Shown here: positions 1-64,000 of the stretch, piece by piece
Numbering within the stretch: the stretch's first letter is position 1
How the letters are laid out: every line of letters starts with the position of its first letter
Assembly: GCA_964649195.1 (NCBI GenBank)
Contig: CAZYPK010000004.1
Coordinates: 8,000 to 71,999, forward strand
Length of the DNA stretch: 64,000 bases
Reading direction: 5' to 3'
Source of the DNA: an uncultured Phycisphaeraceae bacterium
Lineage (GTDB): Bacteria > Planctomycetota > Phycisphaerae > Phycisphaerales > Phycisphaeraceae
Position numbers and translations under genes: made by a program
The notes under the pieces: generated by a model
The model's database searches: none
What the model was told of the DNA's origin: nothing
The model's input: the letters and a program-made list of their open reading frames with translations, nothing else

Positions 1-1
1 G

Positions 2-751
2 AAGAATGAGATTGAAGAGGCGCTGGCGACCGTGCCGGAAATCGCGCATCGGCAGGTGGGCAACATCTCCACGCCCGGTGAATGCGAAAAGCTCGCGGAT
101 CTGCTCGCGTTCATCATCAGCCATGATGGCGTGGTGGGCATCTATCAAGGCGCAGCCGAGACCGGCCCGCGTGCCCTGGGGCATCGTTCGATTCTGGCGA
201 ATCCGACGAATCCCAAGACCCTGGAGACGCTCAACAAGCTGGTGAAGTTCCGCGAGTTGATCCGTCCGCTGGCGCCGATGGCGACGCTGGAGGCGGCGCG
301 GAAGTGGTTTGATTTATCGCAGGGCGCCGAGGCCGATGAGTTCAATGCGTATAACTACATGGTGCTGACCAGCCGGGCGAAGCCGGAGGCGAAGGAAGTG
401 ATCCCTGCGGTGATTCACTTCGACGGCACCTGCCGGGTGCAGATCGTGCGACAGCACGTCGATCCGTTCATCCATGCCTATCTCAAGGCGATGGGCAGGC
501 GCGTCGGCGCGGAAGTCAGCGTCAACACGTCGCTCAACGTCGGCGCTCCCATCGCCCAGACCCCGGTGCAGGCATTGGAAACGCTCAAGAAAAGCAAAGG
601 CATGCACGCCTTGTTCATGATCGCCGAGAGCGGTGAACTGTATGTGGTCTGGCACAACATCAGGAGCGAACATAAAGATGCGGGTGCAGTGCTGCTGCAC
701 TGGCTGGAGCGAGCCGGGGCGTGTCGCCCCGAAGATGATCCATTCGATTGA
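2..751 (+). CDS. Carbamoyltransferase (NodU/CmcH-like), C-terminal part; 5' end outside window
   Basis: Frame is open from the window edge into listed ORF 32..751. Motifs GPRALGHRSILANP, HFDGTCRVQ and VNTSLN are typical of the carbamoyltransferase C-terminal domain. Confidence 0.8.
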   Translation, partial: KNEIEEALATVPEIAHRQVGNISTPGECEKLADLLAFIISHDGVVGIYQGAAETGPRALGHRSILANPTNPKTLETLNKLVKFRELIRPLAPMATLEAARKWFDLSQGAEADEFNAYNYMVLTSRAKPEAKEVIPAVIHFDGTCRVQIVRQHVDPFIHAYLKAMGRRVGAEVSVNTSLNVGAPIAQTPVQALETLKKSKGMHALFMIAESGELYVVWHNIRSEHKDAGAVLLHWLERAGACRPEDDPFD

Positions 752-790
752 ATCGATGGTGTCGGGCCGAATACGGCCCGGCTCGCTGCC

Positions 791-1840
791 TCACACCCGC
801 GCCACTGCCGCGACCTGTTCGGCGGCGCGTTGGCGCAGCACATCGAGCATGCCCCGCACCTCCTCGGCCATCTTCGAGTTGGGGAACTCGCGGATGATCT
901 GTTCGCCGACGCGGGCCGCGGCGGTCCATTCCTTGTCGTGTACGGCCAGCTTGAACTGCACGCCCAGGTTCTGCCGCTTCTTGCCGATGACGCCTCGCGC
1001 CGTTTCCAGGAACGGCGCCGCATCGCCTTCGGTGAGGTACTTGTCCAGTTCCTTCATCATTTCCATGGCGACCTCGATGTCATCGCGCCCTGCCGCATCG
1101 AGGAACTTGCGTTCGAGCTCATGCTTGTAGCGGTCCCTTGCATCGCGGACGCGCTTGCGCAGGTTCTGCACACGATCGCTCTCCGCATAGACGCGCTCGA
1201 TGCGGCCCGCTTCGAGGATCGCCTTCTCGAACTCGTGACGGGCCACCATCTGGTCGATGGCGCGGATGGCGTCATCGATCTTCTTCTCCTGCTCGGCGGC
1301 GCGGGCCGCCTCGATCTCGCTGCGGAACTGCTCCGCTTCCAGGCGATAGCCATACACCTGGCTCATCTGGCTGACGAGGGTGAGGGCCGCTTCGTAATCG
1401 CGCTTGTCGATGTCCTCGCGAATGGCCTTTCGCAGGGCCTGCCGATCGCGTTCGCGGTAGAGGATGCGCTTGGCGGTGTCGGAGAGCATCAGCGCATCGC
1501 GCAGCGAGCCGAGGGAATCGCCGCCGCCCCCGCCGGAGGAGGGGCGATTGGCGAGTTTGTTCAATGCGGAGACAAGCAGGTGAAGCCCTGCGGTGAGGAT
1601 GAGGGCGAGCACCCCCAGTCCCAGCAGGGTGCCGTCGTTGAATCTGGTGTGATTGAAGATGAGCGCGCCTTGCACGATCATCCAGACGCTGCCGCCGAAC
1701 ATGATGAGGAACACCAGCGCGGTGGCGCCATCGGTGGAGCCGCCGTTTGATGAAGTGTTTGAAGGGTGGCTTTCATTGTTTCCGGGGGTTCCGGGGGTTC
1801 CGGGGTTGTTGTTCTGGGCCATGATGTCCCTCGCTTTCAA
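791..1840 (-). CDS. Hypothetical membrane-anchored protein with long charged helical (coiled-coil/TPR-like) C-terminal domain
   Basis: 349-aa ORF with two hydrophobic segments after a low-complexity N-terminus, then an E/R/K-rich helical region. No family recognised. Confidence 0.6.
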   Translation of the reverse strand: MKARDIMAQNNNPGTPGTPGNNESHPSNTSSNGGSTDGATALVFLIMFGGSVWMIVQGALIFNHTRFNDGTLLGLGVLALILTAGLHLLVSALNKLANRPSSGGGGGDSLGSLRDALMLSDTAKRILYRERDRQALRKAIREDIDKRDYEAALTLVSQMSQVYGYRLEAEQFRSEIEAARAAEQEKKIDDAIRAIDQMVARHEFEKAILEAGRIERVYAESDRVQNLRKRVRDARDRYKHELERKFLDAAGRDDIEVAMEMMKELDKYLTEGDAAPFLETARGVIGKKRQNLGVQFKLAVHDKEWTAAARVGEQIIREFPNSKMAEEVRGMLDVLRQRAAEQVAAVARV

Positions 1841-1916
1841 GTGAAATGACTGACTGACGATTCATGACACGTTTATTCTAGCATCGGAACGGTGACTTGG
1901 AAGCGAAGCGGGCAGA

Positions 1917-1957
1917 CCCACCCACAGGAGTGGGTGGGCGTTGTCTGTTCCTTGTTT
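1917..1957 (+). promoter_or_regulatory. Hairpin of the same CCCAC...GTGGG family in the nth leader
   Basis: Stem CCCACCCAC/GTGGGTGGG, loop AGGA, then the T-rich CGTTGTCTGTTCCTTGTTTCCC. Lies between divergent genes. Confidence 0.4.
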
Positions 1958-1990
1958 CCCGTTCCCCGGCCCTCGATACAATCTCACGGC

Positions 1991-2680
1991 ATGGCAGCGA
2001 CAAAAACGCGACAACCCAAACCGCAGACCCGACTGCTGGCCGAGGAACTTTATCGCAGGCTCCTCGCGCTGTATCCCGATGCGAAGTGCGCATTGAACCA
2101 TCGCAACGCCTTCGAACTGCTCATCGCCACGATTCTCTCGGCCCAGTGTACCGATGCCCGCGTCAACATGGTCACCCCCGCCCTCTTCAAACGGTTTCCC
2201 AAGCCCGCCGACTTTGCCAAGGCTTCGCTCGGCGAGATCGAAACGCTCATCCGTTCCACCGGCTTCTACCGCAACAAGGCCAAGTCGATTCAGGGCGCCT
2301 CCAAACTGCTCGTGGAAAAGTTCGACGGCCAGGTGCCTCGCACCATGGACGAACTGCTCGAACTGCCCGGCGTGGCGCGCAAGACCGCCAACGTCGTCCT
2401 CGGCAACGCCTTCGGCATCAACGTCGGCATGGTCGTGGACACCCACATCGGTCGCCTGTCGCGGCGGCTGGGCCTTTCAAAACACGATGACCCCGGCAAG
2501 GTCGAACGCGACCTGATGAACCTCTTCCCCAGCGAGAACTGGATGACGCTCGCCCACCTGCTCATCTATCACGGCAGGCAGGTGTGCGCAGCCCGCAAGC
2601 CGGCCTGCGAGCGCTGCACTTTATCGGATATCTGCCCCAGGAAGGGTGTCGCGCTTCGCAAAGTCACCGGATCATCCTGA
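1991..2680 (+). CDS. nth: Endonuclease III (DNA glycosylase/AP lyase)
   Basis: HhH-GPD motif LPGVARKTANVVL and Fe-S loop CAARKPACERCTLSDIC. Start moved to the internal ATG at 1991 (MAATKTRQ); the upstream part of the ORF covers a hairpin. Confidence 0.93.
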   Translation: MAATKTRQPKPQTRLLAEELYRRLLALYPDAKCALNHRNAFELLIATILSAQCTDARVNMVTPALFKRFPKPADFAKASLGEIETLIRSTGFYRNKAKSIQGASKLLVEKFDGQVPRTMDELLELPGVARKTANVVLGNAFGINVGMVVDTHIGRLSRRLGLSKHDDPGKVERDLMNLFPSENWMTLAHLLIYHGRQVCAARKPACERCTLSDICPRKGVALRKVTGSS

Positions 2681-2682
2681 AC

Positions 2683-4233
2683 TCAATTGACGGGCGACTC
2701 CAAAGAAGAATGATGGGTGAATCTGTAGAGGGCGACAAAACGATCCTGCCATATGATCGTCAATCGCCCGCGAGATGACAGGGCTTCGTTCAGTTCGGCA
2801 AGTCCCTCGATGACCGCGCCGTGATGATGGCTCACAGCCAGGAGCACATCGCGGCGGGTGGACAATCCCATGAGGGGGATCAGTTCCTTGCCGGACGTGC
2901 CGACCGTGATCCACCCCGATTCCCGGATCGATCCTGCAATCGGACGCGGAGCCAACGCTTGGTTGATGCGTGCGGCCGGCATGAGCACAACGATGTCATC
3001 GTTGGTCGCAACCTCGGCGGTTCGGTCAAGCAGCTTATCCACCGAGGCCACCTCGTAGTCCGCACCGCCCGATTCGCGCCACACCACCGCAAGCAACAGA
3101 AGTGCGGGAATCAGGCCGGCCCAACGTGACATGAGACGGGCATTCCCCCCTTTGATCCATGCGTTGCATCTGCACAACAACCAATCGGCAAATTGAATGG
3201 GACCGAAAGCGGCGGCCAGATGCAACAGGACGAGCATGTGAACATTAACGCGCATATTCAACGGCCACACTTTGAACGTCGCGGCCGCCAACGTGATCAT
3301 CACCACACTCAGGACACCCAATCCCGAAATCGGATCCTGGCGAATCCAAAAAACCAGGCCGACAATCGACAGCGAAAGAACGATGCCGCCGGACAGCGCT
3401 TCGTAGCGAAACCAACAGTTTTCGATGAGTGTCGCCAGGGATCGGAAGGCATGTGAAGGCCAGTTGAAATCCAGGGGCAGGTAATACTGATGCCAGAATC
3501 CTTCAATCGTGGCGCTGCCTGCGATGAGCCGATTGAATTGAGTGTGTATCACGCCCGCAATCACCGCCAGGGCGAACGCGAACAGCAACGCCCGCCTCAG
3601 TTGCGGATACTCGCGGGCTTTGATCAGTGAAAGACCGGCCACGAGACCGGTTCCCGCAACGCCGAACCACGCCGCAAACGTGCAGGAAATCGCAAGCAAT
3701 GCGAGCAGAAACCAAATCCATGCGGCCCGGCCGCGCACGGCAGGCGGACCCGCAACCCAGGCTCGCATGGCCAGAAGCAATCCGAGCGTGATGGCGGCCT
3801 CAAAGACGTACTGTTTGATTTCCGTCGCATAGCGTTGAAACATGGGCATGAGCGCCAACACGGCCACCGCGGCAAGGGATGGAACAAGGTGGCGCGTGCC
3901 TCTGGACGCCAATCGCAACGCCATCAACACCACCACCCCGCCCGCCAGGGCCGATGCCACGCGAAATGCCGTGACTTCCAACGGAGCCAGTGTCGAAAAC
4001 CAATGCATGAACGCCACATGGCCCAAAGGCGCCGGAGCGCTGTTGTGCAACAAGATCGCCCAGCCTTGCGATATGGCCGGCTGAATCGCGGCTTCGATCA
4101 CCCACGCCTCGTCATAGAACGCGGAACGATTCAGATGCGGCCACAACGCCGCGACAATGGTCACGAACACAATCAAACAAAATATCCTGCTCGCCAAGCC
4201 TTCGCGAGAATGAGATGCTTCCTTGAGAATCAT
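2683..4233 (-). CDS. Polytopic membrane protein, putative ArnT/PMT-like (GT39/GT83-type) glycosyltransferase
   Basis: 516-aa ORF with more than 10 predicted hydrophobic helices followed by a soluble C-terminal domain. The family call is by architecture only. Confidence 0.55.
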   Translation of the reverse strand: MILKEASHSREGLASRIFCLIVFVTIVAALWPHLNRSAFYDEAWVIEAAIQPAISQGWAILLHNSAPAPLGHVAFMHWFSTLAPLEVTAFRVASALAGGVVVLMALRLASRGTRHLVPSLAAVAVLALMPMFQRYATEIKQYVFEAAITLGLLLAMRAWVAGPPAVRGRAAWIWFLLALLAISCTFAAWFGVAGTGLVAGLSLIKAREYPQLRRALLFAFALAVIAGVIHTQFNRLIAGSATIEGFWHQYYLPLDFNWPSHAFRSLATLIENCWFRYEALSGGIVLSLSIVGLVFWIRQDPISGLGVLSVVMITLAAATFKVWPLNMRVNVHMLVLLHLAAAFGPIQFADWLLCRCNAWIKGGNARLMSRWAGLIPALLLLAVVWRESGGADYEVASVDKLLDRTAEVATNDDIVVLMPAARINQALAPRPIAGSIRESGWITVGTSGKELIPLMGLSTRRDVLLAVSHHHGAVIEGLAELNEALSSRGRLTIIWQDRFVALYRFTHHSSLESPVN

Positions 4234-4520
4234 TGTCGCTTTTTATCGGTTCAAATGACTTTTTCCTTTATCGTCATATCAAGTTGGACGACCGCCCGTG
4301 GACCTTCCGGGCTTCTCTGGAATAGCGATGAATCCAAGTGCGGAATAACCATTTCCTGACAACCGCACTTCAAACGAACGGGAACGGCGGCGGCTTCGTA
4401 AGATCGATCGAGGCGCCGGGCCTGCCGCAGGAGCGGGCCGGGTTTTCAGCGCTGGAAGCGGACGCCAACACAAAACTCCCATCGTCACCACCGGCCGGAT
4501 CGTCATGACCGGCACCCAAC

Positions 4521-6962
4521 ATGACGATAGTTAGCTTGACGGTCTGCGCGGCGAAGTTGTTCCCGCTGGAGGATCGCAGGCAAGGTACGGGTTATCGGTA
4601 CAGACTCATGATGATTGCGGCCGTCAATCCGATCTCGTTCGAACTGCCTCATGCCCTGATGTTGATCTGGCTTTTGATTGGGGCCTTGGCCATATGGCTG
4701 GCCAAGCGGTTTCATCTGCCGCGCTATCAGTCCGTCTCCATTTTTCTGCCGATGGCGCTGGGGCTGGTCATCTTCGCTACCTACGTCACCACACGATTCA
4801 ACTATGACTTTCTGATCGATGACATCGACATCGTGCGGAACAATCCCAACGTCGTCGAAGCCGATGGCTGGCGCACGCTCTGGGGCAGCGACTACTGGTA
4901 CGGCCAATCGACGGATGACAATCTCTACCGCCCCGTCACCACGCTCAGTTACTGGATCAACGCCCGCCTGCCGCGGTGCGGCACCATCGTCGATGGCCGC
5001 GCGACGGAGATGTTTCCCCGGTACTTCCGCGGCGCGAACATCGTGCTGCTGACGGCGCTGGCCTGGCTGATCGCCGTGTGGCTGTCGCATTACGTGCAAC
5101 TGACCGCGGCCTGGATCGTGGCGTTTCTCTTCGCGCTTCATGCGGCGCACGGCGAGATGGTCAACTACATCGTCTGCCGCGCCGACCTGCTGACGATGCT
5201 GGGCATCGTGGGGTTTCTTTACATGCAACGGCTGGCGATCGAGCAGGGCCGCTGGCGCTGGTGGCACGGGGCGCTGGCGATGCTCAGCGCGATCGTCGCC
5301 TTCGGCTCGAAGGAAACGGGGCTTATTCTGATTCCCGCGGCAGCGACGCAGGCGTGGATCGGGCCGCGCCATGCCAACACCGAAGTCACCGATGATCTGC
5401 CGGTCATCCCGCGTTCCGTTCATGCCGGCTGGCTGCTGCTGCTGCTGTTGCCGCTGGGCTTGTGGCTGGCGGCGCGGTTTGCGGTCGTCGGCACGGGCCT
5501 GGATTACACCGCTCAGTTCATGGATGACCTGCGCGACAATCCGCTGCGCCGCGTCACGCTGCTCGAACGCCTTCCCGCCGCCTTCGCCATCGCATGGTTT
5601 TACTTCAGCCAGATTTTTTCGCCCGACACGGCCTACTACCACCTGCCGACGGAACTGCCCACGTTTGCATCGCGCGAAGCGATACTGGGCGTCACGCTCG
5701 TCACCGTGCTCACCCTGACACTGATCCACACGATCCGGCGTCATCGCTGGGTGGCGATCGGCATTGTGATCGCCATGGGGCAGTACCTGATCGTGGGTAA
5801 TCTGCTGATGCCCGTGGGGGTTTATGCAGCCAACCGGCTGATGCCGCCCTTCTCGCTGGGGGCGGCGATCATCGTTGCGGGCGGGCTGCATCGGTTCTGC
5901 CGCCATTCCACCCGTCGAAGAGCGGTGGCCATTCTGCCCAGCCTGGCCGCGCTGATCCTGATGGCGGTTCAGATTCAGAACGTGAACCACGTCTGGCGCA
6001 CGGAGGCGCGATTGATGGGGCACGACCTGATGCTCAAGCCGGGCCATCCGGTCGCCCTCTACAACTTCGGCACGGTGCGGGCCCGCGAAGCGACATTGGC
6101 CGACCGCCACATTCGAGCCTTGACCCATGCCCTGGACATGGTCAGCCTCGCCAACCGAACCGTGCATTCCTCGGAGCCGCTGTCCAAAAGCGACCGCGCC
6201 AAAATCACCGACACCCTCGAACGCCTCCGGGCCGAAATGACCATCCTGCACGAAGGCATCATGAACCTCGAACAGACCCAGGCGCTGCGCGATGTCGTGG
6301 CCCTTGTGGACCGCACGCTCCTGAAAGACGGCCCGGCTCTGACCGCGCAGGACCTGACCGATGCGGAAAAGAAGCTCAACCTCGCGCTCGAGGAGAACCT
6401 TCGACTCTCGGCTCAATACTGGAGCGAATCGATGGCCATGCTCGGACAGGTCGTCACGCTTCGGCCTCAATCCCTCAGCGGATCGCTGGAGTTCGGACGG
6501 GCGATGGAGCTGCGAGGCATGAAGGCCCAGGCGCGCGACCAGTACCGCGACCTGGTCAACAAGGCCGCCGACGACACCGACCTGCGCGTCATCGAAGCCC
6601 GCGTGCGGTACGCCAAGCTGAGCATCGACCTGAGCCTGGACCCTGCCGGAGCCGAGCGAAGCGTGCTCATCGTCGCAAAGCTGCTCGATGTCATCCTGCA
6701 CGAGAACGCCACGCTTGCGCCCGGCCTGCGAAATGATCTGGTCGCGCTGCATCGCAACGCGCTGCGATACCACGGCATCATCGCCTGGAAGGTCGGCGAC
6801 ATCCCCCTGGCCCTGCGACGTCACGGCGAACTGCTGCTGAAATATCCCGACTTCGACGAAGCCAGGACCGACCAGGCGCAGTGGATCGATCAGCTCACCC
6901 CGCACGACGCCCGGCGCGATGATCCCAGGCAACCCGCGGTGCATGGCGCACCGCAGCGATGA
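4521..6962 (+). CDS. Polytopic membrane protein with C-terminal TPR-like repeats (TMTC/PMT_2-like putative mannosyltransferase)
   Basis: 813 aa. The N-terminal half is multi-TM with a NLYRPVTTLSYWIN motif. The C-terminal roughly 300 aa is helical-repeat. The start could be an internal Met (MMIAAV). Confidence 0.7.
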   Translation: MTIVSLTVCAAKLFPLEDRRQGTGYRYRLMMIAAVNPISFELPHALMLIWLLIGALAIWLAKRFHLPRYQSVSIFLPMALGLVIFATYVTTRFNYDFLIDDIDIVRNNPNVVEADGWRTLWGSDYWYGQSTDDNLYRPVTTLSYWINARLPRCGTIVDGRATEMFPRYFRGANIVLLTALAWLIAVWLSHYVQLTAAWIVAFLFALHAAHGEMVNYIVCRADLLTMLGIVGFLYMQRLAIEQGRWRWWHGALAMLSAIVAFGSKETGLILIPAAATQAWIGPRHANTEVTDDLPVIPRSVHAGWLLLLLLPLGLWLAARFAVVGTGLDYTAQFMDDLRDNPLRRVTLLERLPAAFAIAWFYFSQIFSPDTAYYHLPTELPTFASREAILGVTLVTVLTLTLIHTIRRHRWVAIGIVIAMGQYLIVGNLLMPVGVYAANRLMPPFSLGAAIIVAGGLHRFCRHSTRRRAVAILPSLAALILMAVQIQNVNHVWRTEARLMGHDLMLKPGHPVALYNFGTVRAREATLADRHIRALTHALDMVSLANRTVHSSEPLSKSDRAKITDTLERLRAEMTILHEGIMNLEQTQALRDVVALVDRTLLKDGPALTAQDLTDAEKKLNLALEENLRLSAQYWSESMAMLGQVVTLRPQSLSGSLEFGRAMELRGMKAQARDQYRDLVNKAADDTDLRVIEARVRYAKLSIDLSLDPAGAERSVLIVAKLLDVILHENATLAPGLRNDLVALHRNALRYHGIIAWKVGDIPLALRRHGELLLKYPDFDEARTDQAQWIDQLTPHDARRDDPRQPAVHGAPQR

Positions 6963-7109
6963 GGTTTGAACCGGAGCCGGGGGTGGGGGCGCCAAAGGCA
7001 CGGCCCCTTCAAGGGGCCGTGCCCTTGGTCCCCGACTCTCCCTGACTCTCGCTTGTGCCTGCTCCGCTTCATCCCTATCCTCTGCTCCCCGCATTCAAGG
7101 AGCACTCCG

Positions 7110-7460
7110 ATGTCCGACAAGCCCACCATCACCTACGACGATTTCGCCAAGATCGATCTCCGCGTGGCCACCATCACCCAGGCGGAGTTTCACCCCAATG
7201 CCGACCGGCTGTTCAAACTTCAGATCGACCTGGGCGACAGCCAACGGCAGATTTGCGCCGGCATCAAGGGCTACTACCAGCCGGAGGAACTCGTGGGCAA
7301 ACAGATCATCGTGGTGACGAACCTGGAGCCGCGCAAAATCCGCGGCGAGGAAAGCAACGGCATGCTGCTGGCCGCCAGCGCGATGGAAGGCCAAGAGCTT
7401 CGGGATGTCGTTCTGCTCGCGCCCGGCAAGCCGGTGCCCAATGGTTCGGGCGTGAAGTGA
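7110..7460 (+). CDS. tRNA-binding domain protein (CsaA/EMAP-like)
   Basis: DFAKIDLRVATI...ICAGIKGYY...IIVVTNLEPRKIRGEESNGMLLAA matches the OB-fold tRNA-binding domain. AAGGAG-like RBS lies upstream of the ATG at 7110. Confidence 0.85.
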   Translation: MSDKPTITYDDFAKIDLRVATITQAEFHPNADRLFKLQIDLGDSQRQICAGIKGYYQPEELVGKQIIVVTNLEPRKIRGEESNGMLLAASAMEGQELRDVVLLAPGKPVPNGSGVK

Positions 7461-7492
7461 GAAGCGAAGGGCCGCGCCTTGGCGGCCGCGCC

Positions 7493-8065
7493 TTAACCGA
7501 TCGGTTTCGCGGGTACGCCGCCGACCTTCGCGCCGGGAGGCACGGGTTTCACCACGACCGCGCCGGCGCCGACGATGGCCCCTTCGCCCACATCGGCCAT
7601 GATGATCGCCCCGGCGCCGAGCCAGGCCCCTTTGCCGATGGTGACCTGGCTGAAGGTCTGCTCGTTGTCGCGCAGGGTGGCGCTTTCGCTTGATTCGCTG
7701 CCGTGCTGATGCCGGCCCGAGAGAATCTGCACGCCGTCGGCGAGCATGGCATCATCACCGATCCGCGCCCAGCCGATGGTGCAGAAGCGACCGATATAGA
7801 CGCGATCGCCCAGCGCGGCCTGCCGCTTGCTGAAGAGCGACATGAAGCCGAAGTGAACATCTTCGCCGACGTGGGCGAGCGTCCTTTTGTAGAACGATTG
7901 CCGCACGAAATTCCCCAGCGGCCCGGTCCAACCGGCGATGGATTCGCTGATGCAGATGAAGGCGCGTTCCGGTCCGAGCACGGCCTTCCACAAACCATGC
8001 CGGATGCGATAAGGCGCTGCGAAGAGCGACCCCAGAACACGCGCGATGGATTTGGCTTTGCTCAC
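7493..8065 (-). CDS. Hexapeptide-repeat (LbH) acyl/acetyltransferase
   Basis: Repeats IGDDAMLADGVQI, IGKGAWLGAGAII and VGEGAIVGAGAVV. The listed ORF reaches 8140 (TTG), but its first roughly 25 codons are encoded by the CAGGAAA tandem repeat. GTG at 8065 is used here and the start is uncertain. Confidence 0.7.
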   Translation of the reverse strand: MSKAKSIARVLGSLFAAPYRIRHGLWKAVLGPERAFICISESIAGWTGPLGNFVRQSFYKRTLAHVGEDVHFGFMSLFSKRQAALGDRVYIGRFCTIGWARIGDDAMLADGVQILSGRHQHGSESSESATLRDNEQTFSQVTIGKGAWLGAGAIIMADVGEGAIVGAGAVVVKPVPPGAKVGGVPAKPIG

Positions 8066-8136
8066 GGAAAATGTATCGGCTGGAGGAGGGAGAAAGGCGG
8101 AAAACAGGGAAGCAGAAAAACAGGAAAGCAGGAAAT

Positions 8137-9450
8137 TCAAACCGGTTCACTGCGGCCGGGCGATGCCAATGCGTACTCCGTATTTTTCGCGTTCTCCTTG
8201 CCCAGCACCTTGTCGTAGATCGCCTCGATCTTCTCCATGCGGCGGGTGAAGCTGTATTGCCTTTCGATCAGCGTTCGGCCTTCTTCCGTCATGCGTTGCC
8301 GCAGCGGTTCATCGGTCACCGCCCGGCGCATCGCATCGGTCAGCGCATCCACATCGCCGATGTCCACCAGCAACCCGTTGACCCCGTCGGTGATCATCCC
8401 GGGCACGCCCGCCACCTTCGTCGAAACCACCGGCACGCGCATCGCCATCGACTCGAGCACCACGTTGGGCAACCCTTCGCGCAGGCTCGAAAGCACGAAC
8501 AAATCCATCGCGTGATACAGGGCAAGCGTGTCGCTGACGAACCCGAGCAGCTTCACGCGGTCGGCCACCTTCAGGTGATCGATCAGTTTTTGAAGCTCAG
8601 GTTTCGCATCGCCATCACCTGCGATCCACAGTTCGATGTCATGCCCTTCACGGATGAGTTTGGCGGCGGCCTGGATGAGCAGATTGAAACCCTTTTCCGC
8701 ACTGAGCCGCCCCACCGCACCAATCACCAGACGACTGCCGGGCGTGCCTTTGTCCAATCGCATCGGAGATTCGCCGGCGACGTGCCTGCGGCTGAAGGTT
8801 TTCTCATCGATCGCGTTATGCACCAGCGTGTGGCGATCTTCGGGAATCTTCAGTTCCTTCACCACCTCGAGCAGGTCTTCGGAGACGCAGATCACATGGT
8901 GATACCACTTGAGGCTCCAGCGATCGACGGCGTAATAGAGCGGCGTCCTGCTCGTGTGCTTCACCCAGCCATGCACGGTGGTCACCAGTTTCATCCTGTG
9001 AAACGGACGCAGCATCAGGCCGATGAGGTTCGATTTGTAATCGTGGCCATGCCATATCTTGACGTTGTACCGCTTGCAAAGACCGAGCATCCTGGCAAGC
9101 ACCTTGCGATCCAGCGGCCCGCGATCAGGCACGCTGATGAGCGGGCTGCTCCAGTTTTTGGCGCGATCCTGAACCGTGGCGAAGCCCTTGTCCTCGGGCG
9201 GATGCATATACGCGGCCGCCAGCCAATAGTTGGAATGAGAAAGGAAAGGCGAAGAGAGCAGAATTGTTTTGTCAGGACCGCCGCCTGTTTCAGTGACCAC
9301 ACGGGTATGAAGCACGACATCGCGCCCAGGCGGCGCGATGGGCAGGCCTTGGTCGTCAAGTTTCAGGTGGTCGGCAGGTGTGTCCACGGATGGCCTCGGG
9401 AACAAGCGGACGAACAGGAAGAAGCGGCGGATGGCGATCTCATGAAACAA
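8137..9450 (-). CDS. Glycosyltransferase family 4 (GT-B, group 1)
   Basis: Motifs GGGPDK, SLREGLPNVVLESMAMRVPVVSTKVAGVPGMI and a C-terminal E-x7-E type region. Confidence 0.85.
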   Translation of the reverse strand: MFHEIAIRRFFLFVRLFPRPSVDTPADHLKLDDQGLPIAPPGRDVVLHTRVVTETGGGPDKTILLSSPFLSHSNYWLAAAYMHPPEDKGFATVQDRAKNWSSPLISVPDRGPLDRKVLARMLGLCKRYNVKIWHGHDYKSNLIGLMLRPFHRMKLVTTVHGWVKHTSRTPLYYAVDRWSLKWYHHVICVSEDLLEVVKELKIPEDRHTLVHNAIDEKTFSRRHVAGESPMRLDKGTPGSRLVIGAVGRLSAEKGFNLLIQAAAKLIREGHDIELWIAGDGDAKPELQKLIDHLKVADRVKLLGFVSDTLALYHAMDLFVLSSLREGLPNVVLESMAMRVPVVSTKVAGVPGMITDGVNGLLVDIGDVDALTDAMRRAVTDEPLRQRMTEEGRTLIERQYSFTRRMEKIEAIYDKVLGKENAKNTEYALASPGRSEPV

Positions 9451-9630
9451 TCGCCCGCATTGGCATCGTCGTCTGTTTACATGAGCGATAGCGATGGCGC
9501 CGGAGAATCAGGGATTATTTTCGATTAGTGGCCACGTATGACAACCATGCAGACTGTACGCAGGACATGATTGGAAAGGTCGAAAAAAACGGCCGTTCGA
9601 TTTGGAGCCAGGGCGTGATAAGCAGAAAGG

Positions 9631-9715
9631 ACTCCTAAATAACCTCGCGCCCAAGCCGCTTGCGGCGTAGCAATCCCCTGGTTCACGGTACATCGGGCGG
9701 TTATTCAGAAGTCCC
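9631..9715 (+). repeat. Repeat family R1 (GAATAACC ... GGTTATTC hairpin element), copy 1
   Basis: Shared core AATAACC-N-CGCCCAAGCCGCTTGCGG-N-ATCCCCTGGTTCACGG-N-GGTTATTC with the other R1 copies. Confidence 0.8.
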
Positions 9716-9775
9716 GGAACTTTCTTCAAGCAAGTGGCCGGCGGGGTGGGCGGAGGTCTTCCGAACCTGAGTTCG

Positions 9776-10006
9776 ATAAGAGCGAGCCACGACGTAACAC
9801 GTCGCGGACATGAGCAGCCTCAAGGGTGGTCATGCACGCCTTGGACGGTGGAACTCGAAAACGCCAGGCATCGCATTCGCAGCCACGCGACAAACGGGCG
9901 CGTGCCGCTCATCCGCCGCGCGACGGATACCGCTCAGCCATCGCGCGATCGACACGCCTTCAGGTCGCACACGTCCGCGACTCGTTGAGTCGCGGCTCAC
10001 TCTTAC
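9776..10006 (+). repeat. Repeat family R2 (twin CCGCGAC-hairpin element with about 45-bp terminal inverted repeats), copy A
   Basis: Left hairpin CCACGAC-GTAACAC-GTCGCGG and right hairpin CCGCGAC-TCGTTGA-GTCGCGG. Inner TIR strands ACATGAGCAGCCTCAAGG and CCTTCAGGTCGCACACGT. Confidence 0.8.
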
Positions 10007-10173
10007 CTCCACGAATAGGGTTTTGCTCGCACCCGGTCATTGTCCTAACAAGAGAAACTCTTGTGTCAATAGCGACTTGCAGATAAAATGCGCGGAAGTG
10101 GTTGGATGCGTTATCCAATCTGTGGATAGACTAAACAATGGTTCGGCGTTGAAGCCCCGAGCTGCCGGAGGGC

Positions 10174-10443
10174 GTGGCGGTGGAGAAGCGGCGGGTCGTG
10201 ACCAACACCAGCGATCGGCTCATGCTGGTGTTCACCGAGCCGGAGGCGCAGGACTACTGGCTGCGGCCCGGCGATTCGGTTGAGGTTCGGGCCGAGGTTG
10301 CGTCCCCGACCGACGACTTCGAGCTGGAGGACACCCGCGACGGCGTCACCGTCTGGCCGTCCAACGGCATGGGGTACATCAGCACTTGGGCTAGCGGCGT
10401 GGAACTGGCGTGCGGGTTCCAGCGGCCCGCCGACTGGGCGTGA
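10174..10443 (+). CDS. Hypothetical small protein (candidate cassette ORF)
   Basis: 89-aa ORF with GTG start (in-frame alternative GTG at 10180). Followed 10 nt later by attC-like element a. No recognisable family. Confidence 0.45.
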   Translation: MAVEKRRVVTNTSDRLMLVFTEPEAQDYWLRPGDSVEVRAEVASPTDDFELEDTRDGVTVWPSNGMGYISTWASGVELACGFQRPADWA

Positions 10444-10452
10444 GCTGCAGCC

Positions 10453-10537
10453 GCCGAACCAGGCGCTGCACCTGACCGGGCGAGCATGTAGGCTTTTCGT
10501 GACGTGTAGCTCTCCGTGCCCGCCGGGGAGGTTATGC
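10453..10537 (+). repeat. attC-like imperfect palindrome a (GCCGAAC ... GTTATGC)
   Basis: The 7-nt boxes resemble the integron R'' (RYYYAAC) and R' (GTTRRRY) boxes. Inner arms CCTGACCGGGCG and GCCCGCCGGGGAGG are partly complementary. Begins 10 nt after an ORF stop. Confidence 0.4.
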
Positions 10538-10568
10538 TTATAATGGAGGCATCGAACCGAGGAAAGCG

Positions 10569-11054
10569 ATGGCCGAGCGTGAGCGCGTTTACGTGGAAAC
10601 CACCGTTGTCAGCTATCTGACTGCCCGGCCCAGCCGCGACCTGATCGTTGCGGGCCATCAGCAGATCACGCACGATTGGTGGGACACTCGGCGCGGAGAT
10701 TATGAACTTTGCGTTTCCCAACTGGTTTTTCAAGAGGCGGGGGATGGCGATCCGCAAGCGGCTCAAGAACGGCTTGCCGTTTTGGCGACGATGACGCAGC
10801 TTGGAATCAAGGATGAGGCGGTGTCTCTGGCGGAAGAATTGGTTCGAGCGGGGGCGTTGCCGACGAAAGCAGAGAACGACGCCTTGCACATTGCGGTCGC
10901 GGCAGTGCATCTCGTCCCGTATCTGGTGACCTGGAATTGCCGGCATATGGCCAATGCCACCATGCGGGCCCGGATCGAAAGCGTGTGCGCAAGCAAGGGA
11001 TTCAAGGCTCCGATCATCTGTACGCCGGAAGAAATGATGGAGGCAAAAACATGA
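10569..11054 (+). CDS. PIN-like nuclease domain protein (VapC-like toxin candidate), copy 1
   Basis: N-terminal VYVETTVVSY strand, DALHIAVA and LVTWNCRHMAN motifs. Paralogous to 11492..11962. Confidence 0.75.
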   Translation: MAERERVYVETTVVSYLTARPSRDLIVAGHQQITHDWWDTRRGDYELCVSQLVFQEAGDGDPQAAQERLAVLATMTQLGIKDEAVSLAEELVRAGALPTKAENDALHIAVAAVHLVPYLVTWNCRHMANATMRARIESVCASKGFKAPIICTPEEMMEAKT

Positions 11055-11296
11055 CCTGGTCAGACCCGATTGTGGATGAAGTCCGACGTTCGCGCGATGC
11101 TTATGCGGCACGATTCAACTATGACTTACGGGCGATCTTCCGCGATCTGAAAGAACAAGAAAGGCGTAGTGGCCGCAAGCTGGCTTCCTACGCCGAAAAT
11201 GCCGGGCCGAACCAAACGCCGCAGCCGACCGGGACCGCCATTCCGGTTCTTCCTGACACTCAATCGTTGCAGGCGGCCCCGACGGCTGAGCTTTAG
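11051..11296 (+). CDS. Small partner protein of the PIN gene (putative antitoxin), copy 1
   Basis: ATGA start/stop overlap with the PIN gene. N-terminus MTWSDPIVDEVRRSRDAYAARFNYDL is homologous to 11967..12197. The last roughly 30 codons lie inside attC-like element b. Confidence 0.65.
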   Translation: MTWSDPIVDEVRRSRDAYAARFNYDLRAIFRDLKEQERRSGRKLASYAENAGPNQTPQPTGTAIPVLPDTQSLQAAPTAEL

Positions 11297-11304
11297 CGTT
11301 GGGC
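11206..11304 (+). repeat. attC-like imperfect palindrome b (GCCGAAC ... GTTGGGC)
   Basis: The R' box fits GTTRRRY exactly. Arms GCCGCAGCCGACCGGGACCGCC and GGCGGCCCCGACGGCTGAGC pair with bulges. A 5-6 nt unpaired spacer follows each box. Confidence 0.45.
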
Positions 11305-11491
11305 ACGTGGCGAACCGTATCGGATAAGATGACGACTCTCGGTAGTGGGTTCAGTTTGAGGAGAAACTATGGGGTTGATGCCTAACCATGCAGATGCCGG
11401 GGTTGCGGTTATGATCTTCGGGCCGCTCCCTCGCGGCATCAAGAAGGCAGATATTGAAATCGGCGCGGAGGTCGTGCCGTGAAGAACCGGC

Positions 11492-11962
11492 ATGGAATCC
11501 GTCTATCTGGAAACCTCGTTCATCAGCTACCTGGTCGCTCGGCCCAGTCGTGACGTGATCGTCGCGGGGCATCAGCAGACCACGCACGAATGGTGGGACG
11601 ATCGACGGAGCCAGTTTGAGTGTTCGGTATCCCAGGTCGTCATTGACGAAGCCTCACTCGGCGATCCGGCGGAAATACAAAAGCGGCTCGCAGTCATCAA
11701 CGAGCTGCCAACCCTTGATGTGACGGAAGACACAAAGGCCTTGGCGAAAGCCATCATGGCTGCCGGCATGCTTCCACCGCACGCTTTTCCTGATGCCGCA
11801 CATGTTGCAGTGTCGGCGGTTCACGCGATCGATTATCTGCTCACATGGAATTGCAAGCACTTGGCAAACGCACAGATTGCGCGGAGAATAGCGGTGGTGT
11901 GCGAGAAGTTGGGCCACAAAACGCCCATTATCTGTACCCCCGAAGAACTCATGGGAGCCTAG
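11492..11962 (+). CDS. PIN-like nuclease domain protein (VapC-like toxin candidate), copy 2
   Basis: VYLETSFISY, DAAHVAVS and LLTWNCKHLAN motifs. Paralogous to 10569..11054. Confidence 0.75.
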   Translation: MESVYLETSFISYLVARPSRDVIVAGHQQTTHEWWDDRRSQFECSVSQVVIDEASLGDPAEIQKRLAVINELPTLDVTEDTKALAKAIMAAGMLPPHAFPDAAHVAVSAVHAIDYLLTWNCKHLANAQIARRIAVVCEKLGHKTPIICTPEELMGA

Positions 11963-11966
11963 CATC

Positions 11967-12197
11967 ATGTGGGAAGACCCGATTGTCGCGGAAGTCCATC
12001 GTGCCCGCGAGAAACTGGCGGCGGACTGCAACTATGACATCGAGGCGTTTTTCGCCGGTGTTCGAAAGCGTCAGGCGTTGCTGGGTGACAGACTTGTTTT
12101 GCCAAAAAAACGAGCCGAACCAACGACTGAAGCCGACCGGGGCCGCCATTCCGGTTCTGAGGGGACGACATCATCCAAGGCGACCCCGGCAGCTTAG
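11967..12197 (+). CDS. Small partner protein of the PIN gene (putative antitoxin), copy 2
   Basis: MWEDPIVAEVHRAREKLAADCNYDI is homologous to copy 1. The 3' end lies inside attC-like element c. Confidence 0.65.
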   Translation: MWEDPIVAEVHRAREKLAADCNYDIEAFFAGVRKRQALLGDRLVLPKKRAEPTTEADRGRHSGSEGTTSSKATPAA

Positions 12198-12211
12198 TCT
12201 TGACGTTCACC
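12114..12211 (+). repeat. attC-like imperfect palindrome c (GCCGAAC ... GTTCACC)
   Basis: Homologous to element b. Arms GCCGACCGGGGCCGCC and GGCGACCCCGGCAGC. The R' box is degenerate. Confidence 0.4.
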
Positions 12212-12238
12212 TACCTGCGATTGCCCTGCAAGCCGGGC
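12205..12238 (+). repeat. R6 duplicate, 5' part of copy 1 (before MITE insertion)
   Basis: GTTCACCTACCTGCGATTGCCCTGCAAGCCGGGC matches 13393-13427 with 2 mismatches. Confidence 0.85.
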
Positions 12239-12451
12239 CGTTTCATTCTTCCTCCCATCACCGGAAGCAAAAGTTCCAAATCGCAAATTCCAAATCTCAA
12301 ACAAACTCGAAAGCGAGCCGAACCGAGGCAAAACCGATCCGAATCCGGATTCTGTTTGATTGCGTTTTTTGTTCTTTGGAGCTTGTTTGGAGTTTGAAGT
12401 TTGTCATTTGGAACTTCCGACAGCGTGGGTGCCGGGGATTAAACAACCCTG
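12239..12451 (+). mobile_element. MITE family R3 (CCAAAT-heptamer foldback), copy 1, inserted in R6 copy 1
   Basis: Absent from the otherwise identical R6 copy 2. Flanked by imperfect direct repeats CAAGCCGGGC and TAAGCCGGC. Internal inverted arms are TTCCAAATCGCAAATTCCAAATCTCAAACAA and TTGTTTGGAGTTTGAAGTTTGTCATTTGGAA. Confidence 0.8.
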
Positions 12452-12460
12452 TAAGCCGGC

Positions 12461-12668
12461 TTCCAAACTTGCATCATTTCCCGGGTTGATTACGCTGTCT
12501 GCATCTTCGTTCGGGAATGTCAGGGGCGGCGGCTTGCCGTTGGGGTTTGTTGCTCGCTTGGTACCCATCTCTGATCAGGGAATCCGTTGCCGCGCACTCC
12601 TTGAGCAGCGAATGCCCCCGTTTTACGCGACATGCCTGTTTGTTAGGCATGACAGGTCGTTTCCCCCT
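12461..12668 (+). repeat. R6 duplicate, 208-bp block, copy 1
   Basis: Identical to 13428-13635 except one T/C difference (GCCTGTTTG versus GCCTGCTTG), by hand alignment. Confidence 0.9.
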
Positions 12669-12766
12669 TTCGGGTGGGAGTTCAAATGCGGGACAGTCTC
12701 TGTGCGGAATTCTGGATCATCCCACTCGACGGGAGCGGCAGCCAACAAGTTTTCAAGGAGTTACAC

Positions 12767-13027
12767 ATGCGAGTTCTGAGCATTGCGTCTGTTCTCTTGG
12801 TTGTTTCCCTCACCGGCTGTGGCGGCTCGGGCGCTGCCGCTGACAAGTACGATCAAGTGGCGGTCGGCATGACACCCGCCCAAGTCGAAGCAATCCTTGG
12901 CCCCGCGAGCAGCACCGTCGAGGAAATCTCAGGCGAGTTAAAGCTTTGGCTCATGGCTGATGGCACACAGGTCGCCATCTCCTTTGAAGATGGCAAGGTG
13001 AAGTCCAAAGATCGCGCGAAGCGATGA
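12767..13027 (+). CDS. Small lipoprotein (SmpA/OmlA-like fold candidate)
   Basis: Strong AAGGAG RBS at 12755-12760. Signal peptide with lipobox LTGC. 86 aa. Confidence 0.7.
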   Translation: MRVLSIASVLLVVSLTGCGGSGAAADKYDQVAVGMTPAQVEAILGPASSTVEEISGELKLWLMADGTQVAISFEDGKVKSKDRAKR

Positions 13028-13029
13028 TC

Positions 13030-13146
13030 GCCCAACCAACCGCTTGCAGTGGACGAGCTTGCGTGCGTGGTAAATTGTCATCGAGCCTTGTGCGTCCCCC
13101 GGAACCTGCCCCGCACGCGGCTCGCCACTGAGCGGCAGCGTTAGGT
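13030..13146 (+). repeat. attC-like imperfect palindrome e (GCCCAAC ... GTTAGGT)
   Basis: Both boxes fit the RYYYAAC and GTTRRRY consensus. Arms GCTTGCAGTGGACGAGC and GCTCGCCACTGAGCGGCAGC pair, with a bulged A and an extra loop. Lies exactly between two small ORFs. Confidence 0.5.
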
Positions 13147-13151
13147 GCGTC

Positions 13152-13364
13152 ATGAGTGACATCGATCCAGATGCCATCCTGAATCTTGACCAACTCGAAT
13201 ACAACGAGGAGTTGACACGCTACAAGGCGCAGCAGGACCGTACGGATCAGCAGCAGGATCGACTTGACCGCCAGAACGAACGCTTCGACCGTATCTTGGA
13301 CAAATGGGAAGAGCAGCAACGGCGGATCGATGCGCTACTTGATCGCTTGGAGAAACGCACCTAA
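13152..13364 (+). CDS. Hypothetical 70-aa coiled-coil peptide (candidate cassette ORF)
   Basis: Q/D/R-rich heptad-like sequence. ATG lies 11 nt after the GTTAGGT box of attC-like element e. The TAA stop lies inside the ACCTAAC box of element d. Confidence 0.45.
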   Translation: MSDIDPDAILNLDQLEYNEELTRYKAQQDRTDQQQDRLDRQNERFDRILDKWEEQQRRIDALLDRLEKRT

Positions 13365-13399
13365 CCAGGCGTTGCTGTTGAAACGCTGAACCGTTCACC
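13359..13399 (+). repeat. Short attC-like element d (ACCTAAC ... GTTCACC)
   Basis: The R'' box fits the consensus and contains the TAA stop of the upstream ORF. Stem CAG(G)CGTT/AACGCTG has one bulged G. Followed by the same sequence as element c. Confidence 0.35.
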
Positions 13400-13635
13400 T
13401 ATCTGCGATTGCCCTGCAAACCGGGCCTTCCAAACTTGCATCATTTCCCGGGTTGATTACGCTGTCTGCATCTTCGTTCGGGAATGTCAGGGGCGGCGGC
13501 TTGCCGTTGGGGTTTGTTGCTCGCTTGGTACCCATCTCTGATCAGGGAATCCGTTGCCGCGCACTCCTTGAGCAGCGAATGCCCCCGTTTTACGCGACAT
13601 GCCTGCTTGTTAGGCATGACAGGTCGTTTCCCCCT
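13393..13635 (+). repeat. R6 duplicate, uninterrupted copy 2, upstream of glnN
   Basis: See copy 1. Ends 175 nt before the glnN start codon. Confidence 0.9.
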
Positions 13636-13809
13636 GCGACGCTCGGCGAGACATGATGAATAAACGAATCCATCATATGGCTTTACGTTCGCCGCCGCTG
13701 ACCATCAGAGATGGCATGTTTTTTGCATCTGGAACTTTACAGCCAGGGCTGTGCCCGGCCATGCGTGTCGATTTTGTTCGCAACCCTTTTGGACAGGAGT
13801 GGTCCACCC

Positions 13810-15987
13810 ATGAGTAATGCTCGTCAGGCCGCGATTGCCGCCATCACTGGTTACAAGTCAACGAATCAGGCTCTCAAGTACAAAGAGACGCCTGCTTCGA
13901 CGATTTTCGGCACCAACGTTTTCGGTGATGCCGAGATGAAAAAGCGTCTTCCCAAGTCGGTCTATAAGACCTTGGCGAGGACGATCACCCGAGGCGAAAA
14001 ACTCGACGCCAGTGTCGCCGACATCGTCGCCGCGGCGATGCGCGACTGGGCCATCGAAAAGGGCGCGACCCATTACGCCCACGTCTTTTTTCCCCTCACC
14101 GGCATCACCGCTGAAAAGCATGACTCCTTCCTCGACCCCCAGCCCGACGGCACGGTGCTCGCCGGTTTCTCCGGCAAGGTGCTGATCCAAGGCGAACCCG
14201 ATGCCTCCTCGTTCCCTTCAGGCGGCATCCGCGCCACCTTCGAAGCCCGCGGCTACACCGCATGGGATGTCACCAGCCCTGCCTACATCCTCGAAAATCC
14301 CAACGGCACCACCCTGTGCATCCCCACCGCGTTCGTCTCCTGGACCGGCGAAGCGCTCGACAAGAAGACTCCCGTTCTCCGTTCCATGCAAGCCCTGGCC
14401 AAGCAGGCCGCCCGCATCATCAAGATCTTCGGCAACCCCGATCCCGGTTACATCTACTCCACCGCCGGCCCCGAGCAGGAATATTTCCTGATCGACCGCA
14501 ATTTCTACTTCGCCCGGCCTGACCTGAACATCTGCGGACGATCGCTCTTTGGCGCCAAGCCGCCCAAGGGGCAGGAATTTGAGGATCAATACTTCGGCGC
14601 CATTCCCGAGCGCGTGCTGGCCTGCATGCTCGAAGTGGAACACGAATTGTTCAAACTCGGCGTGCCGGTGAAGACGCGCCATAACGAAGTCGCCCCGTCG
14701 CAGTATGAAATCGCCCCGGTGTTCGAGAACGCCAATGTCGCTGCCGATCATCAGCAGCTTGTCATGATCACGCTCAAGCGCGTCGCCGAGAAATACGGCA
14801 TGGCCTGCCTGCTGCACGAAAAACCCTTCGCCGGGATCAACGGCTCAGGCAAGCACCTCAACTGGTCGCTGGGCGGGCCCAATGTCGGCAACCTGCTCGA
14901 TCCGGGTGAGACCCCTCACGACAACATGCAGTTCCTCGTGTTCTGTGCCGCCGTCATCCGCGCCGTGCACAAATACTCGACGCTGCTTCGTGCCGCGATT
15001 GCTCACGCGGGCAACGATCATCGTCTGGGCGCCAACGAAGCTCCGCCGGCCATCGTTTCGATCTTCCTGGGCGACATGCTCACCGACATTTTCGAGAGCA
15101 TCGAAAAGGGAAAGCTCAAGAGCGGCAAAAAAGCCGGCCACCTCACCGTCGGCGTGGACAGCCTCCCCCCGCTGCCCAAGGACTACGGCGATCGCAACCG
15201 CACCAGTCCGTTCGCCTTCACCGGCAACCGCTTCGAGTTCCGTGCCGTCGGTTCCTCGCAATCCATCAGCGGCCCATTGGTCGTGCTCAACACGATCGTC
15301 GCCGAGTCGCTCGATTACGTCGCCACCGAACTGGAAAAAGCCACCAAGGGCGACCCCAGAAAGCTCAACGACGCCGTTCAGAAAGTCATGCAGGGCATCT
15401 ATAAGGAACACAAGGCCGTCATCTTCAACGGTGACGGCTACTCCGAAGCATGGCACAAGGAAGCCGCCAAACGCGGTCTCCCCAACCTGCCCAACTCCGT
15501 CGATGCGCTGGCGCAACTCATCAGCAAGGGAAACATCGCCCTGCTCGAGAAGTACGGCGTGCTTTCCGAGCGCGAAACCAAGAGCCGTTATGAAATCTAC
15601 CTGGAACGCTACTGCAAGGATGTGGCGACCGAAGGCAGGCTCTGCCTCAACATCGCCAAGACGATGATCCTCCCCTCGGCCTACCGCTATCAGGGCGAAC
15701 TGGCCACCACCGCCGCCGCCATCAAGACCGCCACCGGCTCGGCGGACACCTCCAGCCTTGATGAAGTCACCTCGCTGGTCTCCAAACTGGAGAAAGCCAT
15801 CGCGGGCCTCAACCACGCCATCGCCCACGAAGCCGGCGGATCGGTGCTCGATCACGCCAAGCATTACCGCGATGAGGTCCTCCCGGCCATGCTTGAGGTT
15901 CGCGCCGTGGCCGACGCCCTCGAATCGATCGTCGCCGATGACCTGTGGCCCCTGCCCACCTACCGCGAGATGCTGTTCATTCGCTGA
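13810..15987 (+). CDS. glnN: Glutamine synthetase type III
   Basis: 725 aa, with GSIII-length and conserved blocks ([46 protein letters not shown]). AGGAG RBS precedes the ATG at 13810. Confidence 0.93.
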
Positions 15988-15996
15988 TCGCTGGGA

Positions 15997-16030
15997 AAGG
16001 GCCTGGGGAAGAGGGCCTGGGGCCTAGGGG
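15997..16030 (+). repeat. Solo copy of the GGGCCT-heptamer arm
   Basis: AAGGGCCTGGGGAAGAGGGCCTGGGGCCTAGGGG lies just after the glnN stop and is related to the arms at 53834 and 54317. Confidence 0.65.
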
Positions 16031-16070
16031 CGAACAAAGTTGCTCGCGTATGTAACAGACAAAGACTCTT

Positions 16071-16158
16071 GGGATTCCTGAATAACCGCACGCCCAAGCC
16101 GCTTGCGGTTTCGCGATCCCCTGGTTCACGGGCAATCGGGGGTTATTCAAGAAGTCCT
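16071..16158 (+). repeat. Repeat family R1, copy 2
   Basis: GGGATTCCTGAATAACCGCACGCCCAAGCCGCTTGCGGTTTCGCGATCCCCTGGTTCACGGGCAATCGGGGGTTATTCAAGAAGTCC. Confidence 0.85.
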
Positions 16159-16174
16159 CTTATCAACAGCCCGG

Positions 16175-16206
16175 CCCGAGGATTCAACTCCTCGGGCTTT
16201 TTCTTT
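16175..16206 (+). terminator. Rho-independent terminator candidate downstream of glnN
   Basis: Stem CCCGAGGA/TCCTCGGG, loop TTCAAC, then CTTTTTCTTTG. Confidence 0.6.
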
Positions 16207-16216
16207 GCCTCGCAGC

Positions 16217-16383
16217 AAGCCGCGACTCAACGAGTCGCGGACGTGAACAACCTGAAGCGGCGGAAATCGCGCAGTGACATAAGACCTCGAAAATCGTGAC
16301 CCGTCGGAACGCGGCTTCCTGTCATCCGCGCCGCCTTGCGCGCTTTCAGGCTGTTCGCCTCCGCGACGTGTCACGTCGCGGCT
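16217..16383 (+). repeat. Repeat family R2, copy B (shorter interior)
   Basis: CCGCGAC-TCAACGA-GTCGCGG ACGTGAACAACCTGAAG ... CTTTCAGGCTGTTCGCCT CCGCGAC-GTGTCAC-GTCGCGG. Lies 48 nt upstream of the ABC-F start. Confidence 0.8.
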
Positions 16384-16430
16384 GGAATCCCCCATTCAGG
16401 CTCGTTGCTCTCTGCTACCATTCCCGCCCC

Positions 16431-18263
16431 ATGGCCATGCTTCTCAGTTGTCAATCTCTCAGCAAATCGTTCGGCCCGCGCCCGCTCTTTGAAGATGTTT
16501 CGATGGGCATCGAGGAAGGCGAACGCCTGGGCCTCATCGGGCCCAACGGCTCAGGCAAATCGACGTTGCTGAAAATTCTCGCCGGCATGGAGCAGCCTGA
16601 CACGGGCGACTTCACATCCAGACGAAATCTGCGCGTCAGCTACGTTGCACAGCGCGATGAGTTCGAAGAAGGCGCCGCCGCCATGTCTGCCGTCGTCGCC
16701 GCGCTGGGCGGGCGCTTGCATGATGATCACGAACGCGAAGTCGCCGCCCGGCGTGTGCTTGAAAACGTCGGCTTCACCGACATGGATCAGCCGGTCGCCG
16801 CGATGTCCGGCGGTTGGCGCAAACGGCTGGCGGTCGCCCGCGCCCTGGTCACCGAGCCTGATCTGCTGCTGATGGATGAGCCGACGAATCATCTCGATCT
16901 GGAAGGCGTGCTCTGGCTCGAGGATTTTCTCGACGCCGCGCCGATGGCCATGATCGTGATCACGCACGATCGCTACTTTCTGGAGAACGTCTGCAACCGG
17001 GTGCTGGAACTGAGCAAGGCTTATCCGCAGGGCACCTTCACCGTGCAGGGACCCTACAGCGAATTTCTCCGGCGAAGAGCGGACCATCTTGCCGCCCAGC
17101 TCAAGGAACAACAATCTCTGGCCACGAAGGTGCGCGAGGATATCCGCTGGCTCGGCCGCGGCGCCCAGGCCCGGCGAACCAAGGCGAAAGGACGAATCGA
17201 AGAAGCCGGCCAGCGCATGGGGCAGCTCGATGACCTGAAGAATCGCAACGCGCCCAACCGCGCCGCCGACATCAGCTTCACCGCCACCGGCCGGCTCACG
17301 CGGAACCTCCTCGTCGCCAAAGACATCGGCAAATCACTGGGCGGGAAACCGCTGTTTTCACAGTTGGAAATCACGCTCTCGCCAGGCTCATGCCTGGGCC
17401 TGCTCGGACCCAACGGCAGCGGTAAGACCACGCTCATCAATGTCCTCACCGGCAAGCTCCCCAGCGACACCGGCGGCGTCAAGCTCGCAGACAACCTCCG
17501 CATCGTCACCTTCACGCAGCATCGCGAGGAACTCGATCCCAAGCAGTCGCTGCGCGAGGCCCTGTGTCCGGTCAGTGATGTGCTCTTCTTCCGCGACCAG
17601 CCGATTCATGTCAATACCTGGGCTTCTCGGTTTCTCTTCCGCGCCGATCAGATGAACACCTCCGTCGGCGATCTCAGCGGCGGCGAACAGGCCCGCATTC
17701 TCATCGCGCGGTTGATGCTGGAGCCGGCGGACCTGCTCATTCTCGATGAACCGACGAACGATCTGGACATCGCTTCGCTCGAGGTGCTCGAAGAAAGTCT
17801 CGCAAGCTTTCCAGGCGCCGTGCTGCTGGTGACGCACGATCGCTACATGCTGGCGCGGCTGTCGTCGCAGTTGCTCTCGCTTGACGGCCAGGGGAATGCG
17901 AAGTTCTTTCCCGATTACGAACAGTGGGAATCGTGGAAGGATCGGCAGGAGGAAGCGCGGGGGAAAGAGGCGGGGAAGCGGAAAGAGGCACGGACGCAGG
18001 GCGATGACGCTGCTACGCCGCAAGCGGCGGGGAAGGTGAAGCTCACCTACAAGGAGCAGCGCGACTGGGACACCATCGAGCAGCGCATCCTCGAAGCGGA
18101 AGAGGAAGTGAAGTCACTTGAAGCCCGCACCGCCGATCCCGCCATCCTGATCGATCATCGCAAACTCAACGAGGCCTACGAAGTGCTGGGCAAGGCACAG
18201 GCGAATGTCGCGGCGCTGTACGAACGATGGGCGGAGCTGGAGGCGAAGGTCAAGGCCATCTGA
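16431..18263 (+). CDS. ABC-F family ATPase (two ABC domains, no TM domain)
   Basis: Two Walker A motifs (GPNGSGKST, GPNGSGKTT), two LSGG signatures and a C-terminal coiled coil. Start set at the ATG at 16431, downstream of repeat R2-B. Confidence 0.92.
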   Translation: MAMLLSCQSLSKSFGPRPLFEDVSMGIEEGERLGLIGPNGSGKSTLLKILAGMEQPDTGDFTSRRNLRVSYVAQRDEFEEGAAAMSAVVAALGGRLHDDHEREVAARRVLENVGFTDMDQPVAAMSGGWRKRLAVARALVTEPDLLLMDEPTNHLDLEGVLWLEDFLDAAPMAMIVITHDRYFLENVCNRVLELSKAYPQGTFTVQGPYSEFLRRRADHLAAQLKEQQSLATKVREDIRWLGRGAQARRTKAKGRIEEAGQRMGQLDDLKNRNAPNRAADISFTATGRLTRNLLVAKDIGKSLGGKPLFSQLEITLSPGSCLGLLGPNGSGKTTLINVLTGKLPSDTGGVKLADNLRIVTFTQHREELDPKQSLREALCPVSDVLFFRDQPIHVNTWASRFLFRADQMNTSVGDLSGGEQARILIARLMLEPADLLILDEPTNDLDIASLEVLEESLASFPGAVLLVTHDRYMLARLSSQLLSLDGQGNAKFFPDYEQWESWKDRQEEARGKEAGKRKEARTQGDDAATPQAAGKVKLTYKEQRDWDTIEQRILEAEEEVKSLEARTADPAILIDHRKLNEAYEVLGKAQANVAALYERWAELEAKVKAI

Positions 18264-18357
18264 ATAACACCACGAAATCAGGAAAGCAGGAAAACATGAA
18301 ATGCAGATCATCCATTCCGTATGGTCCCGCCTGGTTTCCTGATTTCATGGTTTTATT
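18263..18357. repeat. Inverted repeat between convergent ABC-F and isomerase genes (terminator-like)
   Basis: AATAACACCACGAAATCAGGAAAGCAGG and CCTGGTTTCCTGATTTCATGGTTTTATT, with a roughly 40-nt spacer. Confidence 0.75.
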
Positions 18358-18368
18358 TAGGGATGTTT

Positions 18369-19349
18369 TTATGTGCGGGCCACGGCCGCCTTCATTTTCG
18401 CCAGACCGGTTTTGGCGACTTCCAGCGGGTCCTGCTTCCAGTATTCGCGGTTGAAAAGCTCCAGGCTCAGCACGGCGGCGGAGCCGTTGCGGAGCATGCC
18501 GCGCAGGGTTTCGGTGATGGGGGCGATGCCGTCGCCGGGGTAGATGCGGTCGGCATCGGTGATCTTCTCGCGCGGCGGATCGGCGGGGTAGTCGTTCATG
18601 TGGAACACCTGCACGCAGCTTGACGAAAGCTGATTCATGCTCACGAATGATGAGCCGCCCTTGTGCAGATGATAAAAGTCAGGCAGGAGACAGGCGCGCG
18701 GATGGCCCGCTTCGAGGGCGACGAACATCGAGTCCGCGAGTTTGTTCAGGCACTTGGAAAATCCCCAGACTTCGACCATCGGTGAGATGCCCGCGGCATC
18801 GCCGACTTCGCAGAGTTCGCGGTAGCGCTGAGCGGCCTTGCGAAGATCGAGGTCGGCCTGATTGGTGGCACCGGCAGGCGGCGCGGCGATGCGTGTGCCG
18901 CCGAGCTGCGCGACCATGTCCATGTCGCGCCGGGCGGTTTCGAGGCCGCGCGCGCGCTTGGCGTCATCATCCACGATCCACTCCGCGAAGCCGATGGCGG
19001 ATTCGACGGTGAGGTTCAGATCCTTGAGGCGTTTGGCCATATCCTTGAGCGAGCCGCCGCCGGTGACGTATTCGCTGATCGTGCCGATCCACGGTTCGAC
19101 CGAGTCGTAACCGGCGGCGGCGGCGGTTTCGATTTCCTTGACGAGACCCAGCTTCTGCCCGCGAATCGTGGCCATGTTCAGGCAGTATTTGAAGGCGGGT
19201 GTCGGGTGGTTCCGGGAGTGGGTGGCTCCGGGGGCGGGTGTCGGCGTGGATTCAGCGGCGCGGAGATTGTTGGTGGTTGCCGCGAAGCCGCAGGCGGCCA
19301 GAGCGGAAGTCGAAAGAAAACGGCGGCGGTTCTGGTTCATGTTTCGCAT
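18369..19349 (-). CDS. Sugar phosphate isomerase/epimerase (xylose-isomerase-like TIM barrel) with Tat signal
   Basis: N-terminus MRNMNQNRRRFLSTSALAA is a twin-arginine signal, followed by an AP-endonuclease-2/TIM barrel-like sequence. The rest of the listed 604-aa ORF is antisense to glnA. Confidence 0.85.
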   Translation of the reverse strand: MRNMNQNRRRFLSTSALAACGFAATTNNLRAAESTPTPAPGATHSRNHPTPAFKYCLNMATIRGQKLGLVKEIETAAAAGYDSVEPWIGTISEYVTGGGSLKDMAKRLKDLNLTVESAIGFAEWIVDDDAKRARGLETARRDMDMVAQLGGTRIAAPPAGATNQADLDLRKAAQRYRELCEVGDAAGISPMVEVWGFSKCLNKLADSMFVALEAGHPRACLLPDFYHLHKGGSSFVSMNQLSSSCVQVFHMNDYPADPPREKITDADRIYPGDGIAPITETLRGMLRNGSAAVLSLELFNREYWKQDPLEVAKTGLAKMKAAVART

Positions 19350-19382
19350 GATAGCGGAGAGATGGGAAAAAGAGAGCGGAAA

Positions 19383-19412
19383 CCCACGCACGGGAGTGCG
19401 TGGGCTTTTGCC
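19383..19412 (+). promoter_or_regulatory. Terminator-like hairpin in the glnA leader
   Basis: Stem CCCACGCAC/GTGCGTGGG, loop GGGA, then CTTTTGCC. Ends 25 nt before the glnA ATG. The upstream gene is divergent. Confidence 0.45.
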
Positions 19413-19436
19413 GTTCTCTTCTGATACTTTATTTCC

Positions 19437-20849
19437 ATGACGCCCAAGCAAGTCCTGCAACTGGTCAAGCGGAACAAGATCGAATTCGTCGATTGCCGGT
19501 TCATGGATTTCCCAGGCCTGTGGCAGCACACGACCTACCCGGCCGGTGAACTCAAGGAGGAGAGCTTCACCGTGGGCTTCGGCTTCGACGGTTCCTCCGT
19601 GCGCGGCTGGCAACGTGTCAACGAAACCGACATGCTGCTGGTGCCCGTGGCCCACACCGCCAAGGTCGATCCCTTCTTCGAGCATCCGACGCTTTCGATC
19701 ATCTGCGACATCAAAGACCCGATCACCAAGAAAGCCTACTCGCGCGATCCGCGCTCCATCGCCCGCAAGGCGGCGGCTTATCTGACCCGGTGCGGCATTG
19801 CCGACACCGCCTACTTCAGCCCGGAGATGGAGTTCTTTGTCTTCGACAGCGTCTCCTACGATCAGCAGATCAACACCGCCGGCTATCACGTGGACAGCAT
19901 CGAAGGCGTGTGGAATCGAGGCAGACAGGACCCGACCAATCTGGGAAATCAGGTGAGGCTTAAGGAAGGTTTCTTCCCGATGCCGCCGATGGATACGGGG
20001 CAGAACCTGCGCAGCGAGATGGTTGATGTGATGCTCAAGATGGGCATCGCCGTCGAGAGCCATCATCATGAAGTGGCGACAGGCGGGCAGGGTGAAATCG
20101 ATCTTCGCCATCAGGATCTGGTCTCGATGGCGGACACCTGCATGTATTACAAGTACATCGTGAAGAACGTCGCGGCGCGTCACGGCAAGGTCGCCACGTT
20201 CATGCCCAAGCCGCTTTTCATGGACAACGGCTCAGGCATGCACACGCACTTTTCCCTGTGGAAAGAAGGCAAACCGCTCATGGCGGGCAGGCATTACGCG
20301 GGGTTGAGCCAGCTCGGCCTGCATGTGATCGGCGGACTGCTCAAACATGCCCGCAGCCTGATCGCGCTCACCAACCCGACCACCAACAGCTTCAAGCGGC
20401 TCGTGCCCGGCTACGAAGCGCCGACCTCCTTGGTCTATAGCTCGCGCAATCGCAGCGCGGCGATCCGCGTGCCGGTCTATCAGGATAATCCCAGGACCAA
20501 GCGCATCGAGTTCCGCTGCCCTGATTCATCATGCAATCCTTACCTCGCCTTCGCGGCGATGACCATGGCGGCCATCGACGGCGTCAGGAACCAGATCGAC
20601 CCCGGCCCGCCGGTCGATCGGGAGTTCGACGAACTGGATCCGGCGGAACAGAAAGCGCTGGCCACGACGCCCGGCTCACTCAACGATGCGCTCGACGCCC
20701 TGGAATCCGATCACGCCTACCTGCTCGAAGGCGGCGTGTTCAACGAGGATGTGATCCGCTACTGGATTCAATACAAGCGCGAGAATGAAGTGATGGCCAT
20801 GCGGGCAAGGCCGCATCCTTATGAGTTCTGCATGTATTTCGACGTGTGA
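19437..20849 (+). CDS. glnA: Glutamine synthetase type I
   Basis: 470 aa with FDGSS, MPKPLFMDNGSGMH and NPTTNSFKRLVPGYEAP blocks. Confidence 0.95.
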   Translation: MTPKQVLQLVKRNKIEFVDCRFMDFPGLWQHTTYPAGELKEESFTVGFGFDGSSVRGWQRVNETDMLLVPVAHTAKVDPFFEHPTLSIICDIKDPITKKAYSRDPRSIARKAAAYLTRCGIADTAYFSPEMEFFVFDSVSYDQQINTAGYHVDSIEGVWNRGRQDPTNLGNQVRLKEGFFPMPPMDTGQNLRSEMVDVMLKMGIAVESHHHEVATGGQGEIDLRHQDLVSMADTCMYYKYIVKNVAARHGKVATFMPKPLFMDNGSGMHTHFSLWKEGKPLMAGRHYAGLSQLGLHVIGGLLKHARSLIALTNPTTNSFKRLVPGYEAPTSLVYSSRNRSAAIRVPVYQDNPRTKRIEFRCPDSSCNPYLAFAAMTMAAIDGVRNQIDPGPPVDREFDELDPAEQKALATTPGSLNDALDALESDHAYLLEGGVFNEDVIRYWIQYKRENEVMAMRARPHPYEFCMYFDV

Positions 20850-20865
20850 AGGAAAAAAGACAAAG

Positions 20866-20895
20866 CCGATGGACTCCTGTCCATCGGTTCCCTGA
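20866..20895 (+). terminator. Terminator-like hairpin after glnA
   Basis: Stem CCGATGGAC/GTCCATCGG, loop TCCT. The tail TTCCCTGATT has a weak U-tract. Confidence 0.5.
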
Positions 20896-21285
20896 TTGAA
20901 AACGATGGAAGAACACGATGTTCAAAACCCGTCCCAGCCGCTGATCATGCGGTCCTACCGTCGTCATCGCAAGCAGGCGAAATGGGGAACGTGGTCGCTG
21001 TTCGTTCCGCCGGTGACTTTTCTTTGGGTGATCTTCTGGTACCTGATGATGAAGCAGCCGCCCCTGCCCGGCGGTCCTGCAACGGATGCCGCCTCATCGT
21101 GGCTGGTGCTGCTGATCGGCGCCATCGCGATCGAGGCGGTCGGCATCGCCCTGGCGATCACGGGGCTGCGCGACACCCACCACAAACACGCTCACGCCGC
21201 GGCAGGACTGGCCCTCAATGCGTTCATCCTTCTGGCGGCGATCATCGCGCTGGCCTTGCGAATCTTCTCGCAGTCGGTGGGCTGA
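20896..21285 (+). CDS. Small integral membrane protein, hypothetical
   Basis: TTG start (ATG alternative at 20905). Three hydrophobic helices. Followed by a terminator hairpin. Confidence 0.55.
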   Translation: MKTMEEHDVQNPSQPLIMRSYRRHRKQAKWGTWSLFVPPVTFLWVIFWYLMMKQPPLPGGPATDAASSWLVLLIGAIAIEAVGIALAITGLRDTHHKHAHAAAGLALNAFILLAAIIALALRIFSQSVG

Positions 21286-21327
21286 TCCGCGAGTGCATGG
21301 GCGGCAATGCGTCAAGCATAAAAAGAA

Positions 21328-21366
21328 GCCCGGCCACCGTCGGGCTGGTGGCCGGGTCTTCTCTGT
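21328..21366 (+). terminator. Terminator-like hairpin after the small membrane protein gene
   Basis: Stem GCCCGGCCACC/GGTGGCCGGGT with an 8-nt loop. Flanked by AAAAAGAA and CTTCTCTGTC. Confidence 0.5.
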
Positions 21367-21775
21367 CGGGCATGAATGGATCGATGCCGTCGAGCTTTCT
21401 CCCCTTCGCCTTCTGCTCCGCTGACAGGGCGGAGGAATAATGTCGAAGGTTCACGATGTTGCGGCGCCTGCCCCCACCCGCATCCTGCCGGGACTCGCCC
21501 CTCCGCGAATCCCGGCAGTAAGCGGGCCTTACGCCCCCATGATGATCAGCACACGCCATGCCAGTTGGCGGCTCACCACCGTTACCACCTGATATTCAGG
21601 GGTTTGGCACACGGAAAAACATCAACCGCCTCATGGCAATCCCCTATTTCGGGGAAAAAGCCCCGAATCGGCTCCCCACCATTGGGAACTGTTCCCCAGC
21701 GGAGTGGATGGGCCTCTGATGAATCGGCGTCGGACGAACATGCGGCCCCGCCGTCAAATCACTAAACTCTGAGCC

Positions 21776-22138
21776 ATGAGCGACATCGAACTGGTCATCT
21801 CCAACTCCAAGAAACTCGAAGCCTTGCTGGAGAAACACTTCGGCGCCAACGGACGCGGGCTGCATGAGAAGATCGGCAGCGTCGAGGGCAGACTGTCCGG
21901 CAGCGTCGTCAAGCGGCTGCGCTTCATCGCCACCATCCGCAACAGGATCGTGCACGATGCCGGGTACGATCGCATCGACGACCGCAAGGGGTTTGTCGAT
22001 GCCTGCGCCGCCGCTCATGCGGAGCTTCGCAAGCTGGCCGGCATTCGCACCGGCGGCGGCGCGTGGCGGTGGCTGGTGGGCGGCGCGCTGGTTGTCGCGG
22101 CGGCGGTCTTCATCTATTTCACATTCTTCCGCCCGTAA
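21776..22138 (+). CDS. DUF4145/HEPN-like small protein with C-terminal transmembrane anchor
   Basis: LHEKIGSVEGRL...LRFIATIRNRIVHD carries an R-x4-H motif in helical context. C-terminal WRWLVGGALVVAAAVFIYFTFF is a TM helix. Confidence 0.6.
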   Translation: MSDIELVISNSKKLEALLEKHFGANGRGLHEKIGSVEGRLSGSVVKRLRFIATIRNRIVHDAGYDRIDDRKGFVDACAAAHAELRKLAGIRTGGGAWRWLVGGALVVAAAVFIYFTFFRP

Positions 22139-22243
22139 AAGAAGATGCCGGTCAACCGAGCGGTCCTGATACAATCCACTCCGCCTCATTTTTACGGCAG
22201 GCGCACGCAACGCATCAATGCACTCTCCACGAAAGGATCACGT

Positions 22244-23701
22244 ATGGCCATGGGCATGTTCATGCTGTTCCCCATTCTTCTGCTCGGCGGCGGCATGGGC
22301 GGCGCCAACGAACTGATCGATTACCTTCAGACCGAGCATTACTGGAAGACGCGCAACATCACCCCCGATGTGGCCACCCTTTCCGCCATGCTCGTCACCG
22401 ATCCCAAGGCCGAGGATATCTCCGCGCTGATCAGGCAACTGGGGCACGATGACTTCGACAAACGCGAGGCGGCCAGCGAAGCGATCGGCAGAAAAGGCCC
22501 GGGCGTCATCCCGCAACTGAAGGAAGCCGCCAAGTCCACGGACGCCGAGATCGCCGACCGGGCTTCGCGGCTGATCACTCATCTCTCCGGCGGCGACAGC
22601 GACCCCGCCATTCACAGGCTCATGATCATCCGCTCGCTGGGTGAAACCAAGGACAAGGCCGCCCTTGCGGCGCTCAAGACGCAGCTTGATTCGAAGGAGC
22701 CTTTCGCCGGCGAGTTTGCCCGCCGTGCGATCGCCAAAATCGAAGGCCTGCCTCATCAGCCGGCCACCACTTCGATCGAAAGCTACGAGAAGGATGTGTG
22801 GCTGCTGCCCAACGGCGTCAAGCTGGTGACGCAGATGACGATGACCTCCGGCGGTCCCGCCGACTGGGCCAGGATTCTGGCCAACGCCAAAAATCCCCTG
22901 GGAGAAGAGGTGCCCAAGGAGGACATGTTCAAGGAAGTACAATCCGGTGTGGCCATGGCGCTCAACACCGTGGGCAACATCCGCATCGACGGCTTCACGC
23001 TGGGCCTGTCGGACAGCCCCGGCCCCGACTCGGGCTTTGTCGTCATGCTGGTGCGCGGCCAATACAGCCGGGAGAAGCTCAAGAACCTGTTCAAGTCGAA
23101 GGGCATCGAGGTGACCCGGGAGGATGGCATCGATGCGGTGACGCCGCCGAATGCCAACATGAAATTGCTGTTCGTCTCCGATGAGCTGCTGCTGGTCATC
23201 GGCGGTCCGCGCGATGCGCAGGCCTGGCCGGTGAAGGAGATGACGGCGGCGATCAAGGCGGGCAAGGGCACCCTCGGCGAAGACGCGGCGATGGTGAAGC
23301 TGATCAACGCCGCCGACCGCAAATCAGGCGGCTGGGCCGCGATTCAGATGACGGAGACGTATCGCTCAGGCGGGCCGTGGATGAAATCGTTTGACACCGT
23401 CCTGGCCAGTCGCAAAAGCGAAAAGGGCAAAACATCCATCAAGGTCGTCGGCACGGGAAGCGATGCCGATGCGGTTCAACACTCGGTCAAGGAAATGAAC
23501 ACCGGCCTGGAGCAGATGCGGGGCAAGATGAATGAAATCGCCGGCATGATGCCCAAGCCTTTCATCGACTTCGCCAACAGCCTGAAGGTGGAAGCCGATG
23601 GCAAATCGGCCACGCTCACCGGCAGCATCGAAGGCGGCTTCGAGGACATCATCGGCTCCATGCTCTTCCCCATGATGATGCTGGGTGGCCCGGGCTTTTG
23701 A
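22244..23701 (+). CDS. Hypothetical secreted/membrane protein with HEAT-like N-terminal repeats
   Basis: GAAAGGA RBS before the ATG at 22244, then a hydrophobic N-terminus. DDFDKREAASEAIGRKGPGVIPQLKEAAKS is a repeat-type segment. No enzymatic motif found. Confidence 0.65.
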   Translation: MAMGMFMLFPILLLGGGMGGANELIDYLQTEHYWKTRNITPDVATLSAMLVTDPKAEDISALIRQLGHDDFDKREAASEAIGRKGPGVIPQLKEAAKSTDAEIADRASRLITHLSGGDSDPAIHRLMIIRSLGETKDKAALAALKTQLDSKEPFAGEFARRAIAKIEGLPHQPATTSIESYEKDVWLLPNGVKLVTQMTMTSGGPADWARILANAKNPLGEEVPKEDMFKEVQSGVAMALNTVGNIRIDGFTLGLSDSPGPDSGFVVMLVRGQYSREKLKNLFKSKGIEVTREDGIDAVTPPNANMKLLFVSDELLLVIGGPRDAQAWPVKEMTAAIKAGKGTLGEDAAMVKLINAADRKSGGWAAIQMTETYRSGGPWMKSFDTVLASRKSEKGKTSIKVVGTGSDADAVQHSVKEMNTGLEQMRGKMNEIAGMMPKPFIDFANSLKVEADGKSATLTGSIEGGFEDIIGSMLFPMMMLGGPGF

Positions 23702-23765
23702 GAACCTGAGTTCGGGATACGAATGAGCCGCGACGTAACACGTCGCGGAGATGAACGGCAAGATG
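23702..23765 (+). repeat. Repeat family R2, solo end D
   Basis: GAACCTGAGTTCGGGATACGAATGAGCCGCGACGTAACACGTCGCGGAGATGAAC resembles the left end of copy A, including the outer GAACCTGAGTTCG. No second hairpin nearby. Confidence 0.7.
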
Positions 23766-23879
23766 GCGTTGTCCATCATGCGAAGGATCATCGGACGCGA
23801 AAACGACCGGGACATGGTTTGAGGCTTGGCTTTTTCTGTCTCCTGTCTCCTGTCTCCTGTCCCCTGTCCCCTCTGACCT

Positions 23880-24674
23880 TCACCGACCCTTCCCATCGCC
23901 GCCCACCTTTTCGTACATCTTCGCCAGCCGGTGTGCGTGTTCATCGTAGGCCGCTTCGAAGAGGGCGGCGGCGCGTGCCGGTTCCATGATGCACGCGGCG
24001 GTGAGCACCTTGGGCGGCCGGCCCGCCTCGGTGAGCAGGGCGGCCACATGCGCCTTGATCGCGTTGATCAGCACGCAGCCGCCGACCGTCGATCCGGGCG
24101 CCACGGGTGATTCCAGACCCTCGATGCGCACCATCGAGTCGCCGGGCGGTGCGCCGGTGTCGAGCGCCAGGTCGGCAACGTCCGAAAGTTTGACGCCTTG
24201 CGGATGGCGGCTGGCGCTGACCTGGCTGTGACGCCGGCTGACGATGGCGACGACCTTCATGCCTGCCGCCTTGCAATGCTCGGCGAACTCGACGGGGACC
24301 ACGTTGCAGCCGCCCGATGAAATGATGAGCGCCGCATCGCGCGGACTGATGTCGAAATTGCGCAGGATGCGGGCCGCCAGGCCGGTGACGTTTTCAAGGA
24401 ACATCGCCTGCCGCTGGCCGTTGGCGCCGACGACGTTGTTGTGAAAGGTCAGCGAGAGCTCGACGATCGGATTGAATCCGGGAAACGAGCCGTAGCGCGG
24501 CCACATCTCCTCGACCATGATCCGGCTGTGCCCGCTGCCGAACACATGCACCATGCGGCCGGCCAGGATCGCGTCGGCGAACCACTGCGCCGCTTGGGTG
24601 ATCTGCGTTTGCTGCTTCGCAATGGCATCGAGAAGATCGCGGCAATGCTCAAGATACTGTTGGGCTGGGGTCAT
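23880..24674 (-). CDS. SIS (sugar isomerase) domain protein, UPF0309-like
   Basis: VHVFGSGHS and ISSGGCNVVPVE motifs. Start set at 24674 (MTPAQQ), because the upstream part of the ORF is encoded by repeat R1. Confidence 0.8.
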   Translation of the reverse strand: MTPAQQYLEHCRDLLDAIAKQQTQITQAAQWFADAILAGRMVHVFGSGHSRIMVEEMWPRYGSFPGFNPIVELSLTFHNNVVGANGQRQAMFLENVTGLAARILRNFDISPRDAALIISSGGCNVVPVEFAEHCKAAGMKVVAIVSRRHSQVSASRHPQGVKLSDVADLALDTGAPPGDSMVRIEGLESPVAPGSTVGGCVLINAIKAHVAALLTEAGRPPKVLTAACIMEPARAAALFEAAYDEHAHRLAKMYEKVGGDGKGR

Positions 24675-24765
24675 GGCGCTGAAGATACCTTTTGTTTCCG
24701 CGTTCCGCAGCCGATGGTGCGTTTGCACGACTGTCACGCTATGCTTTCGCGCTTTGCAAACCGTA

Positions 24766-24866
24766 GGGATTTCCGAATAACCCCCGATGTACCGTGAACC
24801 AGGGGATCGCGATTTGCGAAGCCGCAAGCGGCTTGGGCGTGAGATTATTCAGGAATCTCAGCACCC
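24766..24866 (-). repeat. Repeat family R1, copy 3 (reverse orientation)
   Basis: The reverse complement matches copy 2 along its length. Lies between the divergent SIS gene and hisA. Confidence 0.85.
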
Positions 24867-24905
24867 AAAATCCGACATCCGACATCCCAAATCCGAAATT
24901 CATCC

Positions 24906-25631
24906 ATGCACCTATTCCCCGCCATCGATCTCCGCAACAATCAGGTCGTTCGCCTTCAGCAGGGCGATTACGACAGGCAGACCACCTATGGTTTGGATCC
25001 TGTCGAACAGGCCCGCCTTTTTGCGGAGGCGGGGGCGACGTGGCTGCATGTGGTCGATCTGGATGGCGCACGCACCGGGCACATGGTGCATCTGGAGATC
25101 ATCCGCCGCATCTGCAAGGAGACGAAGCTGAAGGTCGAAGTCGGCGGCGGGGTGCGCAGCGAAGCCTCCATCGATGCGCTGCTCAACGCCGGCGTCACCC
25201 GCGTCGTGCTGGGCACGGCTGCTCTTGAGCGATGGTCCTGGTTCGAGGGACTCATGGGCAACCCGACCTACCGCGGCCGGCTGGTGCTGGGCCTCGATGC
25301 CCGCGAAGGGATGCTGGCCGTCAGCGGCTGGGAGAAGACGACCAACGTCAGCGCCATCGACATTGCAAAAAAAGTCGGCGACTGGCCCGTCGCCGCGATC
25401 GTCTATACCGACATCGCCACCGATGGCACGATGAAAGGCCCCAACGTGGAGGCCACGCGGGAAATGGCCCAGGCCACGCATGTCCCCATCGTCGCCAGCG
25501 GCGGCGTGGGCACGCTGGCCCATCTGCGGGCCTTGCGCGAACTGCCCATCCAGGGCGCGATCATCGGCAGATCGCTGTACGAAGGGGCGTTCACCATCGA
25601 GGAAGCCTTGGAAGCGTTCGAGGGGGAGTGA
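24906..25631 (+). CDS. hisA: ProFAR isomerase (histidine biosynthesis)
   Basis: MHLFPAIDL, VVDLDGA, VEVGGGVRS, IVASGGVG and IIGRSLYEG blocks. Confidence 0.93.
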   Translation: MHLFPAIDLRNNQVVRLQQGDYDRQTTYGLDPVEQARLFAEAGATWLHVVDLDGARTGHMVHLEIIRRICKETKLKVEVGGGVRSEASIDALLNAGVTRVVLGTAALERWSWFEGLMGNPTYRGRLVLGLDAREGMLAVSGWEKTTNVSAIDIAKKVGDWPVAAIVYTDIATDGTMKGPNVEATREMAQATHVPIVASGGVGTLAHLRALRELPIQGAIIGRSLYEGAFTIEEALEAFEGE

Positions 25632-25811
25632 AAGCTGTCAGCCATCAGCCATCAGCTTTCAGCTTCAAGGCATTCGTCGTTCACGCAGCCGCTTGCGGCG
25701 TAGCAATCCGCCGCCGCGAGCTTCTTCACCACGATTGATTTCATGCGGCCCATTCACCCTATGATGCCCTCTCCAAGCTGATAGCTGATAGCTGACCGCT
25801 GATAGCTTTTC
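25630..25811. repeat. Heptamer-periodic inverted repeat filling the hisA-dinG spacer
   Basis: GAAAGCTGTCAGCCATCAGCCATCAGCTTTCAGCTTCAAGG and CTCCAAGCTGATAGCTGATAGCTGACCGCTGATAGCTTTTC. The centre contains an R1-like core (AGCCGCTTGCGGCGTAGCAATCC). Confidence 0.8.
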
Positions 25812-25813
25812 CC

Positions 25814-27961
25814 ATGCCTTTTGATCCGCATGACATCCTCGCGCCCGGCGGTCCCATCGCACGCAGGCTGGGCGGGCAGTACGAGCTGCGGCCGCAGCAG
25901 AGCGCGATGGTCGATGCGGTTTCGCGCACGCTCAGTGCCGGCGGCAAGCTGCTCGTCGAAGCGGGCACCGGCGTCGGCAAGTCGTTCGCCTACCTGCTGC
26001 CCGCGCTGGCGGCGGTCATCGGCGAAAGGGCCACGCATGAAAACCTGCCCACGCAGCGGCGAAAACGCATCGTCATCTCCACCCACACCATCGCGCTCCA
26101 GGAGCAACTGATCAGCAAGGACATTCCGCTGCTGCGGGCGGTCGTGCCTGATGAGTTCTCCGCGGTGCTGGTGAAGGGGCGCGGCAACTATGTCTCCCGT
26201 CGCCGGTTCAGACAGGCGTCGGAGAAGGCGTTCCAGCTTTTCGGCGAGCCGGAACAGATACGCTCGCTGGAGGTGGTGGCGAACTGGATCGGGAAGACCG
26301 AGGACGGCACGCTGGCCTCGATGCCGCCGCTTGAGAGGGCGGGCATCTGGGAGAAGATGCAGAGCGATTCGGGCAACTGCATGGGCAAGCGATGCCCGAC
26401 CTACAGGAGCTGCTTCTATCAGAACGCCCGAAGGCGGATGGAGAATGCCGATGTGCTGATCACCAATCACGCCCTCTTTTTTTCCGACCTGGCGCTGCGG
26501 GCGGCAGGCGTCGGTTTTCTTCCCGCGTATGACTACGTGATTCTTGATGAAGCCCACACCGTCGAGGATGTCGCCAGCGATCACTTCGGGCTGCGCAGCA
26601 GCGAAGGGCAGATTCGCTTTCTCCTGCACGGTCTTTTTCAGCCTCGCAGCGGCAAGGGGTATCTGCCGACGCTGGAGCATCAGACCGATTCCGACTTTCT
26701 TTCGCGGGCCTGCGAAGCGGTGATGCAGGCGGAGAAGGCGACCAATCGCATGTTCGACGACCTGATCGACCATCAGGAGACGCGCGGCAGAAGCAACGGC
26801 CGCATCGGCGAACCGAATGTCGTCAGCAACCCGATCACCCCGGCGCTGCGCGAACTGGCGCTGTCACTGAAACTGCTCAAGGATCATTGCGACCGCGAAT
26901 CGGATCAGTTCGAGCTGGCCGGCTACATCAATCGCTGCGAGGAGGCGGGCGCGGTGGTGGCGGCCCTGATCGAACAGACGATGATCGACTGCGTTTACTG
27001 GGCGGAAACGCGAACCGGCGGAAGACAGGGAACCCGCAGAAACGTCACGCTCACCTGCTCGCCCATCGATGTCGGCCCGCTGATGAAAGCCCGGCTGTTC
27101 GAGGCCCAAACAAGCCACGATGAACCGATGGCGGTCGTGCTCACCTCCGCCACCCTGGCGACCGATTCGCGCGGCGGGGCGGCCGCTTCAGGCGCGCGGC
27201 GCGGCGGCGGTGAGCAACGATATGTGCGCGATGGTGAAGAAGATGACGTGGAGACGGGGAGCGAAGCCGCAAGCGGCGGCAGGGCGTTTGTCCATATCGC
27301 ACGCAGGCTTGGCTGCGATGATGCGGCGACGATGCAGCTTGGGTCGCCGTTTGATTATGAAAGCCAGGCGGAACTGATCATCGAAGCCGCGATGCCTGAG
27401 CCGATGGCGGGCGGTTATTTTGAGAGGCTGTGCCCGACGATCCTGATGCACATCGATCGCAGCGACGGCGGGGCGTTCGTGCTGTTCACCAGCTTCGATC
27501 TGCTTCGCCGGTGCGCCCAGTGGCTGCGCCAGCCCCTGGCGCAGCGGGGCATGCCGATGCTGGTGCATGGCGAAGGCGAACAGCGCACTCAGTTGCTCGA
27601 ACGCTTCCGCGGCGATTCGCGCAGCGTGCTGCTGGGCGCCGACAGCTTCTGGCAGGGGGTCGATGTGCGAGGCGAGTCGCTTCGCAACGTGATCATCACC
27701 CGTCTGCCTTTCGCGGTGCCTGATCGTCCGCTGATTGAAGCGAGAATGGAACGGATCAAGGCGCGGGGCGGCAACCCGTTCGGCGAATACTCGCTGCCCG
27801 AGGCGATATTGAAATTCAAGCAGGGCTTTGGCCGGCTGATCCGATCGAAGTCCGATCGCGGCACGGTGGTGGTGCTCGACAGCCGCATCACCACGAAAAC
27901 GTATGGCCATCAGTTCATCGCCGCACTGCCGAAGCTGCCGGTGAAGCGGGTGCGGTCTTGA
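25814..27961 (+). CDS. dinG: ATP-dependent DNA helicase, DinG/XPD (Rad3) family
   Basis: Walker [13 protein letters not shown] box ILDEAHT, Fe-S cysteines ([14 protein letters not shown]) and a C-terminal helicase motif VLDSR. Confidence 0.9.
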
Positions 27962-28135
27962 GGGGGGAGGCAAGTTCCGGGTTCCGAGTTCCGAGTTCCG
28001 AGTTCCGAGTTGAAAGGCAAGGGGGAAGAGGGGAAGGCATTGAGGCACGGAGGGAAGAGAAGGGGGCCCGGCGACCTTCAGCCTTCAGCATTCAGCCTTC
28101 AGCATTCAGCATTCAGTCTTCAGTTGCTTCATCTG
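27962..28135 (+). repeat. Block of heptamer tandem repeats (GTTCCGA x4; CCTTCAG/CATTCAG x7)
   Basis: Direct reading. Related to the arms of the 30375-30615 palindrome on the other side of the HEAT gene. Confidence 0.8.
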
Positions 28136-28143
28136 GCTTCGCG

Positions 28144-28185
28144 CACCTGGGCCGGGGCTTCGCGGACTCAGCCCCAGCCACCCGC
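28144..28185 (+). repeat. Repeat family R4, right arm only
   Basis: CACCTGGGCCGGGGCTTCGCGGACTCAGCCCCAGCCACCCGC, directly abutting MITE R3 copy 2. Confidence 0.75.
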
Positions 28186-28186
28186 C

Positions 28187-28372
28187 GTCGGAAGCAAAAA
28201 TTCCAAATCACAAATTCCAAATCTCAAACAAACTCGAAAGCGAGCCGAACCGGGCAAAACCGATCAGAGACCGGATTCCGTTTGATTGCGTTTTTTTGTT
28301 TTTGGATCTTGTTTGGAGTTTGGGCATTTGTCATTTGGAACTTCCGGCAGGTGGCTTGGATACCGGGGGTAC
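28187..28372 (+). mobile_element. MITE family R3, copy 2 (5'-truncated)
   Basis: The core CGGAAGCAAAAATTCCAAATCACAAATTCC...CATTTGGAACTTCCGGCAG is about 90 percent identical to copy 1 by eye. Overlaps the stop of the HEAT gene. Confidence 0.75.
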
Positions 28373-30295
28373 CGGGGGCGCCGGTCGCAGGCGATAGCGG
28401 TTGACCACGTACCAGTTTCGCAGCAGGTCAAGCTGAAAACGAGCCAGTTCGTTGTCGGCCCAGATCCACAGCCGCGGGGCGTCATCGGGCAGGTGGTTTT
28501 CCAGCACATACCACCAGCGATCGACATCGAGCATTCGCAGGAGCTCGGGTCGCTGGTCGCCGCGCGGGGTGAGCAGCCGTTCGAGCGCCAGCGGGTCGTT
28601 GCGGTGGAGCAGGGCGAGCAGGACGGTGCCGGCGGGCAGGTCTTCGCGGAGGAGAAACTGATGGGCCCGGGCGGTCATGTCGGCGATGGCGTGTACGGGC
28701 TGGTCCTGCATCCACAGGGCGAGCTGGATGATTTCGATGACGCCGGTGCGGCCGGCGAAGTCGTCGGCCATGCGATGCAGCAGGCCGACCTCGTTGCCGG
28801 TGAGGCCGATGAGCATCGCGGCGGAAAGCTTCGCCTCATCGTGATAGCGATAGACCGGTTTGAGCGGATCGCCCTTGAGGTCCAAGGGCGCCAGCAGGGT
28901 GCGAATGAGCCTGGCTGTTTCGTCGGCGGGCAGCCGCCTGGCGGCCAGCGAGACCGCCTGATCGCGGATCGCCGATTTCTCGCTGATGCACAGCGGCAGA
29001 AAATCCTCGCCGGCCGGCGCAGCCATCGCCCGCAGAATGGCCAGGTGAATCTGCTCATGCACATCCGGCGGCGGCTTGAGCGTCGAAAGCGGCGCACGCT
29101 TTTGGGCATGAGCTTCGGGGATGCCTTCGATGGTCGCCAGCCACGCGACGGGATCATCGGCGATGGTCACGATGTCGCTTTGCCTGATGGCCGCGTCGAT
29201 GAGCAGCGTGCGATCTCGAAACAGGCAGGCCAGGATCAGGGGGCGAAGGTTGACGTTGTCATAATCCTCGCGCCTGCACTTGGCAAGGAAGCGCACCAGT
29301 GCCGTGTAACCCGGATCATCGCTTGCGGGCGGGGCCTGTCCCGGTTGAAGTTCACCGGATCGCGGCGCCAGGGGCAGCGCGAGGATCGCCCGCCAGAAAG
29401 CCACCTGGTTGTCATCGTTGACCGCGGCGGGGCCTTGATCGAGAAAGGCGATCAGCGCGGCCCGGGCTTCATCACCGGCTGCAAGGCCCAGGGCGTAGGC
29501 GGCCATGGCGCGAACGCGCGGCGAAGCGGCGGCATCGTTGAGCGCGGCAACGGCGGCGGCGCGGCTCTGCGATCGGTTACGCAGCGAGGCCCACAGCATG
29601 GCCTCGGCGACATCAGGATCGGTCAGGTGAGCGGGGGTTGACGGCGGCTTGATCGGCAGCCCGATCAGTTGCGAAAAAAGATACGCATGGCGGGCCACGA
29701 TGGCGTGCGGATCATCGGTCAGGCACGAGAGCATCGATTCATAAACGGCGGCGGCCTGAAGGTTCCTCATGGCCACAGCGGAGCCGCGCATCTCGGCCAG
29801 GCAAACCAGGGCGTTGTACCGCACCGTCGGATCGACATCGGCGGCAAGCTGATAAAGGAGCGATTGCACACGCTCATCGCCGGCGTGTTCGGGCAGATCC
29901 GCGACAAGCTGCATGCCTCGTATCCGCTCTTCGGGATCAACATCGCGCACCACGATGCCCAGCCACCGCAGCCAATGGTCCGGCGGGATGCGATCGCGGG
30001 TCCAATAGCCCAGTTGGTCGAGCGTGATCAGCAACTCGTGGAAGATCGTTTCATCCTCCACCTTCAGCCTGGCAATGGCCCCTTCGACGACCGCGGGATC
30101 AGACTCGGCCCGGCGAAGCAGATAGGTCTGCCCGGCGGCGCGGATCGAGGCATCGTCGCTCTGGAGCTTGTTCAACTGCATCGCCCGATGCACCGGCGGC
30201 AGAATCACCCTGGCCAGCGGCACCGCCAGCGTCGTCACGATCAGAACGCTGGCGACGAAGAGGTGCCAGTTTCGCTTTTTGGGATGATGAGACAT
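28331..30295 (-). CDS. HEAT/ARM-repeat protein with N-terminal membrane anchor, hypothetical
   Basis: Start set at the ATG at 30295 (MSHHPKKRNWHLFVASVLIV), because the upstream part of the ORF is palindromic repeat. Repeats include DPTVRYNALVCLAEM and SPRVRAMAAYALG. The last 7 codons are supplied by MITE R3 copy 2. Confidence 0.7.
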   Translation of the reverse strand: MSHHPKKRNWHLFVASVLIVTTLAVPLARVILPPVHRAMQLNKLQSDDASIRAAGQTYLLRRAESDPAVVEGAIARLKVEDETIFHELLITLDQLGYWTRDRIPPDHWLRWLGIVVRDVDPEERIRGMQLVADLPEHAGDERVQSLLYQLAADVDPTVRYNALVCLAEMRGSAVAMRNLQAAAVYESMLSCLTDDPHAIVARHAYLFSQLIGLPIKPPSTPAHLTDPDVAEAMLWASLRNRSQSRAAAVAALNDAAASPRVRAMAAYALGLAAGDEARAALIAFLDQGPAAVNDDNQVAFWRAILALPLAPRSGELQPGQAPPASDDPGYTALVRFLAKCRREDYDNVNLRPLILACLFRDRTLLIDAAIRQSDIVTIADDPVAWLATIEGIPEAHAQKRAPLSTLKPPPDVHEQIHLAILRAMAAPAGEDFLPLCISEKSAIRDQAVSLAARRLPADETARLIRTLLAPLDLKGDPLKPVYRYHDEAKLSAAMLIGLTGNEVGLLHRMADDFAGRTGVIEIIQLALWMQDQPVHAIADMTARAHQFLLREDLPAGTVLLALLHRNDPLALERLLTPRGDQRPELLRMLDVDRWWYVLENHLPDDAPRLWIWADNELARFQLDLLRNWYVVNRYRLRPAPPVPPVSKPPAGSSK

Positions 30296-30374
30296 CGGAA
30301 ATACACGCGGAGACACGACAAGGATAGCAGGCGGAGGATGACAGGGTAACGATTCCGGGCAAGCATAGTCCGAT

Positions 30375-30615
30375 GGGAGAGGGGAAGGCACGAAGGCACA
30401 GAGGCACGAATGCTGAATGCTGAATGCTGAAGGGGGGGGAAATGGCCAATGACCATTGCAAATTGCAAAATGCAAATTGAAGAGAGGCAGACGCGCATCC
30501 CCAGGTGATCGGTTGCCCGCTCCGCCATTTTGCAATTTTCACTTTGCAATGGTCATTGGCCATTTTCCCCCCTTCAGCATTCAGCATTCAGCCTTCGTGC
30601 CTTCCCTCTTCCCCT
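30375..30615. repeat. Long imperfect palindrome with heptamer-periodic arms
   Basis: One arm is GGCACGAATGCTGAATGCTGAATGCTGAAGGGGGGGGAAATGGCCAATGACCATTGCAAATTGCAAAATGCAAA. The other is TTTGCAATTTTCACTTTGCAATGGTCATTGGCCATTTTCCCCCCTTCAGCATTCAGCATTCAGCCTTCGTGCC. Confidence 0.85.
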
Positions 30616-30801
30616 GATCGCTCCGTCGGCTCAGGTCCGAACCCGGTTATTCCACGGAAGAAGGCGGGGCGCCGCGGGATTGGCAAATTGCGGGGGATAT
30701 TTGGCCGATGACAGATTGGAATGTTGTCACCGGCGCGAACCCGTTTCGCCCGGGGGGCGTATCGTTGGGAACCACCTTGCAACACGTTTGGAGTCGAGAA
30801 G

Positions 30802-32049
30802 ATGATGCCCTATGCCGCCACAAACTTGAATGCCTTGCTTCGTCGCCTCGTGATCCTGCCGCTGCTGGCGCTGGCCCTGCTGGCGCTGCCCGGCTGTTTC
30901 ATTCTTCCGCTGGAGCCCAAGACCAAGGGCGCGGCGACGGATCAGTACCGGCTGGAGATGGAGTTCCTGCCCAACGCCCGCATGGTGCGTGAAGACACCA
31001 GCCCGTGGTGGGATCTGGGACGCATGGCGTTTGTCGAGGGCACCGATCGCATCATCATCCTTGGCCGCACGACCTCCTACGCGGACAAGGATGAGGATCA
31101 CGAACCCATTCCCGACACGATGCGCGACCGCAAGCTCGAGCGCGTCTGGGTCACCATCCGCAGCGATATTCCGCTGGGCAAGGCTCAGAAACTGGAAGAC
31201 ATGGAAATCGAATTCCTCACGGGGTACGATGTGAACAACCTGGACTCCAAGGGCTTCTTCAACGGCCCGGCCCTGATGAAAGGTTTCATCAACCTGGTCG
31301 AGGAATCACCGGACAACGTCGTGGTGATATTCGACATGGAAGTTCGTCCCAACAAGCCGTTCCAGGCTGAGAACTGGAAGATCGAAGGCAAGCACACGAT
31401 TCCGGTGATTCCCGAAGGGCGCATCGCCACCCGGGCGGTTACGCGCGATGTGACGCAGGCGGCGGAGCAGCCGGTCCCGGCCGTATCGGTGGCGAGTGTG
31501 CCCGCCACGCCGGTCGCCGCGCCGCTGGTGCCGCCTGCGATTGGCAACGGCAACGCGGGCGGCGATGCTCAGCCTGCCGCGGATGTCGGCAACACCACGC
31601 CCGTCGTCGCCAAGGAACTGCCGGTCAAGTCGGTCGTTGGCCGGTGGTCGTATGACACGCCGGGCTTCGACTATCGCTTTCAGTTCGAGGACAACGGGAA
31701 GTTCATCTACTCCAGCACGCGCGGCGATGGCGTCAATGACGGCTACGAAGCGATGATGGTGTCCGGTTCCTACGAAGTGAAACGCAACAAGACTTCCGAG
31801 TGGGTGGTGCTGGTGATCGATCGCGACACCTTCGGCGGCTTCAAAGGCGAGGATCGCACGGCGCTGCTGAGGCTCGAATGGAACGGGGACAATCCGATCC
31901 TCACCGGTGAACACACCATGACGCGCTCCAACAAGGCGGTCCGTTTCGCCTGCAAGCCGGGCGGATACCAGGACATGAACAAGGTGCTGCCCCCGCGCGG
32001 TCGCCGCAAGGACCTGCCCCCGGAGCCGAATCCCAAGCCGTTCTGGTGA
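30802..32049 (+). CDS. Hypothetical lipoprotein
   Basis: Signal peptide with lipobox LALPGC starting at the ATG at 30802. 415 aa with no family recognised. Confidence 0.7.
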   Translation: MMPYAATNLNALLRRLVILPLLALALLALPGCFILPLEPKTKGAATDQYRLEMEFLPNARMVREDTSPWWDLGRMAFVEGTDRIIILGRTTSYADKDEDHEPIPDTMRDRKLERVWVTIRSDIPLGKAQKLEDMEIEFLTGYDVNNLDSKGFFNGPALMKGFINLVEESPDNVVVIFDMEVRPNKPFQAENWKIEGKHTIPVIPEGRIATRAVTRDVTQAAEQPVPAVSVASVPATPVAAPLVPPAIGNGNAGGDAQPAADVGNTTPVVAKELPVKSVVGRWSYDTPGFDYRFQFEDNGKFIYSSTRGDGVNDGYEAMMVSGSYEVKRNKTSEWVVLVIDRDTFGGFKGEDRTALLRLEWNGDNPILTGEHTMTRSNKAVRFACKPGGYQDMNKVLPPRGRRKDLPPEPNPKPFW

Positions 32050-32203
32050 TCGAGGTTTTTTGAAGTCCAACGATCCAATAAGCCCCTAAGCCCCGCCCGG
32101 AAGGGCGCGGGCCAAGGGGTGCCCGATGAACATTTTGTTGACGATACACGCTGTGGATCGATCACCCCTTGGCCCGCGCCCTTCCGGGAGCCTGAGAACT
32201 TTT

Positions 32204-32322
32204 GGGTGGCTGGGGCTGAAGGCTCTGCGCAAGCCCCGGCCCAAGGGACCATCAGCGATCAGTTGCCTCACCTTGCTTTGTGCGCCTGGGCCGGGGCTTC
32301 GCGGACTCAGCCCCAGCCACCC
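32204..32322. repeat. Repeat family R4 palindrome (GGGTGGCTGGGGCTGA ... TCAGCCCCAGCCACCC), copy 1, nested in outer inverted repeats 32079-32366
   Basis: Arms GGGTGGCTGGGGCTGAAGGCTCTGCGCAAGCCCCGGCCCAAGG and CCTGGGCCGGGGCTTCGCGGACTCAGCCCCAGCCACCC. Confidence 0.8.
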
Positions 32323-32389
32323 GGACCCCCGGAATAAGTTCTCAGGCTCCGGGCGGGGCTTATTCGAAGTTCAGGCTCGGACATTGCCG

Positions 32390-33715
32390 TCACGGCTTCA
32401 CCGGCACCGCCACGCACCGGGCCACCTCCCTGCCATCGTCGGTGTTCCATATCCGCACTTCACCATCGTGACCGCCTGATGCGGCGCGCCGCGTGGCCGG
32501 GTGCAGGGCGATCGCGTAAACGAAATCCTGATGGCCGTCGAACTGCTTCAGCGGCTTGCGGTCCCCGGCGTTGAACAGCCGCACCGATTTGTCGGCGGAG
32601 CAGGCCAGCAGCGCATCGCCATCGCGGATCAGTTCATAGACCTCGCCGCCCAGGCCCATGTCGCCGATGCGCTTGGAATCGCCCAGGTTCCAGAGCATGA
32701 TCCGTCGGTCCCGTCCGCCGGAATAAACCTTGTCGCCGTCGGGATGAAACGCCACCGCATGCACCTGGTCGTTGTGGTCGAGGTAGCCTGCGATCATTTC
32801 GCCTTGCCTGGTGAGGTCGAAAGCCCTGGCGGTCTTGTCGCGGCTGGCGGAGGCGAGCTTCGTGCCGTCGTGACTGAAGGCCACGGCGCTGACCCAGTCG
32901 GAATGGTTGGAGATGGTGAGTGTGGGTTCGTAAGACTGTCCATCGAACAGGCGAATGACGCCATCGCCGCCGGCGGTGGCGATGTGCCTGCCATCCGGGC
33001 TGAACTTCACATCGAACACGACATCGGTCGCGGTGTGGAGCACGTGCTTCACCTTGCCGTCGGCCAGTTGGATCAGGCGGACCTCGCCCGATTCGCCGGG
33101 CGTTCCACCGGCGACGGCAAGCGTCCGGCCATCGGCGCTCAGCGCCAGCCCGTGGATGCGCTGGGGCATGTCGCCGATGCGGCGCTGAAGCGCGCCATCG
33201 GCGGGGCTGCGAAGAAGAAGCTCGTGGTAGCCGCCGATGATGAGCGTTGAACCGTCCGCGTTGAACAGCATCGCGGTCACAGGCAGCGGCCGGGCATAGC
33301 TTTCGGGCGCGGCGGGGTGTTCGACGCGGGGCAGAATCTCCATCAGCGGCAGCTTCACATCGCCGCCGTCGTATTTCGCCCCTTGCTCGATCCACTTCTT
33401 CACCCGTGCGATCTGATCCCTGGGCAGCGGATCGGCCTTCCTGGGCATGCGCTCATCCTGGTCATCGACGATGAGCAGACGATACAGCTCACTTGCATCA
33501 GGCTTGCCAGGAGTGACCGCCGGTTCCTCGCTGGAGCCGGGTTTGAGGAGATGCTCGAACGTGTCCAGCCGGTATTTGCTTTTTGCCTCCTTTGCACCGT
33601 GACAGCCCTGGCAATTCCTGACCAGCAGAGGTGCGATGTGACGGCGAAAGCTGATCGCATCCTCAGCGAAGGCGGGGGAAGGAAGAAGAAGACAAAGGAG
33701 AATGATCCATCGCAT
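32390..33715 (-). CDS. Planctomycete-type cytochrome c domain (PSCyt1) plus WD40 beta-propeller protein
   Basis: Signal peptide and a CQGCHG heme-binding motif, followed by DERMP. Multiple WD40-like repeats (SPDGRH, SHDGTK, HPDGDK). Confidence 0.85.
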   Translation of the reverse strand: MRWIILLCLLLPSPAFAEDAISFRRHIAPLLVRNCQGCHGAKEAKSKYRLDTFEHLLKPGSSEEPAVTPGKPDASELYRLLIVDDQDERMPRKADPLPRDQIARVKKWIEQGAKYDGGDVKLPLMEILPRVEHPAAPESYARPLPVTAMLFNADGSTLIIGGYHELLLRSPADGALQRRIGDMPQRIHGLALSADGRTLAVAGGTPGESGEVRLIQLADGKVKHVLHTATDVVFDVKFSPDGRHIATAGGDGVIRLFDGQSYEPTLTISNHSDWVSAVAFSHDGTKLASASRDKTARAFDLTRQGEMIAGYLDHNDQVHAVAFHPDGDKVYSGGRDRRIMLWNLGDSKRIGDMGLGGEVYELIRDGDALLACSADKSVRLFNAGDRKPLKQFDGHQDFVYAIALHPATRRAASGGHDGEVRIWNTDDGREVARCVAVPVKP

Positions 33716-33738
33716 GTTGCGTACTCAAGTTGGCATGG

Positions 33739-33778
33739 ATAAGAGCCGCGACTCAACGAGTCGCGGAGATGAACAGTC
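33739..33778 (+). repeat. Repeat family R2, solo end E
   Basis: ATAAGAGCCGCGACTCAACGAGTCGCGGAGATGAAC. Confidence 0.7.
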
Positions 33779-33779
33779 T

Positions 33780-33862
33780 GGACTTCCCCACTCCCGGTGG
33801 GCGCGGCGAAAGGACGGCATAATGCTGTCCTTTCGCCGCGCCCACCGGGAGTGGGGAAGTCC
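33780..33862. repeat. Perfect 36-bp-arm palindrome (83 bp)
   Basis: GGACTTCCCCACTCCCGGTGGGCGCGGCGAAAGGAC, then GGCATAATGCT, then GTCCTTTCGCCGCGCCCACCGGGAGTGGGGAAGTCC. Arms verified base by base. Confidence 0.9.
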
Positions 33863-33976
33863 AATTGGTTATTATTTATTCGTTATTGCTTATTTCTTAT
33901 TGAAGGGACGATGGACAGCGGCGAAGGCTGCTCCCCCAATAAGCAATAAGCAATCATCAATAAATAATAACCAATT
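33863..33976. repeat. AT-rich heptamer-periodic inverted repeat
   Basis: Arms AATTGGTTATTATTTATTCGTTATTGCTTATTTCTTATTG and CAATAAGCAATAAGCAATCATCAATAAATAATAACCAATT around a GC-rich 35-nt centre. Confidence 0.85.
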
Positions 33977-34087
33977 GCCTTTCCTGTCCCCTGTTCCCTC
34001 CGACTTCCGACACCCTCAGCCCGTTGGCTACAATGCCGGGTGTCGCAGGAGTTGATTGTTCCTGCCTTGCAACTGAAAGGTGCTCGA

Positions 34088-35026
34088 ATGTTTCATTTTC
34101 AGGTGTTGTTTTTCTTGCGCAGCTTCCTCATCGCGGGGCTGCTGCTGATCGCTTCCGGGTGCAGTCAAGCCGATGCGCCCAAAGTCGGCGGCCCCGTGGA
34201 AGGCAAGCGGCTCGATGGCGCGCAGGTCGCCGATGCGACGGCAGAAAAGAAAACCACCCCCCCGGAAGCCCCGGAAACCCCGGAAACCAACCTCCCCGAA
34301 AATGAGAAGAAGAAGCGCGACGAATGGCGCGACAAGAAGACCGGCAAGCCGGATGAAAATGATCCGATCGCCCAGGCGAACATCACCCTTCGCCCCAGCC
34401 TCGATCCCAACAAGCAGATCGACAAGAACGCCGCCGACCCCGCCGCGAAGAAGCCGGAGAATCCCACCGATCTGGTCAAGCCGCTGCTCGACCCCGACGC
34501 GGAGAATCCCTTCTTCGATCCGAACAACCCCGACTTCATTCCCGCCGACCGCAACCGGTACAAGACCTTCGACATCGGGAAGCTCGAAAAGAGCGGTGGC
34601 CATCTCGTCGTCCCTTTCATGGATCTCTCAGGCTTCCCGTACACCGGCATGGTCGGCGCCCCGGAGCCGGCCAAGGATGGCAAGGAACCGGCCAAGCCTG
34701 AGTTCACCATTCCCGACGCCATCAAGGCGCTCGACGGCAAGCAGGTGGTCATCGCAGGCTACATGATGCCCATCGATTTCGAGGACGGCGGCACGAACGA
34801 GTTCGTGCTCACGCGGCAGGTCCCCTCCTGTTTCTACTGCGTGCCTCCGCAACTCAACGACTGGGTGGAGGTGAAGATGAAGGACGGCAAGCGCGTGCCT
34901 TACGTCCCCGACGGGCTGATCGAACTCTACGGCGTCATCGAGGTCGGCGAAATGAAGGAGGACGGCTTCGTCGTCAACATGTACCGCATGACCGGCACCA
35001 AGATGATCGAATCAAAAAAGGAGTGA
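34088..35026 (+). CDS. Lipoprotein with C-terminal DUF3299-like domain
   Basis: Lipobox IASGC, a low-complexity K/P/E linker and a C-terminal GKQVVIAGYMMPIDFEDGGTNEFVLTRQVPSCFYC block. Confidence 0.7.
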   Translation: MFHFQVLFFLRSFLIAGLLLIASGCSQADAPKVGGPVEGKRLDGAQVADATAEKKTTPPEAPETPETNLPENEKKKRDEWRDKKTGKPDENDPIAQANITLRPSLDPNKQIDKNAADPAAKKPENPTDLVKPLLDPDAENPFFDPNNPDFIPADRNRYKTFDIGKLEKSGGHLVVPFMDLSGFPYTGMVGAPEPAKDGKEPAKPEFTIPDAIKALDGKQVVIAGYMMPIDFEDGGTNEFVLTRQVPSCFYCVPPQLNDWVEVKMKDGKRVPYVPDGLIELYGVIEVGEMKEDGFVVNMYRMTGTKMIESKKE

Positions 35027-35728
35027 AGGCCCCCGGTCATCGCTCTCCTGCACCGGCGGTGCGATGCACTTTTCCCCTTCGTTTCGCGGGCTGTTCACGC
35101 AGGTCCCCACCGGTGTGGCCTGAAGCAGCGCCGCATCGCAAGGCTTGAGCAGGTCCAGCACATGGGCAGGCTCCTGCACCCTGGTGTCCAGCCAGCGGTC
35201 GTAATCGGCAGGCGAAAGAATCACCGGCATGCGATCGTGAATGGTCGCCATCAATTCGTTGGCCTGCGTGGTGAGGATCGTGCATGACTCGATCTCCTCG
35301 CCGCCGGGCCCCTGCCAGTGCTCCCACAAACCGGCGAAGGCGAACAGTTCATCGCACGCATGGCGAATGTAAATCGGCTGCCGGATGCGCGAACCCGTTA
35401 CGTGTCGCCATTCATAAAAGCCCGTCGCGGGCGCCAGACAACGACGATACTTCATCGCACCCCGGTAGCCCGGTTTTTCAATGGCGGTTTCGCTGCGGGC
35501 GTTGATCATGCGGTGCGATATCGAAACATCCTTCGCCCAGCCGGGAATCAGCCCCCAGACCACATGGGTCAGTTCGCGCTGAAACGTGTGCGCGTTCCGG
35601 CGCACGATCACCATCGGCTGCGAAGGGGCGATGTTGTAGCGGGGGAACAGTTCAACCGGATCGCCGCTGAGCCGAAAGTGGCGGGCAAGCATGAGAGACG
35701 TGGCGTTGAGGGCGTATCGACCGCACAT
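35012..35728 (-). CDS. SOS response-associated peptidase (SRAP/YedK family, abasic-site processing)
   Basis: N-terminal MCGRY catalytic Cys2, NARSETA and GFYEW motifs. Confidence 0.92.
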   Translation of the reverse strand: MCGRYALNATSLMLARHFRLSGDPVELFPRYNIAPSQPMVIVRRNAHTFQRELTHVVWGLIPGWAKDVSISHRMINARSETAIEKPGYRGAMKYRRCLAPATGFYEWRHVTGSRIRQPIYIRHACDELFAFAGLWEHWQGPGGEEIESCTILTTQANELMATIHDRMPVILSPADYDRWLDTRVQEPAHVLDLLKPCDAALLQATPVGTCVNSPRNEGEKCIAPPVQESDDRGPSLLF

Positions 35729-35764
35729 GAAACAAGTTCCGATTTTCGGGGACTGTGTTCCCGG

Positions 35765-36526
35765 CTACATCGGCGGACGCGCGGCGTGTCTGGGATCGAT
35801 GCCCACGCGCGTGCCTTCGGCGGTGTGCTCGGTGGCCGGCGTTTCATGCGCCTTGTCGCGCTGAAGCGACTTTTTCCGCTCGTGGCAGACGCTGACAATC
35901 CTGATCGCTTCCTCGATGCTGTCGGTCACACTGAACAGGTCCATGTCCTGCGGCGAAATGCTGCCATACTTGCCGAGCATCGTTTTCTTGAGCCAGCCCA
36001 CCAGGCCGTCCCAGTAGTCGTGCCCGATGCAGACGACGGGGAACGGATCGATTTTTCCGGTCTGGATCAGCGTCATGGATTCGAAGAATTCATCCATGGT
36101 GCCGAACCCGCCGGGGAAGATGATGAAGCCGCAGGCATACTTGACGAACATGACCTTGCGGACGAAAAAGTAGCGGAAGTCGAGGGAATAATCGCCGGAC
36201 AGATACGGGTTGGCCTGCTGTTCCATCGGCAGGCTGATGTTCAGGCCGATGGATTTGCCGCCCGCCTTGTAGGCGCCCTTGTTGGCCGCCTCCATGATGC
36301 CCGGCCCGCCGCCGGTGATCACCGAGAAGCCGGCCTTGACCAGTTGCCTGCCGCAGTCCACCGCGCCTTTGTAGTACGGATCATCAGGCTTGGTGCGGGC
36401 GGACCCGAAGACCGAAACGGCCGGCCCCACCTTGTTGAGCTTCTCAAAGCCATCGACGAACTCCGAGAGAATGCGAAACATCCGCCAGGTGTCTTTGCTC
36501 AGACGCAGGTCATCTTCCAGGGACAT
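35765..36526 (-). CDS. LOG family / TIGR00730 Rossmann protein (nucleotide phosphoribohydrolase)
   Basis: GGGPGIMEAAN and PGGFGTMDE motifs. Start set at the ATG at 36526 (MSLEDD). Confidence 0.88.
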   Translation of the reverse strand: MSLEDDLRLSKDTWRMFRILSEFVDGFEKLNKVGPAVSVFGSARTKPDDPYYKGAVDCGRQLVKAGFSVITGGGPGIMEAANKGAYKAGGKSIGLNISLPMEQQANPYLSGDYSLDFRYFFVRKVMFVKYACGFIIFPGGFGTMDEFFESMTLIQTGKIDPFPVVCIGHDYWDGLVGWLKKTMLGKYGSISPQDMDLFSVTDSIEEAIRIVSVCHERKKSLQRDKAHETPATEHTAEGTRVGIDPRHAARPPM

Positions 36527-36637
36527 GGTGAGATTCGCCTCAGGTGAAAAAGTTCGGACCAACGACAACCGCATCGTGAATACGGACGCTGCACGGATCA
36601 TCGTGCATCGGCTTGCACGAGGCAAATGGAGGATGAG

Positions 36638-36855
36638 AAGAGCCGCGACTCAACGAGTCGCGGACGTGAACGGCCTGAAGGATGGTCAAACACACCTTCG
36701 ACAGCAGAACTCGAACACGACAGACACCACACTTCGCAACCGGGAGACAACCGGGGGCAACCGGCGGCAACCGCGCGATCGACGCTGATCATCCGCCGCG
36801 CGAAGGACGCCTCTTCAGGCTGTTTACGTCCGCGACGTGTTACGTCGCGGCTCTT
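36638..36855 (+). repeat. Repeat family R2, copy C
   Basis: AAGAGCCGCGACTCAACGAGTCGCGGACGTGAACGGCCTGAAGG ... CTTCAGGCTGTTTACGTCCGCGACGTGTTACGTCGCGGCTCTT. Lies 49 nt upstream of the MDR oxidoreductase start. Confidence 0.85.
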
Positions 36856-36903
36856 ATTCCGTCCATTTCGCTACCATGCACGCGACTTCAAGGAGGCTTC
36901 ACC

Positions 36904-37899
36904 ATGCGTGCCATGACTGTCACCCAATACGGCGGCCACGAGGTGCTCCGACTTCAGGACCTGCCCAAGCCCGTGCCCGGCGACAATGATCTGCTTGTCG
37001 AAGTCATTCGCGCCGGCTTGAATCCCGTCGATTTCAAAATCCGATCGGCGCCGCGCTGGGGTGAAAGGAAGTTCCCCTTCATTCTCGGTTACGACGTGAG
37101 CGGCGTCGTTCGCGGCATGGGCGCCAACTGCACGGGCTTCTTCCACATCGGCGATGAAGTCATCGCGTCGCCCAGTCTCAAACGTGACGGCTCCAATGCC
37201 GAGTATGTCTGCGTCGATCACCGCTCGGCGGCGAAGAAGCCTGCCACGCTCGATCACGACCACGCAGCCGCCCTGCCGCTGGCGGGACTCACCGCGTGGG
37301 AATCGCTGCACAATCACGGGCGGATGATGCCCGGTGAGGCCGGGGGCTGGGTGCTCATTCACGCAGGTGCGGGCGGCGTGGGCCACTTCGCCATTCAGCT
37401 TGCAAAGATTCACGGCTGCAAGGTCATCACCACCGCCGGCCGGGAGGAGACCATCGCCGTCTGCAAGGCGCTGGGTGCCGATGAAGTGATCAACTACAAG
37501 ACCGATGACATCGCGGCCCGCGTGACCGACATCACCGGCGGCAAACTCTGTCCGGTCGTCTTCGACACCGTCGGCGGCGAGACGTTCAATGTGTCGCTGC
37601 GCTGCGTCGGATACTACGGCCGCGTGGTCACCATCGTGCCCGGCATTCCGACCGATCACATCAACTCCCTCTTCGCCAAAAGCGCCTCGGTTCATCTGGA
37701 ATACATGGGCATTCCCACGATGTTCGATGTCGATCCGCAAAGGCAGGGCGCGACCCTGGCGAAGATGGCCTCGCTGGTCGATGAGGGCAAACTCAAGCCG
37801 ATCGTCAGCCATCGCGTGAAGCTGGAAAATCTCGCCGAGGCCCACCGCCTTCAGGAAACCGGCAGAACGATCGGCAAGATCGTCATCGAAGTGAAATGA
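36904..37899 (+). CDS. Zinc-type alcohol dehydrogenase / NADPH:quinone oxidoreductase (MDR family)
   Basis: AAGGAGG RBS before the ATG at 36904. IHAGAGGVGHFAIQLAK is the nucleotide-binding motif. GKIVI is at the C-terminus. Confidence 0.88.
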   Translation: MRAMTVTQYGGHEVLRLQDLPKPVPGDNDLLVEVIRAGLNPVDFKIRSAPRWGERKFPFILGYDVSGVVRGMGANCTGFFHIGDEVIASPSLKRDGSNAEYVCVDHRSAAKKPATLDHDHAAALPLAGLTAWESLHNHGRMMPGEAGGWVLIHAGAGGVGHFAIQLAKIHGCKVITTAGREETIAVCKALGADEVINYKTDDIAARVTDITGGKLCPVVFDTVGGETFNVSLRCVGYYGRVVTIVPGIPTDHINSLFAKSASVHLEYMGIPTMFDVDPQRQGATLAKMASLVDEGKLKPIVSHRVKLENLAEAHRLQETGRTIGKIVIEVK

Positions 37900-37917
37900 C
37901 CAAAGCCCACGGACTCC

Positions 37918-38135
37918 TCAAGGTCGTTTATTTCTCCGAAGCGCCTTTATCAGGAAACTCCAAATGACAAAGCTCAAGCTCCAAACAAGCTCCAAAATAC
38001 GAACATGGAACAAACAAGGAATTCGGATCACGCAGTATTTCCGCCTTTTTTCTTTGGAATTGGAGCTTGTTTGAGATTTGGTGATTGCGATTTGTGATTT
38101 CAGACCGCACGTCAACCAAGAATTAACCGGCCCTG
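37918..38135 (+). mobile_element. MITE family R3, copy 3 (diverged), inserted in a terminator hairpin
   Basis: Flanked by a perfect 9-bp direct repeat ACGGACTCC (37909-37917 and 38136-38144). Removing it restores the hairpin CCCACGGACTCCCGTCCGTGGG, identical to the one at 55429. Confidence 0.85.
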
Positions 38136-38193
38136 ACGGACTCCCGTCCGTGGGTTGATTCCCGTTCATCATCCACTGTTGGAATTCGCCATC

Positions 38194-39585
38194 ATGACCC
38201 GCCCCCGCTTTCCGCTTGAACCCCGGACCGTTCCGCAGATCAACACGAAACATCGCCGCATTGTCACGCCGATCCCCGCGCCGGGTTCCGTGCCGATCAT
38301 TGAACGGCTGCGCACGTTTGAGCCGCGCTCGATGGGCGGGCAGCCGGTGGTGCTCTGGGATCGCGCCCAGGGTGTTCACGTCTTCGATCGCTTCGGCAAC
38401 ATGTGGCTCGACTGGTCCAGCGGCGTGCTCGTGACCAACGCGGGCCACAATCACCCGAAGGTGAAGCAGGCGATGCTCGACCAGATCGAGCATGGCCTGG
38501 TCCACAACTACTGCTTCCCCTCCGAAGCCCGCGCGAATCTCGTCGAAGCGCTGGCCGGCGTCGCACCGGAAGGACTGAAAAAAATCTTCCTGCTCACCAC
38601 CGGAGCCGAGGCCACCGAGTGCGCCATCAAACTCGCCCGGACCTACGGCCGGCAGAAACATGGCCCCAAGAAGATCGGTCTCATCAGCTTTGAAAACGCC
38701 TTCCACGGCCGCACGCTCGGCTCGCAGATGGCCGGCGGAATCCCCGCCCTCAAGCAGTGGATCGTCAACCTCGACAAGGACATCACGCAGGTCCCCTTCC
38801 CCGACGAGTTCCGCAATCCTTCGCTGGATTTCAATGCGTTTCTGCGCGACCTCGAAACGAGAGGCATCACCCCGGATCGCATCGCGGGCGTGATGACCGA
38901 AACCTACCAGGGCGGCGACTCCGCCTTCGCGCCGCCTGCCTACATGCAACAGCTTCGCGCGTGGTGTACCGAACACGACATCCTGCTCATCTGCGATGAA
39001 GTGCAGGCCGGTTTCGGACGCACCGGCAGATTCTGGGGCTTCGAGCACTACGGCATCACCCCCGACATCATCTGCTGCGGCAAGGGCATCAGCAGCGGCA
39101 TGCCCCTGAGCGCGGTCATCGGCCGCAACGATGTGATGGACCTCTACCCGCCCGGCTCGATGACCAGCACGCACACCGGCAACCCCGTCTGTGCCGTCGC
39201 GGCGCTGGCCAGCCTGCGGGCGATCATCGACGAAGGCATGGTCGAAAACGCGGCGAAGGTCGGCGAAGTGATGCAGGCCGGCCTGCGTGATATTCAAGTG
39301 AAACACAGCACATACATCGGAGCCGCGCTGGGCAAGGGACTGGTCGGCTCGCTGCACATCATCAAGCCCGGCACGACGGAGCCGGATGGCGACCGCGCCG
39401 CGGATATCGTCAAACGCTGCATCGAAAAAGGGCTGATGCTCTTCGCCCCCGTCGGTTTTGGCGGAGCGTGCGTGAAGGTCTCGCCGCCGTTGTGCATCGC
39501 GGAGGAAGCGGTGCGCGAGGGACTCGCGGTGCTGGAGGAAGCGGTGAGGGAATCACTGACGGGTGAAAACCCTGCGACATCGTGA
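38194..39585 (+). CDS. Class III pyridoxal-phosphate aminotransferase
   Basis: TTGAEATECAIKLAR, FHGRT, ICDEVQAGFGRTG and CCGKGISSG (PLP lysine) motifs. Confidence 0.88.
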   Translation: MTRPRFPLEPRTVPQINTKHRRIVTPIPAPGSVPIIERLRTFEPRSMGGQPVVLWDRAQGVHVFDRFGNMWLDWSSGVLVTNAGHNHPKVKQAMLDQIEHGLVHNYCFPSEARANLVEALAGVAPEGLKKIFLLTTGAEATECAIKLARTYGRQKHGPKKIGLISFENAFHGRTLGSQMAGGIPALKQWIVNLDKDITQVPFPDEFRNPSLDFNAFLRDLETRGITPDRIAGVMTETYQGGDSAFAPPAYMQQLRAWCTEHDILLICDEVQAGFGRTGRFWGFEHYGITPDIICCGKGISSGMPLSAVIGRNDVMDLYPPGSMTSTHTGNPVCAVAALASLRAIIDEGMVENAAKVGEVMQAGLRDIQVKHSTYIGAALGKGLVGSLHIIKPGTTEPDGDRAADIVKRCIEKGLMLFAPVGFGGACVKVSPPLCIAEEAVREGLAVLEEAVRESLTGENPATS

Positions 39586-39643
39586 AATCAATCGCGGCAA
39601 TCGATGGCGCCGCTTTTCATAGGCCTGATGATCCGCCTACAAT

Positions 39644-39949
39644 ATGAAAGTCCAACGGTTCGGAGATATCCACATGCGAAAGCCCCCCACCGACGACATC
39701 AGGGATTCAATGCGGGAACGAGCGGAGTTGTTGTTTGAGCAACAAATTCGCGCGCAGGTTGACCAATCACGGCCAAACGATTTTGTTTTGATCGATGTCG
39801 AATCCGGCGACTACGAAGTCGATGCCGACGAAATGGCGGCTTCGGAGCGGTTGCGGTCGCGGCATCCGGATGCTTTGGTTTGGTGTCGCAAGGTCGGCTC
39901 TTCCCACTCCCGCCGATACCGCAGCTATCGGGGGTCAAGAACCGCATGA
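39644..39949 (+). CDS. Small hypothetical protein translationally coupled to the retropepsin-like gene
   Basis: ATGA overlap with the downstream gene. Core FVLIDVESGDYEVDADEMAASERLRSRHPDALVW. The start may be the ATG at 39674. Confidence 0.5.
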   Translation: MKVQRFGDIHMRKPPTDDIRDSMRERAELLFEQQIRAQVDQSRPNDFVLIDVESGDYEVDADEMAASERLRSRHPDALVWCRKVGSSHSRRYRSYRGSRTA

Positions 39950-40317
39950 TCTCCGGGGTTGTCAATAAAAATCTGGACCCGATTGTTCGTCTCCGGGTGA
40001 TCGGGAGCAACGGTCGTGATGAACTGGTTGACTTTGTCGTGGATACCGGATTCACCGGAGTCCTCTCCGTTCCGACGGCTGTTGTCAAACGCCTGCAACT
40101 CTCGTGGTCGCATCGGGCGGAGGCGGTCCTTGCCGATGGAAGCGTCTGCCAGCACGATGTCTTTGAAGGCGCCATCGAATGGAACGGAAAAGTGATCAGG
40201 GTGCCGTTTGATGCCGCTGATTCAGATGCGCTCGTCGGCATGACGATGATGGAGAATCATCGTCTGGCGCTTGACGTCATTCCAGGAGGCGGCATCTCCA
40301 TCGAACCATTGCCCTGA
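39946..40317 (+). CDS. Retropepsin-like (clan AA) aspartic protease domain protein
   Basis: FVVDTGFTG active-site-type DTG motif in a roughly 120-aa single-domain protein. Confidence 0.75.
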   Translation: MISGVVNKNLDPIVRLRVIGSNGRDELVDFVVDTGFTGVLSVPTAVVKRLQLSWSHRAEAVLADGSVCQHDVFEGAIEWNGKVIRVPFDAADSDALVGMTMMENHRLALDVIPGGGISIEPLP

Positions 40318-40323
40318 ATACCC

Positions 40324-41583
40324 ATGTCCACCCAGCTCACCATCCTCGGCGCAGGCATGATCGTTTACGATCAGGTTCTGCCATCCGTCTATCAGCTTCA
40401 GCGCGATGGGCTTGTCGATCAGATTCGCATCGTCGGCTCGCGCACCACGCGGCTGCGCGAACTGGCCGATGCGCGGTTTTCCGCCGCTTTTCCCGGCCAG
40501 AACTTCGAGGCGTTCCCACCGCTGAGCGAGCCGGAGCATCGCGTGTTTCCCGATCTGTGGAAGGAAACCGTGGCGGCGATGAAACCCAGGCAACTGGTGA
40601 TCGTCGCCACGCCTGATGAGCTGCATGAAGAGATGACGACTTTCGCGCTCATGCACGACCAGCATGTCATCTGCGTCAAGCCGCTGGTGCATGAGTACGA
40701 AAAAGCGGAGGCGATCCGCAAGCTCGCCCATTCACGCGGCCTGTTCGTCGGCATCGAGTATCACAAACGCTTCGATCGCCGCAGCCTCGAGGCACGCGGC
40801 TCCTACCGCGCCGGCCGCTTCGGCGAGTTCCGCTGCGGCGAAGCGAAACTCATCGAGCCCTGGTCGTACCGCACTTCCAATTTTCAGAACTGGTTCACCA
40901 GGGACAAGACCGATCCCTTCACCTACATCGGCTGCCACTATGTCGATCTTGTTCACTTCATCACCGGCCTTCGCCCCACCGAAGTCAGCGTGCGCGGCAT
41001 CGAAGGAAAATTTCCCAACGGCAACGAGGCCTACATGTGGTCCGCGGCACAGGTCGCCTTCGAGAACGGCGGCGTGCTCAGCGTCATCAACGGCCTGGGC
41101 TATCCCGATCAGAGCGCGGGCTCCAATGATCAGGGCATGTGCCTCTTCTGCGAAGCCGACGCGGGCGAAAACAGCGGCGGCGGCCTCATCGAGCATCGCG
41201 ACAACTTTCGTGGCGTCGCACATTCCTACATCACGCCGGCGAGCGGCGGCAAACGGTTTCACTTCATCAATCCCGACTACTTCCGCCTCGTGCCTTATAG
41301 CGGCAAAGGGCTGATGCCCGTCGGCTATGGGCATGACTCGATCGCGGCGCTGGTCGGGGCCGCGATTCGTGTTGAAGCGGCGGGCGCGGACATGGGCGAT
41401 GCTGCCGCGCTGCTGCGCCGGCAGCGGGAAATTGAAGCCATTGATGAGCGCGGGCTGCTGGCGACGCCGGGCAACAGCTTCATGAATGAGTTGGTTGTGG
41501 AGGCGGGCCGCGCTTCGATCGTTGGTGGTGGAACGCGGATGCGGATTGAGTATGAACCGATGCCGCGCGTGGTGTTGGGTTGA
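40324..41583 (+). CDS. Gfo/Idh/MocA-like NAD(P)-dependent oxidoreductase
   Basis: N-terminal Rossmann ILGAGMI and ATPDELHEEM...VICVKPL motifs. Confidence 0.7.
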   Translation: MSTQLTILGAGMIVYDQVLPSVYQLQRDGLVDQIRIVGSRTTRLRELADARFSAAFPGQNFEAFPPLSEPEHRVFPDLWKETVAAMKPRQLVIVATPDELHEEMTTFALMHDQHVICVKPLVHEYEKAEAIRKLAHSRGLFVGIEYHKRFDRRSLEARGSYRAGRFGEFRCGEAKLIEPWSYRTSNFQNWFTRDKTDPFTYIGCHYVDLVHFITGLRPTEVSVRGIEGKFPNGNEAYMWSAAQVAFENGGVLSVINGLGYPDQSAGSNDQGMCLFCEADAGENSGGGLIEHRDNFRGVAHSYITPASGGKRFHFINPDYFRLVPYSGKGLMPVGYGHDSIAALVGAAIRVEAAGADMGDAAALLRRQREIEAIDERGLLATPGNSFMNELVVEAGRASIVGGGTRMRIEYEPMPRVVLG

Positions 41584-41616
41584 CGAAAAGATCGACATTG
41601 CGAAGCCGCAAGCGGC

Positions 41617-42741
41617 TCAGGTTTTCATTCGCTGAAGCAGGATCGCGCTGGCGGGGAGGAACAGCACGACGGGAAGCCACGCGGCGACGACGGGATTCAC
41701 CCCCTGCCCCATCAGTTGCAACATGCCGACACCGGTCATCCAACCGCCGATGCTGATCGCGGCGCCGTTGACCGCCTGCTTGAGGGGGTTCACCGGCTCG
41801 CGGGTGACAAACAGCGGCAGCACGATGACCAGCACCAGCACGTTGAAGATCATCAGGCTGAACCGGCTGTGCATGATGCGAAGGATGGCCGACCGGTCCG
41901 CGGCGGGGTTGGTCATCAGCCGGCTCAGGTCGCCCATGCTCAGGAGCGCCGGGTAAATCGCCGCCCGCCGCGCCATCAGCACCTGCGGTGAAACGTCGCT
42001 CTCGAAAACATCGACCGGCTCCACGCGGCTGTTGACGATCAGACCGGGGTGACTTCCCGCACTGGTCCGGTGAATCGCCTGGGCGTTTTCCAGTTTCCAG
42101 TTTTTTCCCGCCTCATCCCACACCGCGCCCGTCGCCCTGATTCGACGCGCCGACCGGCCCGGCTGATTCCAGCCTTCCAGAATCGTCACCGACTCCAGCC
42201 GCTGCGACTGCGGATCGAAGCGGGCGGCGCTGAGCAGGTTCCCCTTGGAATCGTCGGCGTAATGCACGGCAAACGCCCGGCCCTTGATGGTCTTCAACTC
42301 GCTGACCTTGCGGGTGAGCTTGTCGATGAATCGGGGGATGACCAGCTCCTGATCGAGCAGCGTCAGGCCATTGATCGCGCAGGCCGCCACCAGCACCGGC
42401 GCCGCGACGCGGTACAGGCTGATGCCGCCGGCGATCATCGTGACCAGCTCGCCGGTGCGCGACAGGGCGGTGAACGTGAAGCCCATCGCCGCGATGACGA
42501 TCAGCCCGGCGAGATAGACATAAATGAAGCAGACCTGCGGGATGTAGAAGTCCAGCGCCACGCGAACCGTCGCCATGAAACCGCTCCCGCCATCGACCTC
42601 GGCGATGCGGCGGCCGGCATCCATGAACTCATCGAGGTTGAACATCAGATCAACCGTGACGATCATCGCCATGACAACGACCAGCAGGATGATGAAGTTC
42701 AGCAGGAAAAGCCGGAGAATGTAGCGGTCGAGAAGTTTCAT
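41617..42741 (-). CDS. LptF/LptG family permease (YjgP/YjgQ)
   Basis: MKLLDRYILR N-terminus, three TM helices, a periplasmic beta-jellyroll region, then three TM helices. Confidence 0.85.
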   Translation of the reverse strand: MKLLDRYILRLFLLNFIILLVVVMAMIVTVDLMFNLDEFMDAGRRIAEVDGGSGFMATVRVALDFYIPQVCFIYVYLAGLIVIAAMGFTFTALSRTGELVTMIAGGISLYRVAAPVLVAACAINGLTLLDQELVIPRFIDKLTRKVSELKTIKGRAFAVHYADDSKGNLLSAARFDPQSQRLESVTILEGWNQPGRSARRIRATGAVWDEAGKNWKLENAQAIHRTSAGSHPGLIVNSRVEPVDVFESDVSPQVLMARRAAIYPALLSMGDLSRLMTNPAADRSAILRIMHSRFSLMIFNVLVLVIVLPLFVTREPVNPLKQAVNGAAISIGGWMTGVGMLQLMGQGVNPVVAAWLPVVLFLPASAILLQRMKT

Positions 42742-42884
42742 GCGCTTCGGGCAACAGGCATCGGGCTTCGGGCAGGTGAAGGCAGTATAAACAGGCGGGA
42801 TGAGAAAACTTGAAATTTGAAATCCGAGACTCGAAACAAAGCCGAAGAACAGGATGCCGTCGTCTCATCTCCCTGTCGCACTCA

Positions 42885-45335
42885 TCACTTCACCTCGCCG
42901 AATTTCGCTTCGTAGGCGTTGACGGTTTCCTTCAACGTGTCGAGGGCTTTTTGAATCATCGGGCCTTGCTTGGTGTTCGTCGGGCGGGATTCCATGTTCG
43001 GTTGCAGCCGCTTCATGCTTGCGATGATCGGCCTGGCATCCTTGCCGAGTCTGGCGGCGACCTTGACCATGCCGCTGTTGCCCCATCGGTCGCCGACGAT
43101 CGTCCAGCAGGCCAGGTCCGCATTCAACTCCGGGAAGATTCGCTCGATCGCCGGCAGCAGCGGAATGAGATTCCCCGGCTGTTTGTCCATCTGAACATAA
43201 CGGAGCGTTTCGTAGATGTTGTTCAGATCGATCGGCAGCTTGAAGCCCTTGCGAAGCTCGGCGCGTGCGACCGACTCGGCCATGCCCGTCACGATTTCAT
43301 CCTTGAGCGCCGGGTTCACCTCGATGGCCTTCCTGAACACGGTGGTCGCGCCCCAGCGGCGGCTGGGGAGATTGGTGTCGGCGTCGTAGCTGGCCAGCAT
43401 CGCCGGCAGCGCCGAGCGGAATGTCGCGGTGTCCTTGATCAGCGGGTTCAGCGCTGCGAACGCCGCCGTGCGAAGCCACCACTCCTTTTCATCGAGATAG
43501 GGCGTGATCAAATCGAGGTTGGCGGCAATGGTCCCGGGGTCGCAGCAACTCATGGCCATCAGGGCGTAACGCTTTTCCCACATCGAGGCATCGGGATCCT
43601 TGAGCGGCTTGCATATCTGCGGGAGGAAGTGGGTGTTGATCATCTGCGGCGTGATCCTGCTGACCGTCTTGCCGACGCTCCAGCCGAGGGTGCAACTGAT
43701 CGCATCCAGCCCCGCCACGCGCAGGCGGGCATCGCTGCTGGCCAGCGCCTTCTTGATCTCCGGGATGGCGGCTTCACCCTGAAAGCCCAGGCCGTGCGCC
43801 GCCCATACGCGAAACGACGGCGAGTAATGGCGCATGATCCTGGCGTACCACTCGACGGGCATTTTGATGTTTTTGTCGCTGTTGATGGCCGGATTGCCTC
43901 CCTTGGAGAATGCCGCCGCGATCTCGTGCGGCTCATCCTTGATGATGACTCCATCGATGAAGTCGGTCCGGTGAAAGTCATCGGTCGCCAGGGCCTGCTC
44001 CACCGCCGTGGGCTTGTGTGGCATGCTGAACGGCGTGCGCGGCCTGCCGCAGATTCGCAGGTTCTTCAAATGAGCGGTGTAGGCCATCGCCATCAGACCC
44101 GTCTGGTATTGCGGCGCTTTTCCAATCGGCCCGTAGCCCGGATACCAAGGCGTTCTGAATCCGCCGCCGGGCATGCGGGAAAGTTCGAGGTACCAGATCA
44201 GTTTGTCCTTGTGACGGCGATAGGAATCCATGTGCTGCGCGGGCGCCAGGACATCGACGATGTTTCGCCATGCGATGTTGCCGAAGGTCGAGCCGTGCCC
44301 GGTCTCGCTGTCGAAGTAGGAATCGGTCTCGCTCAGCGCCAGCAGTTGGGCGGCGGCCTGAAACTTTTTGCCGGGCAGGAGCGTCAGCGCCGAGGCCACC
44401 CCGCCGTTCTTGCCGTTGGAAGCGGACCACAATTCGGGCAGATGGTCACCGTAGGGAACACCGCCCCGTCCGGCGAAACGGAAGAAGAACTTCAAGGCGT
44501 TGTCGTAGGTTTTTTCGTTGACCTCCACGCCGCATTCACGGGCGAGCACGATGGTGGTGAACGCCTGGGCGCCCGCGGCATTGACCAGCCCGCCGGTGAC
44601 ATAACCGGGCACGCAGTTCATGGCGCCGTGGCCCCAGCCGCCGTAATACTCGCCGGCGCTGAGCGTGTCGCAACGGGTCTTGAGCGCCGGCAGCACGCGC
44701 TTGTCGCCGGTGGCCAGGTAATACTCGCCGAGAAACATCCCGCTGTAGCCGATGTGCCAGACGCTGCCGCCGGCATTGGCCGCGGCGAGCTTGACCGCGT
44801 ACTTTTCGATGACGGGCAGGTATTTCTTCTCGCCGGTGGAGAGCAGGAACAACCCTTCGAGGTTGCCGGTGATCCCTTCGCCGGGTCCGCCATGCTTGAG
44901 GATGAACGCGGCGGTCTCGTCAACGATCCGCTGTGATTTCTTGCAGTTGGCGGGGTAGGTCGCGCCGTAGCTGCCGATCGGATCGAGCTGGATCACGACC
45001 ACACGCTTCGCCTCGCCGCGACGGATGCTGAACTTCATCTTTCCATCGCGTCCTTCCGCCGCGTTGATGGCGAAGCCCAGCGGATGGCGCGGATCGGTCA
45101 CCTTCAAGGATACGCCATCCACTTCTTCAAGCGCATCCCCTTTGAGGAGCTTGCCATCCGCCGGCGTGCCTGCCGTGACCTGTGTCACGCGCAGCGCCCC
45201 GCCGGTGATCCGGGCGTGGATTCCGGTCACGCCGACCATGAATTCCTCGGTGTCCTTGCCCGCCGGCAGTTCATTGGCCAGCGCCATGCAAGGCATCGCG
45301 GCAAGAAGGAAAATCGAAAGGACTGATCGCTTCAT
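42885..45335 (-). CDS. Secreted large protein with PDZ-like N-terminal domain and HEAT-like C-terminal repeats, hypothetical
   Basis: Start set at 45335 (MKRSVLSIFLLAAMPCMALA signal peptide). GDALEEVDGVSL is a PDZ-type segment. The upstream part of the ORF covers repeat R4. Confidence 0.7.
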   Translation of the reverse strand: MKRSVLSIFLLAAMPCMALANELPAGKDTEEFMVGVTGIHARITGGALRVTQVTAGTPADGKLLKGDALEEVDGVSLKVTDPRHPLGFAINAAEGRDGKMKFSIRRGEAKRVVVIQLDPIGSYGATYPANCKKSQRIVDETAAFILKHGGPGEGITGNLEGLFLLSTGEKKYLPVIEKYAVKLAAANAGGSVWHIGYSGMFLGEYYLATGDKRVLPALKTRCDTLSAGEYYGGWGHGAMNCVPGYVTGGLVNAAGAQAFTTIVLARECGVEVNEKTYDNALKFFFRFAGRGGVPYGDHLPELWSASNGKNGGVASALTLLPGKKFQAAAQLLALSETDSYFDSETGHGSTFGNIAWRNIVDVLAPAQHMDSYRRHKDKLIWYLELSRMPGGGFRTPWYPGYGPIGKAPQYQTGLMAMAYTAHLKNLRICGRPRTPFSMPHKPTAVEQALATDDFHRTDFIDGVIIKDEPHEIAAAFSKGGNPAINSDKNIKMPVEWYARIMRHYSPSFRVWAAHGLGFQGEAAIPEIKKALASSDARLRVAGLDAISCTLGWSVGKTVSRITPQMINTHFLPQICKPLKDPDASMWEKRYALMAMSCCDPGTIAANLDLITPYLDEKEWWLRTAAFAALNPLIKDTATFRSALPAMLASYDADTNLPSRRWGATTVFRKAIEVNPALKDEIVTGMAESVARAELRKGFKLPIDLNNIYETLRYVQMDKQPGNLIPLLPAIERIFPELNADLACWTIVGDRWGNSGMVKVAARLGKDARPIIASMKRLQPNMESRPTNTKQGPMIQKALDTLKETVNAYEAKFGEVK

Positions 45336-45520
45336 CAATAAAAATCTCCGTGGTATAAGGGCGTTCACTGGCCCTGATCTTTGATCCATTCCGGCAATGG
45401 CTCGCCGATGGCCAAGCCGATCCGCGTGTGCCGGATCGGGTTGCCGTGGCAATGATAGGCGTTGTCGGATGTGCCCATCTTTTGCGGCGGCGCGATGAGA
45501 AGTTTTGGGTGAGAAGTTTT

Positions 45521-45637
45521 GGGTGGCTGGGGCTGAGTCCGCGAAGCCCCGGCCCAAGGGACCACCAGCTATCAGTTGCTTCACCTTGCTTCGTGCGCCT
45601 GGGCCTGGGCTTCGCGGACTCAGCCCCAGCCACCCGC
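45521..45637. repeat. Repeat family R4 palindrome, copy 2
   Basis: Near-identical arms to copy 1. Preceded by the tandem GAGAAGTTTTGGGT x2. Ends in CCACCCGC at the junction with the TA cassette 1 leader. Confidence 0.8.
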
Positions 45638-45717
45638 CGGATCGTGACGTTCGCGCTCGGCGCCGGCAGCGGAACCCGCGGGAATTCCCGTGTGATTTCT
45701 GATATCATATTTGCACC
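45638..45717 (+). promoter_or_regulatory. Conserved leader of TA cassette 1 (putative promoter/operator)
   Basis: CGGATCGTGACGTTCGCGCTCGGCGCCGGCAGC...GGGAATTCCCGTGTGATTTCTGATATCATATTTGCACC is homologous to 46670-46758. Contains a TGATATCA palindrome and a TATCAT -10-like hexamer. Confidence 0.5.
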
Positions 45718-45960
45718 ATGGTCACGCTAAACGCCCATTTCGACGGCAAGGTGCTCGTGCCCGACGAGCCGCTGGATTTGCCGGCGAACCAGAAGGTCCG
45801 CATCCAGGTCGAGCCGATCGAAGCCGATCCGAAGCGGACTGACTTCAGCCAATGGATCGGCTTGGCCGCTCATCCGAATCAAAAACCCTATGACCCCGCC
45901 GAGGAAGACGCACTCTGGGAGAAGGGCCCGCTTCGGCAGACCGACTCTCATCCGCGCTGA
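45718..45960 (+). CDS. DUF104/AF2212-like antitoxin, cassette 1
   Basis: MVTLNAHFDGKVLVPDEPLDLPANQKVRIQVEP matches the antitoxin-family pattern. Lies 12 nt upstream of the PIN gene. Confidence 0.8.
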   Translation: MVTLNAHFDGKVLVPDEPLDLPANQKVRIQVEPIEADPKRTDFSQWIGLAAHPNQKPYDPAEEDALWEKGPLRQTDSHPR

Positions 45961-45972
45961 GGATCGCCCGCC

Positions 45973-46356
45973 ATGCCTCTCATCCTCGACACTTCGGCCT
46001 TGATCGCGCTCTACCTCGGCGAGCCGACCGCCACCTGGATCAATGAGCAGATGACCGCCGCCGACCGGTTGCTGATGAGCAGCGTCAACCTGACCGAAAG
46101 TCTCATCATCCTTCGGCAGCGCGTGCCCGAACAGGGCGACGCACTCGCGCAGCGTCTGCTCGCCAGCAGCATCGAGTTCATCCCGCCCGACACCACGCAA
46201 GCGACCGTCGCCGCCCGCGCGCGATTGCAGTATCCGCTCAACCTCGGCGACTGCTTCGCCTACGCGCTGGCGAAAACGCAGAACCTGCCGTTGCTCACGC
46301 TCGACCGGGATTTCCGCGCGACTGATGTTTCAGTCATCCTCCCGCCGCAACCGTGA
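45973..46356 (+). CDS. vapC: PIN-domain toxin (VapC family), cassette 1
   Basis: MPLILDTSALIA, NLTES, LGDCFAYALA and TLDRDF provide the four acidic PIN positions. Confidence 0.88.
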   Translation: MPLILDTSALIALYLGEPTATWINEQMTAADRLLMSSVNLTESLIILRQRVPEQGDALAQRLLASSIEFIPPDTTQATVAARARLQYPLNLGDCFAYALAKTQNLPLLTLDRDFRATDVSVILPPQP

Positions 46357-46365
46357 GCGGAAGAA

Positions 46366-46669
46366 TCAACCACGGTCCGCGTCGTGTCGCCCTCGAACTT
46401 CCAGGCGGCGATGTCGGCCGGGATTCTGCCCCATCATCTGTGCGGCGCCCCTCGGATTGGCTATTCTGTTCATCCTTCACGGCTTACTTGGGCAGGTTTG
46501 GCGGCGTTTGCGAACTCGTGATGTGGGATGATTCTCCCCTTGAATTGAGTTTCCCATGAGCGGATTGCTTCTCATCATCTCCGGCCCTTCGGGCGTCGGC
46601 AAAACGACCATCACGCACCAGGCCGAGCGCGAGCTTCAAGGTGTCTTCAGCGTTTCCATGACCACCCGC
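46366..46669 (+). repeat. 304-bp duplicate A of the gmk upstream region plus first 37 codons
   Basis: By hand alignment to 47530-47833, the 190-bp upstream part is identical. About 5 substitutions all fall in the coding part. Confidence 0.9.
46556..46669 (+). pseudogene. 5' fragment of guanylate kinase (first 37-38 codons), truncated by TA cassette 2
   Basis: MSGLLLIISGPSGVGKTTITHQAERELQGVFSVSMTTR is near-identical to the start of gmk at 47720. Reading continues into the cassette leader (RIVTFTLGAG...). Confidence 0.85.
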
Positions 46670-46758
46670 CGGATCGTGACGTTCACGCTCGGCGCCGGCA
46701 GCACCGGCGGCGGAACATGCGGGAATTCTCGCGTGATCTCCGCTATCATGATTGCATC
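46670..46758 (+). promoter_or_regulatory. Conserved leader of TA cassette 2
   Basis: CGGATCGTGACGTTCACGCTCGGCGCCGGCAGC...GGGAATTCTCGCGTGATCTCCGCTATCATGATTGCATC. Confidence 0.5.
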
Positions 46759-47004
46759 ATGGTCACGTTAAACGCCCATTTCGATGGCAAGGTGATCGTC
46801 CCCGACGAACCGCTGGCCCTGAAGCCCAACCAGAAACTCCGCATCAGCGTCGAGCCGATCGAACCGTCTGCTCCCGGCGAACCGAAGCCCAGGCGAATTC
46901 TTGGCCAGCAGCCCGGCGCCGTCACGTTCCTCGCTCCCGACTGGAACGCGCCGCTTCCTGACGACATCTGGGGCCACAACCAAGACGACGAGCCCAAGCC
47001 ATGA
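46759..47004 (+). CDS. DUF104/AF2212-like antitoxin, cassette 2
   Basis: MVTLNAHFDGKVIVPDEPLALKPNQKLRISVEP. The first roughly 45 codons are about 80-85 percent identical at nucleotide level to cassette 1, judged by eye. Confidence 0.8.
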   Translation: MVTLNAHFDGKVIVPDEPLALKPNQKLRISVEPIEPSAPGEPKPRRILGQQPGAVTFLAPDWNAPLPDDIWGHNQDDEPKP

Positions 47005-47390
47005 GATTGCTCCTGGACTCGCAGGCGTTCATCCTGCTCCTTCAACAGCCCGATTCGCTTCCTTCAGCGGCGCGCGATGCGATGGTCGATCCGGACAACG
47101 AGATGTTTCTCAGCATCGTCACGCCGATCGAATTGCAGATCAAGGTCAACCTCGGGAAACTGAGTTTCGCCCAATCGGTGCGCGAGCACGTCCGGTTCGA
47201 GATTGACCGGGGAAAGTTCGAGTTTCTTCCCATCACCCTCGATCACGCCGACGCGCTCTCCCGTCTGCCCGATCACCATCGCGACCCGTTCGACCGTTTG
47301 CTGATCGCCCAGGCGATGCACGAGAACCTGACCATCGTCACCGGCGATGAGACGATCGCCAGGTATCCCGTGCCCGTGCTTTGGCGGTGA
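47001..47390 (+). CDS. vapC: PIN-domain toxin (VapC family), cassette 2
   Basis: ATGA overlap with the antitoxin. MRLLLDSQAFI, IELQ, HRDPFDRLLIAQA and TGDE motifs. Different PIN subfamily from cassette 1. Confidence 0.85.
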   Translation: MRLLLDSQAFILLLQQPDSLPSAARDAMVDPDNEMFLSIVTPIELQIKVNLGKLSFAQSVREHVRFEIDRGKFEFLPITLDHADALSRLPDHHRDPFDRLLIAQAMHENLTIVTGDETIARYPVPVLWR

Positions 47391-47529
47391 TCACGCCGCC
47401 ATCGACAACCCGCCGGGGATGTTGGTGTTGACCGGCTGGCAGACCGGGCCGTTCTGGGCGCGGGGGTTGAACCGGAACGCCGTCAGCCACACCGTCGCGC
47501 CGTTGACCACGCCGACGGGGAACTCGACA

Positions 47530-47833
47530 TCAACCACGGTCCGCGTCGTGTCGCCCTCGAACTTCCAGGCGGCGATGTCGGCCGGGATTCTGCCCCATCA
47601 TCTGTGCGGCGCCCCTCGGATTGGCTATTCTGTTCATCCTTCACGGCTTACTTGGGCAGGTTTGGCGGCGTTTGCGAACTCGTGATGTGGGATGATTCTC
47701 CCCTTGAATTGAGTTTCCCATGAGCGGATTGCTTCTCATCATCTCCGGCCCTTCGGGTGTCGGCAAAACGACCATCACGCACCAGGTGGAGCGCGAGCTT
47801 CAAGGGGTGTTCAGCGTTTCCATGACCACCCGC
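47530..47833 (+). repeat. 304-bp duplicate B (native gmk promoter and 5' coding region)
   Basis: See duplicate A. Continues into intact gmk. Confidence 0.9.
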
Positions 47834-48304
47834 GCCAAGGCGATGGGCGACAAGGATGGCGTTGATTATCACTTCGTTTCACAGGGCGAGTTCAACCGCG
47901 CCCGTGACAACAATGAACTGCTCGAATGGGCCGAGGTTTATCCGGGGCTCAGTTACGGCACGCCGCGCAAGCCTGTCGAAGATGCGCTGACGCAGGGCAA
48001 ACTGATGATTCTGGAGATTGATGTGGATGGCGCGATGCAGGTGAAGGAGAAGATGCCGCAGGCGTTCTCGATCTTCGTGCTGCCGCCCAATGAGGAAGTG
48101 CTGCTGCAACGGCTTCAGGCGCGCGGACGGGACGATCATTCCGCCATTCAGCGCCGCTTCGCCAAGGCCAAGCGGGAGATCGTCAAGGCGTGGGAAAGCG
48201 GGGTCTATGACGAGTTCATCGTCAACCGCGATCTGACGCAGGCGGTGAAGGAGGCGGTTTCGCTCGTGAGTAAACGTCTGTCCAACGCTACACTGTTCTC
48301 ATGA
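47720..48304 (+). CDS. gmk: Guanylate kinase
   Basis: GPSGVGKTT P-loop, SMTTR, YHFVS and YGTP motifs. 194 aa. Confidence 0.95.
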   Translation: MSGLLLIISGPSGVGKTTITHQVERELQGVFSVSMTTRAKAMGDKDGVDYHFVSQGEFNRARDNNELLEWAEVYPGLSYGTPRKPVEDALTQGKLMILEIDVDGAMQVKEKMPQAFSIFVLPPNEEVLLQRLQARGRDDHSAIQRRFAKAKREIVKAWESGVYDEFIVNRDLTQAVKEAVSLVSKRLSNATLFS

Positions 48305-49914
48305 ACGGCGCTGTCTTCCTCGATCGCGACAACACGATCATCCACAACGATGGTGATCTGGGCGATCCTTCGCAGGTGCGATTGATCCAGGGAGCGGCCT
48401 CCGCCATCGCTTCTCTCAAGGGGCTTAACTACCGCATCATCGTCGTGACCAATCAAGGCGGCGTGGCGCGCGGCAAGTACACGGAGGCGGATGTCGATCG
48501 CGTCAATGAGAAAATCAATGAGCTGATCCGCGCCAACTCCGGCGTGTTCATCGATCGTTTTTATTACTGTCCGTATCACCCGGAGGGCACGGTCGATCGC
48601 TATCGCCGCGATCATCCGTGGCGGAAGCCGCGGCCGGGCATGTTGCTTCAGGCGGCGCGGGATCTGGGGATCGATCTGCGGCAGTCGTGGATGATCGGCG
48701 ATCAGATGCGCGACGTGCAGGCGGGTTTTTCGGCGGGGGTCGTGCCGATTCTGCTTTCGCAGGAGGGCCTCGCGCCGCCGGCGACGAAGGCGCTGCCGCC
48801 GGGCGTGACGCCACCGCCCGATGATCGCACGGCAGCGGCGAAGATGGTGGCCATCGAACCGGTGCGGGATTATTTCATCGTCCGCAGCCTGATCGAAGCG
48901 GTGCGGCTGGTCGGCCAGAAAAGCAGGCCGACGAATGTGACTGTGGCGATGAAGACCGAGCGGATCGAAGTCATCTCCAGGCCGCTGCCTCGCGTGGCGA
49001 CGGCGATGTTTGACGCCCCCGTCACGGGAGCGCAGGAAGAAATCGAATCGATCCGGCAGACGGCGGTGGTGGTCAACGAAGCCGCCACCGAAGCCGCCGC
49101 CACGGAGATTGACACGCCAGGCAACGCCAAACGAAAGAGCCGGAGCGAGAGAGGCAGGAGCGCCAAGGGAACGGATGGCGTCGCATCGGATGATGCCGTC
49201 GCCGCATTCGCATCACCTCTCATCAAGTCCCCTTCCACCGGCAAGGGCATCGAGGAAATCGAATCGAAGGCGGGCGATGATCCTCTGCTGACGCAGCCGC
49301 GAAAGCCAATGACCGAAGCGGCGGTTGCGGCGACGGATGGTTCGCAGGAGACTTCAAGGAGCGAATCACGATCCTCCAAGGCACACCAGCGCAGGCGATC
49401 CACCACGAGCGAACCGGCCGCGAGTGCGGCGGCATCACCGCCGCCATCAACCGTTCCGGCGAAGCTGATCGAATCACCTTCACGCGAAGCCGCTCTGCCT
49501 GCGACCGCTGAATCGCAAAACGTGGCGCACGATGAACCGGCTCCTTCCGCAGGCAATACCCCGGCGCAGGCTTTCAGCGCAACACCTCTGTCACTTCCGC
49601 TTTCGTCTTCATCGCCGCGGCGCACGGAGCCGATGCCTGAGAACGCGACCACCCCTGTCACCGGTTCTTCGCCGATGACCGCCGAGCAGACGCTGCGTCA
49701 GATTCTTCAGGAGCTTCGCAGCCGGCGCAAAGTCGGGGGCGAGTTCACCTATGCCGGGGTGATGGCGATCGTGCTTCAGATGGTGGCGGGCGTCTGCCTG
49801 CTGGCGGGCCTGCTCATGGGTTCGGGCGATGACGGCCTGTTCCTTCGCTGGATGGCCTGCGCGACGCTGCTGCAACTGGCCACGCTGGCGATGCTGCTGT
49901 TGCGCAGGACGTGA
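48301..49914 (+). CDS. gmhB: HAD-IIIA phosphatase (D,D-heptose 1,7-bisphosphate phosphatase-like) with a long low-complexity extension and C-terminal TM helices
   Basis: VFLDRDNT, VVTNQGGVARG, RKPRPGM and IGDQMRDVQAG motifs in the first roughly 170 aa. About 300 aa of A/S/P/T-rich sequence follows, then hydrophobic helices. Confidence 0.8.
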   Translation: MNGAVFLDRDNTIIHNDGDLGDPSQVRLIQGAASAIASLKGLNYRIIVVTNQGGVARGKYTEADVDRVNEKINELIRANSGVFIDRFYYCPYHPEGTVDRYRRDHPWRKPRPGMLLQAARDLGIDLRQSWMIGDQMRDVQAGFSAGVVPILLSQEGLAPPATKALPPGVTPPPDDRTAAAKMVAIEPVRDYFIVRSLIEAVRLVGQKSRPTNVTVAMKTERIEVISRPLPRVATAMFDAPVTGAQEEIESIRQTAVVVNEAATEAAATEIDTPGNAKRKSRSERGRSAKGTDGVASDDAVAAFASPLIKSPSTGKGIEEIESKAGDDPLLTQPRKPMTEAAVAATDGSQETSRSESRSSKAHQRRRSTTSEPAASAAASPPPSTVPAKLIESPSREAALPATAESQNVAHDEPAPSAGNTPAQAFSATPLSLPLSSSSPRRTEPMPENATTPVTGSSPMTAEQTLRQILQELRSRRKVGGEFTYAGVMAIVLQMVAGVCLLAGLLMGSGDDGLFLRWMACATLLQLATLAMLLLRRT

Positions 49915-49931
49915 GAGTGCAGCGTCTTTCC

Positions 49932-50065
49932 GAGAGGTCAGAGATCAGAGGTCAGCTTTGAGATTTGAAATCTGAGATTTGAAATTTAAGATTTCAGTCG
50001 TCAATCATCGGCTTTCTGTTTGTCGAAGTTCCCAGGCTGACCTCTGACTTCTGATCTCCGATCTC
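49932..50065. repeat. Heptamer-periodic inverted repeat between the gmhB-like and GT9 genes
   Basis: Arms GAGAGGTCAGAGATCAGAGGTCAGC and GCTGACCTCTGACTTCTGATCTCCGATCTC. The interior is TGAGATT/TGAAATC heptamers. Confidence 0.8.
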
Positions 50066-50101
50066 TGCGAGCCATGCCCCGCCTTTGCTATACTCCACCG
50101 C

Positions 50102-51262
50102 ATGGCGAAGACGCCCGAGAGATCGCAGCACGCCCCCTCCGAACGATTGTTGGTGGTCATGCCCACCACCCTGGCGGATGTGGTGATGGCCACCCCGACG
50201 CTGCGCGCCTTTCGCCGGCTTTATCCCCAGGCCCGCATCACCGCCCTGATCCGGCGTCACCTGCGACCGCTGCTCGACGGCTGCCCCTGGATCGACCGCA
50301 CGGTCAGCGCCAGGCAGAAGAACAAGCACGCCCCGACCGCCAAACGCACCGGCCCCATCAAGCTCGCCGCCCGGCTGGCCAGCGCCAGGTTCGACACCGC
50401 CGTCCTGCTCCCCGAAGGATTGCGGGCCGCCCTGTTGGTGCGGCTGGCGGGCATTCCCCGCCGCGTCGGTTACGACCGCAGCGGACGCAGCGGCGTGCTC
50501 ACCGATCGCCTGCTTCACCGCAGGCTCAAAGGCAGGCTCGTCCCCATCGCCACGCGCGAGCTCTACCTGGGCCTGGCCCGCTACCTGGGCGCCATCGATC
50601 CCGATCCGGCCATGCAACTGTTCACCCGTGAAGAAGATGACCGGCACGTGGCCGGCCTGCTCGCCGCATGGGGCGTGCGGGGTGAAAAGGATCCTGCAAC
50701 CGGTTTGTCAAATCGCCCGCTGATCGTGCTCGTGCCCGGCGCGGGCAACGAGCAGCGGAAGATGTGGCCGGCCGGCCGCTTTGCGGAACTGGCCGATCGC
50801 TGCGCTTCGCAGTTCAACGCCGTCGTCGCGGTCAGCGGTTCGCCTGCGGAACGGCCGATTCTCGATCAGGTGAAGAAGCACGCGGGCGGGCCGGTGATCG
50901 ATCTGCCTGCGATGGGCGTCGATCTGTCGCTGCTCAAGAGCGTCATCAGGCAGAGCCGACTGGTCATCACCAACGACACCGGCCCCAGGCAGATGGCCGC
51001 CGCCCTGGGCACGCCGGCGGTGACGCTCTTTGCCGACGATGATCGCCGATGGTCGGACACCGGCGTGCATCACGAGAGACACGTTCTGCCCGCCGCGGAA
51101 GCGGCAACCGCCTCGCCCTCACGATCCGACCCCCGTCATCCGCTGCACGTCATCTCCGTCGATGAAGTCATTGCCCACGTGCAGCAGGCCCTGTCGCAAC
51201 CCGGAATCGCGGCCGATTCACCCGCCTCCCCCGCCACCTTCGCCCACCACCCGCAGGCATGA
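50102..51262 (+). CDS. Glycosyltransferase family 9 (LPS heptosyltransferase-like)
   Basis: LLVVMPTTLADVVMATPTLRAFR N-terminus, LVPGAGNEQRKMWP and ITNDTGPRQMAAALGTP motifs. Confidence 0.85.
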   Translation: MAKTPERSQHAPSERLLVVMPTTLADVVMATPTLRAFRRLYPQARITALIRRHLRPLLDGCPWIDRTVSARQKNKHAPTAKRTGPIKLAARLASARFDTAVLLPEGLRAALLVRLAGIPRRVGYDRSGRSGVLTDRLLHRRLKGRLVPIATRELYLGLARYLGAIDPDPAMQLFTREEDDRHVAGLLAAWGVRGEKDPATGLSNRPLIVLVPGAGNEQRKMWPAGRFAELADRCASQFNAVVAVSGSPAERPILDQVKKHAGGPVIDLPAMGVDLSLLKSVIRQSRLVITNDTGPRQMAAALGTPAVTLFADDDRRWSDTGVHHERHVLPAAEAATASPSRSDPRHPLHVISVDEVIAHVQQALSQPGIAADSPASPATFAHHPQA

Positions 51263-52422
51263 ACATCGCCATCGCCATCGAGCGGTTCGATCCCCTGGCC
51301 TCGGGCATCGAACGATCCACCCATCAGATCGCCACCCACCTGATCGGCAAAGGCCATCGCGTGGCCGTCATCACCGGCGAGGCGCCGCCGGACCTCACGC
51401 TCGACGGCGGAGAAATCATCAACGGAAACACCGTCAACTTCCGCCATCGCGTCAGCGTCTCGGCATTCGCCCGATGGGCGCCATCGGCCTTGGCCCGGCA
51501 ACAGGCCGACATCACGCTCTCCATGTCGATGGCCTGCCCCGCCATGCTCGTCGCGCCGCGCCAAGGGCTGCTGGCGGAACGGATCAAACGCGAAGCGGCC
51601 GCCGGCAACGTGCCACCATCGAAGATGCGCAGCGCCGCATGGCAATGGCTCAATCTGCCCCGGCAAGTCAGCCTCAAGCGGGAGCGCGCGACAGCAGGCA
51701 ACCCCGTCATTCGCAGGTTCATCGCCATCAGTCGTTACGTCGCCAGGCAACTGGAGGAACATCACGACATCCCGCGCGACATGATCGAGCTGATCCCCAA
51801 CGCATCGGAGTTGCCGGTGGTTTCCAACGAGCAGCGCATCAGCCATCGCAGGCGAATTCGATCGGGCTTTCAGGTCGCCGAGGACGCCCTCACCCTGCTC
51901 TTTTTCGCCCAGCACAACTCCCGGCTCAAGGGCATCGATCCCCTGCTGCCGGCGCTGCGCAAGCTCATCGATCAGGGAAGCAACATCACCCTGCTGCTGG
52001 CCGGCCACATCCCCTACCGCGATCAACTGCACATCGCCCGGCTGAACCTCCGCCGGCAGGTTCGCATGATCGGTCCGACGAATCAGATCGCCGAGCTGCT
52101 GTGCGCCACCGACATCACAGCCATGCCTTCGTTCTTCGATCCGTCCGGCAAAATCGTGATCGAGTCGCTGATGATGGGCGTGCCGGTGGTGACCAGCCGA
52201 TACAACGGCGCCGGCGACTTTCTGCATGATGAAGCCGGAAAGGCTTCCGGCCGGATCATCGAAAACCCCGCCGACACCGATGAACTCGCCGCCGCCATCG
52301 CTTCGTTCATCAGTCCCGAATCGCGCCTTGCCTGCCACCAATATGCAGCCCGCTGGCGGGAACAGCTTGCCATGTCGCGGCACGTCGATCAGCTTGAATC
52401 GCTGATGCTGGATTCTGTTTGA
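51259..52422 (+). CDS. Glycosyltransferase family 4 (GT-B)
   Basis: ATGA overlap with the GT9 gene. FFDPSGKIVIESLMMGVPVVTSRYNGAGDFL motif. The last 4 codons and stop are supplied by MITE R3 copy 4. Confidence 0.85.
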   Translation: MNIAIAIERFDPLASGIERSTHQIATHLIGKGHRVAVITGEAPPDLTLDGGEIINGNTVNFRHRVSVSAFARWAPSALARQQADITLSMSMACPAMLVAPRQGLLAERIKREAAAGNVPPSKMRSAAWQWLNLPRQVSLKRERATAGNPVIRRFIAISRYVARQLEEHHDIPRDMIELIPNASELPVVSNEQRISHRRRIRSGFQVAEDALTLLFFAQHNSRLKGIDPLLPALRKLIDQGSNITLLLAGHIPYRDQLHIARLNLRRQVRMIGPTNQIAELLCATDITAMPSFFDPSGKIVIESLMMGVPVVTSRYNGAGDFLHDEAGKASGRIIENPADTDELAAAIASFISPESRLACHQYAARWREQLAMSRHVDQLESLMLDSV

Positions 52423-52514
52423 TTGCGTTTTTTTGTTCTTGGAGCTTGTTTGGAGTTTGAGATTTGTCATTTGGAACTTCCAACAGAGTGGGGGCCGAGA
52501 ATTAAACGACCCTG
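52410..52514 (+). mobile_element. MITE family R3, copy 4 (right half only)
   Basis: GGATTCTGTTTGATTGCGTTTTTTTGTTCTTGGAGCTTGTTTGGAGTTTGAGATTTGTCATTTGGAACTTCC...ATTAAACGACCCTG matches the right half and right end of copy 1. Confidence 0.75.
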
Positions 52515-52634
52515 TTCCGGGCCTCGTTCTCCGTTGCCCGCGCGATCGACGATTGCTACCTTACCGCTTCGCCGCGATCGGTCACACGCCGGCGAATCCT
52601 TATTTCACCGGACCTTTCGTCGAGGAGTCTTTCC

Positions 52635-53825
52635 ATGTCCAAACCCTGCAACGTCGCTCTCGTGGGTACGAAGTTCATGGGCCGTGCCCATTCCAATGCG
52701 TGGCTGAAGGTCGCCAAGTTTTTCGAACTGCCTCTCGATCCGGTGATGCACACGCTCATCGCCCGCAACCCGCAGGAGACCGCCGCGTTTGCCGCCCGGT
52801 GGGGCTGGAAGAGTTTCACCACCGACTGGAAGGCTGCGCTGAAGAATCCTGAGATCACGCTCGTCGATGTCACCACGCCCAACAACGCCCACCGCGATCT
52901 CTCCATCGCGGCGCTCGAAGCCGGCAAGCACGTCGCCTGCGAAAAGCCGCTCGCCGCTTCGCTCTCGGACGCCAGGGCGATGATGGATGCCGCGAAGAAG
53001 GCGAAGAAATCTCAAACCTTTGTCTGGTACAACTACCGCCGCTGCCCCGCCGTGGCCCTGGCGCATCAGCTCGTCAAGGAAGGCCGGCTCGGCCGCATCT
53101 ATCAGATTCGCGGCTCCTATCTTCAGGACTGGGCCGGCCCCGACACGCCGCTGATGTGGCGCTTCCAGGGCGATGTCGCAGGCTCCGGGGCGCTGGGCGA
53201 TCTGCTGGCCCACACCATCGATGCCGCCAGGTTCATCACCGGCGACGAGATCAGCCAGGTCATCGGCGCGGCGATGGAGACCGTCATCAAGGAGCGCGTC
53301 ATCCTCGAATCCACCGGCGGCGAAATCTCCGGCCGAGGCGCGAAAACCGCCGTGAAAAAAGGCAAATCCACCGTCGATGACATCTCCCTCTTCCTCGCCA
53401 AAACCAAAAGCGGCGCGCTCTGCACCTTCGAGGCCACCCGCCTCTCCACCGGCTACAAAAACCAGAACCGCCTGGAAATCCACGGCGACAAGGGTGCCAT
53501 CCGCTTCGGCTTCGAACGCATGAACGAACTGGACTTCTACGACAACACCCTCGAAGAAAAAGTGCAAGGCTGGAACACCATCAACGTCACCAACGGCGGC
53601 GCAGGCCACCCCTATGCCGGCGCGTGGTGGCCCGTCGCCCACGTGCTCGGCTACGAGCACAGCTTCGTCAACATGGCCGCCGACATCGTGAAAGCCATCG
53701 GCGGCGAAAAGCCCGTCGTCCCGCTGCCGAGTTTCGCGGACGCCTACGAAACCCAGCGCGTGCTGGAGGCGGTGACGATCAGCGCGAAGAACCGCGGGCC
53801 GGTGAAGTTGTCGGAAGTGAAGTGA
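52635..53825 (+). CDS. Gfo/Idh/MocA family oxidoreductase
   Basis: GAGGAG RBS. VALVGTKFMGRAH Rossmann motif. GKHVACEKPL motif. Confidence 0.9.
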   Translation: MSKPCNVALVGTKFMGRAHSNAWLKVAKFFELPLDPVMHTLIARNPQETAAFAARWGWKSFTTDWKAALKNPEITLVDVTTPNNAHRDLSIAALEAGKHVACEKPLAASLSDARAMMDAAKKAKKSQTFVWYNYRRCPAVALAHQLVKEGRLGRIYQIRGSYLQDWAGPDTPLMWRFQGDVAGSGALGDLLAHTIDAARFITGDEISQVIGAAMETVIKERVILESTGGEISGRGAKTAVKKGKSTVDDISLFLAKTKSGALCTFEATRLSTGYKNQNRLEIHGDKGAIRFGFERMNELDFYDNTLEEKVQGWNTINVTNGGAGHPYAGAWWPVAHVLGYEHSFVNMAADIVKAIGGEKPVVPLPSFADAYETQRVLEAVTISAKNRGPVKLSEVK

Positions 53826-53833
53826 GAGAAGAG

Positions 53834-54347
53834 AGGGCCTAGGGAGGAGGGCCTGGGGCCTAGGGGGGAGAGGATTTGGGCGGATATATCAGGACATGAC
53901 GACCTATGGGGTACGTGCGATGGCTGACGCTCCTGGGCAGTTTCGGAATCTGATTGCATGGCGGAAATCCTACGCACTTTCACTGTTGGTGTATCAGTCC
54001 ACGAAAGCGTTCCCGGCAGAAGAAAAATATGGATTGACACAGCAGATTCGCCGGTCAGCCGTGAGCGTCCCCAGCAACATCGCTGAAGGTTGGGGACGAG
54101 GTTCACGAGTTGACTATGTGCGGTTCCTCTGCATCGCCCGTGGTTCGTTGTATGAACTGGACACCCAACTCAATCTCGCCCGTGATCTGGACATCCTCAA
54201 GTCGGCGGAGGATCTTTTTGAATTGTTGAACGAAACCCAACGAGTCCTCAACGGTCTGATCCGTTCACTCCAGTCAGAATAGAAACGTCATTCTTCAGAC
54301 CTTCTTCATCCCTTCACCTAGGCCCTAGGCCCTCCTCCCTAGGCCCT
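53834..54347. mobile_element. Cassette bounded by 31-bp inverted repeats, carrying the four-helix-bundle gene
   Basis: Left AGGGCCTAGGGAGGAGGGCCTGGGGCCTAGG (53834-53864). Right arm reverse complement AGGGCCTAGGGAGGAGGGCCTAGGGCCTAGG (54317-54347). 30 of 31 positions are identical. Confidence 0.65.
53896..54282 (+). CDS. Four-helix-bundle protein (23S rRNA intervening-sequence protein / Avd-like family)
   Basis: Motifs AWRKSYALSLLVYQSTKAFP, EKYGLTQQIRRSAVSVPSNIAEG and RGSLYELDTQL. The start may be the ATG at 53920. Confidence 0.85.
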   Translation: MTTYGVRAMADAPGQFRNLIAWRKSYALSLLVYQSTKAFPAEEKYGLTQQIRRSAVSVPSNIAEGWGRGSRVDYVRFLCIARGSLYELDTQLNLARDLDILKSAEDLFELLNETQRVLNGLIRSLQSE

Positions 54348-54364
54348 GCCCCAAGGAGTCTTCC

Positions 54365-55402
54365 ATGCCCGTCAAATACGGAATCATCGGCTGCGGCGCG
54401 ATCGGTCAGCGCCGTCACATTCCCGAGTGTCACGCCAACCCACACAGCGTTGTCGCTGCGCTTTGCGATCCCAATGAGCAGCGCGTCGCCGAACTTGCCG
54501 CCAAGTACGGCGCCGTCGGCTACACCGATTACAAAAAAATGCTCAAGGAGGCGGACATCGACGCCGTCGTCGTCTGCGGCCCCAATGCGGTGCATGCTCC
54601 GCAGTCGATCGACGCCCTCAAAGCCGGCAAGCATGTGCTCTGCGAGAAGCCGATGGCGACCAGCCGCGCCGATGCGAAGAAGATGCTCGATGCCGCGAAG
54701 AAGAGCGGCAAGTATCTCATGATCGGCCTCAACCAGCGGCTCATGCCCGCCCATGTCCGCGCCAAGGAAATCCTCGCCGCCGGCAAGCTCGGCAAGGTCC
54801 TCGCCTTCCGCACCGCCTTCCAGCATCCCGGCCCCGACGGCTGGTCCGTCGATGGCGCCAGGAGCTGGTTCTTCGACAAGGCCGCCGCCTTCATGGGCGC
54901 CACCGGCGACCTGGGCGTCCACAAGGCCGACCTGCTCCGCTGGCTGCTCGGACAGGAGTTCACCGAGGTCGGCGGATTCATCACCACCCTCGACAAACGC
55001 GATGGCAAGGGCAGGCTCATCCCCCTCGATGACAACGCCTACCTGACCTTGAAAACCACCGGAGGCATCGTCGGCTCCATGATCGTCTCCTGGACCAACT
55101 ACGGCGCCGAGGAAAACTACACCGTCATCATGTGCGACAACGGCGTCCTCAAAATCGGCGCCGATCCCGCCTGGGGCGTCATCGTCGAATACAAAAACGG
55201 CGACCGCGAGCAGCACAAGGTCGGCGAAATGTCCACCAACACCAAACAGGTCGCCTCGGGCATCATCGACTCCTTCACCGCCGACATCCTCGCCAGAAAA
55301 AAACCGGAGATCGACGGCTTCGAAGGCTACCAGTCACTCAACGTCATCCTCACCGCAATGGAAGCCGCCAAGGCCGGCAAATCGCTGAAGATCGGCAAAT
55401 AA
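54365..55402 (+). CDS. Gfo/Idh/MocA family oxidoreductase
   Basis: AAGGAG RBS. YGIIGCGAIGQRRH Rossmann motif. GKHVLCEKPM motif. Confidence 0.9.
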   Translation: MPVKYGIIGCGAIGQRRHIPECHANPHSVVAALCDPNEQRVAELAAKYGAVGYTDYKKMLKEADIDAVVVCGPNAVHAPQSIDALKAGKHVLCEKPMATSRADAKKMLDAAKKSGKYLMIGLNQRLMPAHVRAKEILAAGKLGKVLAFRTAFQHPGPDGWSVDGARSWFFDKAAAFMGATGDLGVHKADLLRWLLGQEFTEVGGFITTLDKRDGKGRLIPLDDNAYLTLKTTGGIVGSMIVSWTNYGAEENYTVIMCDNGVLKIGADPAWGVIVEYKNGDREQHKVGEMSTNTKQVASGIIDSFTADILARKKPEIDGFEGYQSLNVILTAMEAAKAGKSLKIGK

Positions 55403-55428
55403 GCAATGAATGTGAAATGCACCCCAAG

Positions 55429-55455
55429 CCCACGGACTCCCGTCCGTGGGTTTTT
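55429..55455 (+). terminator. Rho-independent terminator between convergent genes
   Basis: Stem CCCACGGAC/GTCCGTGGG, loop TCCC, then TTTTT. Confidence 0.7.
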
Positions 55456-57335
55456 CACGCCGCCGTCTGCCTCGCCCATCCGCCGGGCCTGCGCTGATAG
55501 AACCACCATTCCACCGCCAGCAGCAGCAGCGCGAGCAGTGCGATGCTCGACCAGAGCGATCGGTTCGTCTCCGGCTGCACCTGGCTGGCGGCCACGGCGC
55601 CTTCCACCAGTGAAATGCTTTCGATCGACTCCAAAGAAGTTTCTCCGGCATGCAACAGGCTGACGCCGACGGCTTTTTTTTCAGTGCCTTTGCTGAGCAC
55701 ATATCGCCCCGCACGGAGCGCGGGCAGGCCGCTGACGAAGCCCAGATCGTCCGCCTTCTCGCGTCGATCGTAATTTTCCGGGCCTTCGATACGATAGGTC
55801 TCCCCCGGCTGCATCGCCATCGCCGGCAGGATGCCGGTGCGGTCGCCGGTCACTTCGAGCAGGCCGGCCTCCTGCATCGCGCTGCGGACCAGGTTGGTCA
55901 CCATGATGGGAAATCCGACGCGATAAGGCAGCGTGGAGCGGTCGGTGTGAAACAGCAGCGTGTAGCTGGTGCGATCCCCCTCGCGGCGTTGGAGCATGAG
56001 CGGGCCGTGCCTGCCGTGGGTGATGACCTCGTAGCGCAGCGTTTCCAGATCGGACTCTTTCGCGTTCTCATTGAGCCTGGCCTGATCGATGACGACGACA
56101 TCGGCAAGCTCGACGTGCTCAAGCAGCGGCGAGGTGCGACGCCAGTCGATGATGGTGGTCGATTCCTCCTTGATGGTGATCAGCTCCTCCAGATCAGCGG
56201 GGACGAAGCCCACGAAAAGCGCCGTGCGCCAGGTTGCATCGACGGGCGCATCCGCCTTGTCGGTGATGATCAGGTCGAAATGTTTGAGGGGCGGATCACC
56301 TGACGCGGAAGGATGCAGCCGCACATCGCGCATGGCTGCGACGGCGTTGCGGTAAGCGGGCATCGACAAAGGGACGTACACATCCAGCGGCCGCAGGGGC
56401 GAAAGTTCGATGAAGGCGACATTGTCGGCGGCGAGCGCGTCAAACCCATCGGGCCGCAGCCGGAGTTCGACACTGGTGGCCCGATCCGCGGCGATCTGAA
56501 AAACGAATCGCTGGCCGCCGCCGGCGGTGGGCGTCACCTGTTCCACGCTTCTTGATTCGCCATCCTGAATCAGTTCGAGCGCGGCGGCGCCCGGATGATC
56601 CCTGGTCGATTGCACCTGCACGAACACGCTCCATCCGCCGCCGCTGTTGCGGCGGGCGTTGAGGGCGGTGATGCCCATGTTGCCGCCGGCGGAAGGCAGC
56701 CTCTGATAGTCCAGCTTGAAGGGCAGTTCGAAATCGATCTTCTCAGGCATGTTGCCATCGGAGACCAGCATGACGCGCTCGAACCGCGCCGTGCGCGAAA
56801 GCGCGTCGGCCATGCGCAAGGCATCGGTCACATCGCTGCCGACATCCTCGATGGCGATCGACTGAAGGGCGTTGCGAAGCACGCGCTTGTTGCCGGTGAA
56901 CTCGACGGCCTGCTGCGCGGTGCGGCCAAAGGCGATGATGGCGATTTCCTCGTTGGCATTGAGCCGGTCAATCAGTTCGCCGACCTGCTCCCTGGCCAGG
57001 TCGAGCCGGGACCTGCCGCGCTCATCCACCGCCCCCATGCTGGCGGAACGGTCGATCAGGATCGGCAGCCGATCCGAAGCGGAAGGCCCGCCGCGCAGAA
57101 ACGGCTGCATCGCCGCGAGGATCAAAAGCAGCAGCAGGAGCAATTGCAGCAGCAGGAGAATGTTTCGCTTGAACCGCTGAAACGGCGAATTGACGCGATG
57201 ATCGTTGATCACCTGCCGCCAGAGCACGAGCGAGGGCACCGCCAGCCGCGGCCGGCGGAGCTTCAGGAAGTAAAGCAACACCAGCGGCGGAATCAGCAGC
57301 AAAAGCCAGATCGCGGATAACTTCAAAAATCCCAT
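55455..57335 (-). CDS. BatA-like membrane protein with aerotolerance N-terminal domain and VWA domain
   Basis: LLLLIPPLVLLYFLKLRRP N-terminal motif, ILIDRSASM (MIDAS DxSxS) and VMLVSDG. Confidence 0.85.
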   Translation of the reverse strand: MGFLKLSAIWLLLLIPPLVLLYFLKLRRPRLAVPSLVLWRQVINDHRVNSPFQRFKRNILLLLQLLLLLLLILAAMQPFLRGGPSASDRLPILIDRSASMGAVDERGRSRLDLAREQVGELIDRLNANEEIAIIAFGRTAQQAVEFTGNKRVLRNALQSIAIEDVGSDVTDALRMADALSRTARFERVMLVSDGNMPEKIDFELPFKLDYQRLPSAGGNMGITALNARRNSGGGWSVFVQVQSTRDHPGAAALELIQDGESRSVEQVTPTAGGGQRFVFQIAADRATSVELRLRPDGFDALAADNVAFIELSPLRPLDVYVPLSMPAYRNAVAAMRDVRLHPSASGDPPLKHFDLIITDKADAPVDATWRTALFVGFVPADLEELITIKEESTTIIDWRRTSPLLEHVELADVVVIDQARLNENAKESDLETLRYEVITHGRHGPLMLQRREGDRTSYTLLFHTDRSTLPYRVGFPIMVTNLVRSAMQEAGLLEVTGDRTGILPAMAMQPGETYRIEGPENYDRREKADDLGFVSGLPALRAGRYVLSKGTEKKAVGVSLLHAGETSLESIESISLVEGAVAASQVQPETNRSLWSSIALLALLLLAVEWWFYQRRPGGWARQTAA

Positions 57336-57401
57336 GAATCGCCATCTTATTCAGCCGTTCGCCTTGGCGAACGAAGTGATCAAATCAACACATCCAATGA
57401 A

Positions 57402-58307
57402 TCACCGCACCCATCCCTTGCGCCGCAGTTGATCAAACAGCACATGCTCCAGCGAATCCTTCGCGTTCACCGTCGCCAGCCGGCCGCGCCGGCTCTGGGC
57501 CAGCGCGGTGATGTGCGACTGGTAGGCCTCGCGGTATTGGTGATAGAGCTTGAGCAGATCGCCGCCGCTGGTGATGTCGAGCATGCGTCCGGTTTCGGAA
57601 TCGACCAGCCGCTGGTCGCTGGTGATGTCGGGATCGATCTCGCCGGGCCCCAGTATCTGCAACCCCATGATTTCCAACCCCGCCGAGTAAAGCAGATTGA
57701 AGGAGCGTTTGAGGTCGCCGGTGGTGAGGAAGTCCGAGAGAATGATCGCCAGGCCGCGGCCACGATGTTCGAGCAGCATCGAGTCGATGCCGCGCTCGAT
57801 GGAGCCGTCGCCGCCGGGCTCGATCGGTTCGAGGAAGTGAAACAACGACCGGCGGCTGGCGCGTCCCGAATGCGGACGCCAGCGGGTCACGCGGCCATCC
57901 TGTTGATTGAAGACGCACGCGCTGACCTTCTCCGTGCCGATGAGTCCCATCACCCCCAGCGCGGCGGCCAGCGACTTGGCCCGCTCGAACTTGCCTTCGA
58001 AATTCATCGAGGATGAGGCGTCGATCAGCAGCACGATGTGCATCTCCTCCTCTTCGTGAAAGAGCTTGAGGTAAGGCTTGTGCAACCGGGCGAAGACGTT
58101 CCAATCGAGGAAGCGGGTGTCGTCGCCGGGGCTGTAGTCGCGGTAATCCTTGAACTCGATGGAAGACCCCGCGCGGCCGGCCACATGCTCGCCGCGCGAG
58201 CGATTGGTCAGCCGCTTCTGCGGCAGCAATCGCATGCGCTCGACGCGCGAGAGCACCTCATTGGGCAGCAGCGGCGTGATGCGAGGTTGTTGGGTGGTGA
58301 ATGCCAT
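57402..58307 (-). CDS. DUF58 domain protein (MoxR-associated)
   Basis: GSSIEFKDYRDYSPGDDTRFLDWNV motif and VLLIDASSSM. Sits between the MoxR and VWA genes. Confidence 0.9.
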   Translation of the reverse strand: MAFTTQQPRITPLLPNEVLSRVERMRLLPQKRLTNRSRGEHVAGRAGSSIEFKDYRDYSPGDDTRFLDWNVFARLHKPYLKLFHEEEEMHIVLLIDASSSMNFEGKFERAKSLAAALGVMGLIGTEKVSACVFNQQDGRVTRWRPHSGRASRRSLFHFLEPIEPGGDGSIERGIDSMLLEHRGRGLAIILSDFLTTGDLKRSFNLLYSAGLEIMGLQILGPGEIDPDITSDQRLVDSETGRMLDITSGGDLLKLYHQYREAYQSHITALAQSRRGRLATVNAKDSLEHVLFDQLRRKGWVR

Positions 58308-58322
58308 GAGTGGTCAATCGCT

Positions 58323-59357
58323 TCAGGCCTTGATCGCCGCGACCGCCTGCTTTCGTTTTGCACCTTCTTCCGGCACAAGCTGCGTGATCTCATCGACCAG
58401 TTCCGCGACCTTCATGTTTTCCGCCTGGCCGTCGTAGTTGAGCAGCACGCGATGCTGGAGCACCTCGGCGGCGTAGGCGCGGATGTCCTCGAAGGCGACA
58501 TGCACGCGGCCCTGGGACAAGGCCCGCACGCGGCCGGCGCGGATCATCGCCTGGGCGGCGCGGGGACTGGCGCCCCAGCGCACGAAGCGGTGTACGCGGT
58601 CGGTGCAGAACTCGCTTTCAGGATGCGTCGCCAGCACCAGCCGCACGGCATAGTCGCGGATCGGGTCGGCCACGACGACCTTGTTCAGGATGTCCCGCAG
58701 TTGCAGAATGCGGTCGCCGCTGATGATCTTGTCCACATCGACGCTTCGCTTGAGAATGGTCCTGCTGACGACCTCGTTCATCTCGTCGCGGTTGAGAAAC
58801 GGCACCTCGCACTTGAACATGAAGCGGTCGAGCTGCGCCTCGGGCAGCGGATAGGTGCCCTCCTGTTCGAGCGGGTTCTGCGTGGCGAGGACGAAGAAGG
58901 GCTGCTTGAGCCGATGGGTGACGCCGCCGGTGGTGACGGAGCCTTCCTGCATGGTTTCGAGCAGGGCGGATTGCGTCTTGGGGGTGGCGCGGTTGATTTC
59001 ATCGGCGAGCAGCAACTGCGTGAAGATCGGGCCGGGACGAAACTCGAAGCGATAGTTCCCGGTGCCGTCGGCGGACATGACGTTGGTGCCCACGATGTCG
59101 GCGGGCATCAGGTCGGGCGTGAACTGGATGCGGGAGAAGTCGAGGTCGAGCACGCGCGACAGGGCCTTGACCAGTTCGGTCTTGCCCAGGCCCGGCACGC
59201 CTTCGAGCAGCACGTTGCCGCCGCAGAGAATCGCGGTGACCGTCGCCTCCACCACGCGCTGCTGTCCGACGATGACCTTGCCCACTTCATTGCGGACCGC
59301 CAGCACTTCGGACTTGAAGGTCTGGGCCTCGGCTTGAATCTGATCTTCCGGCGTCAT
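58323..59357 (-). CDS. MoxR-family AAA+ ATPase
   Basis: Walker A EGVPGLGKT, Walker B LLADEINRATPKTQSALLE and ATQNPLEQEGTYPLPEAQLDRF. Start set at the ATG at 59357. Confidence 0.93.
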   Translation of the reverse strand: MTPEDQIQAEAQTFKSEVLAVRNEVGKVIVGQQRVVEATVTAILCGGNVLLEGVPGLGKTELVKALSRVLDLDFSRIQFTPDLMPADIVGTNVMSADGTGNYRFEFRPGPIFTQLLLADEINRATPKTQSALLETMQEGSVTTGGVTHRLKQPFFVLATQNPLEQEGTYPLPEAQLDRFMFKCEVPFLNRDEMNEVVSRTILKRSVDVDKIISGDRILQLRDILNKVVVADPIRDYAVRLVLATHPESEFCTDRVHRFVRWGASPRAAQAMIRAGRVRALSQGRVHVAFEDIRAYAAEVLQHRVLLNYDGQAENMKVAELVDEITQLVPEEGAKRKQAVAAIKA

Positions 59358-59495
59358 GGGATTCCTGGGAAAAAGGCGTGGGCGATTAGGCACAAAAGTC
59401 ACAAGTCAAAATCATTTCAACCAAGCCCGATGGCGAGTCTGCGAGCCGTCGGGGGGGAATCGCCATCGGGCTTGAGGTTTTCATGGAGCAGAACA

Positions 59496-62400
59496 TCACT
59501 GTTTCTCCTGGACGCGTCGCTTGGCGGCGAGCAGACGGCTGGTCGAGCTTTCCGCTTCCTCCACCTGCTCGGACGGTGCATCGCGCCGCACACCTGGGGG
59601 CAGCGGCGGCGGCTTGCCGATTTCGATGTTCATCGCCGGCTGCGGCTCCGTCTTTTCCTTCGCCTGGGCGCGGCCCTTCAGTGCCGAGGTCACTTCGCCC
59701 TTCTTGGCGCGCAGCTTGTTGAAGGTCGCTTCGCTGGGCTGGTCGCGTCTGCCCAGCGTGAACCACGCGCGCACCATCTCCATGTCGATCTGCACGCGGC
59801 GCAGGCCGACATCGAGGGGGATCATGCAGGCCAACAGGATCAGCACCCAGTCGATGATCGGCGCGCTGCTGCGCTTGGCGGTGCGGTCGGCGGCGTAAAT
59901 GAACGCGCTGGTTTCACCGTCGCCGCCGGTGAGCACGCGGCCGCCGGACTTCTGGGCGATGTCATGCAACACCACCGGCCTGCTGCGAAACTGCATGTAT
60001 TCCTGCGAATAAGGCATCACCAATCGGGAATGAACCCGCTGCGCCTTGCCGTCGCTGCTCGCGCCTGCCGTCATGATCTTGTAGGTGCCCTCGCCCTTGA
60101 GCGGGAACCGGCCTTCGTATCGGTTGGGGCCGACCTGTTTCAGCGAAACCGTGGCCTCCAGCCCGCGCGGCCCTTCGATGTAGCTCTCCACCGCGAGAAA
60201 CGCATCGCGCTCGCCGTAGTCTTCGACGATGATGATCCCCTGCCCCGAAGCGACGAAGCTGCGCACCCGCAGCGTGCTTTCATCACTCGTGCGGCTGATC
60301 GAGGTGATGAGCTGTTTCACGAAGGGATCGTACTTGGGCCACTGAATCCAGTTGGCCGCCCAGTTGGGTGAAAGGTCGCTGGTCCACGCGGCGCTGGCGC
60401 CCAGACCGTGACGCCAGATCGCCAGCACCGGGTCCACTTCCTCTTCGATCGGACCGCGAAGAATGACCTGGCTCTTGGGCTTGGGCGAGGTGAGCACGTA
60501 GCCGTCGAGTGCGGGAATGGAATCGATGCCTTCGAGCGAGGCGTGAGGAAACAGGACGGAAGGCGTGAACGTGACGTTCTGAATCATGCTGCGTCGCAGC
60601 GTCATCGCCTCCTTGATGAAGATGCGGGGCAACATGCGGGGATCGTTGACGGGGTAATGCGTGCCGCCGGTGGCACGGGAAAGCGGCGCGAGGATGGCGT
60701 GGTTGGCATCGTTGCCGATGCCGACGGTCGAGAGCGTGATCTGGGCATCGAGACATTGAGCGACGACATGCGCATCATTGCCCGGCATGCTCTCGCCATC
60801 GGTGAGGAGAATGATGTGCTTCACCGCCACCTCCCCCTTGGGCAGTCTGCGAAGCGCGGCGATGGCTTCGTTGAGCGCGGGGTACATGTTCGTGCCGCCG
60901 CCGGGACCGATGGTGCGAATCTGTTTGCTCGCGGCATCGGGATTTTCGACCTCGGACATGGGCACCACCCAGAGCGGATCGGTGTCGAATGCGATCACGC
61001 CCAGCCAGTCGCGCGGGAACAGCGTTTTGGCCGCGGCGACGGCCGCTTCATTGGCCACCGACTGCTTCGACTTGGGCGAGGTCGCAAAAGAGGACATCAT
61101 CGACCCGCTGCGATCCACCACGATCGCCAGGGCGCCGGCAGGCAGAAACTTGCGGCTGGTGATGTCCATCGCCACCGGCAGCGTGCGTTCGATCGCCGTC
61201 TTGTGATAGCCGCCCGGCCCGAAGCTGTTGGCGCCGCCCACCATGAGAAAGCCCGTACCCTGGGCGTAAACCGCCTCGTGTACCGCCTCCATCTGCTGGG
61301 CGTCGAACATGCCCGCGGGCACGTTGGCGAAGATGATGCAGTCGTAGGGAAGCAGCGCGGCCGCATCGCGCGCGAATTCGAGGGCCGATTGCGTTTCCAC
61401 CTCCCGGCCCGCCGTGTGCAGCGATTCGACGAGGCGGTTGTGGTCGCGCGGGTCGCCGGTGTCATCGACGACGACCAGCACCTTGCCCTTGCCGCGCAGG
61501 TAGAGGTGATTGACCGCCTTGTTGTTTTCCTTCTTGTGATCGAGCACCGCGATGATCTTTCCCGCGGCATCCTTCCGATCTTCGACATCGATGTGGGCGG
61601 TGTATTCGTAGTAGCCTGCCGTGCGAAGACGGATGGGGATGATGAAGCGATTCTTGCCCGCTCCAAACTCGACATCATCCTCAAAATAAGGCTGCCCGTT
61701 TTCAAGCAGCCGCAGCCTGCCCTTCCCTTTCTTGAGCGAGGAAAGAACAACACTGGCGTTGTAATCCTCGCCGACCTTCACGGCGCGAGGCAGTTCGAGA
61801 TGCTCCAGCCAGACTTCGTCTTCGTACTCGTAAACGACGGGCATGACATCGACGGGGATGCCCTTGGATTTCAGATCATCAAGCGTGGCGGCCAGCTCGC
61901 CTTCCGTCGCCACGCCGTCGCTGATGAGCACGATGCGGCCGTTCTTTTCGCGCGGCAGCATGGCGGCGGCGAGCGAGAGGGCCTTGGCGATGTCGGTGCC
62001 GTCGTAGTCCACCTGCACATTCATCGCCGGGCTGTTCTCGTCGATGGGCAACGTCGGCCCCGGCGGCAATTCCACCGCTGCGCTGCGTCCGAAGAAGATG
62101 AGGCCCGCCTGGTCCTTCTCCGGCTTGCCCCTGGCGATGCGCGAGGCATAACGCAGCGCCTCATCGCGGGCTTCGGGCCGGATCGACGCCGAGGCATCGA
62201 CCACGAACACCACGCTCAACCCTTCATCCTTTCGCACCGCGCGAGGCTCGGCGAGGGCGACGATGAACAACCCCAGCAGAACGAACCGGGCCACCAGCGC
62301 CAGAACGGCGCGGCTGCGCGAAAGGTTGCCATAGCCCGCCTCCCCCAGCCACCAGAACCAAGGCGCCGCGGCGATGAAGCCGAAGGGCCACAGACGGGTG

Positions 62401-62633
62401 AAGAGGATCGTTTCCGATCGATCCAGCCACCAGCACAAAAGCGGAAACAGGATGACAAACATCAAGAGCGGCCAGGCGCCTTGAAGCGAAACCGGTTGCC
62501 GCCGCGGCGGAAGCAACGCCGTCCGGAAAGAAACGAACCAACTCGATGCCGAGGCACGCATCGCCGCCACCGAGGAAGCCTGCGCTCCGTAACGGCTGTC
62601 GATGGTCCTGGATCGGCGGTCGGATGGAGGCAT
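59496..62633 (-). CDS. Large membrane protein with two VWA domains (Bat/MoxR-operon type)
   Basis: N-terminal TM helices. VVFVVDASASI and AIVVDRSGSM are MIDAS motifs. ISDG/LTDGE motifs. C-terminal TM helix plus charged tail. Confidence 0.85.
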   Translation of the reverse strand: MPPSDRRSRTIDSRYGAQASSVAAMRASASSWFVSFRTALLPPRRQPVSLQGAWPLLMFVILFPLLCWWLDRSETILFTRLWPFGFIAAAPWFWWLGEAGYGNLSRSRAVLALVARFVLLGLFIVALAEPRAVRKDEGLSVVFVVDASASIRPEARDEALRYASRIARGKPEKDQAGLIFFGRSAAVELPPGPTLPIDENSPAMNVQVDYDGTDIAKALSLAAAMLPREKNGRIVLISDGVATEGELAATLDDLKSKGIPVDVMPVVYEYEDEVWLEHLELPRAVKVGEDYNASVVLSSLKKGKGRLRLLENGQPYFEDDVEFGAGKNRFIIPIRLRTAGYYEYTAHIDVEDRKDAAGKIIAVLDHKKENNKAVNHLYLRGKGKVLVVVDDTGDPRDHNRLVESLHTAGREVETQSALEFARDAAALLPYDCIIFANVPAGMFDAQQMEAVHEAVYAQGTGFLMVGGANSFGPGGYHKTAIERTLPVAMDITSRKFLPAGALAIVVDRSGSMMSSFATSPKSKQSVANEAAVAAAKTLFPRDWLGVIAFDTDPLWVVPMSEVENPDAASKQIRTIGPGGGTNMYPALNEAIAALRRLPKGEVAVKHIILLTDGESMPGNDAHVVAQCLDAQITLSTVGIGNDANHAILAPLSRATGGTHYPVNDPRMLPRIFIKEAMTLRRSMIQNVTFTPSVLFPHASLEGIDSIPALDGYVLTSPKPKSQVILRGPIEEEVDPVLAIWRHGLGASAAWTSDLSPNWAANWIQWPKYDPFVKQLITSISRTSDESTLRVRSFVASGQGIIIVEDYGERDAFLAVESYIEGPRGLEATVSLKQVGPNRYEGRFPLKGEGTYKIMTAGASSDGKAQRVHSRLVMPYSQEYMQFRSRPVVLHDIAQKSGGRVLTGGDGETSAFIYAADRTAKRSSAPIIDWVLILLACMIPLDVGLRRVQIDMEMVRAWFTLGRRDQPSEATFNKLRAKKGEVTSALKGRAQAKEKTEPQPAMNIEIGKPPPLPPGVRRDAPSEQVEEAESSTSRLLAAKRRVQEKQ

Positions 62634-62636
62634 GGA

Positions 62637-62700
62637 GGGAGGGAAAAACAGGAAAGCAGGAAAACAGGAAAACAGGAAAACAGGAAATTCAAACCTTCTA
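62637..62700 (+). repeat. CAGGAAAA octamer tandem repeat (related block at 8085-8140)
   Basis: CAGGAAAGCAGGAAAACAGGAAAACAGGAAAACAGGAAATTCAAACC, compared with GCAGAAAAACAGGAAAGCAGGAAATTCAAACC at 8105-8143. Confidence 0.8.
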
Positions 62701-62730
62701 GGACGGTGGCATCATGTCGATTTCCTTCGT

Positions 62731-62833
62731 GGGATTCCTGAATAACCTCACGTCCAAGCCGCTCGCGGCTTCGCTCCCCCCTTCTTCATCGTCGTAGCAA
62801 TCCCCGGTTCACGACATGCACCGGTTATTCATA
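62731..62833 (+). repeat. Repeat family R1, copy 4 (with internal insertion)
   Basis: GGGATTCCTGAATAACCTCACGTCCAAGCCGCTCGCGG...GCAATCCCCGGTTCACGACATGCACCGGTTATTC. Confidence 0.8.
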
Positions 62834-62880
62834 TTACCCTTCGTGTTCATCATTCCGAACCTTTCGCTTTCCGCTTTTTC

Positions 62881-64000
62881 CTATCGCTTTTCCGCTTTCT
62901 CGTTTTTCCCGACATCATCGAAATACTTCTGAATCACCTCGTGATACCCGGGCGGAATCTGTTCCTGAAGAATCGCCTCGCTGACCCCCTGCTTCACTTT
63001 TTCGACGGCTTCGCGGTAGGTCACCTTGGCGTCGCCGGAATCGGTCACCTCCTGGGTCTTCCACTGCATCAGCGATTTGCCGGCCTGGAGCGCGGACTTG
63101 GACTTTTCCGTGCGGAACGCGGATGAGCCGGAGACATCCTCCGCCGGCGGACGATCACCGCCGGGCTGATTGCCCGCCTTGAGTCCGCCCTTGCCGCCGC
63201 CTTCGCCGCCATCCTTGCCGTTGCCCTGGGCCTGCCTGTTGTTCGGGTCGCCGCCCTGCCCGCCCTCCCCTTCGCCGGATTCGCCGCTGGCGCTGCCGTT
63301 GAGCTTCTGGCGAAGCTTCTCGGCATATTCGCGCAGCGACTGCGCATCCTTGCATTCCTGACCATCGAGTTGATCCTGGGCGTTGGCCTGCCTGGCGTCC
63401 TGAAGAGCCTTCATCGCTTCTTCGAGCGACTTCTGGTCGCGGATGGCCTGCGCCAACTGCTCCATTTGCTGCTCGGAAAGCTGCATCGATTCCTTCATCG
63501 CCTCCATCGCCTGCTTCTGGGCCGCGGGGTCCTTGGACTGGGCCAGTTGCTCCAGGGCTTTTTGCAGCGAATCATTCATCGGCTTGCCGCCGGCCTGATT
63601 CTTCGCAAACTCGCTCAGTTCCTGCATGCGCTGTTGGGCTTCCTGCTGGGCCTTCTTTTTTTCTTCCTCGCTCTTGGCGTTCTGGGCCTGCTCGACGAGT
63701 TCCTTGATCTCCTTGAGTTCCTGTTTCAGGCTGTCGGTCTTGCCTTGTTCGAGATCATCCTTCCACTGCCGGGCCTTGATGGTTCCGGCCGCGCCGCCCA
63801 GTTGCTGGGCGAGCTTGTCGCGCGAGGTGTCCTGAAGTTTTTTCTCCTGCACCTGCCGCCATTTTTCGCCGATGGTCTTCTGCTGCTCGTTGATGCGGGC
63901 CAGGTTGTTCTCGCGCTCGTTCTTCTTCATCTGCTCGAAACTCTTCTTCAGTTCCGCCAGCGCCTTTTCCACTTCCTTGGAAACCGTCGCTTCGACATCC
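62881..64000 (-). CDS. Coiled-coil Q/E/K-rich protein at the head of the MoxR operon; 5' end probably outside window
   Basis: The frame stays open upstream of the listed GTG at 63972 to the window edge. Highly charged helical sequence plus a G-rich segment. Confidence 0.6.
   Translation of the reverse strand, partial: DVEATVSKEVEKALAELKKSFEQMKKNERENNLARINEQQKTIGEKWRQVQEKKLQDTSRDKLAQQLGGAAGTIKARQWKDDLEQGKTDSLKQELKEIKELVEQAQNAKSEEEKKKAQQEAQQRMQELSEFAKNQAGGKPMNDSLQKALEQLAQSKDPAAQKQAMEAMKESMQLSEQQMEQLAQAIRDQKSLEEAMKALQDARQANAQDQLDGQECKDAQSLREYAEKLRQKLNGSASGESGEGEGGQGGDPNNRQAQGNGKDGGEGGGKGGLKAGNQPGGDRPPAEDVSGSSAFRTEKSKSALQAGKSLMQWKTQEVTDSGDAKVTYREAVEKVKQGVSEAILQEQIPPGYHEVIQKYFDDVGKNEKAEKR

Follow-up and report, generated by a model that had tools for sequence, protein, structure and literature searches.

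A probable CALIN with Planctomycetes-type attC sites in a Planctomycetota chromosome

Cassettes and their cargo

We analyzed a 64-kb stretch of Planctomycetota DNA, referred to here as the window, in which a set of small + strand ORFs between positions 10141 and 13635 is punctuated by five palindromes (a, b, c, e and d, in order of position). We divide this interval into five cassettes, all on the + strand. Cassette 1 (10142-10531) carries an 89-aa ORF of no known function (10174-10443), which has no family match in Pfam or NCBIfam and whose stop codon lies 10 nt upstream of the first box (R'') of site a. Cassette 2 (10532-11298) contains a PIN-like ORF (10569-11054) and an overlapping small ORF (11051-11296); homologous pairs (62-73% aa) are present in loci L042, L083 and L091 of other genomes. 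Cassette 3 (11299-12205) consists of a 37-aa ORF (11369-11482), a second PIN-like ORF (11492-11962) and a small partner ORF (11967-12197), and the latter two share 76-93% amino acid identity with pairs in L029, L096, L062, L052 and L098. Cassette 4 (12206-13140) begins with a 245-nt leader (12206-12239 and 12460-12668) that is split by a repeat insertion (12240-12459); repeat families D1, D6 and I2 map to this cassette. Part of the insertion (12262-12452) recurs at 28189-28354, 52410-52515 and 37953-38094. The lipoprotein ORF downstream (12767-13027) encodes a lipobox signal peptide and yields a weak BamE/OsmE-like match. The last unit, cassette 5 (13141-13393), holds a 70-aa, coiled-coil-like ORF of no known function (13152-13364), which is also without a Pfam or NCBIfam family match.

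A prior sequence-only reading of this DNA had located the ORF starts and stops relative to the boxes correctly and had described the cargo as two toxin-like pairs, a lipoprotein and tiny ORFs. The lipoprotein, the small ORFs and two PIN-like pairs are indeed present; the term toxin-like draws on weak PIN evidence. The PIN-like ORF of cassette 2 matches the Pfam PIN family (PF01850) at 17.8 bits, below the gathering score of 23.6, that of cassette 3 has no PF01850 match, and neither qualifies as a VapC-type toxin by this family. Among 26 relatives, 6 match PF01850 at E values up to 0.1 (best, 2.9e-5). Structure modeling gave a poor result (pLDDT 60.6), with VapC 5k8j_B as the best fold match at a non-significant E of 1.0. 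For cassette 3, relatives at 82% identity are named VapC family toxins by NCBI. Plausibly, the PIN-like pairs serve as addiction modules and so protect the array against loss.

The attC sites and their family in other genomes

The five palindromes comprise three sound attC sites (b, c and e), one decayed site (a) and one remnant (d), all on the + strand. Site b (11206-11304) is framed by R'' GCCGAAC and R' GTTGGGC, site c (12114-12211) by GCCGAAC and GTTCACC, and site e (13030-13146), which has a long variable loop, by GCCCAAC and GTTAGGT. Site a (10453-10537) has an intact 5' half and a shortened 3' arm, and d (13359-13399) spans only 41 nt. All five palindromes and their ten boxes lie where the sequence-only reading had placed them, and in each the first box is followed by CA, with a 5-nt spacer. 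Its claim of attC architecture throughout holds for b, c and e, and needs qualification for a and d. Similarly, the likeness of the boxes to RYYYAAC and GTTRRRY is borne out by the triplets, in that the 5' box ends in AAC and the 3' box starts with GTT in all five elements, and fails for R'' GCCGAAC, where a G at position 4 departs from the strict consensus.

Sites a, b and c share a layout of 5-nt spacer, 3 bp, bulged G, 6 bp and bulged A, the arrangement of bulges expected of attC; in e the first bulge is 2 nt. In remnant d there survive R'', the CAGGC spacer, GTT(G) and the L' motif GCTGAAC known from the published consensus; it has no stem, loop or 3' spacer, and retains only the 5' part of the bulge layout. 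The variable terminal structure of attC sites ranges from 20 to 100 nt, and the loops found here measure about 35-63 nt. Site b lies within the tail of a small ORF, in a reading frame different from that at site c. No Rfam family matched the palindromes.

To other genomes, the pattern derived from a-c extends to at least 120 8-kb blocks, mostly from Planctomycetota. The resulting family is 96-99 nt in size and shows strong base-pair covariation. Its consensus is GCCGAAC-CAGGC-GCT(G)CAGCWG(A)CCGGGGCCGC-loop-GCGGCCCCGG-CWGCTG-AGC-5/6 nt-GTTCGGC, and its geometry runs from R'' (7 nt) through a 5-nt spacer, 3 bp, a bulge, 6 bp, a second bulge, the stem, a variable loop, L' and a 5-6-nt spacer to R' (7 nt). 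In 73 sites taken from other genomes, the AAC and GTT triplets show little or no variation, and the L stem covaries strongly: 93.7% of cells pair, seven pairs show compensatory (both-side) changes, and such changes occupy 78 cells versus 22.7 in shuffles, a value reached by none of 500 shuffles. Family sites occur at a median spacing of 625 nt in same-strand arrays with highly diverse cargo. All sites share one strand in 29 of the 31 loci that have three or more, and the 161 units between sites sort into 151 clusters by cargo.

The link between this family and IntI in other genomes is established. At least 11 fetched loci contain an integron integrase gene or fragment in the same 8-kb block as family sites, and in the nine loci examined family attCs flank these genes or fragments. 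Full-length IntI is encoded in L010, L114 and L042 (435-455 bits on TIGR02249, cut-off 265), a frameshifted copy is found in L063, and seven further loci carry fragments. In L010 and L063, intI is divergent relative to the cassettes; in L042 and L114 it runs in the same direction as they do.

Membership of the window sites in this family is also established. A covariance model (R1) built from the 73 sites, with window sequences excluded, detected b at 75.1 bits (E 3e-17), c at 67.7 bits (E 2.5e-15), a at 35.1 bits (E 9e-7; its 3' arm has 12 deleted positions) and e at 20.3 bits (E 0.007; boxes, spacer and A bulge aligned). These matches all lie on the + strand within 2.7 kb, and R1 found nothing comparable or convincing elsewhere in the 64 kb. 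When folded as single-stranded DNA and compared with shuffles, c (bottom strand, z -3.0) and e (bottom strand, -30.9 kcal/mol, z -2.8) stand out, b is modest (z -1.3), and a and d are no better than shuffles (z 0.0 and -0.4).

A taxon-specific covariance model of Planctomycetes attC sites, based on 188 sites and with a cut-off of 60 bits, is available (Ghaly et al. 2021, PMC8352920), and we applied its filter HMM (PMC8352920, Supplementary Data 1). Exactly three matches were obtained in the whole window: a (13.6 bits, E 0.0033, model positions 2-64 only), b (12.9 bits, E 0.0056, positions 2-103) and c (11.5 bits, E 0.015). Site e was not matched by this HMM, and d was missed by both the HMM and R1. 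In other genomes the HMM recovers 208 family sites, the majority; the window sites are at the low end (11.5-13.6 bits versus a median of 19.5), and IntI-adjacent family sites score 17.5-23.3 bits. The structure line of the published model is that of our family (7 paired, 5 free, 3 paired, 1 bulge, then paired), and the two have in common a 7-nt R'', 5-nt spacer, 3 bp, bulged G, stem, L' GCUGAaC, 6-nt spacer and R'. They differ in the boxes, which are GCCGAAC/GTTCGGC with L boxes GCT/AGC in the window family and GCCUAAC/GUUAGGC with GUU/AaC in the published consensus (PMC8352920); these differences account for the modest HMM scores.

Cassette boundaries and array edges

The cassette boundaries behave as G|TT crossovers, and the R' boxes as chimeras, as integron recombination predicts; as evidence of recombination by IntI, this is indirect. 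In the 73 family sites the R' bases 3' of GTT are variable, and among 42 informative neighbor pairs R'' is a better complement to the R' of the previous site in 25 and to its own R' in 10 (p 0.017). Within the window, cassette 5 starts with TTAGGT and ends in R'' ACCTAAC, its perfect complement, as for a circularisable cassette; the same pairing of ACCTAAC with GTTAGGT of the previous site is found in L081. Cassette 1 runs from TTCGGC to GCCGAAC. In cassette 4, R'' GCCCAAC complements the cassette's own 5' end, TTCACC, at only 3 of 6 bases. Cassette 3 shares DNA homology with L029 and L062 that stops on the site c GTT, at position 12208.

The left edge of the array is a sixth crossover box, GTTCGGC (10141-10147, + strand, G10141|T10142), at which cassette 1 starts. 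This box is the perfect complement of site a R'', and its sequence occurs only six times on the + strand of the window. The 33 nt from the box onward match positions 5950-5982 of L058, a stretch immediately 3' of an attC in a Gemmataceae MAG. To its left is a unique AT-rich leader (10006-10140, + strand), bounded on its far side by an interspersed palindromic repeat (9777-10005). The leader has a GC content of 46%, versus 62% for the window, and the attI regions of the complete integrons L010, L117 and L099 are likewise low in GC (49-54% versus 61-67%). It ends in ...ACAATG|GTTCGGC, like the attI-side junction in L117; its overall similarity to the attI regions of these three integrons is no better than that of shuffles. 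The leader is a possible attI remnant.

At the right end, starting at the G|TT of d, is a second, truncated copy of the cassette 4 leader (13394-13635, + strand), 94-99.5% identical to 12206-12239 plus 12460-12668. As the sequence-only reading had noticed, c and d are followed by shared sequence, which consists of a 36-nt repeat (94% identical) and a further 209 nt with a single mismatch (99.5% identical). Identity ends at 13635; the glutamine synthetase III locus of relatives shows homology only from 13712-13746 onward. In relatives with ~85% nucleotide identity the block is missing altogether and the sequence upstream of glutamine synthetase is different; no strain-level presence or absence of single cassettes was demonstrated at the locus.

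Interpretation and comparison with known systems

The stretch of ~3.3 kb thus contains recognizable, partly eroded attC sites and no integrase gene nearby. The tblastn searches of all 64 kb, using IntI1 and three Planctomycetota IntI proteins as queries, gave a best E value of ~1, which agrees with the earlier remark that the window has no intI-like gene. The intI-free flanks within the window extend 10 kb to the left of the array and 50 kb to the right. A complete integron has intI and attI next to its array, and the 64-kb window contains no intI. Four model-supported + strand sites lie within 10453-13146, where a CALIN has at least two within 4 kb, and with no integrase nearby in the window the label fits its definition (Cury et al. 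2016, PMC4889954). We conclude that 10141-13635 is very probably a CALIN in a Planctomycetota chromosome, made up of five co-oriented cassettes that each end in a Planctomycetes-type attC. The sequence-only reading had proposed this as a possibility, and it is now supported by site geometry, covariation, the integrase link elsewhere and the G|TT boundaries, together with the modest published-HMM matches at a, b and c.

As GC-rich imperfect palindromes sited 3' of ORFs, the elements might instead be generic intergenic repeats, REP-like or terminators, that follow genes and are unrelated to integrons, and the lone copy found in 54 of the 103 fetched blocks would suit this explanation. However, none occurs elsewhere in the window, where other repeat families are present, and no T-run follows the palindromes. 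The dense same-strand arrays of the family, the integrase genes or fragments that share its blocks in at least 11 loci, the breaks in homology at G|TT with chimeric R' boxes, and bulges placed as in the published attC model further argue against generic repeats, which we regard as largely refuted and very improbable. Another explanation makes the element part of the PIN-like gene pair, either as a conserved tail that codes for the C terminus of the small ORF product or as a cis-regulatory RNA of the module. Sites b and c do lie within the 3' ends of small ORFs, and in more than 10 other loci the element stands beside homologous PIN-like pairs, often as the sole site in the block. But b and c differ in frame and lie 155 and 147 nt from the start codons, covariation keeps pairing and not codons, the window ORFs that precede a and e are unrelated, and the family also follows 151 unrelated cargo clusters. 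We therefore give this explanation, also largely refuted, hardly any credence.

A different question is whether the array is a dead relic, built by an integron and now ordinary fixed chromosomal DNA with no usable site and no integrase. The erosion of a and d, the window sites scoring lowest among family members with the published HMM, the repeat element inserted in cassette 4, the truncated duplicate without a final attC at the array's end, and the lack of intI over the 10 kb on the left and the 50 kb on the right are all in keeping with such a fate. Against it, b and c retain every box, both bulges and the stem (68-75 bits), and c and e fold far better than shuffles. Moreover, roughly half of all CALINs are reported to occur in a genome with an IntI gene at another place (PMC4889954). 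On balance, we find a dead relic possible and rather doubtful.

If the CALIN is not inert, known integron biology suggests how it might move. The bottom strand of attC folds into an imperfect hairpin, in which IntI binds the bulged bases and the R and L boxes and cuts between the G and TT of the R' box. Recombination of two neighboring attCs releases a circular cassette that can be reinserted at attI. Sites b, c and e, with their full geometry, could still serve an IntI acting in trans, whether encoded at another place in the genome or brought in by an incoming element, and this would release the PIN-like cassette 11299-12205 and the lipoprotein cassette 12206-13140. The shortened 3' arm of a and the reduction of d to a 41-nt remnant indicate that their cassettes are probably fixed. 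We infer that the array may recombine at present, that its cassettes may be expressed and that its gene pairs may have a toxin-antitoxin function.

Integrase-less cassette arrays are an already known and fairly ordinary feature of Planctomycetota chromosomes. From CALINs as described (Cury et al. 2016, PMC4889954) the array differs in nothing essential; its particulars are the erosion of two of its five sites and a left edge resembling an attI side. It shares its attC family with the complete integrons of the Planctomycetota MAG loci L010, L042, L063 and L114, which carry intI, whereas the window array has none. In L042, a homologous PIN-like pair forms a cassette between two attCs downstream of IntI.

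The superintegron of Vibrio cholerae is a sedentary chromosomal integron with toxin-antitoxin cassettes, which are thought to stabilize the array. The window array is far shorter than this, includes decayed sites and comes with no integrase, and its PIN-like pair is toxin-first in gene order, with toxin function putative. The two are nonetheless alike in being chromosomal arrays of small, mostly uncharacterized cassettes with similar attCs and interspersed addiction-type gene pairs.

Attachment sites and the cassettes they bound

All ten boxes of the five attC-like palindromes proposed by the sequence-only reading are found where it named them, on the + strand: R'' GCCGAAC at 10453 and R' GTTATGC at 10531 in site a, GCCGAAC at 11206 and GTTGGGC at 11298 in b, GCCGAAC at 12114 and GTTCACC at 12205 in c, GCCCAAC at 13030 and GTTAGGT at 13140 in e, and ACCTAAC at 13359 and GTTCACC at 13393 in the remnant d. 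As that reading also held, CA and a 5-nt spacer follow the first box in every site, and the first 28 nt are common to a, b and c. The palindromic pairing it described stood for some of the sites only. Folded as single-stranded DNA and compared with shuffles, c and e pair well (z -3.0 and -2.8) and b modestly (z -1.3); the folds of a (z 0.0) and d (z -0.4) are no better than shuffles. Site d has kept its R'', spacer, GTT(G) and the L' motif GCTGAAC, and has lost its stem, loop and 3' spacer. Modes of erosion visible in the array include a shortened arm, internal deletion and repeat insertion. The tails of two small ORFs run through sites b and c in different reading frames, with R'' 155 and 147 nt past the start codons, indicating that the conserved entity is DNA and not protein.

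A candidate sixth site at 11380-11416 (GCCTAAC-CATGC...) was set aside as a chance match or an eroded remnant, as it lacks a fold (z +0.6); its opening bases resemble the published Planctomycetes consensus for R'' plus spacer, with the hairpin absent. The 173 nt that follow site b, up to the conserved 5' edge of the second PIN-like cassette (11305-11477), contain a 37-aa ORF and may be an eroded cassette.

The array comprises five cassettes, all on the + strand. It opens with GTTCGGC (10141-10147), which complements the R'' of site a perfectly, and 33 nt from this box match 5950-5982 of L058 (L-numbers denote blocks fetched from other genomes), where they follow an attC; the ORFs that come next differ. 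Cassette 1 (10142-10531) holds an 89-aa ORF, cassette 2 (10532-11298) a PIN-like ORF with an overlapping small ORF, cassette 3 (11299-12205) a PIN-like ORF with a small ORF, and cassette 4 (12206-13140) a lipoprotein ORF with a lipobox and a 245-nt leader split by a 220-nt insertion. Cassette 5 (13141-13393) begins TTAGGT and ends ACCTAAC, a perfect match. The right end, on the + strand, is a second copy of the cassette-4 leader that follows d and runs to 13635, after which no further attC occurs.

The resulting 245-nt direct repeat (12204-12668 and 13392-13635) starts exactly at the G|TT of c and of d, bearing out the earlier observation that one sequence follows both sites: 36 nt are common, followed by a 209-nt repeat at 99.5% identity with one mismatch. 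DNA homology with L029 and L062 extends to 12208 and breaks off there, on the GTT of site c. The repeat matches nothing in Rfam, is without homologs among the fetched loci and contains no convincing ORF; a known RNA or group II intron end was rejected for want of an Rfam match, and the repeat is probably a duplicated cassette 5' region.

Short interspersed repeats are found in and around the array. The insertion in the cassette-4 leader (12240-12459), absent from that leader's second copy, is an AT-rich, palindromic, MITE-like repeat of about 170-220 nt with arms at 12271-12313 and 12374-12416 and further copies at 28189-28354, 52410-52515 and 37953-38094. Immediately to the left of the array, at the expected position of an integrase gene, sits a palindromic repeat of about 230 nt (9777-10005; 68-nt arms, 71% complementary), with another copy at 36640-36853 and pieces at 16218-16257, 16345-16383 and 33743-33767. 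A third, intergenic repeat of about 87 nt (9629-9715) recurs at 24766-24857, 16072-16157 and 62732-62788 with 79-85% identity.

A family of sites shared with other genomes

A search pattern derived from a-c, GCCGAACCANNNNCNGNANCNGACCGGG, was scanned against a genome collection in 8-kb blocks and matches at least 120 of them. Among the matches listed, most are Planctomycetota (Gemmataceae, Pirellulaceae, Isosphaeraceae and Planctomycetaceae), and other MAG labels include Acidobacteriota, NC10, Nitrospira, Proteobacteria, Armatimonadota, Woesebacteria (candidate phyla radiation) and Thermoplasmata. A nearly identical 97-nt attC type occurs in L043 (Thermoplasmata), L071 (Woesebacteria), L033 (Mycobacteriaceae), L013 and L093 (NC10) and L060 (Nitrospira); such distant-phylum and archaeal occurrences may stem from transfer of cassettes or from errors in binning. 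Very large arrays of the same family, with up to 10 pattern matches per 8 kb, lie at about 792-904 kb of the Planctomycetaceae MAG contig CAVYVK010000011.1 (blocks L066, L069, L041, L040, L077, L110, L018 and L048), where the + strand carries the sites as far as about 872 kb and the - strand those beyond about 880 kb, like two facing arrays.

Full sites are 96-99 nt long and read GCCGAAC-CAGGC-GCT(G)CAGCWG(A)CCGGGGCCGC, then a loop of about 35 nt, then GCGGCCCCGG-CWGCTG-AGC-[5-6 nt]-GTTCGGC. Across 73 sites from other genomes, pairing holds in 93.7% of cells and falls to 24-46% when the 3' partners are slid by one to three columns. Two-sided changes affect seven pairs and 78 cells, against 22.7 in shuffles (none of 500 reaches 78), the variation being located in the L stem as CAGCAG/CTGCTG, CACCTG/CAGGTG, AAGCTG/CAGCTT and CAGCCG/CGGCTG. 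The four R' bases after GTT vary freely and are often unpaired with the nearly fixed R'' (27 of 73 at one position).

A covariance model, R1, trained exclusively on these 73 foreign sites and run across the whole window with filters off, recovered four of the five proposed sites: b (75.1 bits, E 3e-17), c (67.7 bits, E 2.5e-15), a (35.1 bits, E 9e-7, with deletions in the 3' arm) and e (20.3 bits, E 0.007, with boxes, spacer and A bulge aligned). The remnant d was missed. Beyond the weaker signals that b and c themselves give on the reverse strand (23.2 and 18.5 bits), the sole other score near 20 bits belongs to a near-perfect, GC-rich 79-nt palindrome at 33782-33860; at about 23 bits, equal on both strands, and with the boxes missing, it was judged unrelated to the array.

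The published Planctomycetes attC model, built from 188 sites in Supplementary Data 1 of Ghaly et al. 2021 (PMC8352920), has the same layout as the window's sites. Its structure line gives, on the 5' side, a paired R'' of 7, 5 unpaired, 3 paired, 1 bulge (G in 62%) and a paired stem and, on the 3' side, 7 paired, 6 unpaired and a paired R' of 7; its consensus is GCCUAAC-AAuGC-GUU(G)CAgC ... GCUGAaC-UucGuC-GUUAGGC (PMC8352920). We rebuilt the accompanying filter HMM and searched the window using nhmmer (E up to 10), obtaining exactly three matches, all on the + strand: a (E 0.0033), b (E 0.0056) and c (E 0.015). In the other loci it found 235 sites (median 19.5 bits), 208 of which are same-strand family sites. 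Sites adjacent to IntI, the integron integrase, score 17.5-23.3 bits and those of the window 11.5-13.6 bits, placing the latter within the family but at its weak end. Rfam, which holds no attC family, gave no match across the whole window at gathering scores or in 9400-13900 at E up to 1.

Integrases, crossover and cargo

Using an IntI1 sequence solely as a tblastn probe, we detected full-length relatives of about 50% identity in L010, L114 and L042, a frameshifted IntI in L063, and fragments in L117, L019, L015, L099, L083, L058 and L118. Against NCBIfam TIGR02249 (integron integrase, cut-off 265) the three intact proteins reach 435-455 bits, covering the whole profile. Family attCs flank intI divergently in L010, L063, L099 and L117 and co-directionally in L042, L114, L019 and L118; in L010, L117 and L099 AT-rich sequence separates the intI start from the first GTTCGGC, about 120-160 nt away. 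In L058, two short stretches resembling the IntI C-terminus (1412-1609 and 4102-4287, about 60% identity over 63-67 aa) sit between attC sites inside a cassette array. As first reported, the window itself has no detectable intI, nor any detectable intI fragment, across its 64 kb; 10 kb of sequence lie to the left of the array and 50 kb to the right.

In established integron biology, IntI recognizes the boxes and bulged bases of the folded attC bottom strand and cuts between G and TT; recombination between two attCs excises a circle, and between attC and attI inserts one (PMC4889954). Sites located with nhmmer have a median start-to-start spacing of 625 nt (5-95%: 320-2011), and, of 31 loci with three or more sites, 29 keep every site on the same strand. 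Grouping the 161 inter-site units by cargo gives 151 clusters, and in 121 cases the attC strand carries the longest ORF. Under G|TT crossover the six bases that follow the G come from the next cassette, which predicts that R'' will complement the previous R'. This was the better fit in 25 of 42 neighbor pairs with differing R', against 10 favoring a site's own R' and 7 ties (binomial p 0.017), with clear cases in L081 (ACCTAAC after GTTAGGT), L039, L088 and L023. In the window, b, c and e could still recombine if IntI were supplied in trans, and a and d are probably incapable of doing so; we consider it rather unlikely that the array is wholly inert.

Homologs of the PIN-like pairs (a PIN-like ORF plus a small ORF) occur in L042, where two attCs enclose the pair downstream of IntI, and in L029, L096, L062, L052, L098, L083 and L091. 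Pfam PIN scores below cut-off for the first PIN-like ORF, does not match the second, and weakly matches 6 of 26 relatives; close relatives are named VapC family toxins by NCBI. The pairs may be toxin-antitoxin modules. For the second PIN-like ORF, the predicted structure is poor (pLDDT 60.6), its fold search was not significant, and its sequence matched no Protein Data Bank entry at E up to 1. Exact-protein look-ups returned nothing for this ORF or the 70-aa ORF, the sole find being a 1.5-kb contig identical to the window, and the cassette had no match in plasmids.

Origin and identity of the array

Glutamine synthetase III is 88-91% identical in the closest relatives and about 80% identical in the named ones, which are Phycisphaeraceae and Planctomycetes MAGs. 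In nine loci encoding this protein at 88-91% amino acid identity, homology is limited to the gene and 65-100 nt upstream, the genes further upstream differ, and no attC sites are present. By this comparison, the array block is accessory. The 5 kb downstream of the gene is inverted relative to the closest relatives (16414-21526 versus L122 12443-17863). With everything upstream of 13712 non-syntenic and the downstream 5 kb inverted, the array occupies a rearrangement-prone spot.

In-place loss of intI, rearrangement away from intI and insertion at a secondary site, all discussed for CALINs by Cury et al. 2016 (PMC4889954), could each be the origin. About 136 AT-rich unique bases precede the first box, abut the palindromic repeat and end ACAATG|GTTCGGC as in L117; they lean slightly toward in-place loss. 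In local alignments this leader resembles the attI regions of L117, L010 and L099 no more closely than shuffled sequences do, and the left junction, GGATAGACTAAACAATGG, had three chance matches in metagenomes, without homology to the window. A different scenario would make the PIN-like pair and its 97-nt attC a self-sufficient "selfish cassette" that crosses phyla mostly alone or in short integrase-less clusters, with arrays like the window's started from secondary GTT sites or from orphan attI-like junctions instead of being left behind by resident integrons; we regard this as improbable.

Two readings would deny that the palindromes are attC sites, taking them either as a generic REP or terminator element or as part of the PIN-like module. 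Both are contradicted by several observations: within the window the family is limited to one cluster; elsewhere it forms arrays linked to integrase genes; the cargo is diverse; b and c stand in different frames; and unit boundaries fall at G|TT.

Integron cassettes make up a large pool of unknown genes, and integrase-less clusters may serve as reservoirs for a resident or incoming integrase. Annotation should treat the interval as accessory DNA borne on cassettes, and the last third of the two small ORFs as attC sequence translated through rather than a conserved protein tail. Existing knowledge of integrons is unchanged by the array, which adds one more Planctomycetota example with clearly visible site erosion. 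Its attC type is close to that modeled for Planctomycetes in 2021 (Ghaly et al.), and, with attC sites clustered and intI absent from the window, it fits the definition of a CALIN, a cluster of attC sites lacking an integrase (Cury et al. 2016), as initially suggested.

Follow-up and report, generated by a model that had tools for sequence, protein, structure and literature searches.

What repeat process sets a strict 7-nt beat in the spacers of a planctomycete genome, and why are so many of the repeats arranged as foldbacks? The question arises from a 64 000-nt stretch of DNA from an uncultured Phycisphaeraceae bacterium (the whole stretch analysed, hereafter the window), for which an initial annotation reported hairpin-capable arrays of heptamers, knew of no described mechanism or family that could produce them, and suggested either a lineage-specific process or a recognition code. 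The evidence assembled here makes it probable that the arrays are heptanucleotide SSRs of the STRR type, which slip, have been gained recently and are, in about half of the cases, paired as stems like those of intervening sequences (IVSs).

Heptamer arrays in the intergenic DNA

All of the arrays listed in the initial annotation exist, each where it had been placed or a few bases off, although the one at 42797–42835 is weak, having two to three units only. The preference for a 7-nt period also proved to be pervasive and confined to the intergenic DNA, which amounts to 9128 nt or 14 % of the window. Twelve exact tandem runs have 7 as their primitive period, where Markov-3 simulations give an expectation of 0.15±0.65, and each remaining period from 1 to 30 has at most three. 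A mismatch-tolerant scan of periods 4–12 returned 11 period-7 arrays, all 11 of them intergenic, and at most two arrays for each other period. Among the 76 rows that Tandem Repeats Finder (TRF) gave for the whole window, 24 have period 7 (22 of them intergenic), seven have period 14 and three have period 21. By autocorrelation, intergenic identity at lag 7 is 0.308 versus 0.263±0.008 at lags not divisible by 7, i.e. 5.6 SD higher, with harmonics at lags 14 (0.287) and 21 (0.289); in coding DNA the lag-7 peak is absent and period 3 alone is seen. Most of the lag-7 signal comes from approximately 25 arrays, which together cover 704 nt (7.7 % of the intergenic sequence) and the masking of which lowers the lag-7 identity to 0.276.

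The units had been called unrelated, and they are diverse, with at least ten unrelated ones among the arrays of the window; however, several arrays have in common a 5-nt core, TCAGC-NN or TCCGA-NN, and three unit families (CATTCAG, AGGGCCT and CAGGAAAA) recur at three loci each. As had been claimed, the arrays lie at the ends and starts of genes, some directly after stop codons (25633, 27973, 49933 and 53834) and others stopping 6–17 nt short of a start codon (24899, 25807, 50067, 54347 and 62645). The description of them as foldbacks applies to many but not to all, since for only about half of them an inverted partner lies no more than 500 nt away. The unpaired arrays are as follows.

8099–8135: array related to the 8-mer AAAACAGG
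15993–16031: solo array of the AGGGCCT type, with neither partner nor gene, just after the stop codon of a type III glutamine synthetase gene
23836–23872: CTGTCTC/CTGTCCC, 5.3 units, between convergent gene ends
24868–24899: AAATCCG/ACATCCG, 4.6 units with the core TCCGA, ending 6 nt before the hisA ATG
27973–28011: GTTCCGA, 5.6 units, directly after the dinG stop codon
28075–28123: CCTTCAG/CATTCAG, seven units without a local partner; the unit is that of 30573–30596 and the reverse complement of that at 30408–30431
62645–62687: 8-mer variant AAAACAGG, 5.4 units, 12 nt ahead of the start of a minus-strand VWA gene

The units at 23836–23872 and 24868–24899 appear again side by side, the former as two copies at 33985–33998 and the latter at 33999–34012. 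The arrays at 27973–28011 and 28075–28123, which had been read as one foldback, are not complementary to each other; an inverted-repeat search of the window found no inverted partner for the first, and the reverse complement of the second lies 2.3 kb away. The second also adjoins a family B hairpin (28120–28187) and a copy of a MITE-like repeat, family A.

Foldback stems in the spacers

About half of the arrays form the two complementary arms of hairpins that are very stable (z −4 to −15), long imperfect stem-loops that occupy the whole spacer between one gene's stop codon and the next gene's start codon. Palindromes are also found between the starts of divergent genes, for which co-transcription is uncertain. 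Besides the gene-carrying pair at 53834/54317, which is treated below, the paired arrays of the window comprise the following.

12262/12271–12416: family A copy with heptamer-periodic arms, TTCCAAA/TCGCAAA/TCTCAAA
28189–28346 and 52410–52515, with partial copies at 37959–38100: further members of family A
18260–18360: hairpin with arms from 18260 and 18330, one of which is an array related to AAAACAGG at 18274–18306
25633–25665: left arm of the hisA–dinG hairpin, TCAGC-NN (two units TCAGCCA, two units TCAGCTT), starting 2 nt downstream of the stop codon of hisA
25776–25807: right arm of the hisA–dinG hairpin, AGCTGAT (GCTGA-NN), 4.6 units, ending 6 nt before the dinG ATG at 25814
30375–30479: left half of a nested palindrome of 239 nt that separates two divergent genes
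30526–30613: right half of the same palindrome, mirroring the left (92 % over 75 nt)
33855–33984: hairpin with AT-rich heptamer arms from 33855 and 33937 (ATTGCTT type versus CAATAAG type), 48 nt, 85 % complementary, around a 34-nt loop
49933–50067: hairpin filling the spacer of two co-directional genes, with outer arms GGTCAGA/GATCAGA (from 49933) versus CTGACCT/CTGATCT (from 50036)

The hisA–dinG hairpin has a 110-nt loop that contains a 23-nt fragment of a dispersed repeat, family C, and the fold of 25629–25812 reaches −81.1 kcal/mol (z −7.7). The nested palindrome is more stable still (−158 kcal/mol, z −15.4). In its left half the outermost array is the 8-mer GAAGGCAC (3.4 units, 30384–30410), followed inwards by GAATGCT (3.4 units, 30408–30431), a G-run with a unique segment and, innermost, ATTGCAA (3.6 units, 30455–30479). 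A stop-to-stop ORF at 28331–30535 runs through this palindrome and reads PFPPPSAFSIQHS upstream of MSHHPKK at 30295, where the gene probably starts, which bears out the remark that the repeats inflate ORF predictions. The hairpin at 33855–33984 adjoins an 85-nt near-perfect palindrome (33779–33863), and that at 49933–50067 (z −4.4) leaves its inner block, TGAGATTTGAAATC (2.6 units, 49957–49994), unpaired. REP-like elements, family D, are likewise found within the window.

Stable stems directly 3′ of stop codons, at the four positions named above, might be intrinsic bidirectional terminators or 3′-end stabilisers of mRNA, like enterobacterial REP/BIME elements, and for the STRR hairpins of cyanobacteria a part in stabilising transcripts or coupling translation has been suggested (PMC2670836). 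Nonetheless, this appears highly improbable. A terminator scan of 23000–35000 gave nine sites versus 9.4 expected by shuffling, none of the nine in an array-holding spacer, and U-tracts are absent from the stems, the loops of which span 34–450 nt. Moreover, palindromes occur between divergent starts (30375–30613 and 33855–33984) and, in the case of atpH and atpA, inside operons whose downstream gene needs to be expressed. Nothing directly favours stems in RNA over stems in DNA: G·U-compatible mismatches show no sense-strand excess (27 versus 23, plus 4 versus 4), and the duplex energies of the arms do not differ between sense and antisense.

Unit steps, recent gain and known heptanucleotide repeats

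Comparison of orthologous spacers, which had been proposed as a way to detect slippage, revealed variation in whole units. In 10 contigs from metagenome assemblies of a sister species, all encoding an identical HisA that is 93 % identical to that of the window, the hisA–dinG spacer holds NN-TCAGC/GCTGA-NN arrays as in the window, but with varying numbers of units (TAACAGC, four, three or two; TTTCAGC, one, two or three; GCTGATA, one or five), such that strains differ by exact 7- and 14-nt steps. One allele of this spacer is identical in four independent assemblies. Over 20 kb, intergenic indels between the sister-species strains include 7, 7 and 14 nt in heptamer arrays and 8 nt in a GAAGGCAC array, and the two arms of a stem change their unit number independently. 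The steps are mostly of 7 nt and in a minority of cases of 8 nt. Based on these alignments, whole-unit changes between close strains indicate replication slippage or unequal exchange. A relative with a HisA that is 90 % identical (L091) has the same gene order, namely hisA, dinG, a HEAT gene, an unnamed gene and a WD40 gene; its syntenic spacers, of 25–293 nt versus 182–425 nt in the window, are devoid of heptamer arrays, and the arrays are therefore a recent gain in the lineage of the window, along with other small dispersed repeats.

Insertion is also what would be expected if the foldbacks were a few MITE families with repetitive terminal inverted repeats, spread by a transposase encoded elsewhere. 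Family A, with four to five copies in 64 kb at 90–94 % identity and with heptamer-periodic arms, fits such a scheme, as do the three unit families that recur at three loci each, the spacers of L091 that lack any such repeats, and the presence of GAAGGCAC and TTTGAGA units at non-orthologous places in the sister species. REP/BIME elements and MITEs, like the elements of the window, are small intergenic palindromic repeats nested in each other. Neither, however, is known for a strict internal 7-nt periodicity. In addition, the units are too many and too unlike, most palindromes are single-copy within the window, arrays alter in place and half of them are partnerless, the ORFs scanned in the window, unassigned ones included, yielded no Pfam transposase and no RAYT gene, and no target-site duplications were identified. 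Ordinary MITEs are thus an unlikely account of the whole set.

Repeats of the STRR type have, in contrast to what the initial annotation supposed, described precedents. Heptanucleotides are reported to be the most abundant class of long SSR in most prokaryote genomes, for which slippage of the polymerase has been offered as the cause (Mrazek, Guo and Shah 2007, summarised in PMC4679880 and PMC4692102). Filamentous cyanobacteria have intergenic hairpins of 7-bp STRR repeats, e.g. between hupS and hupL (PMC2670836), Xanthomonas has inverted pairs of heptamer arrays (PMC4692102), and Geobacter metallireducens has class 3 sites that are hairpins of five tandem MTYCTGA heptamers (PMC2700814). Heptanucleotides of Calothrix PCC 7601 are cited in PMC4692102, and a 1997 paper by Vioque, listed in PMC2858038, places STRR repeats inside the RNase P RNA gene according to its title. 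As in the window, the STRR repeats of cyanobacteria involve several unrelated 7-nt units per genome, which are intergenic and hairpin-capable between co-transcribed genes; the window differs in belonging to the Planctomycetota, with approximately 62 % GC, and in its strain-level unit steps and its link to PF05635. The classic units of STRR1–3 are CCCCAGT, TTGGTCA and CAACAGT. None of the window's TRF consensus units matches these three, and the membership that follows is in the general heptanucleotide SSR/STRR class, not in the named cyanobacterial families. Long heptanucleotide SSRs of prokaryotes share with the window an over-representation of period 7, an intergenic location, some inverted pairs, a proposed origin in slippage, and variation of array length and sequence between close relatives. 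Examples are the Xanthomonas unit GGGAATC and the Nostoc unit GGGGA(T/C)T (PMC4679880, PMC4692102). In those studies the arrays are regarded as simple repeats or G-quadruplex formers, and nested mirrored palindromes and gene bracketing are absent from the accessible texts. TAACTGA heptamers, found in Beggiatoaceae, cyanobacteria and Bacteroidetes (PMC4679880), and the Geobacter repeats resemble those of the window in often lying a few nucleotides upstream of start codons, and MTYCTGA on its opposite strand is TCAGRAK, which recalls the window's TCAGC/TCAGA cores. Both of these systems, however, have a single dominant unit genome-wide, whereas the window has many coexisting units in mostly locus-specific arrays. 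Nor is the process specific to the lineage, as other Phycisphaerae and loci of Schlesneria also have paired heptamer arrays.

The PF05635 cassette and intervening-sequence elements

One foldback of the window carries a gene and is flanked by two GFO_IDH_MocA genes.

53834–53865: 5′ arm, AGGGCCT/AGGGAGG heptamers, starting 9 nt downstream of the point where the preceding oxidoreductase gene stops
53920–54282, plus strand: PF05635/TIGR02436 gene for a 120-aa product (Pfam E 1e-35; NCBIfam TIGR02436 E 9e-36)
54317–54347: 3′ arm, CCTAGGC/CCTCCTC, ending 17 nt short of the ATG with which the next oxidoreductase gene starts

The product is of the 23S rRNA intervening-sequence type, a four-helix-bundle, Avd-like protein. 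The arms (31 nt, 97 % complementary) pair around the whole ORF in the minimum-energy fold (z −5.3). Among 25 PF05635 loci, 7- or 8-mer arrays bracket the gene in about 21, nearly always in inverted orientation (the one clear exception, L103, has direct arrays), with a different unit in each lineage. These loci belong to at least four phyla, the sources being Planctomycetota, Cyanobacteria, Gemmatimonadota, Alphaproteobacteria and AT-rich metagenome contigs of unassigned lineage. Flanks scoring ≥10 number 16 of 39, all with period 7 or 8, compared to 1.25 % of 2000 random 130-mers when every period is admitted and 0.4 % when only periods 7 and 8 are. In three atp-operon loci (L115, L116 and L121), the sole non-coding 7/8-mer arrays adjoin the PF05635 gene; L120 has no array above the threshold, and L123 has additional arrays away from the gene. 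The gene lies between atpH and atpA in three lineages, in which the proteins are 54–60 % identical and the arm sequences are unrelated, yet each pair of arms is 85–100 % complementary. Two Nostoc copies of one cassette are one CCTCTGC unit apart. This link between PF05635 and 7/8-mer arrays appears to be undescribed in the searchable literature.

The architecture of the stems matches that of IVS elements, since in 23S rRNA intervening sequences with an S23p (PF05635) ORF the complementary ends likewise form a long stem. Such a sequence was reportedly described in Leptospira 23S rRNA by Ralph and McClelland in 1993. An Azospirillum copy of the gene, inside an LSU rRNA gene and hence a true 23S rRNA intervening sequence, has arms made of heptamers, and an intervening sequence of Coxiella contains GACAGAT heptamers in variable tandem number, with RNase III cutting at the first repeat (PMC4990558). 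The cassette of the window differs in lying between two protein-coding genes; rRNA is absent from the window, so that the 23S rRNA helix setting is lacking, and excision by RNase III is only putative here. Most palindromes of the window further differ in having no ORF. The gene is present in only one of approximately seven, and no second copy or remnant of PF05635 was detected in the window, gene-less palindromes included, so their common descent is inferred only from architecture and shared units; GAAGGCAC, for example, forms gene-less arms in the window and the sister species and gene-carrying arms in L123.

The association with PF05635 can also be taken to mean that the arrays are multimeric protein-binding sites, read in 7-nt units on RNA or DNA, with a reader or an affinity for each unit family. 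Candidate readers would be an oligomeric PF05635 protein or, at translation starts, ribosomal protein S1 or a Csp-like protein. Avd, the homologue in DGRs, binds nucleic acid and is reported to assist the reverse transcriptase when cDNA is made from the DGR RNA. In the TCAGC-NN arrays, a 4–5-nt core is constant and two to three positions are free over more than 20 units in two species, and the placement of many arrays shortly before start codons has a parallel in the TAACTGA repeats of Beggiatoaceae (PMC4679880). Against this stand the great diversity of units within one genome and their complete difference between lineages at the orthologous atpH–atpA site, the unstable copy number between strains, and the absence of arrays from L091, which makes them dispensable for the expression of the genes concerned; pairing of arms independently of register explains the conserved core equally well. 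Binding sites of this kind are a distinctly doubtful reading. With at least ten different units a single recognition code is unlikely, and the conserved 5-nt core of some arrays leaves it limited room.

On the probable reading of the arrays as slipping, recently gained STRR-type repeats, those that are paired would serve as stems, most likely in the transcript. By analogy with 23S rRNA intervening sequences, RNase III may cut the stem out; alternatively, the stem may join the flanking cistrons, and either outcome would allow an insertion to be tolerated inside operons. Periodic arms would pair in any register, so that slippage would leave the stem intact. The gene-less palindromes may be empty or decayed versions of PF05635-type elements, and the unpaired arrays may be half-elements or simply the products of slippage. 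For the unit length of 7 nt, a published proposal invokes the contact length of the polymerase. Within the general heptanucleotide class, what is new here is the whole-unit difference between strains, the recent gain relative to a syntenic relative and the bracketing of PF05635 by 7/8-mer arrays, a structure that recurs in several phyla around this small and widespread intervening-sequence gene.

Heptanucleotide periodicity of the intergenic DNA

The window has a GC content of ~62 % and comes from the chromosome of a Phycisphaerae species that is uncultured. Among its housekeeping genes are hisA and those for a DinG-like helicase, an ABC-F ATPase and glutamine synthetases of types III and I, together with genes for LptF/G, glycosyltransferases, guanylate kinase and planctomycete proteins of the HEAT and WD40/PSCyt1 types. 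The best relatives of the DinG-like protein lie in Phycisphaerae and Planctomycetota MAGs at no more than 61 % identity, and HisA has relatives in metagenome assemblies at up to 93-95 % identity.

Across the whole window, 24 of 76 TRF rows had a period of 7, seven a period of 14 and three a period of 21. There were 12 exact runs with a smallest period of 7, against 0.15 expected from order-3 Markov simulations, and three or fewer for every other period from 1 to 30; with mismatches allowed, 11 arrays of period 7 were counted and at most two of any other period. When the window was divided into coding and intergenic DNA (the latter 9128 nt, 14 %), identity at lag 7 in the intergenic part was 0.308 vs 0.263 +/- 0.008 at other lags, with harmonics at lags 14 and 21, and the autocorrelation of coding DNA gave a period-3 signal only. 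The lag-7 signal stems from ~25 arrays that together occupy 704 nt (7.7 % of the intergenic bases); with these masked, lag 7 stood just 1.5 SD above background. Both the exact runs and the lag-7 peak thus confirm the period-7 arrays that the initial annotation had reported from the spacers. Period-7 runs are also over-represented in other planctomycete loci (1.2 Mb examined), although ~9 times rarer there than in the window, and some of them are paired (loci L007, L011 and L019 and the Schlesneria locus L050). On a practical level, such arrays inflate ORF calls and risk being mistaken for coding repeats.

Heptamer tandem repeats have been known in cyanobacteria since 1990, and as the dominant long simple repeat of prokaryotes since 2007. 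To our knowledge, there is no established function for these repeats and no established explanation of their 7-nt unit. Among long simple repeats, those with heptanucleotide units are reported to be commonest in the majority of prokaryote genomes, and slippage of the polymerase has been proposed as the cause (Mrazek et al. 2007, as cited in PMC4679880 and PMC4692102). Intergenic hairpins built of 7-bp repeats of the short tandemly repeated repetitive (STRR) type occur in filamentous cyanobacteria (PMC2670836), inverted pairs of heptamer arrays in Xanthomonas (PMC4692102), hairpins of five heptamers in Geobacter metallireducens (PMC2700814), and TAACTGA repeats just upstream of start codons in Beggiatoaceae (PMC4679880). 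Hence, the original reading stands in part: its observation holds, whereas its statement that no described mechanism or family yields period-7 foldbacks is contradicted by these reports from cyanobacteria, Xanthomonas, G. metallireducens and Beggiatoaceae. Given such prior descriptions, the arrays of the window are a new planctomycete member of a known heptanucleotide-repeat class, extending the phenomenon to the Phycisphaerae.

Anatomy of the arrays and their companion repeats

The units had been described as unrelated in sequence, but shared cores are found, and three unit families recur at three loci each. A TCAG[C/A] core plus two variable bases is common to the arms between hisA and dinG, the CATTCAG arrays and the GGTCAGA arrays, and TCCGA is common to GTTCCGA and AAATCCG. 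A single CTGA/TCAG motif for all arrays was considered and rejected; it fits the TCAGC, TCAGA and perhaps the TCCGA arrays and fails for AGGGCCT, CTGTCTC, ATTGCAA, ATTGCTT, CAGGAAAA and GAAGGCAC. The description of the arrays as foldbacks applies to about half of them, the other half having no inverted partner nearby; the GTTCCGA and CCTTCAG arrays after dinG, which had been taken as one foldback, are not complementary to each other. Where arrays are paired, they are predicted to fold into long imperfect stems that are far more stable than shuffled controls.

Predicted folds of paired arrays in the window (coordinates, dG, z against shuffled controls)
25629-25812, -81 kcal/mol, z -7.7
30370-30618, -158 kcal/mol, z -15.4
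49925-50072, -59 kcal/mol, z -4.4

The segment 30375-30613 is a nested mirror: one arm runs from an 8-mer array through a 7-mer array and a unique segment to a further 7-mer array, and the opposite arm has these parts the other way round. Within co-directional spacers, stems start a few bases past the upstream stop codon and end 6-17 bases before the downstream start codon. The palindromes are not known structured RNAs, since the whole window gave no Rfam match at gathering thresholds and no tRNA or tmRNA with ARAGORN.

The arrays are embedded in a mosaic of small dispersed repeats, comprising family A (MITE-like, with heptamer-periodic arms), the hairpin family B, family C and the REP-like family D. 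Family B hairpins, each adjoining heptamer arrays or 14-mer repeats, carry a 36-nt arm (GGGTGGCTGGGGCTGAGTCCGCGAAGCCCCGGCCCA) that is identical in the three copies and 97 % complementary within a copy. Members of family C are ~80 nt long with ends CTGAATAAC...GGTTATTCA, usually lie upstream of a gene start and include a 23-nt fragment in the loop of the hisA-dinG hairpin; Rfam gave no match for the family, which could represent either a shared leader motif or a small mobile element. Copies of a short REP-like hairpin, GAGCCGCGACTCAACGAGTCGCGGACG, are scattered over at least six spacers of the window, and the hairpin is conserved in the sister species (the relative with a 93 % identical HisA; L081:13123-13150/13300-13330), where an inverted GAGCCGCGACTCAACGAGTCGCGGACG pair encloses the whole spacer downstream of dinG. 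An 85-nt near-perfect palindrome, with 42-nt arms that are 98 % complementary around a 1-nt centre, adjoins a heptamer hairpin between divergent genes.

Companion repeats in the window
28120-28187, 32193-32323, 45510-45639: family B hairpins
9633-9715, 16070-16148, 24766-24857, 62730-62774: family C
9957-9998, 16218-16257, 23725-23756, 33741-33767, 36638-36680/36813-36855: REP-like hairpin GAGCCGCGACTCAACGAGTCGCGGACG
33779-33863: 85-nt palindrome
33855-33984: adjoining heptamer hairpin

Two larger repeats were also observed. A 184-bp direct repeat, 100 % identical (46365-46548 and 47529-47712), brackets ~1 kb that contains a PIN-domain (VapC-like) gene at 47001-47390, with a second PIN gene just upstream at 45961-46356, as if a toxin-antitoxin module had recently been duplicated or inserted. 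The other is a direct repeat of 209 bp (12460-12668 and 13427-13635, 99.5 % identical) within a ~4-kb region (9508-13710) of lower GC (0.55-0.59) with many dispersed repeats and ORFs that have no Pfam match; this region is possibly an island, or else mobile DNA that has decayed. Scanning the unassigned ORFs against Pfam revealed two PIN-domain genes but no transposase or RAYT domain.

Change between strains and relatives

Since no contig on record matched the window's own HisA or DinG in an exact-protein look-up, strains were compared in the sister species, whose HisA gene occurs on at least 10 contigs that come from different samples; the contigs compared are 96.5-99.6 % identical overall. 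Their hisA-dinG spacer holds a palindrome of the same type as that of the window, with left-arm units TTTCAGC, AGTCAGC, TATCAGC, CATCAGC and TAACAGC and right-arm units GCTGAAA, GCTGATA and GCTGACT. The possibility that unit number varies at orthologous spacers, raised in the first reading, is borne out here by whole-unit steps between strains: TAACAGC is present in four, three or two copies, TTTCAGC in one, two or three, and GCTGATA in one or five. One allele of this spacer is identical in four independent assemblies. The two arms vary independently; the CAGC/GCTG core is fixed and the other three positions are free, so that any unit pairs with any unit of the opposite arm. Over 20 kb, intergenic indels in the sister species include 7, 7 and 14 nt inside heptamer arrays and 8 nt inside a GAAGGCAC array. 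In a relative at 90 % HisA identity (L091), gene order is the same over five genes and the spacers are short and array-free, the dinG-HEAT spacer measuring 25 nt vs 369 nt in the window. Because of these short, array-free syntenic spacers, the arrays and their companion repeats are judged, by sequence comparison, to be recent additions in the window's lineage, followed by whole-unit growth and shrinkage. This amounts to a clean natural experiment, with whole-unit differences among strains of one species and complete absence of arrays from a syntenic relative. Beside clpS in the sister species, a 43-nt segment (GTGTCGTTCAATGCGCTGTCGATCATCATGCTCGATTGCACAC) is polymorphic for presence or absence (L081:9463 vs L082 and L085) and may be a very small mobile insertion.

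Three other explanations, that the palindromes stem from ordinary MITEs, that they form a protein recognition code or that they are terminators, each account for part of the data. Each also conflicts with some of the following: the diversity of units, the step changes in place, the absence from a close syntenic relative and the missing U-tracts. A terminator and promoter scan of 23-35 kb found no site coinciding with arrays.

PF05635 cassettes with heptamer arms

One pair of arms in the window encloses a gene, and the predicted fold pairs them around the entire ORF.

The PF05635 cassette of the window
53834-53864 and 54317-54347: inverted AGGGCCT arms, 31 nt, 97 % complementary
53920-54282 (+): gene for a 120-aa protein of PF05635 / TIGR02436, '23S rRNA intervening-sequence protein'

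PF05635 is a four-helix-bundle family related to Avd of diversity-generating retroelements, with >7,400 detected homologues; we know of no role for it outside those retroelements. The protein had no tblastn match in a phage collection, so stand-alone cassettes are not obviously Avd genes of phage diversity-generating retroelements. Flanks of homologues came from three independent sources: nine metagenome loci (38-82 % identity), complete plasmids of cyanobacteria, Azospirillum and Gemmatirosa (ten genes), and five further Phycisphaerae loci. Clear tandem arrays lie directly beside the PF05635 gene at ~21 of 25 loci, with weak versions at the other four; the unit is 7 nt, or 8 nt in about one-third, and differs by lineage, and the arrays on the two sides are nearly always inverted. 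Array scores of at least 10 were reached by 16 of 39 flanks, all at period 7 or 8, and by 1.25 % of random 130-mers at any period (0.4 % at period 7 or 8). Around the atp-operon loci L115, L116 and L121, non-coding 7/8-mer arrays occur only next to the PF05635 gene; in the same scan, L120 had none over threshold and L123 had further arrays elsewhere.

In three marine Phycisphaerae lineages, the gene occupies one and the same site of the ATP synthase operon, flanked by atpH (delta) and atpA (alpha). Identity among these proteins is 54-60 %; their arms have no sequence in common, yet within each pair they are 85-100 % complementary.

PF05635 insertions between atpH and atpA with inverted 7/8-mer arms
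L115:3940-4416
L116:3962-4464
L121:3946-4411, with the 5' arm overlapping the final codons of atpH

An Azospirillum copy with heptamer-array arms lies within an LSU rRNA gene and is therefore a true intervening sequence (IVS). The Coxiella intervening sequence is likewise reported to carry tandem GACAGAT heptamers in strain-variable number and to be cut by RNase III at the first repeat (PMC4990558). Copies are also present inside CRISPR-Cas operons (L103, L106 and L107), twice at cas6/cas4 and once at cas10/cmr3; in L103, a Pseudanabaena galeata plasmid, (CTAAAAG)x17 and (CCAAAAG)x10 flank the gene in direct rather than inverted orientation. The 8-mer GAAGGCAC builds arms without a gene both in the window (30384-30410) and in the sister species, and in another Phycisphaerae genome (L123) it builds those around a PF05635 gene.

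In that genome (GCA_024102815.1), two insertions leave the reading frame of a 1377-aa DnaE2-like ORF (L123:2074-6207) open. One separates the DNA_pol3_alpha and finger domains and consists of a PF05635 gene in another frame with GAAGGCAC arms; the other, a block made up of 7/8-mer arrays (5196-5437), separates the finger domain from the HHH domain. An IVS-like cassette appears to be tolerated inside coding sequence. The two Nostoc PCC 7120 copies are 87 % identical over ~0.85 kb, a stretch that begins in the 3' portion of an ISL3-family transposase gene and includes the cassette; because they have different upstream neighbours, comparing them does not define how mobile the cassette itself is.

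Taken as a whole, the data demonstrate that the arrays are STRR-type heptanucleotide repeats that change by whole units, were recently acquired and have a stem architecture, and that, in paired arrays, this architecture is identical to that of the arms of PF05635/IVS cassettes. The literature searched contained no report linking PF05635 genes with heptamer arrays in general; this general association seems to be new, as does the conservation of arm pairing despite complete sequence turnover.

Paired arrays are likely to act as stems, probably in RNA, that render an insertion harmless. They could do so by bringing the adjacent cistrons together or, like 23S rRNA intervening sequences, by serving as RNase III cleavage sites, and periodic arms would go on pairing after slippage. 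Gene-less palindromes would then be empty or decayed relatives of PF05635/IVS elements, and unpaired arrays half-elements or plain slippage products. As an RNA-vs-DNA test, PF05635 cassette arms were compared for wobble asymmetry, with 27 sense vs 23 antisense and a further 4 vs 4, and the comparison of sense and antisense duplex energies gave 10/19 (Wilcoxon p 0.71). A profile search for PF05635 remnants in six frames of the whole window returned only the one gene. With strand tests uninformative and gene-less palindromes lacking gene remnants, the functional part of this proposal is therefore one that we infer. A broader proposal, which we think rather improbable, is that gene-less palindromes and PF05635 cassettes form one widespread intervening-sequence class whose periodic arms are intrinsic and maintained. 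Members of this class would settle in the transcribed DNA of many bacterial phyla, at intercistronic spacers, essential operons (such as atpH-atpA), cas operons, 23S rRNA and even ORFs. Selection for an RNase III-type stem, or else concerted evolution, could keep the arms complementary, and the Avd-like PF05635 protein might bind them or help to generate them. If true, intergenic heptamer repeats (STRR, TAACTGA and the G-rich heptamers of Xanthomonas and Nostoc) would share one origin, and PF05635, a family with thousands of members, would gain a function.

The window ties paired heptamer arrays to PF05635 cassettes, which are found inside essential operons and 23S rRNA. Should the link be general, an old puzzle would become a set of testable questions on RNase III processing, on binding by the PF05635 protein, and on the tolerance and spread of these elements.

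Follow-up and report, generated by a model that had tools for sequence, protein, structure and literature searches.

The element under study, copy C of Table 1, most probably belongs to a REP-type repeat family of inverted pairs (i.e., REP dimers or REPINs) in intergenic DNA of Phycisphaeraceae, a reading that we put at about 75%. It lies in a 64-kb stretch of DNA from an uncultured Phycisphaeraceae bacterium, the whole of which we analyzed and which we refer to as the window. A preliminary description of this DNA had offered three interpretations, namely an invertible switch, a foldback MITE, or a REP/RAYT-type element. The last of these is supported by our analysis, which revealed imperfect palindromes that are extragenic, that lie mostly in inverted pairs with variable spacers, and that have a frame in common with pairs flanking a RAYT-like Y1 transposase gene in related genomes. 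The anatomy matches that of REP dimers and REPINs, the REP/RAYT-type reading fits best of the three, and the Phycisphaeraceae repeat family looks like a new member of the known REP/REPIN type.

Three full copies and two solo ends in the window

As shown in Table 1, the window holds three full copies and two solo ends, and the element positions given in the preliminary description are thereby borne out. Searching the window for the pattern CCGCGAC-N7-GTCGCGG with at most two mismatches returned nine occurrences, compared to a mean of 1.7 in shuffled sequences, and 0 of 100 shuffles reached nine. Eight of the nine occurrences are known arms, and a profile search of the window with the arm returned exactly those eight. 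The single X arm is truncated ~15 nt inward of its hairpin, at the point where a palindrome begins that is unrelated to the hairpin family (33779–33863; 42-nt arms). In copy C, the arms are 43 nt long, 86% complementary, and separated by 132 nt, and a long foldback is predicted for the single strand (z = −6.9 as DNA and −8.9 as RNA), as is expected of any consensus arm pair. Comparison of the window with Rfam returned no family at its gathering score; at a relaxed threshold the sole match was that of copy A to a plant microRNA precursor, which is a chance match (23 bits; cut-off 124).

Table 1. Arms and hairpins of the repeat family in the 64-kb window (positions are those of the window)
Feature	Position (strand)	Found by	Description
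Copy A	9784–9999		full dimer (Y arm, spacer, X arm); spacer aligns co-linearly with the copy C spacer
Copy A arms	9784–9840 (+), 9942–9999 (−)	profile search	
Copy A hairpins	9787–9807, 9975–9995	pattern search	one mismatch in 9787–9807
Copy B	16218–16383		shorter dimer (X arm, spacer, Y arm) with the loop variant GTGAC AC
Copy B arms	16218–16273 (+), 16337–16383 (−)	profile search	
Copy B hairpins	16220–16240, 16361–16381	pattern search	
Single Y arm	23724–23777 (+)	profile search	hairpin 23728–23748
Single X arm	33742–33780 (+)	profile search	match to model positions 2–40 only; hairpin 33746–33766
Copy C	36639–36854		full dimer, X arm + spacer + Y arm; element under study
Copy C arms	36639–36692 (+), 36798–36854 (−)	profile search	
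Copy C hairpins	36643–36663, 36830–36850	pattern search	36643–36663 reads CCGCGAC TC AAC GA GTCGCGG

Hairpin anatomy and compensatory stem variants

The hairpin core comprises 21 nt, which form a 9-bp stem closed by an asymmetric AAC triloop. Read inward, type X is CCGCGAC-TC-AAC-GA-GTCGCGG and type Y is CCGCGAC-GT-AAC-AC-GTCGCGG, the difference between them being two compensatory base-pair changes beside the loop; a third type, Z (GC-AAC-GC), is common in other genomes. X, Y, and Z may be viewed as variants of one hairpin that differ at two loop-proximal base pairs. The shared stem CCGCGAC/GTCGCGG of the preliminary description stands, but what had been taken for different 7-nt loops is in each case two more base pairs and the AAC triloop, with the innermost pairs covarying.

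Alignment of 116 distinct arms revealed pairing in 98.9% of the stem cells. At the eighth stem pair, 65 arms have U-A, 51 have G-C, and none is unpaired; at the ninth, 72 arms have C-G, 40 have U-A, and 4 are unpaired. When the partner column was shifted by 1–3 positions in the same alignment, stem pairing was lost. Occasional G-U pairs are seen in the stem, and rare stem forms include TTAACAA, which is the fourth combination, as well as the mismatched intermediates GCAACAC, TCAACAA, and GCAACCC. The AAC loop is directed inward in every case, and pairs always read AAC ... GTT. The covariation of the stem pairs indicates that the shape of the hairpin and the direction of its AAC loop are conserved; two stem pairs are free to vary. 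Retention of pairing across the stem variants also suggests that it is the extruded hairpin that is recognized or functions, in either single-stranded DNA or RNA, and the hairpin appears, judging by this alignment, to be under selection.

The hairpin is part of an arm unit of ~50 nt, which in inward order consists of tGAG/AGCC, the 9-bp GC-rich stem with the AAC triloop, and ACGYCAACGGCCTGAAGG...(A)TCGCGC. The arm consensus, also read inward, is tGAG-CCGCGACKY-AAC-RMGTCGCGG-ACGYCAACGGCCTGAAGGRG, often followed by (A)TCGCGC. Within the outer tag tGAG/AGCC, conservation differs by position (G at −1 in 116/117 arms, A at −2 in 114/117, G at −3 in 98/117, and T at −4 in 61/117), and the outer boundary is sharp, with conservation ending abruptly at about −3/−4. 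The inner side of the hairpin reads ACGYC, i.e., CGT beside the stem on the opposite strand, and 25–30 nt inward of the hairpin are also conserved.

Two other classes of structured element were tried and rejected. In integron attC sites, the core sites RYYYAAC ... GTTRRRY pair together, and cassette arrays are found beside the integrase. Here, type X reads ACTCAAC/GTTGAGT but type Y reads ACGTAAC, each end folds on itself, and the copies are dispersed between housekeeping genes with no cassette arrays. In an element of the IS200/IS605 type, the two end hairpins would lie on the same strand; here the left loop is AAC and the right loop is GTT, which identifies true inverted ends.

Dispersed copies in related genomes

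For comparison we used 75 related loci (~744 kb) from Phycisphaeraceae MAGs and microbial-mat metagenomes. A scan of one genome per species detected the exact hairpin in MAGs of Phycisphaeraceae, Phycisphaerales, and Planctomycetota, with one MAG dominating among the matches listed, and a metagenome scan with the Y hairpin returned 40 further loci, from microbial-mat assemblies. The window is from a different, related genome: apart from the repeat arms and a small number of diverged genes (70–84% identity), it has nothing in common with the comparison loci, among which there is no orthologous locus of copy A, B, or C. Further copies are present elsewhere: a profile search of the ~744 kb of related DNA detected 155 arms, which form 64 inverted pairs and leave 27 singles; contig ends cut at least 7 of these singles.

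Quantification of the end types of the pairs, orthologous copies counted, revealed XX in 19, XY in 12, YX in 12, YY in 5, ZY in 3, and YZ in 2. Elements measure 99–213 nt between the outer hairpin ends, and the spacer from hairpin to hairpin (57–171 nt) is strongly variable in both length and sequence; few of the interiors align with one another, and those that do form small subfamilies only. Across 36 elements, arm likeness was 12.8/25 within an element compared to 12.9/25 between elements (permutation p = 0.66); arms match the family consensus rather than their own partner arm, and co-evolution of the arms within an element was looked for and not found in these 36. With no excess of arm complementarity within elements, the data do not hint at selection for the long foldback, which the REPIN papers emphasize. 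In ten orthologous sets (8 pairs and 2 single arms; flanks 97–100% identical), all within one species-level population, the element was always present and of the same length, with no empty site, insertion polymorphism, or excision.

For an ordinary MITE or foldback element, mobilized by a DDE transposase through binding to its terminal inverted repeats, one would expect such repeats (here ~45 nt) as well as a small, multicopy element whose subfamilies have related interiors, and all of these are seen. We nevertheless consider this reading improbable. The ends of 44 non-redundant full elements lack a visible target-site duplication; this absence, together with own arms that are no more complementary than foreign arms, makes the classical foldback MITE of the preliminary description a weak candidate. 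Arm pairs that are 0.4–4 kb apart enclose genes for ParB, a Ser/Thr kinase, and other host proteins, and no transposase, in the ~744 kb. Conservation is focused on the structured hairpin with its compensatory changes, as is typical of HUH/Y1 substrates.

Co-linear spacers with exchanged ends

The preliminary description had claimed that copies A and C have co-linear interiors but exchanged end types (GTAACAC ... TCGTTGA in A; TCAACGA ... GTGTTAC in C), and our alignments confirm it. Global alignment of the whole elements scored 177 in the co-linear and 102 in the reverse-complemented orientation. With the hairpins and 20 nt per arm removed, the interiors scored +87 versus −30 (shuffled mean 12, maximum 34), and BLAST aligned them on the plus strand with 74.7% identity over 75 nt (E = 4e-9). 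Copy A is thus Y..interior(+)..X′ and copy C is X..interior(+)..Y′. Copy B has the ends X..Y′ as in copy C, in agreement with the earlier account, but its interior has no significant likeness to that of A or C in either orientation.

A second swap of the A/C type is provided by the elements of loci L004 (XY) and L041 (YX), the spacers of which are co-linear (+43 versus −9). At L050, two neighboring elements agree in spacer orientation (+40 versus −4) and differ in their ends, XY and XX, i.e., a change at one end. Comparing stem type with each adjacent arm position gave p > 0.05 for most positions and uncorrected p < 0.01 for a few, and no strong link of stem type to arm sequence was found at these positions. 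In seven typeable orthologous pair sets (2–4 samples each), spacer orientation and end types track the flanks exactly, and no flip was seen between samples. Stem variant and spacer are generally uncoupled in the family, and nothing indicates ongoing switching; the A/C swap reflects this general uncoupling and not a programmed inversion. Of the earlier proposal of an interior inversion through recombination between the terminal repeats, the swap itself stands, and recombination would be one of several routes to it.

When copies A and C are taken alone, a single past inversion is the most economical account. Arm recombination or replication template switching in an ancestor of A or C would have turned the spacer and left the end hairpins unmoved, an event that is compatible with the REP-dimer identity and that bears only on the origin of the X/Y swap. 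We regard such an inversion as possible, at clearly less than even odds. One event would account for both ends together, and arms with the length and complementarity of those in copy C are long enough for it. Both informative heterotypic paralogue pairs with alignable spacers (A/C and L004/L041) are swapped and, by eye, the X arm of A is nearer to the X arm of C (3/18 differences) than to the Y arm of C (6/18); the Y arm of A, however, is not nearer to the Y arm of C (5 differences) than to the X arm of C (4 differences). The orthologous sets without any flip and the lack of a strong link between stem type and the adjoining arm also speak against an inversion. Furthermore, since every end-type combination exists and L050 represents a change at one end only with spacer orientation kept, an XX ancestor in which X changed to Y twice independently would lead to the same pattern half the time.

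In chloroplast non-coding DNA, small inversions associated with hairpins are known, as is template switching at quasipalindromes, and no dedicated enzyme is involved. By analogy, these could serve as precedents for the flip of a segment or for arm-to-arm copying, although they are sporadic mutations there and a repeat family is concerned here. As a more general proposal, and one that we hold just as tentatively as the inversion in A or C, the spacers of REPIN-type dimers may flip recurrently through recombination or template switching between the inverted REP arms, which would give rise to both internal orientations in one family. Term counts revealed that the word "inversion" is absent in the REPIN literature that we searched. 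If recurrent flipping is true and frequent, it would be an undescribed route of diversification and would occasionally reorient a spacer signal beside genes. The free mixing of end variants, with two swapped cases on co-linear spacers, raises a small question on the evolution of REP dimers.

Genomic context

Context was called with a rough gene prediction from third-position GC. All elements are extragenic, in that they lie between genes or extend about 10–15 nt into the end of one, and the pairs occupy tandem (27), convergent (12), or divergent (5) intergenic settings. Many elements start at or within a few nucleotides of the upstream stop codon, which at L001, L003, and L016 is the TGA of the tGAG tag, and some fill the whole gap between convergent genes (L068:9171–9305, L070, and L002). 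In the family, abutment is commoner at stop codons than at start codons. Copies directly behind a stop codon probably also become part of 3′ untranslated regions, in which hairpins of this kind can bring about transcript protection or termination.

In the window, copies A and C lie in divergent intergenic regions, C being located between the genes for a LOG-family protein (−) and a Zn-dehydrogenase (+). The neighbors of copy B are the gene for glutamine synthetase III, with its terminator-like hairpin, and that for ABC-F. The single Y arm is found 23 nt after the stop codon of the gene at 22145–23701, in a convergent intergenic region, and the single X arm 26 nt upstream of the start of a gene coding for a WD40/PSCyt1 protein. 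Other neighbors in the window code for a glycosyltransferase, a HEAT-repeat protein, a SIS protein, and DUF3299. A Planctomycete cytochrome C domain is present in one neighboring gene, in keeping with the origin of the window from a relative of the genomes compared.

A programmed invertible switch (phase variation), in which a site-specific recombinase would flip the spacer and toggle the neighboring genes, might be read from a short segment bracketed by inverted repeats and from the 48–49 nt that separate the ends of copies B and C from start codons. This distance, taken from the preliminary description, is correct for B (ABC-F) and C (Zn-dehydrogenase); as a family rule it does not hold in the context survey. 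We consider the switch very improbable, and its earlier mention is not supported. The copies number in the dozens, are dispersed in all intergenic contexts, and have unrelated spacers; their end types mix freely in all combinations; and orthologous sets from different samples are all single-orientation. No promoter-like site was found at 36400–37000, in or around copy C, and the genes adjoining the window copies are ordinary neighbors with no recombinase or transposase among them. For annotation, the pairs account for much of the intergenic repetition in these genomes, and the label "regulatory switch" is to be avoided.

We also weighed a host-selected RNA element, the hairpins of which would act in transcripts as 3′-end protectors or bidirectional terminators and would be kept for this function and not through selfish spread. 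Convergent contexts outnumber divergent ones (12 versus 5), many copies start at a stop codon and span a convergent gap in full, stem pairing is kept via compensatory changes with an occasional G-U, and the right hairpin of copy C scores as terminator-like. However, most hairpins have no T-run downstream, the window matched no Rfam family, and the compensatory changes are equally expected of a single-stranded-DNA substrate. Since divergent promoter regions hold five pairs, copies A and C among them, as well as one single arm, a 3′-end RNA role cannot be general. On balance we think a host-selected RNA element rather unlikely, although less so than the MITE.

Candidate RAYT genes and a sister class of pairs

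By analogy to REPINs and RAYTs, the pairs, read as REP dimers, would be non-autonomous elements that are spread and maintained by a RAYT-type HUH/Y1 transposase, and this RAYT would recognize the hairpin together with the tag on the AGCC side. A motif search of all six-frame translations detected two Y1/HUH proteins, at L068:1807–2412 and at L021:6427–7080 (−). The protein at L068:1807–2412 matches Pfam Y1_Tnp (29.4 bits; cut-off 23), and its best NCBIfam match is the REP-associated tyrosine transposase; against this family (REP_Tyr_transpos) the RAYT-like genes score 52 bits (L068) and 48 bits, both below the curated cut-off of 80. More than 5000 homologues of the L068 protein were found at E < 1e-10, many of which are named "REP element-mobilizing transposase RayT" by JGI, and several are from Phycisphaerae or Planctomycetes records.

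Five loci have a shared synteny in which the RAYT gene lies between genes for a PIG-L deacetylase and a 320-aa protein. In all five, the RAYT gene is flanked by pairs of a sister class, GTTTAGCC-GTCGNGC-AAC-GCNCGAC-GCGGA ... ~60 nt ... CCGCGTCGNGC-GTT-GCNCGACGGCTAAAC, and at L079 a complete pair of this class is present on both sides of the RAYT gene. The sister class and the family under study have in common the AGCC outer frame, the AAC/GTT triloops, the CGGA inner frame, and the inverted layout, i.e., a frame AGCC-stem-AAC-stem-CGGA, whereas the stem differs. All perfect hairpins with an 8-bp stem and an AAC triloop, in the comparison loci and the window, fall in one of these two classes. 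The sister class also occurs away from the RAYT gene (L033:4563–4690). The gene at L021:6427–7080 (−) is flanked by a different hairpin, GCTAC-GCCGC-GA-GCGGC, which matches another repeat family in the window, and more distant RAYT homologues have flanking hairpins that are GTTTAGCG-tagged and have other stems. As to the search for a RAYT gene suggested in the preliminary description, RAYT-like Y1 genes are present in related genomes and their flanks are of the sister class, but no RAYT gene flanked by hairpins of the CCGCGAC class was found in the DNA examined.

These data document REP/REPIN-type repeats and a candidate RAYT lineage in Phycisphaeraceae, where they are barely described. The anatomy of the repeats, their covariation, distribution, and context, and the RAYT gene between pairs of the sister class are direct observations, whereas mobilization by a RAYT, any role at the RNA level, and the way in which stem variants are redistributed are inferred. 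The compensatory variants X, Y, and Z would be good substrates for probing recognition by RAYT.

Comparison with known REP systems

The BIMEs of Escherichia coli consist of REPs called Y and Z in alternating orientation with linker motifs, are extragenic and often located at 3′ ends, and are known to be bound by gyrase, IHF, and Pol I. They are likewise a mosaic of two inverted REP variants and linkers, with REP and linker sequences that differ from those of the Phycisphaeraceae family.

REPINs consist of two imperfect REP palindromes in inverted arrangement, with an asymmetric center that marks the orientation and with spacers that vary; singlets are remnants, and RAYT genes are flanked by REPINs (PMC3337134). 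The REPINs and RAYTs of Pseudomonas fluorescens SBW25, groups GI–GIII (Bertels and Rainey; PMC3337134, PMC3116915), have the same layout of inverted REP pairs as our family, with an asymmetric center that is AA/TT in SBW25 and AAC/GTT in the Phycisphaeraceae. Variable spacers and single REPs that look like remnants are seen in both, and a single-copy Y1/HUH gene flanked by pairs is found in SBW25 and, for the sister class, in Phycisphaeraceae. In comparison to SBW25, the spacers of the Phycisphaeraceae are often longer and the outer tag is AGCC/tGAG. Pairs of mixed stem variants are common in the Phycisphaeraceae family, whereas no hybrid REPINs were found in SBW25. The Phycisphaeraceae elements also differ in that neither extra complementarity of their own arms (36 elements) nor excision (ten orthologous sets) was found; rare excision of entire pairs is known for the REPINs of SBW25.

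Tagged REPs are short GC-rich stem-loops with an unpaired terminal tag, GTAG or CGTC, and usually form inverted dimers in which the tags face outward (PMC3733652). They form sub-families through complementary stem changes, occur as homodimers and heterodimers as well as decaying singlets, and prefer tandem and convergent intergenic regions; GTAG-24 dimers of P. aeruginosa have units with different stems, and REPs have already been reported in Planctomycetes (PMC3733652). The Phycisphaeraceae family resembles these dimers (Di Nocera, De Gregorio and Rocco 2013; PMC3733652) in its dimeric arrangement, its stem sub-families, its frequent heterodimers, and its context. Unlike the tagged REPs, its tag tGAG/AGCC fits neither the GTAG nor the CGTC consensus, the 28 families of that survey (PMC3733652) do not include it, and it has the extra conserved nucleotides inward of the hairpin. 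Spacers of REP dimers are usually 20–100 bp (PMC3733652), a range that many of the Phycisphaeraceae spacers exceed.

Genomic context of the RAYT-like gene

The RAYT-like (REP-associated Y1/HUH transposase-like) gene was found in five loci with constant neighbours, a PIG-L deacetylase upstream and a 320-aa protein downstream, and the RAYT proteins of the syntenic loci share 63-83% identity with that of L068. In every one of the five loci, pairs of twin hairpins of class-2, the sister class of the studied CCGCGAC family, bracket the gene. The constant neighbours together with these brackets fit the pattern of a single-copy, vertically inherited RAYT.

Repeats adjoining the studied arms

Besides the studied twin-hairpin family, the window holds a second family with units of ~90 nt, whose ends are inverted (GGATTCCTGAATAACC ... 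GGTTATTCAGGAATCC) and which carry an internal hairpin, GCCGC-TT-GCGGC, followed by GTAG. Units of this GTAG-hairpin family lie ~60-70 nt upstream of copy A and likewise of copy B, two full copies of the studied family. In L021, both flanks of a RAYT-like Y1 transposase gene carry GCTAC-GCCGC-GA-GCGGC, which is near-identical to the second-family hairpin. Copy B is closely preceded by a hairpin that resembles a classical terminator and carries a T-run (CCCGAGG...CCTCGGGCTTTTTCTTT); ordinary intrinsic terminators therefore coexist with REP-type hairpins in this genome.

A mini-hairpin, (G/C)AAC-CTGA-GTT(C/G), is located 12-15 nt outward of three studied-family arms; the copy in L001, which has a compensatory change, falls inside the end of a coding region. 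The sequence AACCTGAGTT occurs only three times in ~744 kb, at precisely these sites. At the single X arm (an unpaired arm of the studied family), the truncation point coincides exactly with the start of a palindrome, and a further inverted repeat comes after it. The palindrome and the arm together look like one repeat inserted in, or replacing part of, another.

Other repeats in the window

The TGGGCCGGGGCTTCGCGGACTCAGCCCCAGCCACCC repeats form a further dispersed family with 36-nt arms of 97-100% identity, two of which make an inverted pair at 45521-45635. An A/T-richer family, with the core AAATTCCAAATC.CAAATTCCAAATCTCAAAC and its complement TTTGGAGCTTGTTTGGAGTTTG, has its own layout of inverted halves. 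In several intergenic regions, short runs of 8-nt period (AAAACAGG/AAAGCAGG; on the other strand CCTGTCTC) are located at the ends. Long direct duplications were also observed, with copies ~1 kb apart, suggesting small genes or cassettes that were tandemly duplicated.

Locations of the repeats and RAYT-like loci (window positions unless a locus is named)
Feature	Location	Remark
RAYT-like locus	L068:1683-2450	
RAYT-like locus	L077	
RAYT-like locus	L079:2877-3721	
RAYT-like locus	L081	
RAYT-like locus	L082	
GTAG-hairpin unit	9624-9714	
GTAG-hairpin unit	16067-16157	
GTAG-hairpin unit	24775-24860	reverse
GTAG-hairpin unit	62727-62788	
GTAG-related hairpins	L021:6400-7140	around Y1 gene
Terminator-like hairpin	16170-16210	
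Mini-hairpin	9764-9776	
Mini-hairpin	23703-23715	
Mini-hairpin	L001:1700-1712	
Palindrome	33779-33863	arms 42 nt, 98% complementary, gap 1 nt
Inverted repeat	33855-33984	
TGGGCCGGGGCTTCGCGGACTCAGCCCCAGCCACCC arm	28148-28183	
TGGGCCGGGGCTTCGCGGACTCAGCCCCAGCCACCC arm	32287-32322	
TGGGCCGGGGCTTCGCGGACTCAGCCCCAGCCACCC arm	45521-45556	reverse
TGGGCCGGGGCTTCGCGGACTCAGCCCCAGCCACCC arm	45600-45635	
A/T-richer copy	12251-12459	
A/T-richer copy	28178-28347	
A/T-richer copy	37953-38104	reverse
A/T-richer copy	52390-52515	
8-nt-period run	8081-8143	
8-nt-period run	18267-18309	
8-nt-period run	62625-62703	
8-nt-period run	23836-23870	
Direct duplication	12460-12668 and 13427-13635	209 nt, 100%
Direct duplication	46365-46664 and 47529-47828	300 nt, 98%
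Direct duplication	45660-45822 and 46701-46863	163 nt, 82%
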